Positions 1-64,000 of a stretch of DNA of 64,000 nt are shown here, piece by piece. The notes under the pieces were generated by a model, which did no database searches, was not told where the DNA came from, and saw nothing but the letters and a program-made list of their open reading frames with translations. Position 1 is the first letter of the stretch. The number at the start of each line of letters is the position of its first letter. This stretch comes from Syntrophales bacterium (GTDB taxonomy: Bacteria > Desulfobacterota > Syntrophia > Syntrophales > UBA6807). A program made the position numbers and the translations under genes. The DNA lies in NCBI GenBank assembly GCA_040767195.1, contig JAXGPA010000003.1:32001-96000 (forward strand), read 5' to 3'.

Positions 1-15
1 GATGACTTTCACCAT
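1..15 (-). CDS. dapB: 5' end of probable 4-hydroxy-tetrahydrodipicolinate reductase (runs off the window)
   Basis: ATG at 15 reads MVKVI, with a G-rich RBS upstream. It sits directly downstream of dapA, the usual dapA-dapB order. Only 5 codons are visible. Confidence 0.45.
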
Positions 16-180
16 GACAACACCCCCTTCTTATCCATTTTCAGCGTTTCTCACTGATTCACCTTGCCCGGTGCACCCGCCGAAACCCTGTGAAGACAGA
101 TCCTCATAAACCCGGGAACAGGGCGGCGGCGTGAGAAGGTCTCCCGACCGTCGCCCGGGCTTTCAGGCGGGAGGACGGAC

Positions 181-1059
181 CTATGCCTTGATGAGGCCGT
201 AATCCAAAAGGACCTTTTTCATGCGGGCATCATTGGCTTCGGACATCCGGCACAGGGGGAGGCGGACCTCGTATTGAATTTTTCCCATCATGGAAAGAGC
301 CGCCTTGGACGGGATGGGATTCGTTTCGAAGAAAAGCGCCTCCATGAGGGGCCACATCTTGTAGTGGTAGTCATTGGCCTTTTTGAGATCCTTTGCCTCG
401 AAGGCGTCGACGAGGCCGGCCATGTCCGCCGGGGCGACGTTTGAAATCACCGAAATAACCCCTTTGCCTCCCACGGCGAGAAGGGGAAGAACGGTGAAGT
501 CGTCCCCTGACAGAACGGAAAACTCCTTGTCCACGAGGCTGAGGATCTTGCTCACCTGCTTCAGGTCCCCCGTGGCTTCCTTGAGGGCCACGATGTTGCT
601 GATCCTGGAAAGCCGGGCGACGGTTTCGGGCAGGATGTTCGTTCCCGTTCGCGAGGGCACGTTGTAGGGGATGATGGGAATCGGCACCTGCTCCGCCACG
701 GTTTTATAGTGCTGGTAAAGGCCTTCCTGGGTGGGACGGTTGTAGTAGGGGGTGACCATGAGGGCCCCGTCAGCCCCCACTTCGTGGGCGTGTTTCGTCA
801 GGCGGAGGGCTTCCCTCGTGCTGTTCGATCCCGTGCCGGCGATGACGGGCACCCGTTTTTTCACCTGGTCCACGACGATCTCGACGACCCGGTCGTGCTC
901 TTCGTGTGAAAGGGTCGCCGACTCTCCCGTAGTGCCGCAGGGAACGATACCGTCGGTTCCGCTTTCAATCTGGAACTCGACCAGTTCCCTGAGGGCCTCC
1001 TCATCCACCTCTCCATTCTTGAAAGGTGTCACAATGGCAACGATCGCTCCTTTAAACAT
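181..1059 (-). CDS. dapA: 4-hydroxy-tetrahydrodipicolinate synthase
   Basis: Motifs GTTGES, PYYNRP, YNVPSRTG, LKEATG, SGDD, ETNPIP. Start moved to MFKGAIVAIVTPF, which follows a GGGAGG RBS. Confidence 0.97.
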   Translation of the reverse strand: MFKGAIVAIVTPFKNGEVDEEALRELVEFQIESGTDGIVPCGTTGESATLSHEEHDRVVEIVVDQVKKRVPVIAGTGSNSTREALRLTKHAHEVGADGALMVTPYYNRPTQEGLYQHYKTVAEQVPIPIIPYNVPSRTGTNILPETVARLSRISNIVALKEATGDLKQVSKILSLVDKEFSVLSGDDFTVLPLLAVGGKGVISVISNVAPADMAGLVDAFEAKDLKKANDYHYKMWPLMEALFFETNPIPSKAALSMMGKIQYEVRLPLCRMSEANDARMKKVLLDYGLIKA

Positions 1060-1183
1060 CTTTTCCTCCCTTGCCTCTTTTTGCCTCGTTGATCCTGTGC
1101 CGTTCCCGGCACTCACCGGGACCGGTTCTCCCTCGTTTCGCCCTCCCGGCCGTTTATGAAAAGACCCTTTCCGGAAGGATTAT

Positions 1184-2449
1184 TTATTCCCCCCGGGCAA
1201 TGAAATCGGGGATACGCTCTCCCCGAACCAGGTCTTCGTACACCTCCCGATCCCGGACGACGATGTATTCGCCGTCCCGCACCAGCACTTCGGCAACCCG
1301 GGGCCTCGAATTGTAGTTCGAGGCCATGGTGAAACCATAGGCGCCCGCGCTCATGACGGCCAGAAGGTCGCCCCGGCTAGCGGCGGGGAGGTCCCGTTTC
1401 CTGGCCAGAAAATCGCCGGATTCGCAGATGGGGCCGACAATATCCGCCCGGATCTTTCCGTCATCCCTCGGGGTGATCGGCTGGATGAAATGGTAGGAAC
1501 CGTAAAGGCTCGGACGAATGAGGTCGTTCATCCCCGCATCGACGATGACGAAGTTCTTGTCTTCGTGATTCTTCGTGTAAAGGACACGGGTCACGAGAAT
1601 GCCGGCGTTTCCCACGATGACCCGGCCCGGTTCCAGGACAAAGGTCACGTCGAGGTCTCCCGCGCGCTCGATGATGGCTTCCGCGTAGTCGGAGGGATGG
1701 GGCGGCGTTTCCAGGTTGTAGGTGATGCCCAATCCTCCGCCCAGGTCGAGATAGCGGACGGGGATCCCGTCTTCCCGAAGAAGGGAAATCAGTTTCTTCA
1801 GTCTTTCCAGGGCGTCGAGAAAGGGGTTCATGTCCGTAATCTGGGAGCCGATGTGGCAGTCGACGCCGATGATGTCGATGTGTTTCAGTTCCGCCGCTTT
1901 CCGGTAGGTTTCGCGGGATTTTTCGATGTTGATACCGAACTTGTTTTCCTTGAGGCCCGTGGAGATATGGGGATGGGTCATGGGATCCACGTCGGGGTTC
2001 ACCCGGATGGCGATGGGCGCCTTTTTACCCAGGCGTCCGGCGACCCCGTCGATGACCTCCAGTTCCTGGAAGGATTCGATGTTGAACATGAGGATGCCCG
2101 TCTCGAGGGCGAAGGTGATTTCGTCCTCCCGTTTTCCCACTCCCGAATAAACGATCTTTCCGGGGTCCGCCCCGGCCTTGAGAGCCCGGAAAAGTTCCCC
2201 GCCCGAGACGATATCGACGCCGCTGCCCAGAGCGATGAGCGTTCCGAGGACGGCCATGTTGGAATTGGCCTTGGCGGAAAAGCACACCACGTGAGGGACC
2301 TGGCGGAAGGCTTCGTCGAAAACCTGGTAGTGCCGCTTCAGGGTCCGGTGACTGTAGAGGTAGAAAGGTGTTCCCACCGCCTCGGCGATTTTCCGCACGG
2401 GCACATCTTCACACCAGAGCTCGTTTTCACGGACATGGAAGTAATTCAC
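1184..2449 (-). CDS. lysA: diaminopimelate decarboxylase
   Basis: PLP-lysine motif FSAKAN, plus HIGSQ, DLGGG, EPGR, GPICESGD, GAYG..MASNYN. GTG start at 2449 after GGAGAAGG. Confidence 0.96.
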   Translation of the reverse strand: MNYFHVRENELWCEDVPVRKIAEAVGTPFYLYSHRTLKRHYQVFDEAFRQVPHVVCFSAKANSNMAVLGTLIALGSGVDIVSGGELFRALKAGADPGKIVYSGVGKREDEITFALETGILMFNIESFQELEVIDGVAGRLGKKAPIAIRVNPDVDPMTHPHISTGLKENKFGINIEKSRETYRKAAELKHIDIIGVDCHIGSQITDMNPFLDALERLKKLISLLREDGIPVRYLDLGGGLGITYNLETPPHPSDYAEAIIERAGDLDVTFVLEPGRVIVGNAGILVTRVLYTKNHEDKNFVIVDAGMNDLIRPSLYGSYHFIQPITPRDDGKIRADIVGPICESGDFLARKRDLPAASRGDLLAVMSAGAYGFTMASNYNSRPRVAEVLVRDGEYIVVRDREVYEDLVRGERIPDFIARGE

Positions 2450-2626
2450 ACGCCTTCTCCTTGGCTTCTTGTATCCGATTTCGGGCTCATATTTCAAGAC
2501 ACCGGGATCATTTTTTTAGAAATTCTTCCGCTTCTTCTACAGGCGCCGGGATGGACCGCAGGCAGAGATTCCGCCGGTCCACGGCGAAAGCCGCCGGCCA
2601 TGCGGGCGGGCCGTCACGGCTCGTTG

Positions 2627-3073
2627 TCAGTAAAGGATTTCCACGGGAGAGGAGGGTTCGCTGCACAAACCCGGGTCTTCGCAGTGGACAACCCGATAGG
2701 CATAAAAATTTCCCGCCGTCACGTCACCGTCCAGGAGGACGGCCGTCCCGTCTTTCTGGAATACGGCGGAATCCCGGCGTTCCGCCGCGCGAAAAGGCAC
2801 AAAATTCCGTGGGCAGCCGGGACAGGCCGCTTCCCGGGACAGGACACTCCTGAAGACACGGTAGGTTTCCCGTCCCGAGGCGCCCGGTGGGGCGCTCCAG
2901 CACAGAACGACGCCACCGGCGTCCCGTGCGGCGCTGATGTCCGTCACGACGGCCGGCCGCTTTCCGGCGGGACAGACAGGGTCTGCTTTTTTTCCGCAGG
3001 CCGCCGGGAGAAGGCAGCTCAATGCCAAAAGCAGGACAAAAACCGGTTCAATCCCGCGTCGGCTTTTTCTCAC
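2627..3073 (-). CDS. lipoprotein (LptM/LppL-like N-terminus with a fibronectin-III-like domain)
   Basis: Hydrophobic stretch and lipobox-like PAAC-GKKADP, then a W...YRVFRS...YAYRV pattern. Position between argH and lysA is typical. Start uncertain. Confidence 0.65.
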   Translation of the reverse strand: MRKSRRGIEPVFVLLLALSCLLPAACGKKADPVCPAGKRPAVVTDISAARDAGGVVLCWSAPPGASGRETYRVFRSVLSREAACPGCPRNFVPFRAAERRDSAVFQKDGTAVLLDGDVTAGNFYAYRVVHCEDPGLCSEPSSPVEILY

Positions 3074-4451
3074 CCGTGGACTCGAGTTCTTCAATGCGTG
3101 CGGCCACCGTGTCATGAGCCGTTCCCCCGGGGATCTTTCTGGTTTTGACGGAGTATTCCGGTGTCAGAAGGGCGTAGACCCCTTCATCGAAGCCGGGATA
3201 AAAGTTCTGGAATTCCGGCAAGCTGAGGGCTTTCAGGTCTTTCCCCTGGTCCAGGGCGTACCGGACGATCCGGCCGACGATGCCGTGGGCCTCCCGGAAC
3301 GGGATACCCCGGGTCACGAGATGCTCCGCCAGGTCCGTAGCCGTCGAAAATCCGGCGGACACCTTTTCGTACATCCGGTCCCGGTTGAACGTGACGTGGT
3401 TCAGCATCCCCGTGAATACGCGAACGGAGGCCGTCACCGTCTCCACCGTATCGAAGAGAGGTTCCTTGTCCTCCTGGAGATCCCGGTTGTATGTCATGGG
3501 CAGTCCTTTCAGGACCGTGAGCAGGGCCAACAGGTTCCCGTAGACACGCCCCGTCTTCCCCCGCACGAGTTCCGCCACGTCGGGGTTTTTCTTCTGGGGC
3601 ATGATGCTGCTTCCGGTGGTGTAGGCGTCGGACAGGCTGACGAAGCCGAATTCCTCGGTGGACCAGAGGATGAGATCCTCGCAGAACCGGCTCAGGTGCA
3701 TCATGACAAGGGCGCTGTCGAAGATGAACTCGGCGGCGAAATCCCGGTCGGATACAGCGTCCATGCTGTTTTTCGAGATTTCCGGAAAATCGAGAAGGTC
3801 CGCCGTGACGGACCGGTCCAGGGGCAGCCCCGTTCCGGCCAGGGCCGCCGACCCGAGGGGCGACACGTTGACCCGCACGAGGCAGTCTTTCAGCCGTGCC
3901 GTATCCCGGGAAAACATTTCCCAAAAGGCGAGCAGGTAGTGGGACAGGAGAACGGGCTGGGCCTGCTGGAGATGGGTGTACCCCGGGAGGATCACGCCCA
4001 GTTCCCGGCGGGCCCGGGTGATAAGAAAAGATTTCAGGGTTTCCAGTTCCGCCAGGAGGGCCTTCAGGGCGTCCCGGAGATAGAGCCGAATGTCAAGGGC
4101 CACCTGGTCGTTCCGGCTTCTTCCCGTGTGAAGCTTGCCGCCTGCCTCCCCGACTCGGGCGATGAGGGCCTTTTCGACGGCCATGTGGATGTCCTCAAGA
4201 TCCGCCGTAAACGGGAAGGTCCCCGCTTCCATCTCCTTCCCGATGGCGTCAAGGCCTGCCAGGATCGCCGCTTCCTCTTCGGCTGCGATAAGACCCTGAC
4301 GGGCCAGCATCCGGCAATGGGCCCTGCTTCCTTCGATATCATACCGGTGAAGCTTCCGATCGAAGGCGATGGAAGATGTGAATTCCTCCACCAGGTGGTC
4401 CGTACCCTCGGTGAAACGGCCTGCCCAGGGTTTTTCCTTCTGGTCCGTCAT
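3048..4451 (-). CDS. argH: argininosuccinate lyase
   Basis: WAGRF, EDIH, HTGRSRNDQ, PGYTHLQ, signature GSSIMPQKKNPD, YNRDLQEDKE. Confidence 0.98.
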   Translation of the reverse strand: MTDQKEKPWAGRFTEGTDHLVEEFTSSIAFDRKLHRYDIEGSRAHCRMLARQGLIAAEEEAAILAGLDAIGKEMEAGTFPFTADLEDIHMAVEKALIARVGEAGGKLHTGRSRNDQVALDIRLYLRDALKALLAELETLKSFLITRARRELGVILPGYTHLQQAQPVLLSHYLLAFWEMFSRDTARLKDCLVRVNVSPLGSAALAGTGLPLDRSVTADLLDFPEISKNSMDAVSDRDFAAEFIFDSALVMMHLSRFCEDLILWSTEEFGFVSLSDAYTTGSSIMPQKKNPDVAELVRGKTGRVYGNLLALLTVLKGLPMTYNRDLQEDKEPLFDTVETVTASVRVFTGMLNHVTFNRDRMYEKVSAGFSTATDLAEHLVTRGIPFREAHGIVGRIVRYALDQGKDLKALSLPEFQNFYPGFDEGVYALLTPEYSVKTRKIPGGTAHDTVAARIEELESTGEKKPTRD

Positions 4452-4471
4452 GGCGCTTTCCGTTTCTTCCG

Positions 4472-5677
4472 CTACCGGTCCAGGAGGGCCCGGATCCGCA
4501 TGCGGAGCGCGTTCAGCCGGATGAAACCGGTGGCGTCCTTCTGGTCGTAGACGGCATCCCGGTCAAAGGTGGCGAAATCCTCGCTGTAAAGGGATTTGGG
4601 TGATTTTCTCCCGGCCACGATGCAGTTCCCCTTGTAGAGTTTCATCCGGGCCGTTCCCGTTACATCCTTCTGGGTGTCGTCAATGAATTTCTGAAGGGTT
4701 TCCCGCTCCGGGGCGTACCAGAAACCGTTGTACATGAGCTGTGAAATCTTGGGAATGAGGCCATCCCGGAGCAGCATGACCTCGCGGTCCATGGTGATGG
4801 ATTCCACGGCCCGGTGGGCTGCCCACAGAACAGTGCCGCCGGGGGTTTCATAGACGCCCCTGGATTTCATGCCCACGAACCGGTTTTCCACCATGTCCAC
4901 CCGGCCGATGCCGTTGGCGCCGGCGATGCCGTTGAGATGGTCCAGAAGCGCCGCCGGGGACATGGCCTTTCCATCCACCGCCACGGGGTTGCCTTCATCG
5001 AAGTCGATGTCCACGTAGGTCGGCTTGTCCGGCGCTTTTTCCGGGGAGGTGGTGAGGACGAAAATCTCCTCGGGGGCCTCCGCCCAGGGATCCTCCAGGA
5101 TTCCCCCCTCGTGGGAAATGTGAAGGATGTTCCGGTCTTCGCTGTAGGGCTTTTTCTTTGTCATGGTGATGGGAATGCGGTACTTGGCCGCGTAGTCGAT
5201 CATGGCGTCCCGGGACCGGAGGTCCCAGCGGTCGTCCTTCCAGGGGGATATGATCCGGATGTTCGGTTCCAGGGCCATGAAGGTCATCTCGAAACGGACC
5301 TGGTCGTTTCCCTTGCCTGTCGCTCCATGACACACGGCGTCGGCCTTTTCCATACGGGCGATTTCCACCTGCCTCTTGGCGATGAGGGGACGGGCGAGGG
5401 AGGTGCCCATGAGATACGTGCCTTCATAGATGGCATTGGCTCGCAGGGCTGGGAAAACGAAGTCCCGGACGAACTCTTCCGTCAGGTCCTCGATGTAGAT
5501 CTTGCTGGCCCCCGTTTTCAGGGCCTTCTCTTCCAGCCCCGTCAGCTCCTCCTTCTGCCCCACGTCGGCGGCGAAGCAGACGACTTCGCACCCGAAAGTC
5601 TCGATGAGCCACCGGACGATGACGGACGTATCCAACCCGCCCGAGTAGGCGAGAACGACTTTTTTCACTTCACTCAT
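4472..5677 (-). CDS. argG: argininosuccinate synthase
   Basis: [41 protein letters not shown]. Confidence 0.98.
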
Positions 5678-6596
5678 GGGGTCTTCCTCCTAACAGTGTT
5701 TCCAGAACCGCTTTCTGGATGTGCAGGCGGTTTTCCGCCTGATCGTATACGATGGATCGGGGCCCGTCCATGACCGCGTCGGTGATTTCCTCGCCCCGGT
5801 GGGCGGGAAGGCAGTGCATGACCAGCACGTCCTTTTTCGCGTTTTCAAGAAGGGCGTTGTTGACCTGGTAGGGCCGGAAAACGGTTTTCCGGCTTTCAGC
5901 CTCCTCTTCCTGTCCCATGCTGGCCCACACATCGGTGTAGACCACGTCGGCCCCCCGGGCAGCCTCGGCGGGGTCGCGGAAGAGCGCGATCCCTTCGGGG
6001 GCGGCTTTCCGCCCCCTGTCGAGAATCCTGCTGTCCGGGTCGTATCCCTCGGGGCAGGCCAGGGAGAGATGAAAGGGAAGCCGGGCCGCGGCGTTGATCC
6101 ACGAGTTGGCCACGTTGTTCCCGTCACCGACGTAACAGATCCGGAGCCCCTTGTAGGTGCCTGTCTTTTCCTCGATGGTGAGGAGATCCCCCAGGATCTG
6201 GCAGGGGTGGAGAAGGTCGGTGAGGCCGTTGATGACGGGAATGGAGGCTTCCCGGGCGAACTCTTCGACGAGGTCCTGGCCGAAGGTCCGGATGACAACG
6301 CCGTCGAGATACCGGGACATGACCCGGGCGGTGTCGGCGATCGTTTCCCCCCGGCCGAGCTGAATGTCCTTCCGGGACAGGAAAGTCGCCATGCCGCCCA
6401 TCTGGAACATGGCCGCCTCGAAGGACAGGCGGGTTCTCGTGGAGGACTTGTCGAAGATGAGACCGAGCATTTTGCCCTCGAGGGGACGGTAGGTAACGCC
6501 TTTTTCGAGGTACTTCTTCATCTTTTCCGCCCGCCGGAAAAAGATTTCAAAAGAGGCGGGTTCGAGATCGTAAAGGGTGAGAAGATCTTTTTTCAT
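5670..6596 (-). CDS. argF: ornithine carbamoyltransferase
   Basis: STRTR, HPCQ, DGNNV, DVWASMG, HCLP. Confidence 0.97.
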
Positions 6597-7792
6597 CCTT
6601 CTTTCAGGACCTCGTCCAGGATTTCCACGGCCCGGTCCACATCGGCTTCCGTGATGACGAAGGGCGGGACGAAACGGAGCACGTTTCCGCCGGTGCAGTT
6701 GATGAGAAGGCCCTTTTTCATGGCCTTGAGGACGGCGTCGTCTCCGGGGCCGGCCAGTTCCATGCCCACCATGAGGCCTTTCCCGCGGACTTCTCGAATT
6801 GTTTCATGATCTTTCTTCAGGGTTTCCAGTCGCGACCGCAGGTAGTTTCCCATGGCCCGGCAGTGTTCCAGGGTACCTTTTTCCAGGAGGGTTTCCATGA
6901 CGGCAATTCCGGCGGCCATGCCCAGGGGGTTCCCCCCGAAGGTGGAGGCGTGGGTGCCGGGGACGAAGACGGAGGCGATGTGCTCCCGGGCCAGGAGAGC
7001 CCCCAGGGGGTAACCGTTCCCCAGGGCCTTGGCCAGGGTCATGATGTCCGGTTCCACGCCCCATTCCTCGTAAGCGAAGAGGTGGCCCGTCCGGCCCATG
7101 CCCGCCTGCACTTCGTCGAAAAGGAGAAGAATCCCCCGTTCGTCACAGAAATTCCGCAGTTCCCGGAGATAGCCGGGGGAGGGGATCCTGATGCCCCCTT
7201 CGCCCTGGATGGGTTCGACGAGAACGCCGCAGGTGTTTTCGGTAACGGCGGCGGCCAGTGCCGCCATGTCGTCGAAAGGCACGTACCGGAATCCCCCCGG
7301 GAGGGGTTCGAATCCCTCGTGGTACTTTTTCTGGGCTGTCGCCGTTACGGCCGCCAGGGTCCTCCCGTGGAAACTGTTTTCCATGGTGATGATTTCATAG
7401 CGGTGGCCTTCCATCCGCTCGTGGGCGAAGCGCCGGGCGAGCTTGATGGCCCCCTCGATGGCCTCGGCCCCGCTGTTGCAGAAGAAGACCCTGTCGGCAA
7501 AGGAATTCTCCACAAGAAGCCCGGCCAGCCGGATTTGCGGTTCGATATAGTAAAGATTTGAGACATGGGTGAGAATCTCCGCCTGCTCACGGATGGCCGC
7601 CACTACCCGGGGGTGGCTGTGACCGAGGCTGCACACGGCGATGCCCGCCAGGAAATCGAGATACTCCCGGCCGTCCGAGTCCCAGACCCGGGCGCCTTGT
7701 CCCCGGGTGAGGACGATGGGAAAACGGCGGTAGTTTCCAAAGAGATACCGGTGTGCCGCCCCGATAAGTTCTTCCGTGGTCATGTGTCCCAT
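6593..7792 (-). CDS. argD: acetylornithine aminotransferase
   Basis: Class III PLP aminotransferase motifs NSGAEA, SFHGRT, EPIQGEGG, DEVQ, LAKALG, HASTFGGNP, in arg operon context. Start set at ATG 7792. Confidence 0.95.
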   Translation of the reverse strand: MGHMTTEELIGAAHRYLFGNYRRFPIVLTRGQGARVWDSDGREYLDFLAGIAVCSLGHSHPRVVAAIREQAEILTHVSNLYYIEPQIRLAGLLVENSFADRVFFCNSGAEAIEGAIKLARRFAHERMEGHRYEIITMENSFHGRTLAAVTATAQKKYHEGFEPLPGGFRYVPFDDMAALAAAVTENTCGVLVEPIQGEGGIRIPSPGYLRELRNFCDERGILLLFDEVQAGMGRTGHLFAYEEWGVEPDIMTLAKALGNGYPLGALLAREHIASVFVPGTHASTFGGNPLGMAAGIAVMETLLEKGTLEHCRAMGNYLRSRLETLKKDHETIREVRGKGLMVGMELAGPGDDAVLKAMKKGLLINCTGGNVLRFVPPFVITEADVDRAVEILDEVLKEG

Positions 7793-7797
7793 GGTCT

Positions 7798-8694
7798 TCA
7801 ATTCCCCGTTACGATTTCCGTGCCGATTCCCCGGTCCGTGAACACTTCCAGGAGGACGGCGTGTTTTTTCCTGCCGTCGATGATGTGGGTCTTCCGGACC
7901 CCGTTTCTCAAGGCCTTGAGGCAGCATTTCACCTTGGGGTACATGCCCCCTTCGATGGTGCCCTCGGCGATGAGCCGCTGCGCCTCCCCGTTGTCCATGG
8001 TGTTGATGAGGGTTTTCCCGCCGTCGAGAACGCCGGTCACATCGGTGAGAAGGACGAGTTTCTCCGCCTGGAGTTCCGCGGCCACGGCGCCCGCCACAAG
8101 GTCGGCGTTGATGTTGTATGTCTCCCCCTCCTCGCCCACGCCCGTGGGGGCGATGACGGGGATGAAGCCGTCCCGGGCCAGGGCCTGGATCAGGCCGGCA
8201 TTGACCCGCTTCACCTTGCCCACGAGCCCGAGGTCGATGATCTCCGGGGGGGTGTCCTTCGCTTTCTCGTCGCTCAGGTAATATTTTTCGGCCACGACGA
8301 TGTCGCCGTCCTTTCCCGAGAGGCCGACGGCCTTGCCCCCGTGGTGGTTGATGAAACCGACGATTTCCTTGTTCACCTTGCCCACCAGCACCATCTCGAC
8401 GATGTCCATGGTTTCCCGGTCCGTCACCCGCATCCCCTGGACAAAACGGGATTCCTTCCCCAGTTTTTTCAGGAAACTCCCGATCTGGGGCCCGCCGCCA
8501 TGGACGATCACGGGGTTCATCCCGATGTATTTCATCATGACCACGTCGAGGGCGAAATTCTTTTTCAGATCCTCGTCCACCATGGCGTGGCCGCCGTACT
8601 TGATGACGATGGTCTTGTTGTAAAACCGCCGGATATACGGCAGGGCCTCGAGAAGAATGTCGGCCCGGTCCATGACTTTCTGGATGTCTTCCAT
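7798..8694 (-). CDS. argB: acetylglutamate kinase
   Basis: [34 protein letters not shown]. Confidence 0.97.
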
Positions 8695-8743
8695 GTTCAA
8701 CCCTCGATGGGGAGATACCCGCTTTTATTGTGATTCAACCGTT

Positions 8744-10132
8744 CTAAAGAACGTACCGGCTCAGGTCCTCGTCCTCCATGATGAAGTCGAGTTTCTCCCG
8801 GACATAGTCGGCATCGATGACTATCTCCTTTTCCTGGAGATCGGGGGCGTCGAAGGAGACGTCCTCCACCAGTGTCTCCAGGATCGTGTAGAGCCTTCTC
8901 GCCCCGATGTTCTCCGTTCTCTCGTTCACCACGGCGGCCACGTCGGCGATCTGCTCGATGGCGTCGTCGGTGAACTCCAGGGAAAGCCCCTCCGTGGCCA
9001 GCATTTCCCGGTACTGAAGGATCAGGGCGTTGTCCGGTTCCGTGAGGATGCGGACGAAGTCTTCTTTTCCGAGGGAGTCCAGCTCCACCCGGATGGGGAA
9101 CCGACCCTGGAGTTCCGGGATCAGGTCCGAGGGCTTGGTGAAGCTGAAGGCGCCGGCGGCGATGAAAAGTACGTGGTCCGTCTTTACCATCCCGTATTTC
9201 GTGTTGACCGTGGAGCCTTCCACGATGGGCAGCAGGTCCCGCTGGACCCCCTCACGGGAAACATCGGGTCCGCTCGAGGCGTCGCTTCCCACGATTTTGT
9301 CGATTTCGTCAAGGAAGATGATTCCCGACTGCTCCACCCGCTCCACGGCCGTCCGTATGACCTTGTCCATGTCGACGAGCCGCTGGGCCTCCTCCTCGGC
9401 CAGTATTTCGACGGCCTCGGAAATCTTGACTTTCCGTTTCTTTTTCTTCTGGGGGAAGAGGTTTCCGAACATTTCCTTCATGTTGACCCCGAGATCCTCG
9501 ACGCCGGAGGAGGAGAAGATTTCGATCATGGGGCCCGTTCGTCCTTCGGAAACCTCGAGATCCACGGTGCGCTCGTCCAGTTTTCCGTCCCGGAAGAGTT
9601 TCCGGAGTTTTTCCCGGGTGTTGTCCCGGCCGGTCTCTTCCACGGGGAACGGCTTGACGGTGCCGTCGGGAGGGGGAAGGGCCTCCACCGAAGAGGGCGT
9701 GTCGGTCCGGCGGGGGGGCAGAAGAAGATCGAGGATCCGTTCTTCCGCCATTTCCAGGGACTTGGAGCGGACCGTTTCCTGTTCCTCCATCTTGACCATG
9801 TTGACGGAAAGCTCCAGAAGGTCGCGGATCATGGACTCCACGTCCCGTCCCACGTACCCCACCTCGGTGAACTTGGAGGCTTCCACTTTGATGAAAGGGG
9901 AATTGTCCAGCTTGGCGAGACGCCGGGCGATTTCCGTCTTTCCGACGCCGGTGGGCCCGATCATGATGATGTTTTTCGGGGCGATTTCCTCCCGGAGTTC
10001 TTCCGGGACGTTCTGCCGCCGCCACCGGTTCCGGAGAGCGATGGCCACGGCCCGCTTGGCGTCATCCTGGCCGATGATGAATTTGTCCAGTTCCGATACG
10101 ATTTCCCTGGGCGTCAAGTTTCTGGAGGGCAT
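8744..10132 (-). CDS. hslU: ATP-dependent protease ATPase subunit HslU
   Basis: [38 protein letters not shown]-terminal DLSRYVL. Confidence 0.98.
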
Positions 10133-10217
10133 GCCGAAGCTTCCTTATCACGCGTGATGTGACCGCGACTCGAACGGTTCGAGAAAGCCATAAACACTAT
10201 CACCAATTATTAAGTTG

Positions 10218-10811
10218 TCAAGGATTTAATCGCTTTTTAAGGCGATTTTTTTTAATCGGCGGGCCTTCCTCTTCCTCCGTGTCGATTTCTTCCAGGGTGA
10301 TGTTCTTGTTGGTGTAGACACAGATGTCGGCGGCTATTTCCATGGCTTCCCGGACGATTTCCGGCGCCTCGAGCCCGGACCGGCGGATCAGCGCACGGGC
10401 GGCGGCCAGGGCGTAGGGCCCCCCGGAACCGATGGCCATGACCTCATCGTCCGATTCGACCACGTCCCCGTTGCCTGAAATAATGAGGGCGTTTTCGCGG
10501 CTCACGGCGATCATGAGGGCCTCGAGATGCCGAAGAACCCGGTCGGTGCGCCAGTCCTTGGCCAGTTCAACAGCCGAGCGGAGCAGGTTCCCGCCGAAAA
10601 GTTCCAGCTTCTGGTCGAACCGTTCGAAAAGAGTGAACGCGTCCGCCGTGGCGCCGGCGAAGCCGACGATCACCCGGTTGTGATAGAGTCTTCGGACCTT
10701 CTTCGCCCCGTGCTTCAGGATGGTCATGTCCAGAGTCACCTGGCCGTCCCCGGCCACGGCGATCTTTCCCTTGTGGCGGACGGCGAGGATGGTGGTTCCG
10801 TGCATTTTCAT
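10218..10811 (-). CDS. hslV: ATP-dependent protease peptidase subunit HslV
   Basis: HGTTI (catalytic Thr), [29 protein letters not shown]. Confidence 0.97.
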
Positions 10812-11752
10812 CGGCTGTTCTTTGCTCCTTTCGCTTTGGGGTGTGCCCTGTCATACACGTCCATGAGGCGCATGACCGTGGCCGACGTGTATTTCTGGGT
10901 CGTCGACAGGCTTTCGTGACCTAAAAGTTCCTGTATCGTTCGCAGGTCCGCCCCGGCATCCATAAGGTGAGTGGCGAAACTGTGCCTCAGGGCGTGGGGA
11001 CTGATTCTGCCCGGGATTCCTGTCTCTCTCACCCTCTTGTCGAGGAGACGGGCGACGCCCCGCGGGGTGAGACGGGTCCCGAAACGGTTGAGAAAGAACG
11101 GGGAGGCCCCCTCCCGGGGCAGGCCGGTTTTTTTCCTGTCCGAGAGATACCCCTGAAGGGCTTTCCCGGCAGCAGGACCAAAGGGGACGATACGTTCTTT
11201 TCTGCCTTTTCCCACGACCCGGATAAGTCCGTTTTCCAGGTCCACGTCCAGGAGGTTCAGCCCCGTCAGTTCCCCTACGCGGACACCGGAAGAGTAAAGG
11301 AGTTCCAGGATGGCCCGGTCCCGCCGACCCGTCGGCGTTTCCGGCGACGGCCCGTCCAGCAGGGCGAAGGCTTCGTCCACCGTGAGAAACCGGGGCAGGT
11401 GTCTTTCTCCCCGGGGGGCGGAGACCTTCTCCATGGGGTTCTCGGACCGCCACCCCCTTCGAAGGAGATATCGAAAGAACGTTCTCAGGGCCGACACTTT
11501 TCTGGAAATGGAGGTCTTCTTTTCCTTGAACCGGTAGAGGCGGGACAGGAAAGCCCGGATGACGGGAACCGTCGGGGCCTCCGGGGCCAGGAGGGTGTCG
11601 TCTTTGTCTCCGTCGCCCTGTTCCTGCAGAAAAGCGAGGAACTGGTTGATGTCCGAAAGATAGTTTCGAACGGTGTGGGAGGAGAGGTTTCTCTCCTCCC
11701 GAAGGTGTTTTTCAAATGCCTCGAGGATCTCTCCCGAAGTCGGCTTGTCCAT
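10808..11752 (-). CDS. xerC: tyrosine recombinase XerC
   Basis: [49 protein letters not shown]. Core position upstream of hslVU. Confidence 0.9.
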
Positions 11753-11756
11753 GGGC

Positions 11757-12002
11757 CTATCTTCCGGAAAAACGACGAACCCCGGCATAGTAACAGCAGC
11801 AGGAATTGTCGATATTGTTGTCGAAGATCCGGGTGTGCCCGTCCCGAAAGGTGATCCGCACGAAGGAGACGCCCCCGAGAACGTTCGAATTCATCTCCTC
11901 GACGACTACGCCGAACCCCCATTCGGGATACCGGAGATGGGTGACCTGGTCCCCCGGTTTCAGGTACAGGCGGCGCGTCTCTTCTTTCATGAACGGGGAC
12001 AT
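11757..12002 (-). CDS. small conserved hypothetical protein (DUF3553-like, SH3-type fold)
   Basis: 81 aa, tightly packed between the DUF151 gene and xerC. Pattern LKPGDQVTHxxxPEWGFGVV...VRITF resembles DUF3553; ends SCCCYYAG. Confidence 0.6.
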   Translation of the reverse strand: MSPFMKEETRRLYLKPGDQVTHLRYPEWGFGVVVEEMNSNVLGGVSFVRITFRDGHTRIFDNNIDNSCCCYYAGVRRFSGR

Positions 12003-12006
12003 GGCG

Positions 12007-12507
12007 TTACATCTTGTATTTTCCGAAAGCCTCGGGAGACAGATTTTCCAGGATTTCCTTGAGTTTTTCCCTGGAATATTTACCCAGGTCCTCCGACTGG
12101 GCGCTGATGTCGATGTGGGTGGATTTTTCGATGACTTTCTCGTCCACGAAAATCGGTGCTTCCGCCCGGAGGGCCAGAGCGATGGCGTCGCTGGGGCGAG
12201 CGTCGATGGTTTTTTCCTTCCCATCCTTGAGACAGTGGATCAGGGCGAAAAAGGTGTTGTTCTTCAAGTCGTTTATGACGATTTTGACGACCTTGGCGTC
12301 CAGGGACTTGAGAACGTCGTGAAGAAGGTCGTGGGTCATGGGCCGGGCGAAGCTTATCTTTTCCATGACCGAAGCGATGGCGCTCGCCTCGAACAGCCCG
12401 ATCCAGATGGGAATGGCCTTGTTCTCGTCGAGATCCTTCAGGATCACGATGGGCGTGTTGGACATGGGGTCGATGGCCAGTCCGAACACCTTCATTTCAA
12501 CCAGCAT
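12007..12507 (-). CDS. bifunctional nuclease family protein (DUF151)
   Basis: IPIWIGLFEA, RPMTHDL, DARPSDAIALALR. Confidence 0.93.
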   Translation of the reverse strand: MLVEMKVFGLAIDPMSNTPIVILKDLDENKAIPIWIGLFEASAIASVMEKISFARPMTHDLLHDVLKSLDAKVVKIVINDLKNNTFFALIHCLKDGKEKTIDARPSDAIALALRAEAPIFVDEKVIEKSTHIDISAQSEDLGKYSREKLKEILENLSPEAFGKYKM

Positions 12508-13843
12508 GAGGGTCCTCCTCTACCTCCGTGTATTCACCCCGAAGGGAGTGGGCACAGGCCCTGGTGATCTCGACGGGAAGCGTTCTTCCGATCATGGCGG
12601 GCGTTCCCGGGAAATTGACGATTCTGTTCGTGCGGGTCCTGCCCGTCACATCCTCCGCGGCGTTCCGACTGAGTCCCTCGACGAGAACGGTCTCCGTCAT
12701 CCCTTCCCGCGAGCGGTTTCTCTCCAGGGTGTGTTTTTCCTGAAGCGCCTGGAGTTCCGTGAGCCGGGCCCCTTTGACCCTCTCCTCCACGTGGTCCTCG
12801 AAAGACGCCGCTTTCGTCCCTTCCCGGATAGAGTACTTGAAAGAGAAAGCGCCGTCAAATTTTACCGCGTTCATGAGATCCAGGGTGTCCCGGAAATCCC
12901 CTTCCTCTTCTCCGGGAAACCCGACGATGATATCTGTCGTAATGGCGATGGATGGGCATATTTCTTTGAGTTTCCTCACCTTCTCGAGGTATTGGGAAGC
13001 GCTGTAGCGGCGGTTCATCCGCTGAAGGACGCGGTCCGACCCCGACTGGACGGGAAGGTGAATGTGTTCGCAGAGCCTGTTCAGGGAACCGAAACATTCC
13101 ATGAGTTCCAGGGAAAGATCCTTGGGGTGTGACGTGGTGAACCGGATACGCTCCAGGGAAGGAATGCCGTCCAGTTCCCTGAGAAGCCGGGGAAAATTGT
13201 CGCCGTTTCCCAGGGTGTCGCCATAGGAGTTCACGTTCTGACCGAGCAGGGTGATTTCCTTGACCCCCCGGGCGGTGAGCGTTTCCACCTCGCGAAGAAC
13301 ATCCCCCAGGGGCCGGCTTTCTTCCCGGCCCCTGAGATGGGGGACGACACAGAAAGCGCAGAAGTTGTTGCAGCCCTGCATGATGGTCACATAGGCGGAC
13401 AGGCATTCCCGGCGGGGCGGGGCGATGATTCCGATGGAGGGCACCGATTCCCGGAAAGCCGTTTCCGCCAGGGGCCTTCCTTCCCGGCTGGCCTGCTCGA
13501 TCATGGCGGGGAGACGGTCGATGTTATGGGTTCCCAGGACCAGGTCCACCTGGGGGAACTGTTCCAGGAGGTCTTTGCCGTACTTCTGGGCCATGCAGCC
13601 CAAGACGGCGACGATACGGGAAGGGTTCCGCTCCTTGAGGCGTCGGTACCGGCCAAGGAGGCTCATGACCTTCTGCTCCGCCTTCCGGCGGATGCTGCAG
13701 GTGTTCACGATGAGAATATCCGCTGTCCCTGCTTCCGCCGTTTCCCCGTATCCCGCTCCCGTCAGGAGTTCCGCCGCCTGTTCCGAATCATGGACATTCA
13801 TCTGGCACCCGAAGGTGCGGATGTGAAAAGAAAGCTTTTTCAT
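12497..13843 (-). CDS. miaB: tRNA-2-methylthio-N6-dimethylallyladenosine synthase
   Basis: TFGCQMNVHDSE, NTCSIR, radical SAM motif GCNNFCAFC, DIIVGFPGE, C-terminal TRAM domain. Confidence 0.96.
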   Translation of the reverse strand: MKKLSFHIRTFGCQMNVHDSEQAAELLTGAGYGETAEAGTADILIVNTCSIRRKAEQKVMSLLGRYRRLKERNPSRIVAVLGCMAQKYGKDLLEQFPQVDLVLGTHNIDRLPAMIEQASREGRPLAETAFRESVPSIGIIAPPRRECLSAYVTIMQGCNNFCAFCVVPHLRGREESRPLGDVLREVETLTARGVKEITLLGQNVNSYGDTLGNGDNFPRLLRELDGIPSLERIRFTTSHPKDLSLELMECFGSLNRLCEHIHLPVQSGSDRVLQRMNRRYSASQYLEKVRKLKEICPSIAITTDIIVGFPGEEEGDFRDTLDLMNAVKFDGAFSFKYSIREGTKAASFEDHVEERVKGARLTELQALQEKHTLERNRSREGMTETVLVEGLSRNAAEDVTGRTRTNRIVNFPGTPAMIGRTLPVEITRACAHSLRGEYTEVEEDPHAG

Positions 13844-13861
13844 ATCACCCTTTTGAAACGC

Positions 13862-16015
13862 CTATTTCACGTGACGGAGAGAAATTTCCGTGTATCGGTG
13901 CTGCTTGAACTTGAATTTCTTTTCCCTGAAAAGCTTGAGACAGGCATCCACCACGTCGGGGTCATAGAGGATTCCCCGGTTTCTCGATATTTCCTCCAGC
14001 GCCGGCTTGAGCCCCAGGGCGGAGCGGTAAGGGCGGTGGGAAACCATGGCTTCGACCACGTCGGCGACGGCAAGAATGCGGGCTTCCAGAAGAATTTCCT
14101 CGCCGATGAGGCCCCTGGGATATCCCGTTCCGTTGACCCGTTCATGGTGCTGAAAGACGATCTGGTCGACGGGCCAGGGAAAATCGATATTCTTGAGAAT
14201 GTCGTAACCCACCTGGGGATGCACTTTCATCATGAGAAATTCGATGTCCGTGAGCATGTCGGGCTTGCTCAGGATTTCCGCGGGCTCGTAAATCTTTCCG
14301 ATGTCGTGGAGGGTGGCGGCCACGGTGATTCCATCGACCTTGTCCTCCGGGAGGCCCATTTCCTCGGCGATCGCCCGGGCCAGCTGGGTGACCCTCTGCT
14401 GATGTCCCGCCGTGTAAGGGTCCCTCTTTTCCGTCATGGAAGACAGGGCGTTCACCGTTTCCTCAAGCCGCCTCTGAAGCCTCTCGAAACTCCTGTCAAG
14501 TTCTTCCTGGGCCTGCTTGTGGGCCGTGATGTCCCGGACATACCCCATGTCCGCCGGCTGCTGATTGATGGAGATGATTCCGAAGGCGATTTCCACGTCC
14601 TTTTCACTGCCGCCCTTGCAGAGAACCTTCGTTTCGTAAAGCGGCAGGACGGTTCCCCCGGCCATGCGCATCTTGTATCTCTTGGCCACGAGTTTCCGGT
14701 ATTCCGGTGTGAAGATTTTCAGGAAGTGCATTCCCATGAGTTCCTCCACCGAGTATCCGGTGATGTCCGCCATGGCGCGGTTGGCGAATTTGAAGACTTC
14801 CTCCTGGATGATGACCACCCCGTACATGGCCTGCTCGACGACGGAAGAGTATTTCTCTTCGCTTTCCCGGAGCTGCTGTTCCTTTTCCTTACGGGTGGTG
14901 ATGTTTTCGTACACGACGACGATCCGCTTTTCCCTGAGGACACCGCCGACCCGGGCGGCGCTCACGTTGCAGACGATGGGATCGCCGTCCCGGGTGACGC
15001 AGGGGAATTCCTCGCTGTAGGTTTCATCGTGCTCCAGGACGGGGTAGAAATGCCTGCCTATTTTCTCGAAATCTTCGTCAGACCGGTAAAAGATCCGCGT
15101 CTTTTTCCCGATGACCTCTTCCGGTTCCCACCCGAAGACCGCTTTCACCGAGTCGTTGGCGAAGATGATCTGCCGGTTTTCCAGGCCGATGACGGCATGG
15201 GGGATGGCGTCCAGGATGGAAGATTCCATTTCCTGGACTTCCTCGAGGCGCAGCCGGGCCTCCCTCTCCCTCGTCACATCCATGGAGTTCCCCAGGATGG
15301 CCCGACGGCCGAAATAATCGATGGCCGTGACGTTCTCGAGAATCCAGATGACCTTGCCGTCCTTCGTGATCGTCCGGTGTTCGTAGGGGAAATGCCTGTC
15401 CCCCTTGAGCATCCGGATGGCGTTCTGGCGCACCATTTCCCGGTCGTCGGGGTGGACCAGGTGCTCCGAGTCCATTCCGATGAGTTCTTCCTTGGTGTAT
15501 CCCGAATGCTCCGACATGTAGGGGTTTACGAAAACGAATTTCTTGTCCTGGATGACGTAAACGCCCGCCTGGGAACTGTGGGCCAGCTTGCTGTAAAGCT
15601 CCTCCGCCTGTTTCTGGTCGCTCCGGTCCTGGATGATGCCATGATAGCCTGTAATTTTACCGTTCTGCCGGCGGACGGCCATGTTCATACTGCAGTCGAT
15701 GACCCGGCCGTTCTTGCTTTTCAGCCGGACGGGGTAGTTTCGGATGTAACCCGTCGACTCGATTTCCTTCATGAAAACCCGCCGGTCCTTGGGGTTGGCG
15801 TAGAGGCTGCGGACATTGAGCGCCTTCAGCTCATCGGGCGTATAGCCGAAGAGGTCCAGGGCGGCCTGGTTGAAATTGACGAGACGCCCCTGCCGGCTGG
15901 TGGTGATCATGGCGTCCCGGGACTCTTCGATGAGTGTCCGGCACTTGGCCTCGCTTTCCCGGAGGTAGTTCAGTTCCTCCAGGAGCTGCTTCCTCGTTTT
16001 CTTTTCGTCCTTCAT
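13862..16015 (-). CDS. multi-PAS HD-GYP cyclic-di-GMP phosphodiesterase
   Basis: Four PAS-like repeats, then RDPYTAGHQQRV, HDIGK, HHERVNGTGYP, ADVVEAMVSHRPYR. Confidence 0.93.
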   Translation of the reverse strand: MKDEKKTRKQLLEELNYLRESEAKCRTLIEESRDAMITTSRQGRLVNFNQAALDLFGYTPDELKALNVRSLYANPKDRRVFMKEIESTGYIRNYPVRLKSKNGRVIDCSMNMAVRRQNGKITGYHGIIQDRSDQKQAEELYSKLAHSSQAGVYVIQDKKFVFVNPYMSEHSGYTKEELIGMDSEHLVHPDDREMVRQNAIRMLKGDRHFPYEHRTITKDGKVIWILENVTAIDYFGRRAILGNSMDVTREREARLRLEEVQEMESSILDAIPHAVIGLENRQIIFANDSVKAVFGWEPEEVIGKKTRIFYRSDEDFEKIGRHFYPVLEHDETYSEEFPCVTRDGDPIVCNVSAARVGGVLREKRIVVVYENITTRKEKEQQLRESEEKYSSVVEQAMYGVVIIQEEVFKFANRAMADITGYSVEELMGMHFLKIFTPEYRKLVAKRYKMRMAGGTVLPLYETKVLCKGGSEKDVEIAFGIISINQQPADMGYVRDITAHKQAQEELDRSFERLQRRLEETVNALSSMTEKRDPYTAGHQQRVTQLARAIAEEMGLPEDKVDGITVAATLHDIGKIYEPAEILSKPDMLTDIEFLMMKVHPQVGYDILKNIDFPWPVDQIVFQHHERVNGTGYPRGLIGEEILLEARILAVADVVEAMVSHRPYRSALGLKPALEEISRNRGILYDPDVVDACLKLFREKKFKFKQHRYTEISLRHVK

Positions 16016-16041
16016 GGTCGTCCTCGAGGGAAAAGCGTTTC

Positions 16042-17457
16042 TCAAGTCTTGGGATCACCGCGGTAAGTGTCGAACCCGTCCCGCGTCTTCGCCTTGACCG
16101 CATACATGGCCTTGTCCGCCCCTTTCATCAGCCTTTCGAGATCCTCACCGTGATCGGGATAAAGAGCGATTCCCAGGCTTATGGTGACGGAAAGAGAGTC
16201 CTCTTCTATCAAAAAAGGACGCCGGAACGCTTCGACGATTTTGCCCGCCGTGTTTTCCGCGTCCTTCTGCGAGCGGATTTCCTGAAGCAGGAGAATGAAC
16301 TCGTCGCCGCCCATGCGGGCCACCAGGTCTTCCGTCCGAACCGATTCCTGGAGACGTTTTCCGACGGCCTGCAGGAGGAGGTCCCCTGTCTTGTGCCCCA
16401 GGGTGTCGTTAATCTCCTTGAACTTGTCCAGGTCGAGGAGAAGGACGGCCATTTTTTCCCCGTAACGGGACGCCCGGGCCCGGGCCAGGAGGAACTGCTC
16501 GCTGAAGAGAAAACGGTTGGGGACACCCGTGAGGGGGTCGTGGTAAGCCAGTTTCCGGATCTCTTCCTCGGCCCTGACCCGTTCCGTGATGTCCCTGACG
16601 AAACCCATGTCGGCGGGTTTTTCTCCGAAGGGAATGACGGTGAAGGATATTTCCACGTTCCGGACGGATCCGTCCTGCCGCTGAATTTTTGTTTCGTATA
16701 CGGGAGGGGGCGCGGGGCCCCCGGAAAGGCGCATTTCGTACCTCTCGTGGATCAGGTGCCGCTGATCCGCCGTAAAGAGGTCCAGGAACGGTTTTTCCGT
16801 CAGTTCATGGACGGGGAACCCGGAGATTTCCGCCATGGCCGGGTTGGCGTATTTAAAGAGGTAATCCTGGATAATCACGATCCCGTCGCGGGTGCTTTCC
16901 ACCACCGTGGCGTACTTTTCTTCGCTTTCCCTGAGTTTTTCCTCCGTTTCCTTCCGTTCGATGATCCTTCCGAGGCGCTCGGCGACGGCCCAGACGAGCT
17001 TGACCTCGCTTTCCTCGAAAAGGGAAGACGGGCTGCGGGGAGGCTCTTCCAGGTAATTGACTTCGAGAAACCCGACGGCGCGGCCCCACGCGTGCACAGG
17101 GCGGACAAGCTTCCAGGGGGTTTCCCGGAAACGGCTGGTGCGATACGTTTTTCCCGACACGAAGAGACGGGCGGAAACGATGTCCTTCAGCTCCATGGCG
17201 CCGGGAAGGAGCCCCACCGTTCCCGCCAGGAGGTCTTCCAGGGGGCCCTTTTTTTCGACGAGGTCGGAAAGGGCGTACAGGCAGTCTAGTTCCCGGAGCC
17301 GCTTTTCCAGTTCCCGGGTTTTTTCAAGCAGGGCGTCCTCGGCGTTCATGCACTGGAGTTCGAGAGTTTCCCACTGGGCCCTTCTCTGGCGCATTCTTTC
17401 CAGGGCCTCGAGAAGCTGTTCACGGGTCAAGTCCGTCATCTGCTGCGTCACAGCCAT
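16042..17457 (-). CDS. PAS-domain diguanylate cyclase
   Basis: DPLTGVPNR, DLDKFKEINDTLGH, intact GGDEF with an RxxD I-site (RTED), ADKAMY. Start uncertain (17457 or 17490). Confidence 0.93.
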   Translation of the reverse strand: MAVTQQMTDLTREQLLEALERMRQRRAQWETLELQCMNAEDALLEKTRELEKRLRELDCLYALSDLVEKKGPLEDLLAGTVGLLPGAMELKDIVSARLFVSGKTYRTSRFRETPWKLVRPVHAWGRAVGFLEVNYLEEPPRSPSSLFEESEVKLVWAVAERLGRIIERKETEEKLRESEEKYATVVESTRDGIVIIQDYLFKYANPAMAEISGFPVHELTEKPFLDLFTADQRHLIHERYEMRLSGGPAPPPVYETKIQRQDGSVRNVEISFTVIPFGEKPADMGFVRDITERVRAEEEIRKLAYHDPLTGVPNRFLFSEQFLLARARASRYGEKMAVLLLDLDKFKEINDTLGHKTGDLLLQAVGKRLQESVRTEDLVARMGGDEFILLLQEIRSQKDAENTAGKIVEAFRRPFLIEEDSLSVTISLGIALYPDHGEDLERLMKGADKAMYAVKAKTRDGFDTYRGDPKT

Positions 17458-17604
17458 CCCTTTCATGCCTTTTGCGACTGGAATCACCATTTAAGATAAC
17501 ATCGACCATTTAAAAAAGCGATCTTTTAGCACCTTTCGGACGCATGGACCCCCCCGGCGGGGCCGGGGCACCGAACGCCTCTTTTTTTTCCGGGCACAGG
17601 CCTT

Positions 17605-17768
17605 GATGAACTCGTAAAAACTAGAAAAATGTTCAGTTACCGACGGCTTTGAAAAAAGATCCGGAGGCAGAGCGCCCAAATCCCGAGGAATGAGAAGTAC
17701 TTATCGGTACGTTGCCATGACGGGGGATGAAGGGCAACACGGCATAGGGACTTTTTGAGAAGTCGTCA
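17605..17768. repeat. 164-bp palindromic MITE/REP-like element, copy 1
   Basis: Aligns without gaps to 22470-22633 (about 85% identity by manual count). Begins GATGAACTCGTAAAAA and ends TTTTTGAGAAGTCGTCA (imperfect terminal inverted repeat). Confidence 0.85.
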
Positions 17769-17873
17769 GCCTTTGTTGTTGATAAAATAAAGCCTGTTTC
17801 ATATATACTATTCACCCATACGAGTAAAGGCAACCCCTGGAGAAAACACCCCTGGAAGCCCTGGAGGCAACCG

Positions 17874-18593
17874 ATGATCGACCGGAAAAAGGACCGGGAG
17901 ACGGGACGGACCGCTACCATCCTCGGCTGGAAAGGCCACAGGAAGCGGCTGAAAGAGAGGTTCCGATTACACGGACTGTCTTCCCTGCATGATTATGAAG
18001 CCCTCGAGCTGCTTCTCTTTTATGCCGTCCCGAGGAAGGATGTAAAACCTCTGGCCAAGGGGCTTATCTTAGCCTTCGGCGGGCTCAGGGGGGTTTTTGA
18101 CGCCTCTTTCGAGGATCTCAAAAAGATCCCCGGCATGGGGGAAAATGCTTCCCTTCTTCTTCCCCTTGTCAAGGCGCTGGGAAGCGCTTACCTGAAGGAG
18201 CGGGCCCTGGAAGGGGAACAGCTTTCCTGCACGGAAGATCTTGTGAGATACTGCATGGCCTCCATGGGAGGCCTGAAGGACGAGCGTTTTACCGTCATTT
18301 TTCTCAACACTCGAAACCGGATCATCGAGGTGGAAGACATCCAGGACGGCACGGTGAACCAGGCTGTCGTCTATCCCCGGAAGATCCTTGAAAAAGCCCT
18401 TCAGCACAAGGCTTCGGCCATGATCCTCGTGCACAACCACCCCTCGGGGAACACAGCGCCCTCGGAAGCGGATGTCCGCCTCACCCGGGCCGTCCAGGAA
18501 ACGGCAAAAATTCTGGATATCCGGATCCACGATCACCTGATCATCGGCGGAAACCGGTATTTCAGTTTCCGCGGGGAAGGGTTGCTTTCCTGA
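17874..18593 (+). CDS. radC: RadC/UPF0758 family JAB-domain protein
   Basis: GHRKRLKERF, HhH region, GTVNQAVVYPR, HNHPSG...PSEAD, DHLII. Confidence 0.93.
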   Translation: MIDRKKDRETGRTATILGWKGHRKRLKERFRLHGLSSLHDYEALELLLFYAVPRKDVKPLAKGLILAFGGLRGVFDASFEDLKKIPGMGENASLLLPLVKALGSAYLKERALEGEQLSCTEDLVRYCMASMGGLKDERFTVIFLNTRNRIIEVEDIQDGTVNQAVVYPRKILEKALQHKASAMILVHNHPSGNTAPSEADVRLTRAVQETAKILDIRIHDHLIIGGNRYFSFRGEGLLS

Positions 18594-18692
18594 TCGCCTG
18601 AAAATGCGCCTCCGCCCGGACCGATGCGCCGAAAGAGGGACGCTGCTTTAGCGAACGGCGGGGGAACGCCGCCGGGAAATGTCGTTTTAGCT

Positions 18693-18712
18693 GTTTTTAC
18701 GAGTTCATCAAG
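18693..18712 (-). repeat. isolated repeat end (reverse complement CTTGATGAACTCGTAAAAAC)
   Basis: Perfect 20-bp reverse complement of 17602-17621. Confidence 0.75.
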
Positions 18713-18890
18713 ATTCGGCCGGCTACAGAAAAGGAAAAAGGGCAGGGGATGCAAGCGGCGGGACGGGATGGCGTCGTCCCCTGAAAAAAGAGGAGAAAAG
18801 GCCACACCCTTTCTCCTCCTCCGTGTCACCGTATCCGAAAGCCCGGCTTTCAAACCTCGGTTTTTTCAGCCGGAGCCCGGAAGCTCAGCT

Positions 18891-19172
18891 TCATTTACCC
18901 TGATTGACCATCTCCTTGAGTTCTTTTCCGACCTTGAAAAAGGGGAGTCGCTTCGGGTCCACTTTGATCGTTCCCCCCGTCTTCGGGTTTCTGCCCATGT
19001 AAGCGCCGTAGGCCCTGACAACGAAGCTGCCAAAGCCGCGGATCTCGATACGGCCCTCGTTCCGCAGTTCGTCGGTGAAGCTCTTGAAAATGAGATTGAC
19101 CACGTCCGTCGCCTGCCGTTCCGTGAGGTTTTCCTTTTTGCTCAGCGCTTCGATCAACTGTGACTTGTTCAT
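18891..19172 (-). CDS. ihfB: integration host factor beta-like / HU family DNA-binding protein
   Basis: MNKSQLIE, RIEIRGFGSF, GRNPKTG, PFFKVGKELK. Confidence 0.8.
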   Translation of the reverse strand: MNKSQLIEALSKKENLTERQATDVVNLIFKSFTDELRNEGRIEIRGFGSFVVRAYGAYMGRNPKTGGTIKVDPKRLPFFKVGKELKEMVNQGK

Positions 19173-19269
19173 ATGACCCCCTGGTATGGACATTCTTCCG
19201 AAAGAATAAGAGTTTCGCCAAAATTTCAATATCTTTTAATGGCTTTACTTCTCATTGTCAAGAAAATTT

Positions 19270-20001
19270 TCACTTTTTCCCCGTCGGTGCGGGCAGAAAG
19301 GATGCGATGTCTTTTTTCTCGAGAAACCGGTATTGTGCCGGCTTCATGCCTTCCAGAAGAATGCCGCCGACGGCCGTCCGGATCAGGCGGGTCACGGGAT
19401 GGCCGAAATGTTCGAAATACCGGCGGATGACACGGTTTTTTCCCTCGTGGATGACAACACGGAACCAGGTGCTTCCGGGATTCCGTTTTTCCGCGGATAT
19501 CTCGACGGGCCTGAAGAAACCGTCGTCGAGGTCCGTGCCTTTCCGGAGAGCCGACTGGACCGGTTCCGACACGGCGCCTTTCACCTTCACGTAGTACTCC
19601 TTGGGAATTTCGTGCCTGGGATGCTGTATCAGCTGGGCGAACTCGCCGTCATTGGTGAGCAGAAGAAGGCCTTCCGAGTCGTAATCCAGCCTCCCCACGG
19701 GGAAGACCCGCGAGGGGGTTTTCTTCAAAAGATCGGCCACCGTGGGCCTGCCCTGGGGATCGCTCATGGTTGTCACGTATCCTGGTGGCTTGTGCAAGGC
19801 GATGTAGATCAGTCGTGGCCTCTCGGGCAGAATGCGTTTCCCGTCCACGCGGATCTCGTCTTTTTGCGCATCCGCTTTGCTTCCCGGCTGGGTCAGGATC
19901 CGCCCGTTCACGGTGACCCGCCCTTCCGCGATCATCCGTTCCGCCTTGCGCCGCGAGGCGATTCCCGCCCGGGAAAGGATTTTGTGGATCCGTTCATCCA
20001 T
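19270..20001 (-). CDS. rluB: 23S rRNA pseudouridine synthase (RluB/RsuA family, S4 domain)
   Basis: S4 motif ERIHKILSRAGIASRR, catalytic VGRLD..SEGLLLLTNDG, EGKNR. Located downstream of scpAB. Confidence 0.88.
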   Translation of the reverse strand: MDERIHKILSRAGIASRRKAERMIAEGRVTVNGRILTQPGSKADAQKDEIRVDGKRILPERPRLIYIALHKPPGYVTTMSDPQGRPTVADLLKKTPSRVFPVGRLDYDSEGLLLLTNDGEFAQLIQHPRHEIPKEYYVKVKGAVSEPVQSALRKGTDLDDGFFRPVEISAEKRNPGSTWFRVVIHEGKNRVIRRYFEHFGHPVTRLIRTAVGGILLEGMKPAQYRFLEKKDIASFLPAPTGKK

Positions 20002-20053
20002 TTGGATCAGTGCCTCCAACCAGGGCAGGTCCAAAACGGTGTTGAAAACGTTT

Positions 20054-20578
20054 TCATGGAGCGGTCATGTCCTTCCAGTCACGGAGCGTCGGAAGCTCGG
20101 AGAGATCACGGAGATGAAACAGTTCGAGAAACCGGGCCGTCGTCGCGTAAATAATGGGTTTTCCCGGGATGTCTTTCCTCCCGGCGACCCGCACCAGGTT
20201 TTTTTCCAGGAGATTTCTCAGTGTTCCCGAGCTGTCTACGCCTCGAATGACGTCGATTTCGGCTTTCACGACGGGCTGCCGATAGGCGATGATGGCCAGG
20301 GTTTCCAGGGCGGCCCGGCTGAGGGTGAAGGGACGTTCCTTCCGGAATCGGCGGACCCACTCGCGGACGCTTTCCCGCGTCCGGATCTGGTAGCCCCCGG
20401 ACACCTCGGCGACATAGAGTCCCCCTTCCCGGGAGCGGTAATCCTCGACGAGGGATTTCAGGGCCCCCCGGATACGGTCTTCATCCCACTCGGGCAGCAG
20501 GTTCTTGAGGCGCTGGAAGGGCACCGGGGTGTCGGAAACAAAAATCAGCGCTTCAAGAATGGTTTTGAGATCCTCCAT
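20054..20578 (-). CDS. scpB: segregation and condensation protein B
   Basis: LEALIF, LSRAALETLAIIAYRQP, IRGV, PGKP..YATT..FLE.F.L..L.ELP. Confidence 0.95.
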   Translation of the reverse strand: MEDLKTILEALIFVSDTPVPFQRLKNLLPEWDEDRIRGALKSLVEDYRSREGGLYVAEVSGGYQIRTRESVREWVRRFRKERPFTLSRAALETLAIIAYRQPVVKAEIDVIRGVDSSGTLRNLLEKNLVRVAGRKDIPGKPIIYATTARFLELFHLRDLSELPTLRDWKDMTAP

Positions 20579-21296
20579 GGCTCACTCCGGGACGGATACG
20601 GATCGTTTCGTAAGGGCCTGCCTGAAAGGCTTTCACGATCCGCAGCTTGATGAGCTCGAGAAGGGCCAGGAAGGTGTAAATGACGCGGGTACGATCCTGG
20701 GCGTTTTCGAGCAGTTCCTTGAAGGTGAAAGACCCTTTCCGGTTAAGCAGTTCCAGGATTTCCTGGATCCTGTCCGTTACCGAGAGGGTTTCCCGGCTCA
20801 CCTCCATGCCGTCGCCCTCTTTCCATCGTCCGAGAACGTCGCGGAAAGCCTCAACCAGCTCGAAAACGGTTATTTCCCTTACCAGTTCTCTCTCCGGTGC
20901 GGGTTCCGCGATGGGAGAGGCCCCCCGGGGGAAGACGTCCCGGTGGAGAAGGGGCATGGTGTCCATGGCCAGGGCGGCTTTCTTGAATGTTTCGTATTCG
21001 AGGAGCTGCCTTGCCAGGTCCATGCGCGGGTCCTCTTCGGCTTCCCCGTTTTCCCCCGTTTCGTGGACCGGCAGGAGCATCCTCGATTTGATGTGGAGGA
21101 GGGTGGACGCCATGACGAGGTAGTCGCTGGCGATGTCGAGATTAAGCGTGCTCATCCGGTCGAGGTGCTGGAAGTACTGCTCCGTGATGACGGCGATGGG
21201 GATGTCGTAGATGTCGACTTCGTTTTTCCGGATCAGGTAGAGGAGGAGATCCAGGGGACCTTCAAATATGTTCAGGCGGATTTCATAGCCTGTCAT
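20553..21296 (-). CDS. scpA: segregation and condensation protein A (kleisin)
   Basis: FEGPLDLLLYLI, YLVMASTLLHIKSRMLLP, TFLALLEL. Confidence 0.96.
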   Translation of the reverse strand: MTGYEIRLNIFEGPLDLLLYLIRKNEVDIYDIPIAVITEQYFQHLDRMSTLNLDIASDYLVMASTLLHIKSRMLLPVHETGENGEAEEDPRMDLARQLLEYETFKKAALAMDTMPLLHRDVFPRGASPIAEPAPERELVREITVFELVEAFRDVLGRWKEGDGMEVSRETLSVTDRIQEILELLNRKGSFTFKELLENAQDRTRVIYTFLALLELIKLRIVKAFQAGPYETIRIRPGVSHGGSQNHS

Positions 21297-22285
21297 CGGA
21301 TTTTCAGCGCCCTGCGGACCTCCGTCATGGTCGTGCCGGCGATGACCCGGGCCCTGGCGGTGCCTTCCAGGATGATTTCTTCCACTTCTTTTCCGTGGGT
21401 CCGGTAATGTTCCCGCCTCTCATGGATCTCTCCCATGGACGCCTCGACACGTTCTGCCAGACGTTTTTTGCAGGCCACGCAGCCGATGGACGCCAAGCGG
21501 CACGATTCTTCTATTTCCCGGACTTCCTCCGGAGCCGTGTAAAGCCCGTGGAACGAAAAAACGTTGCATATTTCCGGCCGTCCCGGGTCACTTTTCCGCA
21601 TCCGCTGCGGGTCGGTGAACATGGACGCTATTTTTTCCCGAAGCACCTGGCCCGTGTCGGAAAGGTAAATGGCGTTTTCGTATGATTTGCTCATTTTCCG
21701 ACCATCTATGCCGAGCATCTTGGGAACCGTGGCGAGAAGGGGTTCGGGAACGGGGAAGACGGTCTCATAAAGATAGTTGAAACGGCGGGCGATCTCTCTC
21801 GTGAGTTCCAGGTGAGGAAGCTGATCGACGCCGACGGGGACGCCCCAGGCCTTGTAGATGAGGATATCCGCCGCCTGCAGGACGGGGTAACCGAGGAAGC
21901 CGAAGGTGGACAGGTCCTTCGTTGCCAGTTCGGCCTTCATCTCCTTGTAAGTGGGGTTTCTTTCCAGCCAGGGCAGGGGGGTTATCATGGAAAGAAGGAC
22001 GAAAAGCTCGGCGTGCTCCAGGACGTGCGACTGGATGAAGAGCGTGCTTTTCTCGGGGTCGAGTCCGACGCTGAGCCAGTCGATGACCATCTCGCGGGTG
22101 TATTCCGCAAGATCGTCGGTGGAGGCGTAGTCGCTCGTCAGGGCGTGCCAGTCGGCGACGAAATAAAAGCATTCGTAAGAGCCGTCGTTCTGGAGCTCCA
22201 CCCAGTTCTTCAGCGCACCGTGATAATTCCCGAGGTGAAGCCTGCCCGTCGGCCGCATCCCGCTCAGGATCCTCTTTTTATTCAC
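21293..22285 (-). CDS. trpS: tryptophanyl-tRNA synthetase
   Basis: SGMRPTG, HLGN (HIGH), YPVLQAADIL, VGVDQ, KMSKS. Confidence 0.97.
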   Translation of the reverse strand: MNKKRILSGMRPTGRLHLGNYHGALKNWVELQNDGSYECFYFVADWHALTSDYASTDDLAEYTREMVIDWLSVGLDPEKSTLFIQSHVLEHAELFVLLSMITPLPWLERNPTYKEMKAELATKDLSTFGFLGYPVLQAADILIYKAWGVPVGVDQLPHLELTREIARRFNYLYETVFPVPEPLLATVPKMLGIDGRKMSKSYENAIYLSDTGQVLREKIASMFTDPQRMRKSDPGRPEICNVFSFHGLYTAPEEVREIEESCRLASIGCVACKKRLAERVEASMGEIHERREHYRTHGKEVEEIILEGTARARVIAGTTMTEVRRALKIR

Positions 22286-22375
22286 CGATAGCCCTTTCGT
22301 TGTTGCGGGGATTTGAACACGGACCTGGAAAAACGGATTTCCAGCGTGTTCGCGGCCTCGTGTCTTCCGGCGCCG

Positions 22376-22404
22376 TGTATATCAGAACGGCTCTTTTCTG
22401 TCAA
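22376..22404 (-). promoter_or_regulatory. sigma70-type promoter for trpS-scpA-scpB-rluB
   Basis: Minus strand reads TTGACA-N17-TATACA with a TG extended -10, about 90 nt upstream of trpS. Confidence 0.6.
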
Positions 22405-22469
22405 TTCGGAGGATACGGCGGAACGGGAACGGGCGAGCCTTTCGGGTTCTGTCGACAGTCTTCAAAAAA

Positions 22470-22633
22470 GATGAACTCGTCAAAAGCCTAAAAATGTTCA
22501 GTTATCGACGGCTTTGTAAAAAGATCCAGAGGCAAGGCGCCCGAGTCCCGAGGAATGAGACGTACGTATCGGTACGTCGCAATGACGAGGGATGAAGGGC
22601 AACGCAGCCTATGGGCTTTTTACGAAGTCGTCA
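22470..22633. repeat. 164-bp palindromic MITE/REP-like element, copy 2
   Basis: Same length as copy 1 at 17605-17768. Internal perfect hairpin GACGTAC-gtatcg-GTACGTC; ends TTTTTACGAAGTCGTCA. Confidence 0.85.
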
Positions 22634-22671
22634 AAAAAAACCCCCGGACCATGACGGAGGCCGGGGGTTTT
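22633..22671 (-). terminator. rho-independent terminator of the HU gene (possibly bidirectional)
   Basis: AAAACCCCCGG...CCGGGGGTTTT stem with an A8 run on the + strand (U-tract on the minus transcript), just past the HU stop. Confidence 0.75.
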
Positions 22672-22685
22672 CCGGAAACAGGATT

Positions 22686-22955
22686 CTAAATCTTGGCGGC
22701 CAGGTTCTTTCCAGGTTTGAACTTGATGGCTTTTTTCGCCTTGATCTTGATTTCCTGGCCTGTTCTCGGGTTTCTTCCCGTCCTGGCTTTTCTCTTCACC
22801 ACGGAGAAGGTGCCGAAGCCGACAAGACCGATCTTGTTGTTTTTCTTAAGTTCGTCCGCCACGGTGTTCATGAAGACTTCCAGACTCTTTCCCGCTACCG
22901 CCTTGGAAACCCCCGCCTCTTTGGCCATCCTTGCAACCAGTTCCGCTTTTGTCAT
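22686..22955 (-). CDS. hup: DNA-binding protein HU
   Basis: MTKAELV, LVGFGTFSV, RKARTGRNPRTG, FKPGK; 89 aa. Confidence 0.92.
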   Translation of the reverse strand: MTKAELVARMAKEAGVSKAVAGKSLEVFMNTVADELKKNNKIGLVGFGTFSVVKRKARTGRNPRTGQEIKIKAKKAIKFKPGKNLAAKI

Positions 22956-23380
22956 GCAAAAACCCCCCTTCTGAAATTTTTGTGGATACAAATCCCCTCT
23001 TCACCATCGAAGAGAAAAAGGATCACTCCCCTCTTTGTTTCGTGACGGGTCTGCCGTCACAACTTACAACCTGCACTTCCGGTGCGACCCGCTTTTCCTG
23101 GAAACGGTTTCGGGAAAGCAGACAGTCACAGGGATTGGACAGGAAAAACAAGTTGTAAATGTGATTAACACAAAGAAATTAAACATTCAAGAAAAAAATC
23201 CACAGTTTTTTCGGCTTACTCAAAAAGATTTCCCCGTCCCCGGGATCCCCGATCACCTGGAGGAAGAAGTGGTGAAATTTTCTTGACAGGCTTCCTTAAT
23301 ACAGGTAGAAACCGCAAATTCAGGAGGTCTGCATTGCCGTTCCGGCCTCCCGTGGCAAAAAAGAAAAGAGGTAAGACGAG

Positions 23381-24835
23381 GTGTCGAAAAAGCCTATAAG
23401 AAGGGTTCTGGTGGCAAATCGAGGGGAAATCGCCCTTCGAATCATCCGGACCGTCAAGGAACTGGGTCTCGAAGCGGTGGCCGTTTACGAGAAACCGGAC
23501 AGCGAATCCCTTTTTATCCGCTTCGCCGATGATGCCATCCCTATCGGCGACGGACCCCGTAAAGACTATCTCAGCATCGACCGCATGATCTGGGCGGCCC
23601 GGAAAAGCGGGGCCGACGCCATTCACCCCGGATACGGGTTTCTTGCCGAGAACGCCAATTTTTCGGAAGCCTGCGAGAAGGCCGGCATCATCTTTATCGG
23701 CCCCCCACCGAAGGTCATCCGCGACCTGGGGGACAAGGTCATGGCCCGGAAGATCATGGAACGGGCCCGGATCCCTTTCGTTCCGGGGACGGACAACCTG
23801 AGCCCAGGGGAGAAAGGGATCGAGGAAGCCCTCCATTTCGGCGCCACCCAGGGCTATCCCATCATGCTCAAGGCATCCTCCGGCGGAGGCGGGCGGGGAA
23901 TCCGCAAGGTTCAGAACGACGGGGACCTGAAGATACAGCTTCCCCTGGCCCGTTCGGAGGCCCTGTCAGCTTTCAACGATGACAGCCTGTACGTGGAGAA
24001 ATGCATCGAGGCGCCCCGGCATGTGGAAGTCCAGATCCTGGCGGATACCTTCGGCGGTATCATCCACCTGGGCACCCGGGACTGTTCCATCCAGCGCCGC
24101 CACCAGAAGCTTCTCGAGATCGCACCGGCGGACCTTCCGGAGAAGGTCCTGGCGAGCATACACGACACCGCCGTAACGGCGGCCCGGGAAGCCGGCTACA
24201 TCAACGCCGGGACCGTCGAGTTCCTGGTGGATTCCAAAACCAACGATTTCTGGTTCATGGAAATGAACACGCGCCTCCAGGTGGAACACACGGTGACGGA
24301 ATTCCTCACGGGCATCGACATCGTCCGGGAACAGATCCGGATCGCCGAGGGGGAGCCCCTGGCCATTCCCCAGAAAAAGGTTCACCTCATGGGTAAATCC
24401 ATCCAGGTGCGCATTAACGCGGAGGATCCGAAGAATAATTTCATGCCCGAAGGCGGAAAAAGGGTGGAGGTATACCAGTCCCCGGGAGGGCCGGGGATAA
24501 GGCTCGACGGCATCGTCTATCAGGGATATAAGATTCCCACCGATTACGATTCGCTCCTCGTCAAGATGACCGTCCGGGGGTACAACTGGGAACAGACGGT
24601 ACAGCGGCTCAAGAGGGCCCTGCACGATTTCCTCATTGTGGGCCCGCAGACAACCATTCCTTTCTACCTGGCCATCTGTGACGAGACCGATTTCAGGAAA
24701 GGGGTGTTCGACACGTCCTACCTGGACACCCACCCGAAAGTCTTCCAGTACCCCCCGCAGGAGCGGGAAGTGGCGAAACTGGCCCGGCTCGTGGCCGAGA
24801 TTCATGCCAAGAAGACAAACCCCTACGCGTTTTAG
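23381..24835 (+). CDS. pycA: biotin carboxylase subunit (pyruvate carboxylase subunit A-like)
   Basis: LVANRGEIA, HPGYGFLAEN, GGGGRG, RDCSIQRRHQK, EMNTRLQVEH, RINAEDP, YDS. Confidence 0.85.
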   Translation: MSKKPIRRVLVANRGEIALRIIRTVKELGLEAVAVYEKPDSESLFIRFADDAIPIGDGPRKDYLSIDRMIWAARKSGADAIHPGYGFLAENANFSEACEKAGIIFIGPPPKVIRDLGDKVMARKIMERARIPFVPGTDNLSPGEKGIEEALHFGATQGYPIMLKASSGGGGRGIRKVQNDGDLKIQLPLARSEALSAFNDDSLYVEKCIEAPRHVEVQILADTFGGIIHLGTRDCSIQRRHQKLLEIAPADLPEKVLASIHDTAVTAAREAGYINAGTVEFLVDSKTNDFWFMEMNTRLQVEHTVTEFLTGIDIVREQIRIAEGEPLAIPQKKVHLMGKSIQVRINAEDPKNNFMPEGGKRVEVYQSPGGPGIRLDGIVYQGYKIPTDYDSLLVKMTVRGYNWEQTVQRLKRALHDFLIVGPQTTIPFYLAICDETDFRKGVFDTSYLDTHPKVFQYPPQEREVAKLARLVAEIHAKKTNPYAF

Positions 24836-24850
24836 AAGCAAGGAGCGCTC

Positions 24851-26782
24851 ATGTATTCCATGGAAGAAAGAATAACACCCCGGGAACTCAGGGAAAAGGG
24901 TGTTTCCCACGTTCTCGACAAGATACGAAGGACGGGCGACTTTTTCGTCACCAACACGGAACGGGACCTGTCCCAGTCCGATTTCAAGAACCGCGTCATG
25001 CCCCACACCCAGATGCTGGTGGCGGAAGAGCGGAACGCCGCGGGATTTTTCTCCCTCGAAATCAGCGGGGGGGCCTCGGTCCACGTGGACATGCTGAGAA
25101 AGCAGATCAGCCCGCTGGAAAAGCTCGAGGTCCTGTCGGGTCTCATGCCGGACACGCTTTTTCAGACCCTTTGCCGGGGGATCAACCTGTTCGGTTACCG
25201 TCCTTACCCGGAGAATGTCATCCGGCTCACCGTGAGAAGTTTTGCCCGTTACATCCATGTGTGGCGGGTCTTCGACTTTCTCAACTTCATTCCCAACATG
25301 GTGCCGGTCTTCGAAGAGGTCAAAAAGGCGGGCTGCATCCTCGAGCCGTCGATCTGCTTTTCCACGGGGCCGGAGCACACCGATGACTTTTACGTGAAAA
25401 AAGTGGGCGAAATTCTCGACGTCACCGGGCCCGACATCCTTCTGTGCATCAAGAACCACGCGGGCCTGGGAACCTCGAAGCGCATCGGGGATCTTGTCCG
25501 GTCCATCCTGGACCGTTATCCGGACCTGATCATCCACTATCACGGCCACAACACGGACGGTGACGACCTGGGCAGGATCGTGGCGGCAGTGCTGAACGGC
25601 GCGAAAATCGTCGACGCGGGCGATCACTCTTTCGTGGGCTTTTACGGTCCCCCGCCGCTGCTCACGGTGATCGACACCCTGGCGAGTTACGGCCGGAAGG
25701 CCGCGGGCGTGGACCGGCAGAAGGTGATCGACACGTCCAGCAAGCTGAGACCGGAGCGGGAGCATTACCGGGACTTCGAGTCCCAGTTCCTGGGTTTCGA
25801 CCCCACCGTCCAGACGCACAAGCTGCCCGGCGGGGCCACCGGCTCGAGCTTCGAGCAGGCTGTCAAGGGAGACTTTCTCCCGCTCATGCCGGAGATTCTG
25901 CAAAAGGAACTCCCCCGGGTGCAGGTGGAGCTGGGAAACTGGTGGAGCGTCACCCCGGGGTCCCAGATCCTCTGGACGACGGCGGTGAACAACGTGCTCA
26001 AAAAGAACCGCTACCGGGACGCCAATGACGACCTCAAGAATCTCATGCTGGGACGATATGGGGACCTGCCGTTCTACTGGCCGTCCGATGAAATTTATGA
26101 AACTGTCTTTGGAAAAAACTGGAAAACCATCGTGGAGAACGAACGGGGGTACCAGAAGGTAGAGGACGTCGATCTTTCCATCGAGAAACGGGTCCTGGAG
26201 CACCGCCTGGGAAGAACGGCCTCGGAAGACGAACTGGTTCTTTATCTTCAGCATCCCAACGATGCCGTCAATTTTTTCAAATTTGAGGAAAAATTCGGAA
26301 AGACCTGGGTCCTGCCGCCGGGTGTCTGGTTCCGGAAGGGCGGTTTCAACCTCGGCGACCGGTTCGAGTTCGCTGATGCCTACGGGAAGCAGCACAGCCT
26401 AGAAGTGGGGCCCCAGCGAAGGACAAAGAGCGGCGATGCCGTGACCTACATGATCATCGACCATCACCCCGAGCCCATTCTCACGGAACTCGATCTGGAA
26501 CCGGGCCGGGAGAAGAGGAAGGTCACCCTGTCTCCCAAGGAAATCGAAGCCCTGGCGAAATCGGGTGACATTCGTTCCCCCCTCAAGGGAACGGTGAGCG
26601 AGGTGCCCGTGGAAAAGGGGAACGACGTTTCGGCGGGTCAGGTACTTATTGTTCTCGAAGCCATGAAGATGCTGAACAACATCCTTTCGGACCTGAGCGG
26701 CAGTATCTCTGATGTGCTCGTGTCGCCCGGCGACGCTGTCGACGTGGGGGACCCTCTCCTCGTCGTTCAGAAAGCGGAGTGA
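24851..26782 (+). CDS. pycB: carboxyltransferase-biotin carrier subunit (pyruvate carboxylase subunit B-like, divergent)
   Basis: DRE-TIM-like RDLSQS, RG.NLFGY.PYP, VTPGSQ, C-terminal biotinyl motif EAMKM. Confidence 0.75.
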   Translation: MYSMEERITPRELREKGVSHVLDKIRRTGDFFVTNTERDLSQSDFKNRVMPHTQMLVAEERNAAGFFSLEISGGASVHVDMLRKQISPLEKLEVLSGLMPDTLFQTLCRGINLFGYRPYPENVIRLTVRSFARYIHVWRVFDFLNFIPNMVPVFEEVKKAGCILEPSICFSTGPEHTDDFYVKKVGEILDVTGPDILLCIKNHAGLGTSKRIGDLVRSILDRYPDLIIHYHGHNTDGDDLGRIVAAVLNGAKIVDAGDHSFVGFYGPPPLLTVIDTLASYGRKAAGVDRQKVIDTSSKLRPEREHYRDFESQFLGFDPTVQTHKLPGGATGSSFEQAVKGDFLPLMPEILQKELPRVQVELGNWWSVTPGSQILWTTAVNNVLKKNRYRDANDDLKNLMLGRYGDLPFYWPSDEIYETVFGKNWKTIVENERGYQKVEDVDLSIEKRVLEHRLGRTASEDELVLYLQHPNDAVNFFKFEEKFGKTWVLPPGVWFRKGGFNLGDRFEFADAYGKQHSLEVGPQRRTKSGDAVTYMIIDHHPEPILTELDLEPGREKRKVTLSPKEIEALAKSGDIRSPLKGTVSEVPVEKGNDVSAGQVLIVLEAMKMLNNILSDLSGSISDVLVSPGDAVDVGDPLLVVQKAE

Positions 26783-27052
26783 AGAGACGGCGCGAATCCT
26801 CTTGAAAAAAACTCCGGATTCACGTTTTGAACCGGGATCACGGCCCGCCGAAAGAAGGAAATGCCGGGAAGTGGCCGTGAAAGGGTCGGCCTGAATCGGA
26901 CCATGGAACTCCCCCCGAACCCGTTGCTGCGCGTTTATGCCGGGCTGAGGGTTTCCTCTTTGGAGGGCTGCCGCGGCGCCTGGAAGGTGGCGGGCGGCGG
27001 TACCGACGAAAAGGGAAGCGTTATCACGGTCAAAGCGTGACGGTTTAGTTAC

Positions 27053-27071
27053 TTTTTACGAGTTCATCAAG
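27053..27071 (-). repeat. isolated repeat end (reverse complement CTTGATGAACTCGTAAAAA)
   Basis: 19-bp match to 17602-17620 on the opposite strand; adjoins a TTGACT -35-like hexamer at 27073. Confidence 0.7.
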
Positions 27072-27163
27072 CTTGACTTTTTATCGCGCACTGTTTATTT
27101 ATAGCAAAGCAGGATGCGTGAAATCTTTCCCTAAAACTGAAAAAGCCAAGAGAGGGGGCCAGG

Positions 27164-28069
27164 ATGCCCGACAACCGGTATACGCTGTTCGTCATCACCG
27201 GCAAGGGAAGGCGCATGCGCCAGCTTCACCTTTCAAAGTCGGTTTTCCGGTTCGTTCTGGCGTTCCTCGTCCTTTTTATCGCCGGCTCGGTTTTCCTCTC
27301 CCTGGATTATTTCCAGATCCGAAGCCAGTCCGGTGAGCTCGGCAGGCTCAGGGAGCTGGCCCGCACCCAGAAAGAGCAGATCGACGACCTGGCTGCCAAG
27401 GTGAGCCAATTCGAGGAGCAGATGATCGGTCTCAAGGAGTTCGACCGCAAGATCCGGGCCATTACGAACCTGGAGAGCGACGGCAAGGAGGGTCAACTGC
27501 CCGGCATGGGGGGATCGATCCCGGAGGGAGATCTTTCGGCCCTTAACGAACTGTCGGACAAAGAAGCCCTCTACGACGCCATTCAGGATAACATGGACGA
27601 GCTGCTCGAGGAATTGAGCTTCCAGGAAGACAGCTTCAGGGAGATTTTCACGTTCCTTGAAAAGAAGATGAAGATCCTCGCGTCGACGCCGTCCATATGG
27701 CCCTGCCAGGGTTTCGTGACCTCCGAGTTCGGCTATCGTAAGTCCCCCTTCACGGGAAGGAGGGAACTGCACCGGGGAATCGACATCGCCACGAAACTGG
27801 GTGAAGAAATATGCGCTCCCGCGGACGGCGTGATCGTCAAGGTCACCCGCGAGTCGGACATGGGGAACATGATTAAAATAGACCATGGAAGGAACGTCTG
27901 CACGTATTACGGGCACCTTCTCAAGACCATGGTCCGAAAGGGCGAAAAAGTGAAACGGGGTGACGTCATCGGCCTTGTGGGCAACTCGGGAAGAAGCACG
28001 GGGCCGCACCTGCACTACAGCGTCACCTTGTCAGGCGTCTACGTGAACCCGAGAAAATACCTGTTTTAA
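27164..28069 (+). CDS. M23 family metallopeptidase with N-terminal TM helix and coiled coil
   Basis: TPSIWP, HRGIDIA (HxxxD), GNSGRSTGPHLHY (HxH). Confidence 0.92.
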   Translation: MPDNRYTLFVITGKGRRMRQLHLSKSVFRFVLAFLVLFIAGSVFLSLDYFQIRSQSGELGRLRELARTQKEQIDDLAAKVSQFEEQMIGLKEFDRKIRAITNLESDGKEGQLPGMGGSIPEGDLSALNELSDKEALYDAIQDNMDELLEELSFQEDSFREIFTFLEKKMKILASTPSIWPCQGFVTSEFGYRKSPFTGRRELHRGIDIATKLGEEICAPADGVIVKVTRESDMGNMIKIDHGRNVCTYYGHLLKTMVRKGEKVKRGDVIGLVGNSGRSTGPHLHYSVTLSGVYVNPRKYLF

Positions 28070-28132
28070 CAGCCTCCTGCGCTCTCATTGAAGAAAACCT
28101 TTCCAGTCACGTAAAGCGACATTAAACCCGAT

Positions 28133-28159
28133 CCCCGTAATTTCCCTGCGGGGTTTTTT
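28133..28159 (+). terminator. terminator-like hairpin between the M23 gene and secA
   Basis: CCCCGTA/TGCGGGG stem followed by T6. Confidence 0.45.
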
Positions 28160-28170
28160 GTGGAGCGGAC

Positions 28171-30696
28171 ATGTTAGCCTATCTTGTCAAAAAAATCGTC
28201 GGAACGAAAAACGACAGGGAGATCAAGCGGTATTGCCGTTCCGTCGAAGAAATCAACGCCCTGGAACCTTCCGTGGCGGCCCTCACGGACGCGGAACTCC
28301 GGGAAAAAACGGACCGGTTCCGAACGCGCCTGGCGGAGGGGACTTCCCTGGATGATCTTCTTTTCGAAGCCTTCGCCGTGGTCCGTGAAACGGCGAAACG
28401 GCGGGTCTCCATGAGGCCCTTTGACGTCCAGCTCATAGGGGGCATGGTCCTCCACGAGGGAAAAATCGCCGAAATGAAAACGGGGGAAGGGAAAACCCTG
28501 GCGGCCACCCTGCCCATTTACCTGAACGCCCTTTCCGGGGAAGGGGTCCACGTGGTCACGGTGAACGATTACCTCGCCCGCCGCGACGCCCAGTGGATGG
28601 GGCCGATCTACGAGTCCCTGGGACTCTCCGTGGGCGTCATTCTTCACGGCCTTTCCGATGAAGAGCGGAAAAAAGCCTACAATTGCGACATCGCTTACGG
28701 GACGAACAACGAGTTCGGGTTCGATTATCTGCGGGACAACATGAAATTCAGGCTGGAGGACTATGTCCAGCGGGAATTCAACTACGCCATCGTGGACGAG
28801 GTGGACAGCATCCTCATCGACGAAGCCCGAACGCCGCTCATCATTTCGGGACCTTCCGACGAATCGACGGACAAGTACTACAGGATCAATCAGATCATCC
28901 CCCGCCTTCGCAGGGAACAGGATTTCACCATCGACGAAAAAAGCAGGACCGTGGCGCTCACAGAGGAAGGGGTGGCCCGGGTGGAGAACCTGCTGAAAGT
29001 GGAAAATCTCTACGACCCCCGGCACATGGGTCTGCTGCACCACGTGAACCAGGCCCTGAAGGCTCACACGCTCTTCAAGCGGGACGTGGACTACATGGTG
29101 AAGGAAAACCAGGTGATCATCGTCGATGAGTTCACCGGCCGGCTCATGCCCGGGCGGCGGTACAGCGACGGCCTCCACCAGGCCCTCGAGGCCAAGGAAC
29201 ATGTCAAGATAGAGCGTGAAAATCAAACGCTTGCATCGATAACCTTTCAAAATTACTTTAGAATGTACAACAAGCTCGCCGGCATGACCGGTACGGCGGA
29301 CACGGAGGCGGCAGAATTCAAGAAGATTTACAACCTCGACGTGGTGGTGGTGCCGACGAACATGCCCATGATCCGCGAGGATCACGCCGACGTGATCTAC
29401 AAGACGGAAAAAGAGAAGATCCAGGCCATCATACAGGAAATCAGGGAACTCCATGAAGCGGGGCGGCCCGTCCTCGTCGGGACCATTTCCATCGAAAACT
29501 CGGAGCTTTTGAGCGGTCATCTGCTTCGGCGGGGGGTCAAGCACAATGTGCTCAATGCGAAACATCACGAGAGAGAGGCGGAGATCGTGTCCCAGGCCGG
29601 TCAACCCGGGGCGGTGACCATTTCGACGAACATGGCCGGGCGGGGAACGGACATCAAGCTCGGTCCCGGGGTCGCTGAACTGGGCGGGCTTCATATCCTC
29701 GGGACGGAGCGTCACGAGAGCCGCCGGATAGACAATCAGCTCCGGGGACGGTCAGGCCGCCAGGGTGACCGGGGCTCTTCCCGTTTCTATCTCTCCCTGG
29801 AGGACGATCTCCTTCGGATTTTCGGCGCCGAGCGAATATCCTCGGTCATGGACAAGATCGGCCTGGAAGAAGGCGAGCCCATCGAGCACCGTCTCATCAG
29901 CAGGGCCATAGAGAACGCCCAGAAACGCGTGGAAGCACAGAACTTCGATATCAGAAAGCATCTCCTGGAATACGATGACGTCATGAACCAGCAGCGGGAG
30001 GTGATCTATCGTCAGCGAAAAGAGGTTCTCGGGGGTGACAACCTGTCGTCGGCGCTGGGCGAGATGCTCGAAGACGTGGTGGACACCGTTCTCGAGGAAT
30101 TCGCTGATGAAAACGTCCCGCCTGATGCGTGGAACCTGAAGGGTCTCGATGAGCGTCTCTTTCAGCTCTTTTCTCTCAAAACGAACTTCCAGGACATGGA
30201 AGACGGCACTCCCGCCGGTGGGGAGAGTCTTCGGGAGTGGATTCTCGAGGCGGTCCGGACTCTGCTCCGGCAAAAAAAGGAGGAACTGGGAGCTTCCCTC
30301 ATGGAAGAAATCACGAAGATTCTCATGCTCCAGTCCATCGACACCCACTGGAAAGACCACCTTCTCAGCATGGACCATCTCCGAGAGGGAATCGGCCTGA
30401 GGGGATACGGCCAGAAGGACCCCAAGCGGGAGTATCAAAAGGAGGGTTTTGACATGTTCTCCGCCATGGTGGAGCGGATCAAGGAGGACTCCCTGTCGAA
30501 AATCTGCCGGGTCCAGATCCGCCGGGAGGAGACGGTTCAGGAAATGCAGAAGAAACAGGAGCAGGAATACGTTCTCAGCCGGGGAGACGGGCCGGCGACC
30601 CCGCAGACGGTGAAGCGGAAGGACGTGAAAGTGGGCCGAAACGATCCGTGCCCCTGCGGGAGCGGCAGGAAATACAAGAAATGCTGCGGCAAGTGA
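28171..30696 (+). CDS. secA: preprotein translocase ATPase SecA
   Basis: [49 protein letters not shown]-terminal SEC-C motif [13 protein letters not shown]. Confidence 0.99.
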
Positions 30697-30727
30697 GAAA
30701 AAAGGCGTTTCCGAAAGAGAGGCCACG

Positions 30728-31924
30728 ATGAGTGACGGGACACGCTTCCGGGTACCCGGTTTCCTGGGGAACGGCGTTTCGGCGGGCATCAAGGACACGG
30801 GGAGAAAGGACCTTTCCCTTATTTATTCCACCGTACCGGCGAAAGCGGCCGGGGTTTTCACCACCAACGCCTTCAAGGCGGCCCCCGTCCTCGTCGACAT
30901 GGAACGCATCCGCGGGGGGATGGCCCGGGCCATCGTGACGAACAGCGGAAACGCCAATGCCGCCACGGGGCGGGAAGGTTATGAAAATGCCCTCCGGATG
31001 GGAAAGGAGGCGGCCAGGCTTCTCGGTGTCGGCGAGGAATCCGTTCTGGTAGCCTCCACGGGGGTTATCGGTCAGACTCTCCCGATCGGGAAAATCGTTT
31101 CCGCCATGGGGGGACTTGTTTCGGGATTGAGGGCCGACGGGCTCGTAGACGCCGAGGAGGCCATCATGACGACGGACCGTTACCCGAAGATGGCCTTGAG
31201 AACCTGTGTCGCCGGGGGGAGGGAGATCACCCTTTGCGGTCTGGCCAAGGGGGCGGGAATGATCGAACCCAGGATGGCCACCCTCCTTTCCTACATTCTC
31301 ACCGACGCCGGCCTGGATGAAAGCGCCATGAACCGCCTGTTCCGGGCCGCCCTGGATCGAAGCTTCAACGCCATCTCCGTGGACGGCTGCATGAGCACCA
31401 ACGACACCGTGCTCTTCCTGGCAAACGGCGTGGCGGGAAACAGGCCGCTTCGGGGCGGTTCCCCCGGTTACGGACGTTTCCGGGACGCTCTCTTCCAGGT
31501 CATGGAGGAACTGGCCAAATCCATCGTCCGGGACGGGGAAGGGGCCACGAAAGTCCTGGACATCCGGGTAGAGGGGGCCAGGTCCCGGAAACAGGCCCGC
31601 TCCTTCGCCTATGCCGTGGCCCGGTCGAATCTCGTCAAGGCGGCCTTCTTCGGCAGGGACCCCAACTGGGGAAGAATCGTGTCCGCCGTGGGTTCCCTGG
31701 GCATCCCCGTCGATCCGGACCGGGTGGACGTGTTCATCGAGGACATCCCGATTTTCATCGGCGGCGCCGGAACGTCGGCGGACGAGGCGAGCCTCCGGGA
31801 GGCCATGGCCCTTCCGGAAATACGGGTTTTCATACGCCTGGGCGCCGGAAAGGCGGCCTTCCGGGTTTTCGCCTCCGATCTGACCCACGACTACGTGAGC
31901 ATCAACGCTCACTACCGGACGTGA
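30728..31924 (+). CDS. argJ: bifunctional glutamate N-acetyltransferase / ornithine acetyltransferase
   Basis: NSGNANA, STGVIG, MTTD, KGAGMIEPRMAT (autoprocessing site), STND, DGEGATK, DPNWGRI, INAHYRT. Confidence 0.96.
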   Translation: MSDGTRFRVPGFLGNGVSAGIKDTGRKDLSLIYSTVPAKAAGVFTTNAFKAAPVLVDMERIRGGMARAIVTNSGNANAATGREGYENALRMGKEAARLLGVGEESVLVASTGVIGQTLPIGKIVSAMGGLVSGLRADGLVDAEEAIMTTDRYPKMALRTCVAGGREITLCGLAKGAGMIEPRMATLLSYILTDAGLDESAMNRLFRAALDRSFNAISVDGCMSTNDTVLFLANGVAGNRPLRGGSPGYGRFRDALFQVMEELAKSIVRDGEGATKVLDIRVEGARSRKQARSFAYAVARSNLVKAAFFGRDPNWGRIVSAVGSLGIPVDPDRVDVFIEDIPIFIGGAGTSADEASLREAMALPEIRVFIRLGAGKAAFRVFASDLTHDYVSINAHYRT

Positions 31925-32058
31925 TCCTTCCGCTCTTTCGTGGATGGACCGTCTTTAAGGGAGAGGTTATCCTTTTTGGCTTGCGTAATGGTTGGGAATA
32001 TGATAGTTCCCTTTGGCTTTATAGAACGGCAAGGCGCCGGATTTTTAAAGTTTTCGTA

Positions 32059-32135
32059 AAACCGCACATTCCCGGATTGCCGCGGTGTTGCCTCCCCTGA
32101 GGGGGGTCCGGGGCAAGAGGATGGGAATGGAGGAA
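32059..32135 (+). promoter_or_regulatory. rpsB 5' leader (t44/S2-autoregulatory-like structure)
   Basis: CACATTCCC pairs with GGGAATGG around an internal GC-rich stem, directly upstream of rpsB, as in known rpsB leaders. Confidence 0.45.
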
Positions 32136-32155
32136 ATAAACAAAAGGAGTGCTGT

Positions 32156-32992
32156 ATGCCCCAGGTTACCATGAAGTCCCTCCTGGAAGCGGGCGTCCAT
32201 TTCGGTCACCAGACGAACAAATGGAACCCGAAAATGAAGCCCTACATCTTTGGAGCCCGGAACGGCATCTACATCGTCGACCTCCAGCAGACCGTGGAGA
32301 TGTTCGAGACGGCCTACCGGTTCGTTTCGGATCTCGTCGCCTCCGGCGAGTCGGTTCTTTTCGTGGGAACGAAAAAACAGGCCCAGGAAGGCATTCGAGC
32401 CGAGGCGGAACGGGCCGAGATGCCCTACGTGAACCAGCGCTGGCTCGGTGGAATGCTCACCAATTTCGCAACCATCAAGAGAAGCATCGACAAGCTGAAC
32501 CAGATCGAGCGGACCCTTGAGGACGACAACATCCATGCCTTTCCGAAGAAGGAAATCCTTCGATTCCAGAGGGAGCAGGAAAAACTCGTAAAAGTTCTCG
32601 GCGGTATCCGGGCCATGAACCGGCTCCCAGGGGCCCTTTTTGTCATCGACCCGAAGAAAGAGACCATCGCCGTGAAAGAGGCGAGAAAACTTCAGATCCC
32701 CATCGTCGCCGTGGTCGACACGAACTGCGATCCCGATGACATCGATTACATCATTCCGGGAAACGATGACGCCATCCGGGCGATCAAGCTTTTTTCGTCG
32801 AAGATCGCCGATGCCGTCCTGGACGGCAAGAGGAAATTCGAGGAAGCCATCCAGGCGGAAAGCGACAAAATGACCGTCGTCGAAATCGCCGAGGCCGGGG
32901 AAGAGGACGTGCCGGTCAGCGTGGAAACCAACCCCCCCCTTTCCGGGGATGAAACCGGGAAAACGAAAGCGGAACAGGAGGAAGGAAATTGA
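32156..32992 (+). CDS. rpsB: 30S ribosomal protein S2
   Basis: [37 protein letters not shown]. Confidence 0.99.
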
Positions 32993-33591
32993 GTATTCCA
33001 GCATCTTTGGTAAAAAAGCTCAGGGATAAGACGAACGCCGGAATGATGGACTGCAAGGAGGCCCTGGAGGCCTCCGGCGGTGATTTTGACAAGGCCGTCG
33101 AGTATCTTCGCAAGAAGGGACTCTCCGCGGCGACGAAACGCTCTTCCAAGGCGGCCAAGGACGGTGTCATCGCCTCTTACATCCACATGCAGGGACGGAT
33201 CGGTGTCCTCGTCGAGGTGAACTGCGAAACCGATTTCGTCGCCCGCACGGAGGCCTTCCAGACCATGGCCAAGGACATCGCCATGCACATCGCCGCCTCC
33301 AACCCCTCGTACCTGAACGCCGAGTCCGTTCCCCCGTCCGTCCTGGAGGGGGAAAAGGAGATATACCGCAGCCAAGCCAAGGCGGAAGGGAAGCCGGAGA
33401 AGATATACGACCGGATCATCGACGGAAAGCTGAAGAAGTTTTACGAGGAAGTGTGCCTCATGGACCAGAAGTTCATCAAGGACACGAACATCACCGTGAA
33501 CACCCTGGTCCAGAACATGATCGCCAATACCGGCGAGAACATCATGGTCCGCCGGTTTGCCCGTTTTCAGCTCGGAGAAGAACTGAAGTAA
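32989..33591 (+). CDS. tsf: elongation factor Ts (short, 200-aa form)
   Basis: [40 protein letters not shown] start overlapping the rpsB stop. Confidence 0.97.
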
Positions 33592-33648
33592 ATTTTACGG
33601 AAGGGGAGAAGGGAGGACCGTCTTCCCTTTCCGCGGATTTCCAAGGCC

Positions 33649-34371
33649 ATGGATGAACCGGTCTACCGCAGAATACTCCTCAAGGTAAGCGGGGAAGCCC
33701 TCCTGGGAAAGGCTCCCTCGGGAATAGACGGGGACATGGCCCGGTCGATCGGCAGGGAGATCGGCGAAATCAGGGGGCTCGGTGTCCAGGTGGCCCTGGT
33801 GGTGGGCGGCGGGAATTTCCTCCGGGGCGAGGCTCTGAGTCACCGGGGGATCGGCCGCGTGACCGGGGACATGATGGGAATGCTGGCCACGGTCATGAAC
33901 GGTCTTGCCCTCCGGGATCTTTTTCGGGGAGAAGGTCTGTCCGTCCGGGTTCAGTCGGCTGTCGCCATGCCCCAGGTGGTCGAGGCCTTCAACAGTGAAG
34001 CGGCCCGAAGATACCTGGAAGACGGCGAGGTTGTCATTTTTGCCGGCGGAACGGGGAACCCTTTCTTCTCAACGGACACGGCGGCCGCTCTCCGGGCGCT
34101 CGAAACCCGGGCCGACGTTTTTCTCAAGGCCACCAAGGTGGACGGCGTTTTCGACAAGGATCCCGTTAAACATGCCGATGCCCGGCGGTTTGAGAGAATT
34201 TCCTACGACGAGGTGCTGGAAAAAAATCTTCGGGTTATGGACCAGACGGCCGTCGCCCTGTGCCGGGACAATGCCCTGCCCGTCGTCGTTTTCAACATGG
34301 AAAGGGCCGGGAACATCCGCCGGGTGGTCTGTGGTGAACCGACGGGAACGCTCATAGGAGGGAAACCATGA
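33649..34371 (+). CDS. pyrH: uridylate kinase
   Basis: RILLKVSGEAL, GGGNFLRG, GTGNPFFSTD, KATKVDGV. Confidence 0.97.
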   Translation: MDEPVYRRILLKVSGEALLGKAPSGIDGDMARSIGREIGEIRGLGVQVALVVGGGNFLRGEALSHRGIGRVTGDMMGMLATVMNGLALRDLFRGEGLSVRVQSAVAMPQVVEAFNSEAARRYLEDGEVVIFAGGTGNPFFSTDTAAALRALETRADVFLKATKVDGVFDKDPVKHADARRFERISYDEVLEKNLRVMDQTAVALCRDNALPVVVFNMERAGNIRRVVCGEPTGTLIGGKP

Positions 34372-34925
34372 AGGATGAACTGATCGCCGAACTGAAAGAA
34401 ACGATGAAAAGACAGATCCAGGCCCTGGAAAAGTCCTTCAGCAAGGTGAGGACGGGCCGGGCTTCCCTTTCCCTTCTTGACGGGATCAAGGTCGAGTACT
34501 ACGGGACGCCCACCCCCCTGAACCAGGTCGCGTCTCTTTCCGTCCCCGAAAGCCAGCTTATCGTCATCGCCCCCTGGGACGTGACGGTCATCGGGGCCAT
34601 CGAGAAGGCCATTCAGAAGTCCGAGCTGGGCCTCACGCCCTCCAACGACGGGAAGGTCATCCGGATCACCATTCCGCCGCTCACCGGGGAAAGACGAAAG
34701 GAACTCGTCAAGGTGGTGAAGAAAATGGCCGAGGAATGCCGGGTCAAGGTCCGGAACGCCCGCCGGGACGTGAACAATGATCTGAAAGAACTGAAAAAGG
34801 AAGGCGATCTTTCGGAGGATGAACTTTTCCGCACCCAGGACGACGTCCAGAAAATCACCGACGAATTCATCAAGAAGACGGACCAGGTCCTGGCGGCCAA
34901 GGAAGAGGAGATCATGGAGATCTGA
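34368..34925 (+). CDS. frr: ribosome recycling factor
   Basis: VRTGRAS, YYGTPTPLNQVAS, PPLTGERR, VRNARR. Confidence 0.98.
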   Translation: MKDELIAELKETMKRQIQALEKSFSKVRTGRASLSLLDGIKVEYYGTPTPLNQVASLSVPESQLIVIAPWDVTVIGAIEKAIQKSELGLTPSNDGKVIRITIPPLTGERRKELVKVVKKMAEECRVKVRNARRDVNNDLKELKKEGDLSEDELFRTQDDVQKITDEFIKKTDQVLAAKEEEIMEI

Positions 34926-34954
34926 AAGAAAAACAAGGATTGAGGAACGAACGG

Positions 34955-34982
34955 AAGGGGACGATCAGGTCCCCTTTTTTTT
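34955..34982 (+). terminator. rho-independent terminator of rpsB-tsf-pyrH-frr
   Basis: AAGGGGAC-gatcag-GTCCCCTT stem with a T8 tract. Confidence 0.88.
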
Positions 34983-35077
34983 GTGCGCTCAGCATGGGCG
35001 CACTCTTGCGGGTGGAAGTCCTTCCTTGACGTGATCACAGCGAACGAAGAGATGCACATCAGCATAAAATTGACCGA
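34983..35077 (+). mobile_element. 5' fragment (domain I start) of a class C/IIC group II intron, no RT ORF
   Basis: Starts GTGCG (GUGYG) exactly after the terminator U-tract and continues CTCAGCATGGGCGCACTCTTGCGGGTGGAAGTCC...TGATCACAGCGAACGAAG. This matches IIC intron 5' ends as I recall them, and IIC introns target sites downstream of terminators. The 3' limit is approximate. Confidence 0.75.
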
Positions 35078-35315
35078 AAGATGCGCTGGCGAACCACGTC
35101 CATTCGTGATGTATCGGCCATAACGAGGTACCCATCCCGATCACAGCTTGATGACGGGAGAAGAGGATCGGTAATGACGTCTGAGGGTGTCCCGAAAAGC
35201 TCTTGACGGAATTCTGGATATGCTCTATTCAGCATAGATAAAAGAAAATACCCCGTGCCGGGAGTTGTGCCGTCGAAAGCCGGTGATTTCCCGTATCCAT
35301 GGAAGGGAGGAATCT

Positions 35316-36179
35316 ATGCGTAAGAGTATATTATTTATAGGGATTCTCGTTTCTCTCCTGCTCCTGTTTGCTGTAGGCCAGGCCCTTGGAGAGGTCAGGT
35401 GCGCGGAGACGTACGGAAGCGGCTCTCACCATTTTTCCCTGGCCACGGGAAGTCCCGGCGAACTGGGCCTCCTCAAGGTCCTCGGCGAGACTTTCTGCGG
35501 TGAAAACGACGCCACCCTCTGCTGGGTGAAGGCCGGTTCCGGCGCTTCCCTGAATCTTTTGAAAGACAAAAACGTGGACATGATCATGGTTCACGCCCCG
35601 GCGGCGGAAAAGAAAGCCGTGGCGGAAGGGTGGGCAACGAAACGCCTTCTCATCGGCTCCAACGAGTTTTACATCGTGGGACCTTCAAGCGATCCCGCCG
35701 GCATCGCCTCGGCCACCTCCGCGGCGGACGCTTACCGCCGGATCGCCGGGAGCAAGGCGAAATTCTTTTCCCGGGGGGACAATTCGGGAACCCACAAGAA
35801 GGAAATGGCCGTGTGGAAGCAGGCCGGCGTGAATCCCTCCGGGGACTGGTACATCGTCACCAAGGATTTCATGACGGCCACCCTGAAGCGGGCTAACGAC
35901 GAAAAAGGCTATTTCATGACCGACAGCAGCACCTGGATCGCCGAAAAAAAGAATGTCCCCGACCTGAAAATCCTTTTCCGGGGGGACAAGTTCCTGGTCA
36001 ATACCTACCACACCCTCTGCCAGCCGGCGGGGGTCACGGCCGGTGCGGCCATGGCCTTGAAATTCATAGACTTCGTGTCCTCCGAAGAAGGCCAGAAAAT
36101 CATCGGGACCTACGGGATGGAAACATACGGCGAGGGTCTTTACAACGATGCGGCCTATGCGAAACAGTACGATGACTGA
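35316..36179 (+). CDS. TupA-like periplasmic oxyanion-binding protein (divergent paralog)
   Basis: Signal peptide; MVHAPAAE, SRGDNSGTHKKE, YFMTD, N.Y. Has ATGSPGELGLL where TupA has the TTTS motif. Confidence 0.8.
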   Translation: MRKSILFIGILVSLLLLFAVGQALGEVRCAETYGSGSHHFSLATGSPGELGLLKVLGETFCGENDATLCWVKAGSGASLNLLKDKNVDMIMVHAPAAEKKAVAEGWATKRLLIGSNEFYIVGPSSDPAGIASATSAADAYRRIAGSKAKFFSRGDNSGTHKKEMAVWKQAGVNPSGDWYIVTKDFMTATLKRANDEKGYFMTDSSTWIAEKKNVPDLKILFRGDKFLVNTYHTLCQPAGVTAGAAMALKFIDFVSSEEGQKIIGTYGMETYGEGLYNDAAYAKQYDD

Positions 36180-36272
36180 GTCATGGTAAAATTCCTGGTG
36201 TCACCGGCATTTTTCGTTTATATATCGGAACCCCTGGGGTTCCGGACTGAGTACTATGCTTGGAGGTGAACA

Positions 36273-37109
36273 ATGAAAAGAAAAACTGTTTTCACCCTGG
36301 GGCTGTCCCTGCTGTGTCTTCTTTTCCTGTTTTCCGGGGCGGTTACGGCGGCCGACCGGGTGCTGATGATGGCCACGACAACGAGCACGGACAACACGGG
36401 CCTCCTCAATGACCTGGGGCCCATGTTCAAGGCGGATACGGGGATCGAGCTCAAGTGGGTGGCCGTGGGAACGGGAAACGCCCTGGAACTCGGAAAGAAC
36501 TGTGACGTCGACGTCCTTCTCGTTCATGCCCCGGCGACGGAAATGAAGTACGTCGCCGACGGCTACGGTGTGGACCGACGGGAAATCATGTTCAACGATT
36601 TCATCTTTGTCGGTCCCAAGGGGGACCCGGCGGGCGTCAAGGGTAAATCGGTGAAGGAGGCCCTCACGATTTTCGCCTCGAAGAAAATTCCCTTTGCCAG
36701 CCGCGGGGATAACTCGGGAACCCACAAAATGGAGCTTTCCCTCTGGAAGAACGCCGGGATTCCTTTGCCCGACAAGGAAACCTGGTACATCCAGACGGGC
36801 CAGGGGATGATCAACACGATCAACATCGCCGCCGAGAGGGACGCCTACACCCTGACGGACCGGGGAACTTTCATCAAGTACGAGGCCAACTGGAAGGGAA
36901 ATCCCCCCCTTGAGATTCTTGTGGAAGGGGATGCCGCCCTGAAGAACCAGTACAGCGTTATCGCCGTCAACCCGAAGCGGTGCGAAAAGGCGAAATACGA
37001 CCTGGCGACGAAATTTTCCCAGTGGATGGCCTCGCCGAAAATCCAGAAGGCCATCGCCGACTTCAAACTCATGGGAAAACAGCTGTTCTTCCCGAACGCC
37101 GCCAAATAG
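36273..37109 (+). CDS. tupA: tungstate ABC transporter substrate-binding protein
   Basis: TupA signature ATTTSTDNTGLL, VGTGNAL, VHAP, SRGDNSGTH, GQGM, LTDRGT. Confidence 0.93.
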   Translation: MKRKTVFTLGLSLLCLLFLFSGAVTAADRVLMMATTTSTDNTGLLNDLGPMFKADTGIELKWVAVGTGNALELGKNCDVDVLLVHAPATEMKYVADGYGVDRREIMFNDFIFVGPKGDPAGVKGKSVKEALTIFASKKIPFASRGDNSGTHKMELSLWKNAGIPLPDKETWYIQTGQGMINTINIAAERDAYTLTDRGTFIKYEANWKGNPPLEILVEGDAALKNQYSVIAVNPKRCEKAKYDLATKFSQWMASPKIQKAIADFKLMGKQLFFPNAAK

Positions 37110-37118
37110 AAGGAATCG

Positions 37119-37808
37119 ATGGATTATCTGGGAAGCGGATTTCTCCGGGCCCTCGTCCTCCTTTTCAGCGGGGACCCGGAGACTTATTCCGCCATCATCA
37201 CCACCCTTGAAATTTCCACTCTTTCCATTGTGGCAAGTCTCGTCATCGGTATCCCCGGCGGTTTTGTCCTGGGATACTTCGAATTCCCCGGGAAGAGGCA
37301 GATCCGCACCATCTCGGACACCCTCCTCGCCCTGCCCACGGTGGTGGTGGGGCTTTTCGTTTACGCCTTCATTTCCCGGCGGGGCCCCCTGGGCGATTTC
37401 GGCCTTCTGTTCACCGTTCCCGGCGTCGCCCTGGCCCAGACACTCCTCGTTCTTCCCATCGTCGTCTCTCTCACGGCGACGGCCGTGGAAAGCCTCGACC
37501 GGAGGCTCCGGCTCACCCTCATCACCCTCGGGGCCAACGCCCGGCAGATCGCCCTGCAGACGATCCTGGAGGCCCGCTTCGCCGTTCTCACGGCAGCCGT
37601 CACCGCTTACGGGCGGGCCATTTCCGAGGTGGGGATCTCCATGATGATCGGCGGCAATATCAAGTGGCACACCCGGACCATCACCACGGCCGTCGCCCTG
37701 GAAACAGGGAAGGGGGAATTCGCCATGGGAATAGCCCTGGGAATTGTCCTGCTCAGCCTGGCCCTGGTGGTGAACGCCATCCTCGTGACTTTGCGGAGGA
37801 AACGGTGA
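37119..37808 (+). CDS. tupB: tungstate ABC transporter permease
   Basis: LPTVVVGL, SRRGPLG, GRAISEVG, GGNIKWHTRTITTAVALET.KG. Confidence 0.93.
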   Translation: MDYLGSGFLRALVLLFSGDPETYSAIITTLEISTLSIVASLVIGIPGGFVLGYFEFPGKRQIRTISDTLLALPTVVVGLFVYAFISRRGPLGDFGLLFTVPGVALAQTLLVLPIVVSLTATAVESLDRRLRLTLITLGANARQIALQTILEARFAVLTAAVTAYGRAISEVGISMMIGGNIKWHTRTITTAVALETGKGEFAMGIALGIVLLSLALVVNAILVTLRRKR

Positions 37809-38839
37809 TGACGCCGGCGCCTCTCTACCGTCTTTCGAACCTGACGTTCCGGTACGGGACCGACGGCTTCGCCCTTTCTATCCCCGAGATGGACATCGAG
37901 GCGGGCGCTTCCATCGGCCTCGTGGGACCCAACGGGGGCGGGAAAAGCACCCTCCTGAAACTCCTGGCGTTCCTGGAAACGCCCCAGGAGGGGGCGATTT
38001 TCTTTCAGGGGAAAAAGGTGTCCGGCGCCGGGGATCCGTCGGTCATGCGAAGCGTGACCATACTCCTTCAGGAGCCCTATCTCCTCCAGGCGACCGTTTT
38101 TGAAAACGTGGCCTACGGACTTCGTATCCGCGGCGAAAGGGAAGGGGTCCGTGAAAAGGTGGCGGACGTTCTTGAACGGGTGGGTCTTCCCTACGGGGAA
38201 TTCGGCCACCGGAAATGGCATCAGCTGTCGGGGGGCGAGGCCCAGCGGGTCGCCCTGGCTTCGAGGCTTATCCTCAAGCCCCTGGCCCTTCTTCTCGACG
38301 AGCCCACGGCCAGCGTCGATCCTTACAGCGCCTACCGGATCCGCGAGGCCATCGTCGATGTCCGGAAGACATTCAAGACGACGCTGCTCGTGGCCAGTCA
38401 CGACCAGGAATGGCTGAACGGCTCGGTGGACCGGATCTACAAGGTCCACGACGGGAAGATCATCGGCTCCGGTGACGAGAATCTTCTCCCGGGACCGTGG
38501 GAACCGGGCCCTGATTCCCTCTGGAAAAAAGTTCTGGAAGGGGAAAGGACCATCGTGGCGCCACCGCCGCCGCACCGGGAATCGACGGCCCTTCTCCGGG
38601 GAACGGATGTGGACCTTTACGTGTCGGAATGGCAGGAAAAGAAAATCGAAAACATAATACCCGGAGTCATTACGGGAATGTACATGGAATCATTTAAGGG
38701 ACACTTGAACATATACGTGGATATCGGCGGCATCACGATCCTGTCCGTCATGGCACCGGAACGGGCGGATCATCTCCGGGTCCTTCCAGGCAAGAAGATC
38801 TGGGTCGCTTTTACCGCCTCCGCCTTGCGGTGGCTTTAA
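37808..38839 (+). CDS. tupC: tungstate ABC transporter ATPase with C-terminal TOBE-like domain
   Basis: GPNGGGKST, LSGGEAQRVALA, LLLDEPTA. ATG overlaps the tupB stop (TGATG). Confidence 0.9.
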   Translation: MTPAPLYRLSNLTFRYGTDGFALSIPEMDIEAGASIGLVGPNGGGKSTLLKLLAFLETPQEGAIFFQGKKVSGAGDPSVMRSVTILLQEPYLLQATVFENVAYGLRIRGEREGVREKVADVLERVGLPYGEFGHRKWHQLSGGEAQRVALASRLILKPLALLLDEPTASVDPYSAYRIREAIVDVRKTFKTTLLVASHDQEWLNGSVDRIYKVHDGKIIGSGDENLLPGPWEPGPDSLWKKVLEGERTIVAPPPPHRESTALLRGTDVDLYVSEWQEKKIENIIPGVITGMYMESFKGHLNIYVDIGGITILSVMAPERADHLRVLPGKKIWVAFTASALRWL

Positions 38840-38872
38840 TATCGCAAAAAGTTTATCGATCGGGACAATGTC

Positions 38873-39601
38873 ATGAGACTGTATATCGGAGTGGACGACA
38901 CGGATCACATTGAATCGGACCGGGGAACGGGAAAGCTGGCCCGGTGGTTCGAGAAGGAGGTGCCCTCCGGCGGCAGGGTCTGGGGGGTGGTCCGGCAGCA
39001 GCTCCTCGTTCATCCCGACGTCCCCTACACGTCTCACAACAGCGCGGCCTGCATCGTCGTCGATCTGCCCAACGGGGCAATGGTGAGGGAAATTTCGCGG
39101 CGGATCGTCGCCCACGTGGAACGGCATGCCGACGAGGGAAGCGACCCCGGCGTCGCCGTGGTGCCGGAAGATGACCCCGGACTCCAGGAGATGATCGCCT
39201 TCGGTCTGGATTGCACCCGCAGGGTGGTCACCCGGAAGGATGCCCAGGAGACGGCGGGAAGAGCCTTTCTCCGGGGACTCGGCGGCACGAACGACGGAAT
39301 CATCGGAGCCCTGGCGGCGGTCGGCCTCACGGCCTCGGGCTGGTCGGGACGGTTCATCGAATTCGGCCGTCTTCGTGACTTTCCCGATTCCGTCTCCGTC
39401 GAAGACCTGGCCAGGGCCCATATTCACGTCGTTTCCATGGATCGGGACGCCCGGGTTCCGGGAGAGACCGAGTGGATCCGGACCAACGGGTGGCTGCGGC
39501 CCCGTCTTTTCGGCAGCCGGGCCGTTCTTCCCGTTTCTCCCGGGGAGGACGGTGTGTGGATCGCCTCGGGCGGAAAAAGAAGCCGGCCCCATTCCCCATA
39601 G
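38873..39601 (+). CDS. TiaS-like (COG1571 N-terminal) protein of unknown function
   Basis: IGVDDTD, RGTG, R.QL...P.VPYTSHNSA, SDPG, G.GG..DGIIGALAAVG resemble the tRNA(Ile2) agmatidine synthetase catalytic core. No OB-fold or zinc ribbon. Confidence 0.7.
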   Translation: MRLYIGVDDTDHIESDRGTGKLARWFEKEVPSGGRVWGVVRQQLLVHPDVPYTSHNSAACIVVDLPNGAMVREISRRIVAHVERHADEGSDPGVAVVPEDDPGLQEMIAFGLDCTRRVVTRKDAQETAGRAFLRGLGGTNDGIIGALAAVGLTASGWSGRFIEFGRLRDFPDSVSVEDLARAHIHVVSMDRDARVPGETEWIRTNGWLRPRLFGSRAVLPVSPGEDGVWIASGGKRSRPHSP

Positions 39602-39609
39602 GGCCCCGC

Positions 39610-39987
39610 TCAGTCCTTTTTTTCTTTTTCTCGCTCCATCCGCTCGTAACTTTTTACGAATCCCTGGAGCGCCCGGGCTTTCCGGCCCAGGTAATCCATC
39701 CACAGGGAAAGCATCTCCTCGCCCTCGGGATTGATGGCGTAAACCCGCCGGGCGGGACCCTGTCCCGCCGTCTCCCATTCCGACCGGACGAGCCCCTCCT
39801 CCTCCATTTGGCGCAGGTGGCGGTAGATCATGCCCGGGGGGGCGCTCCCCTCGACGAAACCGAAGCCCTGAATGTTCCGGATGATCTCGTACCCGTAGGA
39901 CGGTCCGGAAAGAAGACTGAGGAGAATGGACGGCTGGATATAGCGATCCTGTCTTCCGCCTTCGAATGAGCTTTTTTTTCGGGCCAT
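39610..39987 (-). CDS. PadR family transcriptional regulator
   Basis: ILLSL...PSYGYEI, PGMIYRHLRQMEEEGLV.S.W, PARRVY.I..EG. Confidence 0.92.
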   Translation of the reverse strand: MARKKSSFEGGRQDRYIQPSILLSLLSGPSYGYEIIRNIQGFGFVEGSAPPGMIYRHLRQMEEEGLVRSEWETAGQGPARRVYAINPEGEEMLSLWMDYLGRKARALQGFVKSYERMEREKEKKD

Positions 39988-39996
39988 AAGACCTCC

Positions 39997-40025
39997 TTGA
40001 CATATATCCTTAAAGAATCTATATT
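39997..40025 (+). promoter_or_regulatory. sigma70 promoter for the 68-aa gene, overlapping the padR RBS
   Basis: TTGACA-N17-TATATT. Confidence 0.65.
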
Positions 40026-40055
40026 CATAAAAAAGACATTCGGGAGGATTGTGTC

Positions 40056-40262
40056 ATGGAACCCATGATTTTTGTCCGTGAAAGACGAAAGGTGGAAAAA
40101 GGGGAGAAGAAGCCCCGGTTTCGGATCTGCGGCGTCAGCGGCGTGAATCTCAAGGTGTACGCAAGCCACATGCGGAAGATGGAACTGGACGAGATGGCCG
40201 GACATTTAGGCGCCAGGGTCATCGTTCTCCATTCCGGAAAGGAAGACAAAAAAGAAAAGTGA
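40056..40262 (+). CDS. small basic hypothetical protein (68 aa)
   Basis: GGGAGG RBS and near-consensus promoter; divergent from padR. Sequence MIFVRERRKV..GEKKPRFRI...LKVYASHMRKMELDEMA. Confidence 0.7.
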   Translation: MEPMIFVRERRKVEKGEKKPRFRICGVSGVNLKVYASHMRKMELDEMAGHLGARVIVLHSGKEDKKEK

Positions 40263-40284
40263 TCCGTCCCGGGCGGGGATTTTC

Positions 40285-41142
40285 TCACTCCCGGTATATG
40301 ATGGTGCCCACGTGCTTTCCCTCGAGGGCGTCCAGGATGTGGCCGGGGTGACGGAGGGCGTCGATGATCTGAAGTTCCCGGATGATCTTCGCCCGCTGCA
40401 GGAGGATGAGGACCTCCCGTTCGATGATGAGATCGTCCAGGTCCATCCGGAGCAGGTCGTTCACCGAGACCCGGTCCCAGTATTTGAGCCCGCTTCGATC
40501 CCTGGACGGGACCTTCTTCGGATCCTTCTCATAAAGGCCCCGCTCGTCCTTCAGATAGATGAGGGAACGGGCGCCGATGTTCTCCGCCAGGAGAAAGGCC
40601 CCGCAGTCCGTCCGGTGGGGCGGGATGGACCCGTGGAGGGGCGGGTGCTCGAAGTAACCGTAGGGTGGCACACCGTAGGTGATGGGCAGAAAACCGAGCC
40701 GGCAGAACATGGTGAGCTGTTCCAGGTTGTCGCCGTGACCGATTTTCACCCCGCCGTGCTTGGCGAGAAGGACGGAAATCATTTCCGCGTTCTGCCAGGA
40801 AACCTTGTCGGCCAGTTTTGAAAGAACGCCCGAGGGCATTCCCAGTTCCACCCCGATGTTCATAACGTGACGGCTTCTCGTCCCGCCTCCCGTCATGAGA
40901 ATCATCTTATGTTTTTCCTTCGCTTGGACGAGGATGTCGAGAATAGGGAAGATGGCTTCCCCGCCCCGGTCGATGATGCTCTGACCCCCTATCTTCAGGA
41001 CGTTGATGTCGGGGTGCATCCGGAAGTACTCCCGGACCTCCGTTTTTTTCAGAAAATCCTTGCTTACGAGGGACTCCCCCATGAAGGGCGAGTCGATGTG
41101 AAGACGGCCCTTCCGGCCTCTTTCCTTTTTCAGCTTCGACAT
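40285..41142 (-). CDS. molybdenum/tungsten storage protein (MoSto, MosA/MosB-like; amino-acid-kinase fold)
   Basis: VLKIGGQSIIDRG, TGGGTRSRH, QNA, PPY...P..IPPHRTDCGAFLLAE..GA, KDERGLY..DP match Azotobacter MoSto subunit motifs as I recall them. Confidence 0.82.
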   Translation of the reverse strand: MSKLKKERGRKGRLHIDSPFMGESLVSKDFLKKTEVREYFRMHPDINVLKIGGQSIIDRGGEAIFPILDILVQAKEKHKMILMTGGGTRSRHVMNIGVELGMPSGVLSKLADKVSWQNAEMISVLLAKHGGVKIGHGDNLEQLTMFCRLGFLPITYGVPPYGYFEHPPLHGSIPPHRTDCGAFLLAENIGARSLIYLKDERGLYEKDPKKVPSRDRSGLKYWDRVSVNDLLRMDLDDLIIEREVLILLQRAKIIRELQIIDALRHPGHILDALEGKHVGTIIYRE

Positions 41143-41300
41143 GCCAGGGTCCTTTCCGAGAGCGTTTCAGGCATGATCATAGAAACCGGCGGGGTCCCTG
41201 TCAAGGTCTTTCCCCATCGGCGACGGGAAAAGAATTTACAGGAAATAAACGGGGTGGTATGTAGGGCCGTGAAATTTCCGTTTACACAGGGAGGATTGCC

Positions 41301-41402
41301 TTGCTGAGTCACCAAGTGGACTATGAGATCCTGGGTCACGACATGCAGATCGTGGAAGTCGAACGCGATCCCGGCGATCGGAAAATAGAATCCCATGCCT
41401 GA
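41301..41402 (+). pseudogene. N-terminal remnant of an AIM24/TIGR00266-family gene
   Basis: GGAGG RBS and TTG start give MLSHQVDYEILGHDMQIVEVERDPGD..., resembling TIGR00266 N-termini. Stops after 33 aa, overlapping the next ATG. Confidence 0.55.
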
Positions 41403-42708
41403 AAGCATCGCCGCCCTTCCGGCCATCGTCCGGGTTCTTCTCGTCTTCATCGTCGTTCTTTACGCCATGAGAAAGAAGCTTTCCCTGGGGAGCGCCTTTC
41501 TTCTCGGGTCCCTCCTTCTCGGCCTCCTTTTCGGACTGGGTCTGGCGCCCATGGCCCGGTCGATGGTCTATTCCATATTGTATCCGAAAACCCTTTCCCT
41601 CGCCGTCATCGTTTCCCTCATCCTGGTTCTCAGCAGCAGCATGGAACGGATGGGGGCCATGAAGCGCCTTCTTGACCGGTTCCAGGGACTTTCCTCGAAC
41701 CCGAGACTCAATCTCGTTGTTTTTCCGGCTCTCATCGGGCTCCTGCCCATGCCCGGCGGGGCCGTTTTCTCCGCTCCCATGGTGAAACAGCTCGGGGAAA
41801 AAAGCGGCCTGGCGGCGGATCAGCTGAGCTACGTCAACTACTGGTTTCGCCACATCTGGGAATACTGGTGGCCCCTCTATCCGGGGATCCTTCTCGCCAC
41901 AACCCTGGCGGATCTGAACATCTGGGCCTTCGTCGGCCTCATGGGGCCGCTGACCCTGGTGGCCGTCGGCGTCGGCTATCTCCCCGTCAGGAACCTGGCG
42001 ACTTCCGATGGAAACGAAAGAGGACGGGTATTCTCCCGCCTGTTTCTTTTCCTGAGTGAGCTCGTTCCCATCGGAATCGTCATTTTCCTGGGACTCGGAA
42101 CGGGCCTGGTTCTCGCTCATTTTTTCCCCCGGTGGACCGTGGCCCGGGAGGCGGGACTGATCCTGGCTCTTCTTCTGGCCATCGGCCAGGTCTGGTTAAC
42201 CTCCGGAGCGGGTCGCAGGGACATTCTCGAGGTGCTCCTGGACCGCCACATTCTCAGCATGATCTACATGGTCTTCGCCATCCTCGTTTTCAAGGGCATG
42301 ATGGAAGATGCCGACGCCGTTTCGGCCATCACGGGCGAGTTGATTTCCTTTAATATCCCGCTCATCTTCATCACCGTCCTGCTGCCCTTTCTCGTGGGGG
42401 GCGTCGTGGGTATTACCATCGCCTTCGTGGGAAGCACCTTTCCCATTCTCATCCCCCTTGTCCAGTCCTACGGGGAGGGCCCCTGGCTCATGACCTACCT
42501 CATGCTGGCCCTGACGAGCGGCTTCATCGGCGTCCTCCTGTCGCCCCTCCACCTGTGCCTTCTCCTCTCCAACCGATATTTCGGGGCCGCCATGGGCGCG
42601 GTCTACCGGCACCTGGCCCTTCCGACCCTTCTCCTGGCCATGGCTGTGGGAGGGTATTTCATCCTCATCCGGTGGGGCGGGCTGGGGCAGATTCTCCATC
42701 AGGGTTGA
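41395..42708 (+). CDS. DUF401 family integral membrane protein (putative transporter)
   Basis: About 11-12 hydrophobic segments; PALIGLLPMPGGAVFSAPMV, NYWFRHIWEYWWPLYPG, LSPLHLCL. Confidence 0.85.
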   Translation: MPESIAALPAIVRVLLVFIVVLYAMRKKLSLGSAFLLGSLLLGLLFGLGLAPMARSMVYSILYPKTLSLAVIVSLILVLSSSMERMGAMKRLLDRFQGLSSNPRLNLVVFPALIGLLPMPGGAVFSAPMVKQLGEKSGLAADQLSYVNYWFRHIWEYWWPLYPGILLATTLADLNIWAFVGLMGPLTLVAVGVGYLPVRNLATSDGNERGRVFSRLFLFLSELVPIGIVIFLGLGTGLVLAHFFPRWTVAREAGLILALLLAIGQVWLTSGAGRRDILEVLLDRHILSMIYMVFAILVFKGMMEDADAVSAITGELISFNIPLIFITVLLPFLVGGVVGITIAFVGSTFPILIPLVQSYGEGPWLMTYLMLALTSGFIGVLLSPLHLCLLLSNRYFGAAMGAVYRHLALPTLLLAMAVGGYFILIRWGGLGQILHQG

Positions 42709-42757
42709 CGGTTTTTAAAAATCATCCTTCAGCCTGTTTTCTTCATACCCGAAGATT

Positions 42758-43651
42758 CTATTTTTGAATGGATCCTTTTTGGGCGAGAAACACTGCTGGA
42801 GGGCTCCGGAAAGCCGTCCCCGTCACATATTCCGTTCGGAGCGTCTTCGCCACCGTCCGCCCTGACCGGGGAAGCCGGGTGTAGTCGAAGTCGAAGACCC
42901 TTTCCAGGAAAGACATAATCACAAAAAAGGTGGCCCCCCAGAGAATTTCCTCCTCCCCGTCCCCGTCCCGGTGGATGAGACAGGGAAATTCCCAGGTGGT
43001 CCGTTCCGGCTGGGCAGGGACGGGCATATCCGACGCCACCCGGCAGGTGCCGTAACTGTCCGGCGAGAAGAAATTCTTCAGGGGAAGGGAAACGACCTTG
43101 TCCACCTCCCAGTTTGTCCGGAAGCGGGGGGTTCCCCGGACGAACCCCACCAGGGGAAACATGGTCCGGGCGAACATGATGAGGGAATAGCAGGGGAGCG
43201 TTCCCAGGAGCGACACCCGGAAAGGGTTGAGTCCCACTTCCTCCCGGGCCTCCCTGAGGGCGTTGGCGAGAAGAAAGGTGACGTTCCGGAAAAATGTTTT
43301 TCCTCTCCGGCGAAGGAGAGAGGCCGCCCGGGGATGGAAGAAAAGAGGAAAAAACCAGGAGAGAAGCCTTCCCGTCATCCGATCGGTGAGGGGATCCACG
43401 ATCCCGCCGGGACAGCTCAAATCCCCGCCCTGGGGTACGGAAGCGGACCGCCGGATGAGGGCGAGGGAGAACCCTTCCCGATCCGACGGAAAGGTGAGGG
43501 GGAGAAGAATGGCGGCGGCGGAAGCCCGGCCGGTTTTTTCCTTCCAGTTGATTCGTCGGAGGCGTTCGTCAAAGTCCGAGGGGACCGCTCCCAGCCGGGA
43601 AACGATTCTTTCGATGACGGCATTGCGGTCTGACAGGTCGGGGGACTTCAT
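42758..43651 (-). CDS. NUDIX hydrolase (CoA pyrophosphatase-like)
   Basis: AAILLP, R...V.Q.G.LSCPGG, ALREAREEVGL, ILWGAT. Confidence 0.82.
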   Translation of the reverse strand: MKSPDLSDRNAVIERIVSRLGAVPSDFDERLRRINWKEKTGRASAAAILLPLTFPSDREGFSLALIRRSASVPQGGDLSCPGGIVDPLTDRMTGRLLSWFFPLFFHPRAASLLRRRGKTFFRNVTFLLANALREAREEVGLNPFRVSLLGTLPCYSLIMFARTMFPLVGFVRGTPRFRTNWEVDKVVSLPLKNFFSPDSYGTCRVASDMPVPAQPERTTWEFPCLIHRDGDGEEEILWGATFFVIMSFLERVFDFDYTRLPRSGRTVAKTLRTEYVTGTAFRSPPAVFLAQKGSIQK

Positions 43652-44677
43652 TCACGGGGTCCTTTCGCCAATGATCCGGAGGGCCTTGCGGGCCACCCAG
43701 GGTTCGTACCAGCATCCGAAGGGAAAGGGGTCGATGAAGCCGCAGTGTCCCCCGAAATCCTGGATGGACAGGATCAGGTTTCCGTCCCCGTTGCGAAGGC
43801 CGAGAAAATCACTGACGGGGATGATGGGGTCGTCCTTCGACGTGAGGATGACCGCCGGAAAGGAAAGCCGTTCCAGGGCGCCGCCAAGAAGGGTGTACCG
43901 GGAAAAATAGTCCCGGTGGTCCCGGAAGGGCGAATACCGGGCGACGAAGAAGTCGGTCATCTCCATGAGGGTCTTCATGGAAAAGACCCCGTCGAAGCTG
44001 TACAGGTCCGGGTACAGATGCTGCTTGGTTTTCAGGGAGTGCTTCCACTTCCCCATGAAGTACTTTCGATAGAAGGGGAACCCCACGTCGATGGCCACGG
44101 TCGTCTTCAGGGGGTCGAGAACGGGGCTCACGGCGAAGATCTTTTTCAGGGTGGGGAAGGCTTTCTCTTCGCCGTCCCGGGCAATTCGAAGGGCGAAGTT
44201 TCCACCCAGGGAAAACCCCATGACGAAGAAGGGCTTCCCTTCGGCGAGGGCGTTGACCCGGGACGCCGCGGCGACGACTTCCGCCGTCCGGGCGCCGTGA
44301 AAGAGCCCCCGGTTCAGGTGATGGCTGGGGCCGTGATCCCGCAGGTTGAGACGGAACACGTCGAACCCCTGCCGGTAGAGGTAGCCGCCGGTGTGCCGGA
44401 TATAGGCTGACGCGGTGCTTCCCTCCCAGCCGTGGATGAGCAGAAAGAGTCCCCGGCTTTTAGACTCTCTGTGCCGGGTCCAGTAACCGAGAAGGCGGAC
44501 ATCGTCGCCGCAATCGACAACGTGTTCGGCGCTTTCTGAAAGGGTCCGGCGATAGGGAAGGACGCGGAACCGGAGGCTCGTCATGATGCTCTGAAGATGG
44601 GCGTTCCGGGTGAGGGGGGACGGGCGGAACGGCAATTCCGCCGTGTCGGGGACGGAGGGCTTTCCCGATGCTCTCAT
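43652..44677 (-). CDS. alpha/beta hydrolase (YheT-like)
   Basis: NAHLQS, HGWEGS, nucleophile GFSLGG, DDPII, GGHCGF. Confidence 0.88.
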   Translation of the reverse strand: MRASGKPSVPDTAELPFRPSPLTRNAHLQSIMTSLRFRVLPYRRTLSESAEHVVDCGDDVRLLGYWTRHRESKSRGLFLLIHGWEGSTASAYIRHTGGYLYRQGFDVFRLNLRDHGPSHHLNRGLFHGARTAEVVAAASRVNALAEGKPFFVMGFSLGGNFALRIARDGEEKAFPTLKKIFAVSPVLDPLKTTVAIDVGFPFYRKYFMGKWKHSLKTKQHLYPDLYSFDGVFSMKTLMEMTDFFVARYSPFRDHRDYFSRYTLLGGALERLSFPAVILTSKDDPIIPVSDFLGLRNGDGNLILSIQDFGGHCGFIDPFPFGCWYEPWVARKALRIIGERTP

Positions 44678-44755
44678 GGCTTACCTTTTTCGTGATCCTG
44701 TGATAATCTAACAGGAAATAGACCAGAAATCCCTTCCTGTCAACGAGGCATTCCC

Positions 44756-45493
44756 ATGAGGCAAGGAAAAAAAGCCCACGAAGGCCCCCGGGCGCTTCTT
44801 TCCGGGGTGCCGGGCCTCTCCGGCGCCGTGGTCCTTTTTCTTCTCCTGTTTCTGTCACCGCCCATGGAGCCATCCTTCGGGGTTGAAAATGCCGGAAAAG
44901 GAGACGCTCGTACCATGATTTCCCTGCCGAAACCACCTTTTTCCAAAACCCTTTCCATCGAGGAGGTCCTGGAAAAACGACGATCCGTCCGGAGATTCGC
45001 CCGGCGTCCCCTGACGGAAATGGAGATTTCCCGCCTCCTCTGGGCGGCCCAGGGAGTCACCGGCGGCGGCAGGGGCCGGACCGCGCCGTCCGCGGGGGCC
45101 CTCTACCCTCTCGAGGTTTATCTCGTCATCCCCGAAGGGGTGTACCGGTATCATCCCCAAAATCACGAACTCGGGATTCACCGGAAAGGGAATTTTCTCG
45201 GACAGCTTTCCGAAGCCGCCCTGGGCCAGGCCTCCGTCCGGGAGGCGCCGGCGGTGATCATTCTCGCGGCCGTGTACGAACGGGTCACCGGAAAGTACGG
45301 AAAACGGGGGGAACGGTACGTCATCCTGGAAGCGGGTCATGCCGCCCAGAACATCCACCTGGAGGCGGTGGCCCTCGGCCTGGGATCGGTTCCCGTCGGG
45401 GCTTTTCAGGACAGGTCCGTTCAGTCCGTCCTGGAACTTTCTCCGAACGAGGAACCCCTTTACCTCATTCCTGTAGGAGAGCCCCGGCCGTGA
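44756..45493 (+). CDS. SagB/ThcOx-family FMN-dependent nitroreductase-like protein
   Basis: RRSVRRF, LLWAAQG, RTAPSAGALYPLE, EAGHAAQN..L.A..LGLG. Start uncertain; hydrophobic N-terminus. Confidence 0.85.
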   Translation: MRQGKKAHEGPRALLSGVPGLSGAVVLFLLLFLSPPMEPSFGVENAGKGDARTMISLPKPPFSKTLSIEEVLEKRRSVRRFARRPLTEMEISRLLWAAQGVTGGGRGRTAPSAGALYPLEVYLVIPEGVYRYHPQNHELGIHRKGNFLGQLSEAALGQASVREAPAVIILAAVYERVTGKYGKRGERYVILEAGHAAQNIHLEAVALGLGSVPVGAFQDRSVQSVLELSPNEEPLYLIPVGEPRP

Positions 45494-45755
45494 CGGTCGG
45501 GGTCATAATATAACATATAGAATTTATTTCATTTATAACAGAAAAGGAGATTGTCCGGGAATAAAAATCTTGTAAAAACATCATTTTCGTAATACATTAC
45601 CCAGGCCGGAAGTTGTGTTCGATGGAATGCAAAATATAGATACGGATGGAGACATTCATTCCGGGGAGGAGGTGGTCGATCGGAGACATAGACAGGAATT
45701 AACGGTTTGTAAAAAGGGTTATCCATTAATGGAGTCATCAGGAAGGAGATAAACC

Positions 45756-46460
45756 ATGGAAAGAGACGGAAACAAATTCCCTGATGTCCTGAAAAAGGAA
45801 ACGACCCGCCGGGGCTTTTTGAAAGGAGCCGCCACCGCAGCGGGCGGTGCGGTAGCCCTGGCCGCCATGGGCGGTGTCGCGGCGCCGAAAAAGGCGGCGG
45901 CGCAGGCGCCCAAAGATGTCATGCGCTACCTCTTCGCCGAGAGGCAGAACTGCACGGGCTGCCGGGCCTGTGAATATGCCTGTTCGGTTTATCACACCGG
46001 TGTTGTCAGGCCCTCCGTAGCGCGGGTTCATGTTCTCAAGTACCGGGGCGTGGTGGATGTGCCGGTCATCTGCTGGCACTGTGACGACGCGCCCTGTATC
46101 GAAGCCTGTCCCACAACCCCCAAGGCCATTCAGAAAGACAAGGTTTCCAACGGGATCATCCTGGACGAGAAAATCTGCCTGGGAGCCAAGTGCCTCAAGT
46201 GCGTCGATGCCTGCCCGGCGGAATTCCTCCGCGTGAACCCGGACATCGGGATGCCCCTCTTCTGCGACCTGTGCAAGGGCGACCCCGAGTGCGTCAAGGC
46301 CTGCGAGGCCCAGTCGGGAAACCCCCAGGGACCGTGCCTCATGGCGAACAAGCTGGGGTTCGGGGTGAACCAGGCCTACCGGAACGTGACGCCCGAGGAG
46401 GCGGGACAGGACCTCTTCGATCTCCTGTTCTATCCTGCTAAACCGGATGGAGGGAGGTGA
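45756..46460 (+). CDS. Tat-exported 4Fe-4S electron-transfer subunit of AOR
   Basis: Twin-arginine TRRGFLK plus an Ala-rich h-region ending AAA/AQA. Cys motifs CTGCRACEYAC, CWHCDDAPCIEACP, CLGAKCLKCVDACP, CDLCKGDPECVKAC. Confidence 0.9.
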   Translation: MERDGNKFPDVLKKETTRRGFLKGAATAAGGAVALAAMGGVAAPKKAAAQAPKDVMRYLFAERQNCTGCRACEYACSVYHTGVVRPSVARVHVLKYRGVVDVPVICWHCDDAPCIEACPTTPKAIQKDKVSNGIILDEKICLGAKCLKCVDACPAEFLRVNPDIGMPLFCDLCKGDPECVKACEAQSGNPQGPCLMANKLGFGVNQAYRNVTPEEAGQDLFDLLFYPAKPDGGR

Positions 46461-46465
46461 GAACC

Positions 46466-48280
46466 ATGGCAGCATCAAAAGGTGGGTATTTTGGAAGGAT
46501 CCTGGAGATCGACCTGTCGAAGCAGCAGTTCAAGGCCCGGCCGCTGTCCGATGAACTGGCGAGAACCTACATCGGCGGGGCGGGGCTCGGCGCCTATTAC
46601 CTGTTTACGGAAATGAAGGCGAAAGCCGATCCCCTGGGTGCAGACGCGCCCATTTTCATCGGCACGGGCCCCCTGAACGGGACCTACTGTGTCGCCACCC
46701 GGATGAGCATCGTCAACAAGAGCCCGTACACCGGTCTTTTGAGCCATGCCGAGGTGGGCGGCCACACGGGAAACGAAATCAAGTGGGCCGGCTGGGACGG
46801 GATCCTCATCAAGGGAAAATCGAAGAAACCGGTCTGGCTTTTCATCAAGGACGACACCGTCCAGTTCCGGGACGCCTCGAAGCTCTGGGGCAAGGACACG
46901 GACACGGCGTCGGAGATGATGCTCGCCGAAATCAAGGACCCCTATGCCCGGACGGCCGTCATCGGTCCGGCGGGCGAAAACGGGGTGCCCTATTCGTGCG
47001 TCGTCATCGAACGATTCCGGGCGGCCGCCCGGACGGCCACGGGGGCCGTCATGGGTGACAAGAAGCTGAAGGGTTTTGCCGTCAGGGGAACGAAGGCCGT
47101 TCCCGTGGCGGACAATAAAAAGTTTTACCTCGCCGCCTCCACGGCCAAGCAACTGGCCGTGGACAAGGAAGGCTGGCAGGGAATCAAGCGGTGGGGGACG
47201 GCGGGACTCCTGGAACTGAAGCACTGGGTTTCCGGTTCCCTCATCACGAAGAATTTCCAGACCACCTGGTACCCCGACATCGAGTACATCGGGGCGGAAG
47301 AGGCGAACCGCCGCTTCTGGAAGCGTCACGTGGCCTGCAACCACTGCCCCGTTCACTGCATGAAGCTCGGCGTTATCCGGGACGGGAAATACGCGGGTCT
47401 CATCGCCGAAGGCCCCGAATACGAGACGGGCGGGCTGCTGGGCAGCAACTGCGGCGTTTCCGACTTTGACGGCATGATGGCCGCCATCGAGGCCTGCGAT
47501 GCCCTGGGTCTCGATTCCATTTCGACAGGCGGTGTCCTGGGATTCACCATGGAGTGCGTTCAAAGGGAGATTCTCACCCCCAAGGACCTGGACGGTGTGA
47601 ACCTCGAGTGGGGCGACACCGACGCCATGGTGGAGATGATCCGGAAAATCGCCTACAAGGAAGGCAAAGCCGGGAAGCTTCTCAGCCAGGGCGTGGCGAA
47701 GATGGCGAAAGAAATCGGGAAAGGGTCCGAGGATTTCGCCGTCGTGTCTAAAGGTAAGGAAATCGCGGCCCACGACCCCCGGGGGGACAAGGGACGCGGT
47801 TACAGTTACGCCATGGGAACCTGCGGCGGGGACCATCACGAGGGAACCGACGCGGCCACCCTGGCCCGGTGGTGCATGATCAACTCGCTCGTCATGTGTT
47901 CGTTCGTCGGCGGCTATCCCTGGGGCAAGGAAACGCCCCCGGTGTTCACCAACATGCTGAACCCGCTGTGCGGCTGGAACATGACGGACGACGAGTTCTG
48001 GAAAACAGCCAGGAGAATCATGACCCTGGAACGGGCCTTCCAGGTCCGGGAAGGAGTCAGCCGGAAGGACGACGTCCTGCCGAAACGGTTCACCACGGAA
48101 ACACTGCCGGAGGGCCCGAAGAAAGGGGCCATCTACAGCGCCGAAGACACGAAGAAGATGCAGGACAGCGTCTACGGATACTTCGGCTGGGACGACAACG
48201 GGATCCCCACGGAAAAGACCCTGAGCGATCTCGGTCTCGGGTTCGCCGTGGCGGATGTAAAGAAAGCGGTTAAAGGTTAA
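46466..48280 (+). CDS. aor: tungsten-dependent aldehyde:ferredoxin oxidoreductase family catalytic subunit
   Basis: GRILEIDLS, KSPYTG, GPAGEN, GAVMGDKKLK, CNHCPVHC, GPEYET, CDALGLDSIS, HDPRG, D.LPKRF, Y...GWD..G.PT. Confidence 0.92.
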   Translation: MAASKGGYFGRILEIDLSKQQFKARPLSDELARTYIGGAGLGAYYLFTEMKAKADPLGADAPIFIGTGPLNGTYCVATRMSIVNKSPYTGLLSHAEVGGHTGNEIKWAGWDGILIKGKSKKPVWLFIKDDTVQFRDASKLWGKDTDTASEMMLAEIKDPYARTAVIGPAGENGVPYSCVVIERFRAAARTATGAVMGDKKLKGFAVRGTKAVPVADNKKFYLAASTAKQLAVDKEGWQGIKRWGTAGLLELKHWVSGSLITKNFQTTWYPDIEYIGAEEANRRFWKRHVACNHCPVHCMKLGVIRDGKYAGLIAEGPEYETGGLLGSNCGVSDFDGMMAAIEACDALGLDSISTGGVLGFTMECVQREILTPKDLDGVNLEWGDTDAMVEMIRKIAYKEGKAGKLLSQGVAKMAKEIGKGSEDFAVVSKGKEIAAHDPRGDKGRGYSYAMGTCGGDHHEGTDAATLARWCMINSLVMCSFVGGYPWGKETPPVFTNMLNPLCGWNMTDDEFWKTARRIMTLERAFQVREGVSRKDDVLPKRFTTETLPEGPKKGAIYSAEDTKKMQDSVYGYFGWDDNGIPTEKTLSDLGLGFAVADVKKAVKG

Positions 48281-48414
48281 AGAAATTTCAACGACGGGCC
48301 GGTGCGGAAACCCGCATCGGCCCCCATGACCGATGTCAGCAACAGACGCTTCCGGTGAAAAGGGAAGATCCAGCCGGTGAGGTAACCTATCTGCAGGCTG
48401 GAGGGATGTGAACC

Positions 48415-49101
48415 ATGGGCTTTACAAGACGGGATGCCCTCCGGGTCCTCACGGGCGCCGCCGTTTCCGGCCTTTTCTTCGCTTTTCTCAAGATCCCCGG
48501 GGCGAAGGCCCTGCCGAGGCCTCCGGGCTCTCTCACGGAAAAGGCGTTTCTTCAGTACTGCACGCGGTGTTACCGGTGCATCGACGTCTGTCCCGCCGAC
48601 GCTCTCCGCCCGGCGGGCCTTTTCGATGGCATCCCCAACCTGGGGACCCCCGTTCTGGACTGGAAGAAGTGCATCTTCTGCCAGGAGTGCATTCGCGTTT
48701 GCCCCACCGGGGCCATCGTCAAGATACCCGAGGACGAGATCGACATCGGGAACGCCGTCATCGACCGGGACACCTGCCTGGACTGGACCCGTAAAAGGCG
48801 CTGCGGCATCTGCTACAAGGCCTGTCCCTACGATGCCATACGCCTTGAAGGGAGACGCAATCCCGTCGTTATCGAAGAGAAGTGCACGGGATGCGGTCTC
48901 TGCGAGCAGCGATGTCCCACGGACCCCAAGTCCATCGTCGTTTTTTACGACAAGTACCGGCGTTTCGACCCGCCGGAAGGGACCTTCATGGTCCGCCTGG
49001 AGGACCGGGTGGAGCCTTACGAATATCCGCCACCCGATTTCAGAACCTGGTTCATGAGAAGATTGGAAAAACTGGCAAGACAGCATGGCCTTATCGATTG
49101 A
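48415..49101 (+). CDS. NapG/MauM-like Tat ferredoxin
   Basis: TRRDAL, RPPG...E..F...CTRCYRCIDVCP, GTP, G.A.ID...CL.W....CGICYKACP, CTGCGLCEQRCP. Confidence 0.85.
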   Translation: MGFTRRDALRVLTGAAVSGLFFAFLKIPGAKALPRPPGSLTEKAFLQYCTRCYRCIDVCPADALRPAGLFDGIPNLGTPVLDWKKCIFCQECIRVCPTGAIVKIPEDEIDIGNAVIDRDTCLDWTRKRRCGICYKACPYDAIRLEGRRNPVVIEEKCTGCGLCEQRCPTDPKSIVVFYDKYRRFDPPEGTFMVRLEDRVEPYEYPPPDFRTWFMRRLEKLARQHGLID

Positions 49102-50314
49102 TCCGGGCATTCCGGGAGACCCTTCCATGGCCGTCCTCGTCGTCGGCGGCGGCGTGGCGGGGATTCTCGCCGCCCTCGATCTTGCCCGGGCAGGGCGACC
49201 GGTCACCCTGGTGGAACGGTCCCAACGCCTGGGAGGCCAGGTGGCCCGCCTGGACAAGATCTATCCCACCGACCACTGTGCCTTCTGCCCCCTCTGGACG
49301 GACATTCGAAACTGCCTCGAACATCCCGGAATCACCGTTCTGTCCTCGGCGACGGTCCGTAAACTGGAAAGAACGGGGGATCGATGGGCTGTCCGGATCC
49401 TTCGGGAACCCCCGGTTATCGAGGAACGCCTCTGCATTTTCTGCGGTCGCTGCGAATCCGCCTGCCCGGAAAGGGCCGTCCGGCCCCTCCTGGACCAGGC
49501 TTATCCCCCGGTGTACCGCATCGACGGGGACAGGTGCACCCATTGCGGGCAGTGTGAACCCGTATGCCCCACGAAAGCCATCGATTTCAATCGGAGGTCC
49601 GTGGAAGAACGGATCGTCGTCCAGGAGGTCCTCTGGGCCGCCGGCTTTCAGGACGGCGACTACAAGCCCCTTCCGGAATACGGTTACGGAACCCACCGGG
49701 ATATCATGACCGCCCTCGAGTTCGAGGAATGGACGGCCGAATCGGGGCCCAACGGCGGGCGGATCCTCCGGAAATCGGATCTCCGGGAGCCGTCCCGGGT
49801 GGCCTTCATCCAGTGCGCCGGTGCCCGGGACCTGAGAAACCTTTCCTACTGTTCCGCCGTCTGCTGCATGCACGCCCTGAAACAGGCTGCGTGGGTCAAG
49901 AAACGGAAACAAGACATTAATTGCACAATATTTTATACGGATTTACGGGCAGTTGGAAGAGATTACTTCAAGTATTCCATTAATAATGTTCCCGGGGAGC
50001 CTCTTCGTCTCATCAGGGGTCGCCCGGGCCTCGTTGTCGCCCTGCCCGGCGGCGGCATCGCCGTCACATACGAAGACACCCTGAAACAGGAACGAAGGAT
50101 CGAGCGCTTCGATCTTGTCATATTGAACGGAAACCTGAAGCCTTCCCTCAAGCCGGAAGGGGAACCGGGAACGCTTTCCCTGGACGGGGAGGGTTTCGTC
50201 GACATCGCCGTCGGTTTCGGCTGCGGATTTGCCGTCGAACCGGCCGATATCATGGATTCGGCCATTCAGGCGGCATCGGTTTCCATGCGCATTCTCGGAC
50301 GAGAAAACACTTGA
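49085..50314 (+). CDS. hdrA: HdrA-like FAD/Fe-S protein 1
   Basis: GGGVAG, LDKIYPTDHCAFC, inserted 2x[4Fe-4S] domain, AFIQCAGARD..YCSAVCCMHALK, FYTDLRA.G. Start 49085 or 49127. Confidence 0.82.
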   Translation: MALSIDPGIPGDPSMAVLVVGGGVAGILAALDLARAGRPVTLVERSQRLGGQVARLDKIYPTDHCAFCPLWTDIRNCLEHPGITVLSSATVRKLERTGDRWAVRILREPPVIEERLCIFCGRCESACPERAVRPLLDQAYPPVYRIDGDRCTHCGQCEPVCPTKAIDFNRRSVEERIVVQEVLWAAGFQDGDYKPLPEYGYGTHRDIMTALEFEEWTAESGPNGGRILRKSDLREPSRVAFIQCAGARDLRNLSYCSAVCCMHALKQAAWVKKRKQDINCTIFYTDLRAVGRDYFKYSINNVPGEPLRLIRGRPGLVVALPGGGIAVTYEDTLKQERRIERFDLVILNGNLKPSLKPEGEPGTLSLDGEGFVDIAVGFGCGFAVEPADIMDSAIQAASVSMRILGRENT

Positions 50315-50323
50315 GGAAAAATC

Positions 50324-52027
50324 ATGGCTGAAACGGTCGTCCTTCTTTGCCGGTGTTTCGGTGAAATCGACGGCGTCGTCGACCTCGACGGGATTGCCGG
50401 GCGCTTGAGAGAGGAAAACCAGGACACGTCCGTGTACCTGCTCGATTCCCTTTGCCAGGAAGACGACGGGCCCAAGATCGAAACGCTCTTCAGGGAGGAA
50501 AAAGCCCGGAAGGTCATCACCGCCCTTTGCGCCGGCGACCGGGGACACCATTCCCGCCGGAACGCCCTGCGAAATGCCGGTGTCGGGCCATCGGGGCATG
50601 CGACGGTGGACCTCCGGGAAGGGTGCGCCTGGATTCACCGAAGCGACCCCGCCGGTGCGACGGAAAAGGCCCTGGATCTTGTTTCCATGGCCCTGGCCGC
50701 CCTGGCGGAGAAAGAAACCTCCCGGGATGTCACCACGGCCGTTCATCCCCGCTGCGCCATTCTCGGCGCCGGCCCGGCGGGGCTGGCGGCGGCGGCGGCC
50801 CTGGCCGGTCAGGGCATTCCCGTTCATCTCATCGACCGGGCCGACCGGCCCGGCGGAATGCTGAACCTGATTTCCAAAATATACCCGGAAGACGACGATG
50901 CAAAAAGCCGGATCGACCCCTTTGTCCGGGAAATGGAAGTGAACGAACGCATCACCTTTCATCCCCGTTCCCGGGTGACCGCGGTGACGGGATTCGCCGG
51001 AAATTTCAAGATCACCGCGGAGGGACCGGACGGGCCTTTCCGTTTTCGGGCCGGCGCCGTCATCATCGCCACCGGCGCCGGTGTTTTCCTGCCCCGGGGC
51101 CTTTACCGGTACGGGGAACTCAAAGAGGTGATCACGCAGATCGAACTGGAACGGCAGTGGATCAAGGGGACGCCGGAAAAGAAACGGTTTGCCTTTATCC
51201 AGTGCGTCGGGGCCCGCTCTCCTGAAAGGCCTTACTGTTCCACGATCTGCTGCCCCTCAAGTCTGAAAAACGCCGTGCGGGTCGTGGCGGAAATTCCAGG
51301 CGGCGAGGCGACGGTCTTCCACCGGGACATCATGACACCGGGAAGCGTCCTGGAGGAATATTACCGCCGGTCCATGGAAAAAGGAGTCCGTTACGTCCGG
51401 TTCCAGGAAGACGGCCCCCCGGAAATCCTCGGGGAAAAGGGTGTCGAGGCGGTCCGGGTCCGGGATGCCGGAAGCGGAAAAGAGCAGGTCCTTCCGGTGG
51501 AGACGGTCGTTCTGAGCACGCCCCTCGTCCCGAACAGGGACAATGGCGCCCTGTCCGCCCTTTTCCAGGTAGGGCTGGACAGCCATGGTTTCTTTTCCGA
51601 GACGTATCCCCTCCATCCCCTGGAAACCCGCCTGGATGGTATCTTCATTGCTGGTTCCGCCCGCTGGCCCGTGTCGTCGGAGAAGGCCGTGGAGCAGGGG
51701 CAGGGGGCCGCCATGAAAGCCCTGGCCCTCCTGAGACGGGACCGCATTTCCGCCCTGTCTCTCAGCCGTACGCCGGAAGAAAAGCCGGGCCACGGAACCG
51801 TGGCGGAATACGCCTGCACGGGCTGCGGCAACTGCGTGGCCGTGTGCCCCTTCGAAGCCTGTGCTCTCCAGGAAAGGGACGGCGGCCGATTCGTGAGCCG
51901 GGTGAACAAGATGCGCTGCAAGGCCTGCGGAAGCTGCGTGTCCGTGTGCCCCAACGGGACCATGCAGATACCGGAGCACAATTACCGCGTGACGGCCGCC
52001 ATGATCCGCCGGTCTTTTTCGTCGTGA
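50324..52027 (+). CDS. hdrA: HdrA-like FAD/Fe-S protein 2 with C-terminal ferredoxin
   Basis: N-terminal CRC...LC...C...REGCAWIH, GAGPAG, FIQCVGAR..YCSTICC, ET..DGIFIAG, C-terminal CTGCGNCVAVCP and CKACGSCVSVCP. Confidence 0.85.
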   Translation: MAETVVLLCRCFGEIDGVVDLDGIAGRLREENQDTSVYLLDSLCQEDDGPKIETLFREEKARKVITALCAGDRGHHSRRNALRNAGVGPSGHATVDLREGCAWIHRSDPAGATEKALDLVSMALAALAEKETSRDVTTAVHPRCAILGAGPAGLAAAAALAGQGIPVHLIDRADRPGGMLNLISKIYPEDDDAKSRIDPFVREMEVNERITFHPRSRVTAVTGFAGNFKITAEGPDGPFRFRAGAVIIATGAGVFLPRGLYRYGELKEVITQIELERQWIKGTPEKKRFAFIQCVGARSPERPYCSTICCPSSLKNAVRVVAEIPGGEATVFHRDIMTPGSVLEEYYRRSMEKGVRYVRFQEDGPPEILGEKGVEAVRVRDAGSGKEQVLPVETVVLSTPLVPNRDNGALSALFQVGLDSHGFFSETYPLHPLETRLDGIFIAGSARWPVSSEKAVEQGQGAAMKALALLRRDRISALSLSRTPEEKPGHGTVAEYACTGCGNCVAVCPFEACALQERDGGRFVSRVNKMRCKACGSCVSVCPNGTMQIPEHNYRVTAAMIRRSFSS

Positions 52028-52052
52028 AAGGCCGGGGCGGCGAGGAAAAGCC

Positions 52053-52553
52053 ATGGACGCCGAAAAGAATAAACAGGGATTGAAAGGGGGGGAGGAAAGA
52101 GGGAAGGCGGGAGCGCCATCCCCGAAGATCCTCGTTTTCGCCTGCCGCTGGTGCGGCGGGATCGGCGCCGGCCGGGCGGGCTGGAAACGCCTGGACCTTC
52201 CCATCTCCTTTCGGGTCATCCCGGTGGAGTGCGCCGCCCTGGTGGAACCGGACGCCATTTTCAGGGCCCTGGCGTCAGGCATCGACGGGGTGGCCGTCCT
52301 GGGCTGTCACATCGGGGGGTGCCGCTACAACGAGGCCAATCATGCCGCCCTGAAGCGGCTGGAACTGGTCAAGGTCCTTCTCGACACGGTGGGAATCGGG
52401 GGGCGGCGGCTTCTCCTCGCTTTCGGGACCGCCCACGAGGATCACCAGTTCGCCGAGGTGATCCGGAATTTTCATGAATCCATCGGTAAGGAGCCCTCTC
52501 TGGGACCCTGGCTCGGGGCAGGTGAAGATGTTTTCCTGCGGCGGGAGGAATGA
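52053..52553 (+). CDS. mvhD: MvhD/FlpD-like [2Fe-2S] adaptor subunit
   Basis: ILVFACRWCG, RVIPVEC, G.DGV...GCHIGGCRY..AN, LL..VGI...RL. Confidence 0.88.
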   Translation: MDAEKNKQGLKGGEERGKAGAPSPKILVFACRWCGGIGAGRAGWKRLDLPISFRVIPVECAALVEPDAIFRALASGIDGVAVLGCHIGGCRYNEANHAALKRLELVKVLLDTVGIGGRRLLLAFGTAHEDHQFAEVIRNFHESIGKEPSLGPWLGAGEDVFLRREE

Positions 52554-53398
52554 TGGAAGAAATCCGGAAAAAGGCCCGGGAACTTCTCGAAAAAAATGAC
52601 GCCGACGGTGTTCTCGCCCTGCGGCAGGGGGAAGAGGCCGCCGTGAAGCCCTATCTCTTCCGGGAACTCGGCGAAATCGACCATCTCGTCACCGAGCCCA
52701 AGTGGCCCCTGGCCAAGACGGCCATGAGGATCCTCCAGTCCTCTCCCCGGGATTTCCGTCTTGCCGTGGTCGTCCGGGGCTGTGACGACAGGGCCCTGGT
52801 GGAACTGGCCAAGAGAAACCAGGTCATGGAAGAGAACATCCGGTTCATCGGCCTGGCCTGCACGGAAGAACAGGCGGGAAGATGCTTGTGTGAAAGACCC
52901 TACCCCCGGACGATTCACGGGGGAAAGCCCCAGCCGGGCGTTCACTTCCTCCAGGACGAGCGGGTTTTCAGCCTCCTCGAGGGCGACCCCGCGGAAAGAA
53001 TGGAACGGTGGGCGGCCATTCTCAGGCGCTGCATCAAGTGCTACGGGTGCCGGAACGCTTGCCCGATCTGCGTGTGCGTCCCCTGCAAACTCGAGGACGA
53101 CGTGTGGGTGGAGAAAGGTTCCATCCCCGCGGAGATGCTCGTTTTTCACCTCATCCGGGCTTTCCACCTGTCCGACGCCTGTGTTGCCTGCGGGGCCTGC
53201 CAGGAGGCCTGTCCCGTTTCCATCCCCGTCATGGCCCTCCAGTTCGCCATGCGCCAGGCCCTGAAGGACCGCTTTGGGTACGAGCCGGGGCTCGACGGTG
53301 CCCGAAAGTCGCCCGTCCTGAAAAACTTCCTGGAGGAACCGGAGGCGGGGCAGGACTATCCCGCCTGGATCACCCACGGGGGCACGGGACATGAGTGA
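52550..53398 (+). CDS. FdhB/FrhB-like Fe-S subunit
   Basis: VVRGCDDRALVEL, RCIKCYGCRNACPICVCVPC, FHLIRAFH...CVACGACQEACPV.IP. Confidence 0.82.
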   Translation: MMEEIRKKARELLEKNDADGVLALRQGEEAAVKPYLFRELGEIDHLVTEPKWPLAKTAMRILQSSPRDFRLAVVVRGCDDRALVELAKRNQVMEENIRFIGLACTEEQAGRCLCERPYPRTIHGGKPQPGVHFLQDERVFSLLEGDPAERMERWAAILRRCIKCYGCRNACPICVCVPCKLEDDVWVEKGSIPAEMLVFHLIRAFHLSDACVACGACQEACPVSIPVMALQFAMRQALKDRFGYEPGLDGARKSPVLKNFLEEPEAGQDYPAWITHGGTGHE

Positions 53399-55427
53399 TT
53401 CCTTCGTCAGGACCATCTGTCCCTACTGTGGAACGGGGTGCGGCCTGATCCTCAGGGTCCTCGACGGGGCGGTCGTCGAGTGCCTTCCCGACCGGGATCA
53501 CCCCGTGAGCCGGGGGCATCTCTGTGTCAAGGGGTGGTACGCCCACGAGTTCATTCATCACCCCGAGAGGCTGACGACGCCCCTCGTCCGGGAAGGTGAC
53601 CGGTTCCGGCCCGTCTCCTGGAAAGAGGCCGTCTCCCTGGCGGCGGAGAGGTTCAGGGCAACGGCGGAGAAATACGGGGGAAATGCTATCGGGGGGCTGT
53701 CCTCGGCGAAGTGCACGAACGAGGAGAACTACCTCTTTCAGAAGCTGATCCGTGCCGCCTTCGGGACAAACAACGTGGACCACTGCGCCCGGCTCTGCCA
53801 CGCCCCCACGACGGTGGCCATGGCCCGGTCCCTCGGGAGCGGGGCCATGACCAATTCCATCGCGCACCTTTCCCGCGCCGGGTGCATCCTGATGATCGGA
53901 TCCAACGCCGCGGAAAGCCACCCCATCATCATGGGGGAAATCTACCGGGCCGTCGATGGCGGGGCCACCCTCATCGTCGTCGATCCCCGGAAAACGGCGG
54001 CGGCGGAAAACGCCCATATCCACCTGGCCATCCGGCCGGGCACGGACATTCCTCTCGTCTGCGGCATGATGAGGCACATCATCGATTCAGGACTTCACAA
54101 CGGGTCCTTCATTGGCGAGAGAATGGAGGGGTTCGAGGAACTCAGGGCCTTTCTTTCCGACTGGACGGTGGAACGGGCGGCCCGGGAATCGGGTATACCC
54201 GAGGCGGACCTGCGCGAGGCCGCCGAGCTTTTTGCCCGGGCGCGGGAAGGGGCGGTGGTCTACTGCATGGGCATCACCCAGCACGCCTGCGGCACCGCCA
54301 ACGTCTTCGCCCTTTGCGATCTCGCCATGCTGTGCGGCCACGTGGGCCGGGAAGGTTCGGGCATCTATCCTCTCCGGGGACAGAACAACGTTCAGGGGGC
54401 CTGCGACATGGGGGCGCTGCCCAACGTCTACCCGGGATACCAGGCGGTCAGTGATCCCGCCGTCCGGGACACGTTCCGGAAGGCCTGGGGAAGGGATCTG
54501 TCCGACCGGCCGGGGCTCACGGTCACGGAAATGATCGGTGCCGCAGGAGAGGACATCCGGGCCCTCTTCATCATGGCGGAGAACCCCGCTCTCAGCGACC
54601 CCGACGTGAATCACGTGCTGGAGTGCCTCCCGGCCCTGGATTTTCTCGTCGTCCAGGACATCTTCCTCACCGAGACCGCCCGGCTCGCCCACCTCGTCCT
54701 GCCCGGGGCCTGTTATGCCGAAAAAACGGGAACTTTCACGAATACGGAGCGGCGCTTTCAGCTGCTTCGAAAAGCCGTGGAGCCGCCCGGGGACGCCGAG
54801 GACGATTTTTCCATTCTCTGCCGTCTCGGCCGGGCCCTGGGGCTCGATTTTCCCTATCGAAACCCTGGTGAGGTCATGGAGGAAATCGCCGCCATGGCGC
54901 CGGCTTACGGGGGGATCCGCTACGGCCGTCTCGAAAAGGAGGGGATTCAGTGGCCCTGCCCGAACATCGAGCACCCGGGAACGGCCTTCCTGCACAAGGA
55001 CCGATTCACCCGGGGAAAAGGCCTTTTCGTGGTACCGGACCACGTACCGCCCCGGGAATCCCCCGACGGAGACTATCCCTTCTGGCTCAGCACGGGCAGG
55101 ATGTTTGCCCACTACCACACGGGAACCATGACCCGCCGGTCAGCATTTCTGAACCGCGAACAGGAAGAGCCTTACGTGGAAATTCACCCGGAAGACGCCC
55201 GAGAGCTTGCTCTCGAAGATGGAGACCCCGTTCGGATCACCTCCCGCCGGGGCAGCATCGTCACGACGGCGCGGGTGACCAGGCGTGTCGCCCGGGGGGC
55301 CCTCTTTGCCCCGTTTCATTTCACGGAGGCCCGGGCCAACCGGCTGACCAACCCTGTCCTGGACCCGCTGTCGAAAATTCCCGAATTCAAGGCCTGCGCC
55401 GCCAGGGTGGAGAAGATCAAGGCATGA
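53391..55427 (+). CDS. fdhA: cytoplasmic formate dehydrogenase alpha subunit (Mo/W-bisPGD, Cys-ligated)
   Basis: CPYCGTGC..LCVKG, NNVDHCARLCH, MGITQH, PLRGQNNVQGACDMG, EKTGTFTNTERR, HYHTGTMTRRS, KIPEFK. No signal peptide. Confidence 0.92.
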   Translation: MSDSFVRTICPYCGTGCGLILRVLDGAVVECLPDRDHPVSRGHLCVKGWYAHEFIHHPERLTTPLVREGDRFRPVSWKEAVSLAAERFRATAEKYGGNAIGGLSSAKCTNEENYLFQKLIRAAFGTNNVDHCARLCHAPTTVAMARSLGSGAMTNSIAHLSRAGCILMIGSNAAESHPIIMGEIYRAVDGGATLIVVDPRKTAAAENAHIHLAIRPGTDIPLVCGMMRHIIDSGLHNGSFIGERMEGFEELRAFLSDWTVERAARESGIPEADLREAAELFARAREGAVVYCMGITQHACGTANVFALCDLAMLCGHVGREGSGIYPLRGQNNVQGACDMGALPNVYPGYQAVSDPAVRDTFRKAWGRDLSDRPGLTVTEMIGAAGEDIRALFIMAENPALSDPDVNHVLECLPALDFLVVQDIFLTETARLAHLVLPGACYAEKTGTFTNTERRFQLLRKAVEPPGDAEDDFSILCRLGRALGLDFPYRNPGEVMEEIAAMAPAYGGIRYGRLEKEGIQWPCPNIEHPGTAFLHKDRFTRGKGLFVVPDHVPPRESPDGDYPFWLSTGRMFAHYHTGTMTRRSAFLNREQEEPYVEIHPEDARELALEDGDPVRITSRRGSIVTTARVTRRVARGALFAPFHFTEARANRLTNPVLDPLSKIPEFKACAARVEKIKA

Positions 55428-55888
55428 AGAGAGAGGACGACAGGCTCGCCCGGGTCAGGAAATATTCCAAGGCATACGCCTGTGTCGAGTGCGGGCGGTG
55501 CGTCGCCGTGTGCCCCATGGCGGAGATGTACGCCGACTTTTCCATCGAAATGTCCCCCCGGGGCATCATTCGGAAGGCCCTTCGAGACGGCGGGGGTGTC
55601 CTTACCGACGAAAACATCTGGTACTGCACGGAGTGCAATGCCGGAACGGACGTCTGTCCCCAGGGCGTGAGCTGCCGGGACCTCATCCGGGGACTCCGGG
55701 AACTCGTCCTGGAGAGGCATCCCGCGGAAAAGGTGTCTTATTGCCGGGATTGTGGAAACCCCTTTCTCGCCCTACCGGTGGAACGCTTCGTCATGGGGAG
55801 ACTGGAACAGGAACCGCCCAATGTCCGGGCCCTTCTGGAAAGGTGTCCCGCCTGCAGGCGGCTCACCTATGCCCGGCGAAACGCCTGA
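55424..55888 (+). CDS. HdrC-like 4Fe-4S protein with C-terminal CxxC...CxxC extension
   Basis: CVECGRCVAVCP, SPRG, IWYCTECNAGTDVCPQGV, then CRDCG...CPACR. ATG overlaps the fdhA stop (ATGA). Confidence 0.8.
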   Translation: MKREDDRLARVRKYSKAYACVECGRCVAVCPMAEMYADFSIEMSPRGIIRKALRDGGGVLTDENIWYCTECNAGTDVCPQGVSCRDLIRGLRELVLERHPAEKVSYCRDCGNPFLALPVERFVMGRLEQEPPNVRALLERCPACRRLTYARRNA

Positions 55889-55919
55889 CCCCCGCCCGGC
55901 GGGGCTGAAACGACGGAAC

Positions 55920-57239
55920 ATGGAAACCAAAAAGGCAAAAACGGACCACGATTCCCCATCCCCTTTTCTGAACCTGGAGGATCTCCGTCCCAGGCTGGTG
56001 CCCCGGGAAAGATTCACCGACCGGTTCATGCCCCGGCGCAGCGGGCAGCTTCTTTTCGACCCGTCCCGGTGCACCGGGTGCGGTACCTGCGAGATGGTCT
56101 GCGGAAGCCGGAACGTGTCCCTCGTGGCCCCGGCCTCGGCCAGCGTGAGGGTTTTCAGGGATGAGGGGCGGGGGAAGAATTTCGCCCTCTATTGCCAGCA
56201 CTGCCGCCGGCCCCTTTGCCTGGAGGCGTGCCCGACACGGGCCATCACCAGGGGGGAGGACGGTATCGTTCGTATCGACAGGGTTTTCTGCGTCGCCTGC
56301 GGCCTGTGCACCATGGCCTGTCCCGAGGCGGCGCCGCTGCGGGACCATCGGACGAAAGAGATCCACAAGTGCGATCTCTGTGAAGGGGACCCCCTGTGCG
56401 CCCGTCACTGCCCCGAGGGGGCCCTTTCCTTTACCCGGGGCAAGGCTTTCCGCTGGATCAAGGGACTCCGGTGGACCGTCCAGGCTCTTTTTTTCCTGCT
56501 CCTCGTTTTCATCCTCATCGGCACGTTCTGTTCCTTCCAGGCGGGGGTCGTGAGCCTTTCCTGTCCCACCGGGATTCTTCAGAACATCGCCTCCACGAAA
56601 ACCATCGTCCTCACCGGAATCGCCACCGCCCTGGCTCTGCTCCTCCTGACGGTTATCGCCGGCAGGCTTTTCTGCGGCTGGATCTGCCCCTTCGGGTTCG
56701 TTCTCGACCTGGTCGGCAAAGTTGTTCCAAAGAAAATCAGCCCGCCCCGCTGGCTGGCCAACAGGCTGAACAAGTACGGTCTTCTCGCCGGCGCCGTGGG
56801 TGGAAGTTTCGCCCTCGGTTACCAGGCCTTCTGCACCGTCTGTCCTATCGGGACGCTGTGCCGCTCTTACGGCGTTCAGGGGTTTTTCCGGGGGGCTGAA
56901 CTGGCCATCGTTCCCGCCCTGGCGGCCCTGGAGGTCACGGAAAGGCGCTCCTGGTGCCGCTATTTCTGCCCCGTGGGGGCCCTTCTCGCCCTGGTGGCAT
57001 CGCTCGGGCTCATCAAGATCGTCATCGGCGCAAAAAAATGCAAGAAATTTTCCTGCGTCCAGTGCGCCGAAGTCTGCCCAGTCGGGATTATCGACGGAAA
57101 CCTGCTCCGGGAAGGGGTCTCCCCGAAGATTCCCATGACCGAGTGCATCTCCTGCTTCCGGTGCATCGACCGCTGTCCTTACGGGGCGGCGAAAATCCGG
57201 TTCCGCTGGCAGAAGGGCGTTCCCGGCGAGGAGGCGTGA
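55920..57239 (+). CDS. fusion of a 4x[4Fe-4S] ferredoxin (DmsB/HydN-type) with a NapH/MauN-like membrane protein
   Basis: N-terminal CTGCGTCEMVC, CQHC..PLCLEACP, CVACGLCTMACP, KCDLC...P.CARHCP. Then TM helices with GRLFCGWICPFG, FCTVCPIG, WCRYFCPVGA and C-terminal CVQCAEVCP / CISCFRCIDRCP. Confidence 0.85.
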   Translation: METKKAKTDHDSPSPFLNLEDLRPRLVPRERFTDRFMPRRSGQLLFDPSRCTGCGTCEMVCGSRNVSLVAPASASVRVFRDEGRGKNFALYCQHCRRPLCLEACPTRAITRGEDGIVRIDRVFCVACGLCTMACPEAAPLRDHRTKEIHKCDLCEGDPLCARHCPEGALSFTRGKAFRWIKGLRWTVQALFFLLLVFILIGTFCSFQAGVVSLSCPTGILQNIASTKTIVLTGIATALALLLLTVIAGRLFCGWICPFGFVLDLVGKVVPKKISPPRWLANRLNKYGLLAGAVGGSFALGYQAFCTVCPIGTLCRSYGVQGFFRGAELAIVPALAALEVTERRSWCRYFCPVGALLALVASLGLIKIVIGAKKCKKFSCVQCAEVCPVGIIDGNLLREGVSPKIPMTECISCFRCIDRCPYGAAKIRFRWQKGVPGEEA

Positions 57240-58561
57240 TGAGCCCCTACAAATGCTATTACAACCACAACGTCGGTCTGGTTGACCTCACGGAAAAGAC
57301 CTTCCGCGTCCTCCCCCTGCCGCCGGAGGGCGTCCGGGAGCACCTGGGCGGGGCTCCCCTGAACGCCTATCTTCTTGGCCTGTATGAAGGGAAGGACCCT
57401 CTCGTCCTGGGGACGGGACCGCTCACGGGCAGTTTCGCTCCCGCGTCGTGCCTTCTCGTGGCGACTTTCCGGCCCCCGGGGTCCTCGAGGCCGGCCCACG
57501 TTCCCCTGACCCTTCGAACGGGTCCGGAAATGAAGTTCAGCGGACTCGACTTTCTCGTCATTCACGGCCGTTCTTCCTCGCCGGTTGTACTGAAAATCAA
57601 GAACGGGGAAGGAACCTTCGCCGGCGGGGAGGGGATTCACGGTAAAAATCTCACCGAAGCCCAGGCGTCGCTTCATCGGTTCGGGGAGTTTCGCGCCGTT
57701 CTTCTGGCAGGCCGGGCGGGGGCGCTCCAGGTACCCCGGGCCACTGCCCAGGTCGGACAGGCCGGCAGTTTCGACAAGGCGGGGCTGGCCCTCTGGATGG
57801 GCCGAAAAAACCTGGAGGGGATCCTTTTTCAGGGAGCCGGGGGGCTTTTCTTTGCCGGTGACCACGCCGGCCTTTCCCTGGAACTGGGAAAAAGAATCCG
57901 GTTGAAGGAAGGAAAGCCGGAAGGCTTCCGAAGCCTTCTCAAAAAAACAGGTGGAAATATCCTGGCGGGTGACCTTTTCCGAGGGACGGACGAAAAGATC
58001 ATGGCGTGCTACCACTGCCTGTATCCCTGCATGACCCGGCTGTCCTTTTCCAACAGGCGTTTCGTTTCGGGCCGGGATAAAGTGCGGCGGGAATCGGTGT
58101 GGCTGGCCGACTCCGTGGGCTTTACATCGCTGGTCGAAAAAAGACCGGCCGACGTCCTGCCCCTTTTAAAAGCCTGCCGGGAATTCGGTCTCGATCCACA
58201 GGCCGTGGTTCCCGTCCTCAACAGAGAAGACCCTTACAGCGACACCCTGGTCCGCCTGGAGTCCCTCCTTCTCGAGAATAACGGGAAAGAGCCGCCGGTG
58301 CAGGGGGAGGTGGCTTCTTTCGCGAGCGGGATGCCGTCCCCGGACGTCCCCGGCGGGGAGGAGGAAACCGCCTCGACGAAAAAGAAGATGGCCATGGCCA
58401 TGATCCTGGGCATCTGCCCCCTTTTCCTCTTCCTCGTACCCTGCCTGGACGTGCCTGATTACCTGAATTTTCTCCCGAGAGAAAAGGGAGCCTCGGCCTT
58501 CTACAGGGAAAAAGTCGAAGAACTCTCGGAGAGGCTCATCGGGGAATATCCCGTCCCCTGA
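57239..58561 (+). CDS. degenerate, truncated AOR-family protein (AFOR N-terminal domain)
   Basis: GLVDLT, HLGG, LVLGTGPLTGS..PA, G.EMKFSG.D.LVI.GRS..PV.L.I, MGRKNL, ACYHCLYPC, C..FGLD, LGICP. Lacks KSPxTG, GPAGE and EYET; 440 aa. Confidence 0.75.
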   Translation: MSPYKCYYNHNVGLVDLTEKTFRVLPLPPEGVREHLGGAPLNAYLLGLYEGKDPLVLGTGPLTGSFAPASCLLVATFRPPGSSRPAHVPLTLRTGPEMKFSGLDFLVIHGRSSSPVVLKIKNGEGTFAGGEGIHGKNLTEAQASLHRFGEFRAVLLAGRAGALQVPRATAQVGQAGSFDKAGLALWMGRKNLEGILFQGAGGLFFAGDHAGLSLELGKRIRLKEGKPEGFRSLLKKTGGNILAGDLFRGTDEKIMACYHCLYPCMTRLSFSNRRFVSGRDKVRRESVWLADSVGFTSLVEKRPADVLPLLKACREFGLDPQAVVPVLNREDPYSDTLVRLESLLLENNGKEPPVQGEVASFASGMPSPDVPGGEEETASTKKKMAMAMILGICPLFLFLVPCLDVPDYLNFLPREKGASAFYREKVEELSERLIGEYPVP

Positions 58562-59099
58562 TCAATATCCGTATGTGTTTTTTCAATTCCTCCCCCGTGA
58601 CGATGCCCGTGATTTTTTCCTCCAGGCGGCCGTTTTTGAAAAATAGAAAGGCTGGTGTCTTTTCGACACCGTAACGCTTCGCCACAGCGGGATTTTTTTC
58701 CAATTCCATCTTCACCATTTTAACCCCTCCGGCGTAGGCCGGCGCGATCCTGTCGAAGATGGGGACGAGGACCCGGCAGGTGACGCACCAGGGCGCCCAG
58801 AGGCACACCAGGGCGGGGCCGGGAAAATCGAGGATCTCGTTCTGAAAGGAAGCCTCCGCCAGTTCCGTGCTCGTTCCCTGGCAAAGAGGCGTGCCGCAGC
58901 GCCCGCATTTCGGCCGGTCCTCGAGGCGGTCTTCCGAAACGAGATTGCGGGTTCCGCAGTTGAGGCACCGGATGATGAGTTCGTCCAGGGAGGCCCCGCA
59001 TTTTCCGCAAAGGGGCCTGAACCCCACGGCCGAACCGGGAATCCGGTTTTTCTGTCCGCATCGGAGACACCGTATGACAAGATCGTCGGAAACGTTCAT
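58536..59099 (-). CDS. thioredoxin 2 (TrxC)-like protein with a duplicated N-terminal zinc ribbon
   Basis: CLRCGQKNR..CGKCG and CLNCGTRN..CGRCG, followed by WAPWCVTC and a thioredoxin fold. Confidence 0.82.
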   Translation of the reverse strand: MNVSDDLVIRCLRCGQKNRIPGSAVGFRPLCGKCGASLDELIIRCLNCGTRNLVSEDRLEDRPKCGRCGTPLCQGTSTELAEASFQNEILDFPGPALVCLWAPWCVTCRVLVPIFDRIAPAYAGGVKMVKMELEKNPAVAKRYGVEKTPAFLFFKNGRLEEKITGIVTGEELKKHIRILIRGRDIPR

Positions 59100-59119
59100 G
59101 ATATCGGGGTGACGAAACG

Positions 59120-59932
59120 TTAAAACATGTACGAGGTGAATCGGCAATACTCCTGGAACCCCAGGGTGCGATACAGGCTGTCGGACCCTTCCAGGGCGTG
59201 AAGGACCCCGAGTCCGTAGCCCAGGGTTTTCGCGTCCTGAAGCGTCTTCGACACCATGGCTTTCCCGATCCCCCTGCCGCGGTATTCGGGCAGGACCGCC
59301 AGGTTGTAGACCCCCGCGGCCCCGGCTTCCATGAAAAGAGAGGCCGCCGCCACGGGCCGCCCTTCATGAAGGGCCACGTAATTCCGCAGGGGCGTGTCCC
59401 CCTCGAAGCCGAGGCCTTCATAGGCTTCCCTGAAAAAATCGGCCGCCCGGGGCGGGAGGGAGAAGACGGTGGAAAACGGTTGAAAGAATTGCCTCAAAAG
59501 GCCAGCGTCGGTGGCGTCTTCCACGGACACCCCCTCGGGAAAGGATGATAAACCTTCAAACAGGCTCAAGTCAACCGCCATGCCCACGGCGTCCGCGGCG
59601 ACTGTCAACCCGTGCCCTTGAAGATGACTTCCAATATCCTCGGGAGCCGATGAAGGGCCGACCCACCAGAGACCGGGAAGGCCCCTTTCCCGGAAAATCC
59701 GCAAGGCGTCTTCGATGGCCTCGTCGATTTCCCCGGGTGCCAGGCGGGCACTGAATATCCCGTTGCACAGGGGAAAAGGCACACCGCCCACGAACTGGAT
59801 CAGGTCTTTTCCCACGTAAATTTCCGCCTGGGGATGGGCTTCCAGGGCCATCCACGCTTCAACGAGGTTGTCTTCTATGATTTTAATGACTTGTAAGATT
59901 ACCTGGCCGACATAGGGATCCTGCTGTTCCAT
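59120..59932 (-). CDS. GNAT family acetyltransferase
   Basis: C-terminal AGVYNLAVLPEYRGRGIG, LY..LGF. Confidence 0.87.
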   Translation of the reverse strand: MEQQDPYVGQVILQVIKIIEDNLVEAWMALEAHPQAEIYVGKDLIQFVGGVPFPLCNGIFSARLAPGEIDEAIEDALRIFRERGLPGLWWVGPSSAPEDIGSHLQGHGLTVAADAVGMAVDLSLFEGLSSFPEGVSVEDATDAGLLRQFFQPFSTVFSLPPRAADFFREAYEGLGFEGDTPLRNYVALHEGRPVAAASLFMEAGAAGVYNLAVLPEYRGRGIGKAMVSKTLQDAKTLGYGLGVLHALEGSDSLYRTLGFQEYCRFTSYMF

Positions 59933-59953
59933 TTTGCTCCTTTCGAAACCCCT

Positions 59954-60685
59954 TCAGGTGTTTTCCGGGACCCTCTCATCCTGTTCCTTTGCGCCGGGAT
60001 TCCGTTCCGGCCTTTTTGTTTCAAGCCGTTGAACCCACAGGGGGTGTCTCTTCCGGGCATAATCCAACCGGACGGAACCGGTGAAGATACTTCGAACGAG
60101 GGGGCGGTTGGGTTTGAGGATCAGGGCCCCCAGGTGGGCCACAAAAGCCAGGATGAAGAGAATGAAAGCGGTGTTGTGAACCCAGGTGGCAATCATGACG
60201 AGAGGGGGTGACAACTGGGGATCGAACAGGTTCTTCCAGGTTTTCACGAGACCGGAAAGAATGAGCAGTCCGATAATGAAAGCCATTCCGGCGTAGGCGA
60301 GCCTCTGTTCGGGGAGGTACTTGTCGAAAGGCGGTTCCTCCCCCTTCCCGAAAAAGGAACGGATCACCTCCACGGAAGCCCGGAGGTCGCCCTTCCGGGG
60401 CATCATGCCGTCATGGCGGAGAAGTCCGTGATAAACGAGGTGAAACGCGCCCGCGGCGATGAAGACAATGGAGGCGGCGTAGTGAATCTTGAGGGACGTG
60501 ATGTAGTCTCCCGACCAGCCGAGGCCGGGAAGTTCTGTGATGAAATACCGCCTGGCGATGGGCAGTTCGAAAAGGCCCGTCAGAAGCAGGACGAGGCCCG
60601 AGAGAGCGATGGTCCAGTGCTCGACCCGTTCGAGGAGGCTGTGCCGGACGACGACGCCTTTTTTTTCCAGTATCCGATCCGTCAT
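59954..60685 (-). CDS. membrane cytochrome b subunit (FdnI/PhsC-like)
   Basis: RHS..ER.EHW, four TM helices with heme-ligand His (IHY, FHLVYH, VHN, AHL), KYLPEQRLAY, SIFTG.V....A...HPLW. Confidence 0.85.
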   Translation of the reverse strand: MTDRILEKKGVVVRHSLLERVEHWTIALSGLVLLLTGLFELPIARRYFITELPGLGWSGDYITSLKIHYAASIVFIAAGAFHLVYHGLLRHDGMMPRKGDLRASVEVIRSFFGKGEEPPFDKYLPEQRLAYAGMAFIIGLLILSGLVKTWKNLFDPQLSPPLVMIATWVHNTAFILFILAFVAHLGALILKPNRPLVRSIFTGSVRLDYARKRHPLWVQRLETKRPERNPGAKEQDERVPENT

Positions 60686-60688
60686 TTC

Positions 60689-61675
60689 TCAGTCCCCTCC
60701 CGATTTCCCGTCTTTTTCCAAGGCGGCGACGGCAACCCCCAGCCAGGCCGCGGCGGCGCCCGCCAGCGGCGACAGAAGAAGGGCTTTCCCGAGAGCTTCC
60801 GTTTCGGCCATCCGGGGCTTTACGGGACCGAGGTGAGGCTGGCCGGGTCCTTTTTGGATGGACTCGTTGAGACGGTCGAAGGGCACGGGGGAGAGGTAAA
60901 GGGTGCTTGTCCCGCCATTTTCCGTCTTTCCGTAAATGAAGGCGCCCGTTTCCGCGGCCCGTCTTTCGGCCTCCGTGAAAATGTCCTGCCGGGAACCGAA
61001 GGTCATGGCATCCCTGGGACAGGCGTCCACGCATCCCGGTCGCTCGTTTTTCGTGATCCGCTCGTAACAGAGGTCGCACTTGAAGAGGACACCGTTCCCC
61101 GCCAGGGTCGGGAGGATGTGCAGATAAATGCCGATCCCGGACTGACGCTGGGGGATGGCCCAGGGACAGAGATCCCGGCACTTGGCCCCGCCGAAACACA
61201 GATCGGGGTCGATGACCACGGCCCCGTTCCCGTATTTCTGGTTGGCCGAGAAAGGGCACAGGGTGGCGCAGGCGGGGTGATCGCAGTGCATGCACCTCCG
61301 GGGAATAAAAAGTTCCCGGGTTTCACCGTTTTCCGAAACCGACGCCTTCTGGACGTAAATCCGGTTGTAGGGCGTCAGGCGGTCGGAGACGTGTTTCCGC
61401 CCCGACCAGTCCTCGATCTTTCCGCGGGGAAAAAGCTTGGGAATGGGCTGCACCGGCTCGGGAACCCGGGACAGGTAGAGATCCCGGCAGGCGGAAACGC
61501 AAAGGGGCCTTTCGTATCCCCGGCAGCCGTCGCACCGGCTGATGTCGATGAGGGTGGCAAACCCACGGGGTTCCCCCGCTTCCGCGATTCGGGGAAGGCC
61601 CGCACCGGCCGCGAAGGCCACCCCTCCGGCCATTTTCAGGAACCCTCTTCGGCTTATTTTCGGGGATTCGGACAT
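60689..61675 (-). CDS. Tat-exported 4Fe-4S protein (HybA/FdnH-like) with C-terminal TM helix
   Basis: SRRGFLK, LIDISRCDGC, PRRCMHCDHPACATLCP, CFGGAKCRDLCPW, KCDLCYER...PGCVDACP, ENGGTST. Confidence 0.87.
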   Translation of the reverse strand: MSESPKISRRGFLKMAGGVAFAAGAGLPRIAEAGEPRGFATLIDISRCDGCRGYERPLCVSACRDLYLSRVPEPVQPIPKLFPRGKIEDWSGRKHVSDRLTPYNRIYVQKASVSENGETRELFIPRRCMHCDHPACATLCPFSANQKYGNGAVVIDPDLCFGGAKCRDLCPWAIPQRQSGIGIYLHILPTLAGNGVLFKCDLCYERITKNERPGCVDACPRDAMTFGSRQDIFTEAERRAAETGAFIYGKTENGGTSTLYLSPVPFDRLNESIQKGPGQPHLGPVKPRMAETEALGKALLLSPLAGAAAAWLGVAVAALEKDGKSGGD

Positions 61676-61701
61676 GAAGCCTCCTGAAAACGCGATGCGA
61701 T

Positions 61702-61878
61702 TCAATCTTCCCAGTCCCGGTTCTTCCGGGCCCGTTTTTCCATTTCCATCTCCTCGGCCAGCCGCTCTTTCTCTTTCATGCAGGCGCTGCAGCAGGGAAG
61801 GGTTCCACACTGCCCCTTGCAATCGGAGAAATCGATGCCTTCGAAAGGGACGGGTTTTCCGTTCTTTTTGTCACCCAT
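61702..61878 (-). CDS. small Cys-rich protein (58 aa), not in the ORF track
   Basis: GAGG RBS; MGDKKNGKPVPFEGIDFSDCKGQCGTLPCCSACMKEKERLAEEMEMEKRARKNRDWED. Ends 26 nt before the downstream Fe-S gene, same strand. Confidence 0.55.
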   Translation of the reverse strand: MGDKKNGKPVPFEGIDFSDCKGQCGTLPCCSACMKEKERLAEEMEMEKRARKNRDWED

Positions 61879-62088
61879 GGACCAGCCTCAAAAAATCAAC
61901 CCTCGATGTCTTTCTAATATATTTCTTATTTCCCGTCTGTCCAGTGCTTTTGACGGAAACTTCCTCAATGAAGGCGAAAACGGAAAAACTTTCCCGTCAG
62001 TCTTGTTTTCGTCTTGACATTCGTTGCTCATCTGGCCTTTGATGAGAGGAAAACGGGCAAAAAGGATTTCACCGGGAGAAGGAAGACC

Positions 62089-63639
62089 ATGGCATGGGAT
62101 GATTTGATAAAGAATCTTCAAAATAAGAGACAAAAAGCCCTGGGGCAGGGCGGACCGGAAAAAACAGCGATACAGAAAGGGAAGGGGAGGCTGACCGCCC
62201 GGGAGAGGATCGATCACCTGCTGGACCGGGATTCTTTTTTCGAATTCGGCCTCCTCGCCTGTTCCGACATGCCCGGGATGAAAGACAAAACCGCCGCCGA
62301 CGGCCTCATCACCGGTTACGGGATGATCGATGGCCGCCAGGTCGGCGTCGTCGCCAGCGACTTTACCGTTCTCGCCTCGACGAACGCTCGGGTCTACTCG
62401 AAAAAGGCGAAACACGCGAGGGAGCAATCCCGGGAGCTGGGCTTTCCCCTGGTCTGGCTGGCCGAGTCCGGCGGCGGCCGGCTTCCCGACATCCAGGGAA
62501 GCCTCGGCATGGCCTCTCTCAGCGGAGAGGGCGGGAACAGGACGTCCATCTATCCCCAGTACAGCAACGCCAGGACCAGCCCCTGGATTACGGCGGTCAT
62601 GGGACAGAGCAACGGCGTTCCCATGTGGCAGGCGTGCCTCTCCGATTTCGTCGTCCAGGTGAAAGGATCCACCCTGTCCGTTTCCGGTGTCCGGGCCCTG
62701 AAAAAGGCGATCGCCGCGACATACACCGATGAGGACATGGGCGGATGGCAGGTGCACGCTGAAATAACCGGCATGGCCGATCGGGTTGCCGAAGACGAGG
62801 AAGAGTGCTTCGGGCTGATACGGGAGTTTCTCGATTACATGCCGTCATCGAGCGGGGACCCTCCACCGGATCGTCCCGGTCCCGCAAAATCGGCGAAAGA
62901 AACGAAAGGCATCATGGACATTCTTCCGCAAAAGCGAACACGGTCCTATGACATGTACCGGGTTATCGAGGCGATTGTTGACGGCGGCACGTTTTTCGAC
63001 CTGAAGCCGCTCTTTGGAAGGGCGGTTATCACGGGCCTCGCCCGAATCGGCGGGCGGGTCGCCGGCATCGTGGCCAATCAGCCCCTCGTCAACGGGGGCG
63101 CCATGGGCATAGAAGCCCTGGAAAAGATGACCGCCTTTTTCTGCCTCTGTGACACGTTCAACATCCCCTTGATTTTCTTCCATGACACGCCGGGCTTTAT
63201 CACGGGAAAGGACGCGGAACACCGGAAAGTGGGGCTGAAGGTCACCGTGGCGCTGGAAGCCCTCGCCCAGGTCACGGTCCCCAAGATATCCGTCATCGTT
63301 CGAAAGTCCTACGGGCAGGCCATGTTAAACATGTGCGGGCCGACGGCCGGGCCGGATTTTATCGTGGCGTGGCCGACGGCGGAGGTCGGTTTCCTGGAAC
63401 CGGAGATCGCTGTCGACGTCGTTTACGGATCGACGGCCGAGTCGGAAAAGGCAGCCCTGGTGGAAAGGATGGTCGCTGAAGGGAACCCCTGGCCGCTGGC
63501 GGAGCAGTTTTACATCCAAGATGTCATCGATCCCCGGGACACCCGAAATTACTTGATATCCGTTCTTTCTTTGATAAAAAAATCAAAAACAGGGGGCAAG
63601 GGCAAGCACCTTCTGGCCAACTGGCCATCGCGATTTTAA
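62089..63639 (+). CDS. acyl-CoA carboxylase/decarboxylase carboxyltransferase subunit (PccB-like)
   Basis: GRLTARERI..LLD..SF.E, ADGLITG.G.IDGR, ESGGGR, VANQP, DTPGF, RKSYG, AWPTAE, DVIDPRDTR. Confidence 0.88.
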   Translation: MAWDDLIKNLQNKRQKALGQGGPEKTAIQKGKGRLTARERIDHLLDRDSFFEFGLLACSDMPGMKDKTAADGLITGYGMIDGRQVGVVASDFTVLASTNARVYSKKAKHAREQSRELGFPLVWLAESGGGRLPDIQGSLGMASLSGEGGNRTSIYPQYSNARTSPWITAVMGQSNGVPMWQACLSDFVVQVKGSTLSVSGVRALKKAIAATYTDEDMGGWQVHAEITGMADRVAEDEEECFGLIREFLDYMPSSSGDPPPDRPGPAKSAKETKGIMDILPQKRTRSYDMYRVIEAIVDGGTFFDLKPLFGRAVITGLARIGGRVAGIVANQPLVNGGAMGIEALEKMTAFFCLCDTFNIPLIFFHDTPGFITGKDAEHRKVGLKVTVALEALAQVTVPKISVIVRKSYGQAMLNMCGPTAGPDFIVAWPTAEVGFLEPEIAVDVVYGSTAESEKAALVERMVAEGNPWPLAEQFYIQDVIDPRDTRNYLISVLSLIKKSKTGGKGKHLLANWPSRF

Positions 63640-63725
63640 AAAAGGGGAATCGGCGCCCGTTTACAGAAGACTGTAAAAGGAGGCGGATTGAGGGTTTAAG
63701 GCTTCACGGGTCAGCTCTTGAGGAT

Positions 63726-64000
63726 TCAAGTGGAGTACCCCGCCCTTTTTATGGAAACGTGTCCTTTAGCCGCGACCACCCGGGTCGAAGCCGCGGCCTC
63801 GAGGGCGACGGCCGCTTCATTTTTTTCACACACCGATTCGGGTTCCCAGGTCCATCCCCGGGCAAGCCGCTTTTCCTCGCTCTTCAGGGTCCGGTAAAGA
63901 TACCGCCCCGTAACGGGAGCGGCGATACGGGTCAAAAAACCGAAAGCATGGTAAAGATCCCGAAGGAGGACGTCCATCTTTTCCCGCATCCGGCGATCTT
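63726..64000 (-). CDS. C-terminal part of a protein running off the window (hypothetical)
   Basis: The frame is open to the window edge: ...LYHAFGFLTRIAAPVTGRYLYRTLKSEEKRLARGWTWEP.... Function not assignable from this fragment. Confidence 0.5.
   Translation of the reverse strand, partial: DRRMREKMDVLLRDLYHAFGFLTRIAAPVTGRYLYRTLKSEEKRLARGWTWEPESVCEKNEAAVALEAAASTRVVAAKGHVSIKRAGYST

Follow-up and report, generated by a model that had tools for sequence, protein, structure and literature searches.

Positions 45756 to 58561 of the window, the whole 64,000-nucleotide stretch of Syntrophales DNA analyzed here, are filled by 11 open reading frames on the forward strand, designated g1 to g11 (Table 1). 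Gaps at the junctions are 0 to 42 nt, with the sole exception of the 134 nt between g2 and g3, and the pairs g6/g7, g7/g8, g8/g9, and g10/g11 overlap. This agrees with the first-pass annotation, which had described 11 co-directional genes with overlapping or near-abutting stop and start codons and whose gene labels are upheld by domain, profile, and PDB matches. All 11 genes are real and are kept together as a block. Judging from ortholog N-termini, translation of g2 probably starts at ATG 46466 and that of g4 at ATG 49127, the latter frame being open from 49085. In the AT-rich region upstream of g1, the sigma70-like match near 45570 is weak (8/12), and a stricter promoter scan gave no match.

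Table 1. Genes and sequence features of the AOR-Nap-Hdr-Fdh locus
Feature	Position	Strand	Basis
AT-rich upstream region, likely cluster promoter	45494..45755	+	sequence and sigma70-like scan
g1, WorS, four-cluster Fe-S small subunit, Tat signal	45756..46460	+	Fer4 domains, twin arginine
g2, WorL, tungsten aldehyde oxidoreductase (AOR)-family catalytic subunit	46466..48280	+	AFOR_N and AFOR_C
G+C hairpin, 12 bp, terminator- or attenuator-like, 3' of worL	48296..48323	+	spacer z -3.2
g3, NapG/MauM-like four-cluster protein, twin-arginine leader	48415..49101	+	NCBIfam NapG
g4, HdrA-like subunit 1	49127..50314	+	5odc_A match, motifs
g5, HdrA-like subunit 2	50324..52027	+	motif comparison
g6, MvhD [2Fe-2S] adaptor	52053..52553	+	PF02662 E 6e-33; Cys conserved
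g7, shortened methanogen-type FdhB	52550..53398	+	PDB matches
g8, cytoplasmic FdhA	53391..55427	+	TIGR01591
g9, HdrC-like two-cluster protein with C-terminal four-Cys module	55424..55888	+	HdrC chains in PDB
g10, cytoplasmic WorS-like four-cluster domain fused to NapH/MauN membrane domain	55920..57239	+	TIGR02163, motifs, model
g11, pterin-less WorL-fold protein, accessory subunit	57239..58561	+	structure model, conserved Cys

Predicted exported, membrane, and cytoplasmic modules

The Tat signal of g1 reads TTRRGFLK, followed by an h-region and AxA; its twin arginine is present in 11/11 genome orthologs shown, and tatC is encoded in the genome. The catalytic subunit g2 has no signal peptide and would be exported together with g1. 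Its closest PDB structure is 1aor (E 6e-104), and it retains R76, T243, E313, H448, and four Fe-S cysteines, with His in place of Y427 as in 120/120 of its homologs. Three of the four aldehyde-type test residues (T243, E313, Y427, and H448) are therefore present, and the Tyr427-to-His exchange also occurs in an active AOR, that of C. formicoaceticum (PMC12096430). In these residues, the active site resembles the aldehyde-type second shell and differs from that of YdhV. Its substrate is not fixed by sequence, since His427 and the GGDH motif are common to WOR5/ASOR, which according to excerpts of PMC13328260 are active on sulfonates too. For g3, the top NCBIfam model is NapG (100 bits versus a cut-off of 269), and an S/T-R-R leader motif is found in 34 of 35 loci. 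A tupAABC locus lies 7 to 10 kb upstream of the cluster.

The products of g4 to g9 correspond to the methanogen Fdh-MvhD-HdrA-HdrC complex minus HdrB. In a domain search, the CCG domain characteristic of HdrB was absent from the 11 cluster proteins; the CCG-domain matches of the genome all lie on other contigs, with one separate HdrCB pair at C1:581-582 kb. g4 (E 1e-70 versus 5odc_A) comprises the FAD core, an inserted ferredoxin domain, and C194/C197, without the N- and C-terminal Fe-S domains, and its motifs are conserved in 9/9 orthologs. g5 comprises the N-terminal Fe-S domain, the FAD core, and a C-terminal ferredoxin, without the inserted ferredoxin and without C194/C197, which are missing in 10/10 of its orthologs. 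In domain composition, g4 complements g5, each amounting to one half of an HdrA dimer, and together they would form a heterodimer. E356, K409, and four core cysteines are present in g4 (9/9 orthologs) and in g5 (10/10); we take the former two to be the bifurcating-flavin residues and the cysteines to be [4Fe-4S] ligands. g7 is 282 aa long, about 100 to 130 aa shorter than methanogen FdhB (380 to 414 aa), and its top PDB matches are 9t1s_M, 7bkb_E, and 8rvu_E. g8 scores 838 bits against TIGR01591 (cut-off 666) and possesses the active-site Cys ligand, His, and Arg; some orthologs use Sec (TGA), the ligand codon across 50 loci being Cys in 44 and TGA in 6.

Two further proteins provide a candidate link to the membrane. 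g9, a protein of 154 aa without a membrane segment, has HdrC chains as its best PDB relatives, and its C107, C110, C141, and C144 are invariant in 52/52 sequences. g10 scores 114 bits against TIGR02163 (cut-off 213), and its NapH domain contains two CX3CP motifs and two C-terminal clusters, all invariant. The top fold matches of the g10 model (pLDDT 73.5) are the WorS chains 8c0z_C and 9mqx, matches dominated by the ferredoxin domain and barely covering the membrane domain; for the latter, the fold searches, filled by ferredoxin-domain matches, returned no solved structure. Modeling of adjacent subunits, proposed in the first-pass annotation, gave a complex score of 0.74 for g9-g10, whereas the best of three controls, including one with g10 replaced, reached 0.00. 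The mark for this score, reached by 116 of 157 solved pairs and 2 of 215 mismatched pairs, is only roughly applicable to this three-chain prediction. Runs shared at least 95% of contacts, with a partner pLDDT of at least 76. The predicted interface is more conserved than the remainder in g9 (0.80 versus 0.59) and not in g10 (0.55 versus 0.60). HdrC-like g9 is thus predicted to dock on the ferredoxin-NapH fusion g10, and g3 would contact g10 as well. In methanogens, HdrC sits between HdrA and HdrB, on the high-potential path (PMC5861303), and in QmoC an HdrC-like domain is joined to a quinone-reactive membrane domain (PMC3333476). Because the predicted docking is at HdrC-like g9, the membrane module would be placed on the high-potential arm of Hdr, which makes a plain low-potential wire less likely than confurcation with reduced ferredoxin.

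The last gene, g11, had been labeled a degenerate AOR. The AOR fold stands, as the g11 model (pLDDT 88.7) matches AOR large subunits with TM 0.74 to 0.77, but a decaying gene was rejected: the reading frame is intact, 23 columns are invariant in 51 rows, and the fold is confident. The Fe-S cysteines C257, C260, C264, and C393 are invariant (51/51), and the regions of T243, E313, and H448 are lost, so that g11 is a pterin-less AOR fold retaining one Fe-S cluster. Its origin as a recent duplicate of g2 is unsupported, given approximately 28% identity over the N-terminal third, a long separate branch, and biased composition, in a tree rooted only by midpoint. A scan of genome contigs with g11 yielded only four loci, two of which are ordinary AORs, and a search of carrier genome G397 found no g11.

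Conservation and transcription

Among 221 genomes of the same order, 44 contained all three markers g2, g4, and g10, 169 contained none, and 8 contained some. These eight are fragmented, and the seven that were fetched are each cut by contig ends; no genome among those checked held a single part of the cluster uncut by a contig end. Roughly one in five of the genomes sampled from this order thus carries the cluster. Of 35 long metagenome loci, 33 show exactly the gene order from g2 to g11, and since order and content stay while the flanks vary between loci, the cluster is more than a chance assembly; in distant carriers, the position of FdhA shifts and g11 can be lacking. The AOR/NapG and Hdr/Fdh parts accordingly co-occur, so that the refuting outcome named in the first-pass annotation, a failure to co-occur, did not arise, and together with the predicted g9-g10 link this favors the earlier view of one conserved system of periplasmic WorSL and NapG, membrane NapH, and cytoplasmic HdrA-HdrA-MvhD-Fdh.

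Carriers are syntrophic and some sulfate-reducing bacteria, most of those found being relatives of the present genome without dsrA. In Desulfobacterium (Desulforapulum) autotrophicum HRM2, Aor4 (ACN14540.1) shares 67% identity with g2, and ACN14548.1 shares 60% with g10; the two are eight accessions apart, the same spacing as g2 to g10. Fig. 4 of PMC2702500 has a legend naming hdr-mvhD-fdhB-fdhA loci as well as a ferredoxin, an Fe/S protein, and Aor5. Considering this legend, the identities, and the accession spacing, part of the matching HRM2 locus was probably drawn in 2009, and the excerpts of that paper contain no Tat, NapGH, or transmembrane interpretation of the HRM2 hdrA loci and no experiment on them. 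As HRM2 is cultured and carries orthologs, the system is testable.

The hairpin between g2 and g3 has no U tract in this copy, which is why a standard terminator scan missed it. A stem 3' of g2 is present in 33 of 34 distinct loci, 24 of them with a U tract, and in the same comparison no U-tract stem follows g1 or any of g3 to g10. In about 13 of the 34 loci, a sigma70-like -35/-10 pair overlaps the hairpin. Because a terminator-like hairpin follows the AOR gene so regularly, g1-g2 are probably transcribed partly apart from g3-g11, and a single transcript for the whole cluster appears doubtful. The hairpin and the overlapping sigma70-like pair suggest that the two parts may be regulated separately. 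Metatranscriptome contigs from four runs of one study cover 29 to 30 of 30 bins, flanks included, and one spans g2-g3-g4; these contigs, up to 19 to 33 kb long, may hold DNA and were rejected as proof of expression or co-transcription.

Relation to known systems

The best structural relatives of g4, g5, g7, and g9 are in the methanogen FdhAB-MvhD-HdrABC complexes (PDB 7BKB, 8RVU, 9T1S, and 5ODC), which share with the cluster FdhA, an FdhB-like subunit, MvhD, the HdrA core with E356/K409, and HdrC. Unlike these complexes, the cluster lacks HdrB, encodes two unequal HdrA halves in place of a homodimer, equips HdrC with an additional four-Cys module predicted to bind the membrane protein, and joins the Hdr-Fdh genes to periplasmic genes. 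QmoABC of sulfate reducers, for which confurcation with menaquinol was proposed (PMC3333476), likewise has two HdrA-like subunits, an MvhD domain, and a membrane-tied HdrC-like domain (compare g4, g5, g6, and g9). However, its membrane part carries haem b and is fused to the HdrC domain (QmoC), whereas that of the cluster is of the NapH Fe-S type; g9 scores 31 bits against the QmoC model (cut-off 300). The Qmo partner aprBA is not beside the cluster, and the genome, 98.8% complete, contains no dsrA and no aprA over cut-off. Compared with QmoABC, the cluster adds its own FdhAB, NapG, and WorSL.

Class V WORs (E. coli YdhYVWXUT, CsWOR41), found only in clade 41 according to excerpts of PMC13328260 (Putumbaka et al. 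2026), are membrane-associated and periplasm-facing and combine WorL with a Tat-bearing WorS; the cluster has a Tat-bearing WorS beside WorL, the g10 membrane domain, and tatC in the genome. g2 scores 223 against the YdhV model NF007354 (cut-off 868), matches YdhV with 31% over the N-terminal half, and belongs to a clade (97/95) excluding YdhV in a tree in which the YdhV branch is long and its placement unsure. Moreover, g2 keeps T243, E313, and H448, whereas YdhV lacks the aldehyde-type residues, and the same excerpts name no Hdr, Fdh, or NapGH partner for class V.

In class II benzoyl-CoA reductase BamBCDEFGHI, too, modules like HdrA, HdrC, and MvhD are coupled to an enzyme of the WOR family, and menaquinone has been suggested as the high-potential acceptor (PMC12096430). 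Yet BamB is the weakest of nine PDB matches to g2, is cytoplasmic, and lacks the second-shell residues kept in g2, and the cluster has no genes for BamD, HdrB-like, or NADH-module subunits. The NapGH, NosGH, and MauMN pairs likewise consist of a four-cluster partner with Tat leader and a membrane protein bearing two CX3CP motifs plus two clusters at its C terminus, but g3 and g10 score below the NapGH equivalog cut-offs, the NapH of the cluster is fused to a cytoplasmic WorS-like domain, and its periplasmic enzyme would be a low-potential dehydrogenase and not a terminal reductase.

A literature search, with most subscription journals outside its scope, found no paper describing a joined AOR-Nap-Hdr-Fdh system, and excerpts of 10.1101/2024.08.04.606487, PMC7082340, PMC5947623, and PMC5109826 showed no AOR-Nap link in other Hdr loci. 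With the nearest systems each differing, this is in line with the earlier statement that no characterized system combines all three parts. The cluster belongs with the HdrA-module systems, in an arrangement not characterized so far.

Electron path, alternatives, and implications

Beyond the gene identities, cofactor motifs, Tat leaders, and co-inheritance read from the sequence, we infer bifurcation, quinone use, substrate, and direction. Tentatively, and with slightly less than even confidence, we propose that the genes encode one membrane-anchored flavin-based bifurcating or confurcating system passing aldehyde and ferredoxin electrons to formate. Inside the cell, g4 to g9 would build an FdhAB-MvhD-HdrA/HdrA'-HdrC complex resembling the methanogen formate dehydrogenase-Hdr complex, with the place of HdrB taken by the NapH fusion g10, capped by pterin-less g11. 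Outside, Tat-exported WorSL would oxidize aldehydes and deliver electrons via NapG to NapH; at this point, a side exit or a step involving (methyl)menaquinone is probable. Medium-potential electrons would proceed via g10 and HdrC to the HdrA flavin, be joined there by electrons from reduced ferredoxin, and pass through MvhD and FdhB to FdhA, where CO2 would be reduced to formate for a syntrophic partner. The machine should be reversible. Sulfate reducers carrying orthologs may run it in the opposite direction.

A quinone step is plausible because the genome encodes MenA, two membrane Fdhs linked to cytochrome b, and EtfAB together with an Fe-S oxidoreductase of the membrane; on the same grounds, we rejected the argument that a lack of quinone implies a direct wire. 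Speaking against the proposed scheme, a search of the genome for de novo menaquinone genes gave none. According to redox estimates, aldehyde electrons at realistic acid:aldehyde ratios would be at about -250 to -370 mV on the cytoplasmic side once the membrane potential is taken into account. Also weighing against the scheme, the calculated energy change for confurcation of menaquinol and ferredoxin to formate is +51 kJ at standard potentials and no better than about +1 to -14 kJ at formate levels typical of syntrophy.

An unlikely reading, though one to be taken seriously, is the opposite direction: formate would be oxidized and HdrA would bifurcate to ferredoxin (low arm) and, via HdrC-NapH, to menaquinone (high arm), with WorSL-NapG either as an additional donor to that quinone site or as acceptor for a high-potential substrate. 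The methanogen FdhAB-HdrABC runs in this way (PMC5861303), the reaction yields -51 kJ at standard potentials, formate-using sulfate reducers carry orthologs, and the genome has other formate-producing routes. However, most carriers found are kin to this genome without dsrA, and as syntrophs they would have to shed electrons, not reduce quinone.

Rather unlikely is a single membrane-spanning supercomplex in which a periplasmic aldehyde-active W enzyme would feed a confurcating heterodimer of HdrA subunits through its HdrC arm, along a continuous Fe-S path formed by NapG and NapH and with no free quinone. We consider it quite unlikely that aldehyde electrons travel inward to CO2 along a low-potential wire free of quinone, with energy kept as charge separation and the HdrA flavins as relays, even though the chain of Fe-S proteins is unbroken on both membrane sides, the standard driving force of -31 kJ nearly equals the 29 kJ needed for two electrons at 150 mV, and no genes for de novo menaquinone synthesis were found in the genome (mqnA/D, 0/13 carriers among 61 genomes). 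The predicted entry point is HdrC, E356/K409 are present in both HdrAs, the margin is gone once acid exceeds aldehyde, MenA-like genes occur in 5/5 carriers tested (three over cut-off), and NapH is described as quinol-reacting (PMC5928378, PMC8238504). The entry point and the calculated inside potential thus speak against the idea put forward initially, in which low-potential electrons from aldehydes would simply be passed on to CO2.

It is improbable that the locus merely houses two loosely linked modules, one in which periplasmic WorSL-NapG-NapH would serve detoxification as an aldehyde:quinone oxidoreductase, the other a soluble Hdr-Fdh complex borrowing HdrB or another acceptor encoded elsewhere. 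The terminator-like element after g2, the separate HdrCB pair, and the variable FdhA and g11 in distant carriers would fit, but the transcriptional break lies at AOR/NapG, not at NapG/HdrA, napH is placed behind the Hdr-Fdh genes, g9-g10 contact is predicted, and among the genomes checked the parts were found singly only at contig-end cuts. Formate-driven reduction of carboxylate to aldehyde in the periplasm, the alternative in the first-pass annotation, is possible on paper through Bam-like use of the low-potential arm aided by membrane potential (about +2 kJ at standard potentials when 150 mV assists; Bam precedent in PMC12096430; g10 or g11 as conceivable low-arm partner of g4), but is the least likely direction and very improbable, as the predicted link uses the high-potential arm, the cluster lacks a high-potential sink (HdrB or NADH module), and a use for periplasmic aldehydes is not evident.

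In the excerpts of PMC13328260, no periplasm-facing WOR has an assigned activity; g2, exported with g1, would be a periplasm-facing WOR, and its residues indicate an aldehyde-type active site. The cluster ties the role of HdrB-less HdrA modules in syntrophs (PMC5947623) and the purpose of the cytoplasmic clusters of NapH to one locus, apparently present also in the cultured and sequenced sulfate reducer HRM2. The supercomplex, if true, would represent the first case of flavin-based confurcation supplied from the cell exterior, imply that electrons can pass through NapH proteins to the clusters on their cytoplasmic side, and contain a W enzyme from outside the sole WOR clade reported as exported in those PMC13328260 excerpts. 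The cluster would yield the first structure of a NapGH-type module and would add an unrecognized formate route in anaerobic digestion.

A strictly conserved eleven-gene unit

The window corresponds to C7:32001-96000 of a source genome that is 2.39 Mb in size and 98.8% complete. Within the cluster (genes g1 to g11), intergenic gaps measure 0 to 42 nt, with the single exception of the AOR-NapG (g2-g3) spacer, which is 134 nt long. The labels given to the eleven genes by the first-pass annotation were borne out by Pfam, NCBIfam, and PDB searches; FdhA (g8) is the only cluster protein above a curated NCBIfam equivalog cutoff (838 versus 666), and the NapG (g3) and NapH (g10) matches lie under theirs. 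The SagB/nitroreductase-family gene has an ortholog near the cluster (1 to 4 kb upstream of g1) in just three genomes, all of the same family. The HybA/HmcB-like and cytochrome b561 pair near the cluster is an orphan periplasmic quinone module.

Features of the cluster, its neighborhood, and the HdrB-encoding locus of the same genome
Feature	Position	Strand	Remark
tupA, tupA, tupB, ABC ATPase (TOBE domain)	35265-38839		tupA-like genes; with next row, 5-10 kb upstream of cluster
PadR gene, then amino-acid-kinase-fold gene	40285-41142		3' of tup genes, 5' of cluster
SagB/nitroreductase-family gene, N-terminal hydrophobic segment	44756-45493		just 5' of cluster
Eleven-gene cluster g1-g11	45756-58561	+	ORFs fill whole interval
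TrxC-like thioredoxin, two N-terminal zinc ribbons	58536-59147	-	3' end overlaps end of g11
Twin-arginine HybA/HmcB-like Fe-S gene and cytochrome b561 gene	59954-61822	-	no adjoining catalytic subunit
HdrL (1479 aa)-MvhD-FdhB-like-HdrC-HdrB-FlxB-FlxA locus (L059)	G000:C1:579000-588600		separate from cluster

Orthologs of the g10 fusion were detected in 12 of 60 relatives, with 66 to 77% identity, and all eleven genes occur in the same order on a single contig, between differing flanks, in seven fetched regions and in one further relative (G565). In one sample of 221 genomes from the same order, g2, g10, and the HdrA gene g4 were present in 48, 49, and 48 genomes, respectively; 44 carried all three, 169 none, and 8 one or two. 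Seven of these eight partial genomes were fetched (all but G575), and all seven are interrupted by contig ends. Few genomes beyond the order have the cluster: across the phylum it is carried by 4 of 401, and two of these carriers belong to other orders. In G397, the FdhA gene follows g10, and no g11 ortholog was found there. Metagenome loci were compared for the best 80 of 160, a set whose counts are not independent because near-duplicates and kin are included. Of these, 35 extended 8.4 kb or more upstream of g10, and 33 of the 35 showed the exact g2-g11 order, the exceptions being FdhA behind g11 in one and g11 absent within 1.4 kb in the other; g11 followed g10 in 67 of the 68 loci having room. 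The gene-neighborhood comparison called for by the first-pass annotation found the order conserved in these loci.

The closest matches among named loci are Syntrophales and Syntrophaceae MAGs, which makes Syntrophales the probable order of the host. Named g10 carriers include Desulfosarcina, Syntrophobacter, Desulfovibrio, and Mailhella MAGs as well as Desulfobacterium autotrophicum HRM2. In HRM2, Aor4 (ACN14540.1) is 67% identical to g2 and the g10 ortholog 60% identical to g10; their accessions are eight apart, as with g2 and g10, from which we infer synteny.

Predicted periplasmic and cytoplasmic modules

WorS (g1) has a complete Tat motif, retained in all 11 genome orthologs shown, the leader of g3 contains S/T-R-R in 34 of 35 loci, and tatC is encoded in the genome. 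WorL (g2) has no leader, and thus is presumably exported together with g1. It retains R76, T243, E313, H448, and the four cluster cysteines (PfAOR numbering), and Y427 is replaced by His in every one of 120 homologs. According to a review, this change is also present in an active AOR (PMC12096430). WOR5/ASOR has His at 427 too and shares the GGDH motif with g2, so the substrate of g2 is not fixed by this residue. Judged by HMM score, identity, residues, and a 25-row tree, in which YdhV sits on a long branch, g2 is not a YdhV-like WOR. The upstream tup genes favor tungsten as the metal, and the nearby amino-acid-kinase-fold gene is one that we take to be similar to molybdenum storage proteins. 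The Tat-worS/worL pair is duplicated in tandem in several genomes of one genus (genus label g9), among them G052 (L031 326-6701); around the H448 motif the additional copy is divergent, and it may act on a second substrate.

On the cytoplasmic side, the two HdrA subunits are complementary: the FAD core of g4 is accompanied by the inserted ferredoxin domain and by C194/C197, and g4 is devoid of the N- and C-terminal Fe-S domains, which are present in g5, where the ferredoxin insert and C194/C197 are absent. This split is kept in 9/9 and 10/10 orthologs. HdrA C197 is a ligand to the N-terminal cluster of the partner subunit, and together these features point to a putative obligate g4-g5 heterodimer. 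Both subunits retain E356 and K409, presumably the bifurcating-flavin residues, and the core cysteines, presumably the [4Fe-4S] ligands. FdhB-like g7 is a shortened methanogen-type FdhB, and the ligand codon of g8 encodes Cys in 44 of 50 loci and is TGA in 6. HdrC-like g9 carries an additional, invariant four-Cys module; its ortholog in a single-contig genome (L027 14695-15154, G015) is broken by an apparent frameshift, which may be an assembly error or a genuine break. No HdrB was found in the eleven-gene unit, and its only source found in the genome is the HdrL-Flx locus.

Predicted membrane link and proposed direction of electron flow

In g10, a WorS-like domain, which gave 8c0z_C and 9mqx as its best fold matches, is joined to a NapH domain; by analogy to NapH topology, the leaderless protein would hold its soluble domains on the cytoplasmic side. 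The g11 model has a WorL fold (pLDDT 88.7, TM 0.74 to 0.77) with four invariant cysteines, the T243, E313, and H448 regions being lost. Many short WorL-like relatives of g11 (380 to 500 aa, proteins P0303-P0365) appeared at lower scores, and WorL folds lacking the pterin may exist in other settings as well. When g10, g11, and g9 were folded jointly, g9 scored 0.74 (runs 0.76, 0.74, and 0.69), and none of three controls, one with g10 replaced, exceeded 0.00; the score mark, attained by 116/157 solved versus 2/215 mismatched pairs, is only a rough calibration for a three-chain job. The runs share at least 95% of contacts, with partner pLDDT of at least 76, and place the C-terminal module of g9 and residues flanking its clusters against both Fe-S domains of g10. 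Conservation at this interface is above average on the g9 side and not on the g10 side. The prediction supports a putative binding of g9 to g10.

Methanogen HdrC conducts electrons between HdrA and HdrB (PMC5861303), and QmoC connects an HdrC-like domain with the quinone pool (PMC3333476). Considered with the predicted contact, these roles would have NapH, NapG, and WorSL joined to the system through its high-potential arm. As computed from partly assumed potentials, aldehyde electrons would reach the inside at -430 mV solely when acid and aldehyde stand at 1:1; an acid:aldehyde ratio between 100 and a million would bring them in at between -371 and -252 mV, values more in keeping with reduced ferredoxin as a codonor than with a wire acting alone. 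We tentatively favor, at somewhat under even probability, confurcation toward formate, in which aldehyde electrons passing through g10 and HdrC would combine with those of reduced ferredoxin. The opposite direction, formate oxidation with bifurcation, appears rather unlikely. A direct low-potential wire from aldehyde to CO2, as originally proposed, would find about enough driving force only near the 1:1 ratio; it fits worse with the contact at the HdrC arm and the other arrival potentials, and we regard it as improbable.

Quite improbable, too, are two loosely linked modules, a reading on which transcription bears. In the window, the stop codon of the AOR gene is followed by a strong hairpin (z -3.2, no U tract). 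The hairpin recurs in 33 of 34 distinct loci, and 24 of these have a U tract; a looser test gave a stem in 34/34 and a U tract in 12. No equivalent element was found after g1 or g3-g10, nor a terminator-like stem after g11 in the window. In roughly 13 of the 34 spacers, most of them related to one another, a sigma70-like pair overlaps the hairpin. The window's spacer shows no such pair, and some worL-napG spacers are merely 76 to 88 nt. The hairpin and these pairs suggest that worSL is probably transcribed apart or in excess, with napG coupled to the hdr genes. The first-pass annotation had named as counterevidence separate transcription of the AOR/NapG and Hdr/Fdh parts together with their failure to co-occur; the predicted break lies after worL, with napG on the hdr side, and the parts do co-occur. 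Carboxylate reduction is the least probable reading and very unlikely.

Returning to confurcation, quinone use by the system is plausible on gene content: the genome encodes MenA and an Etf-membrane oxidoreductase-membrane Fdh set as in fatty-acid syntrophs, set against which no mqnA/D, mqnC/E, or menD was found in it. Among 61 relatives, mqnA/D was found in just 9; together with MenA-like genes that lack mqnA/D, mqnC/E, or menD beside them in the genome, this suggests that these syntrophs salvage quinone precursors or use a route not yet recognized. A search of the genome for dsrA and aprA found neither.

Relation to known systems

In its predicted working, the cluster combines traits of the methanogen Fdh-Hdr complex with those of Qmo. 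It falls outside the former, having no HdrB, and outside the latter, having neither a heme b QmoC nor AprAB; it also falls outside Bam and WOR clade 41 and inside class V WOR as operationally defined. In the available part of the 2026 WOR classification, Tat-bearing WORs are confined to clade 41, with activity reported for none (PMC13328260). The HRM2 genome paper, in the portion available, probably draws the locus in part and leaves it uninterpreted (PMC2702500). No description of the joined system was found in the literature searched, where subscription journals are thinly covered. The cluster is real and strictly conserved, with familiar modules in an uncharacterized layout, and the system is amenable to testing in a cultured species.
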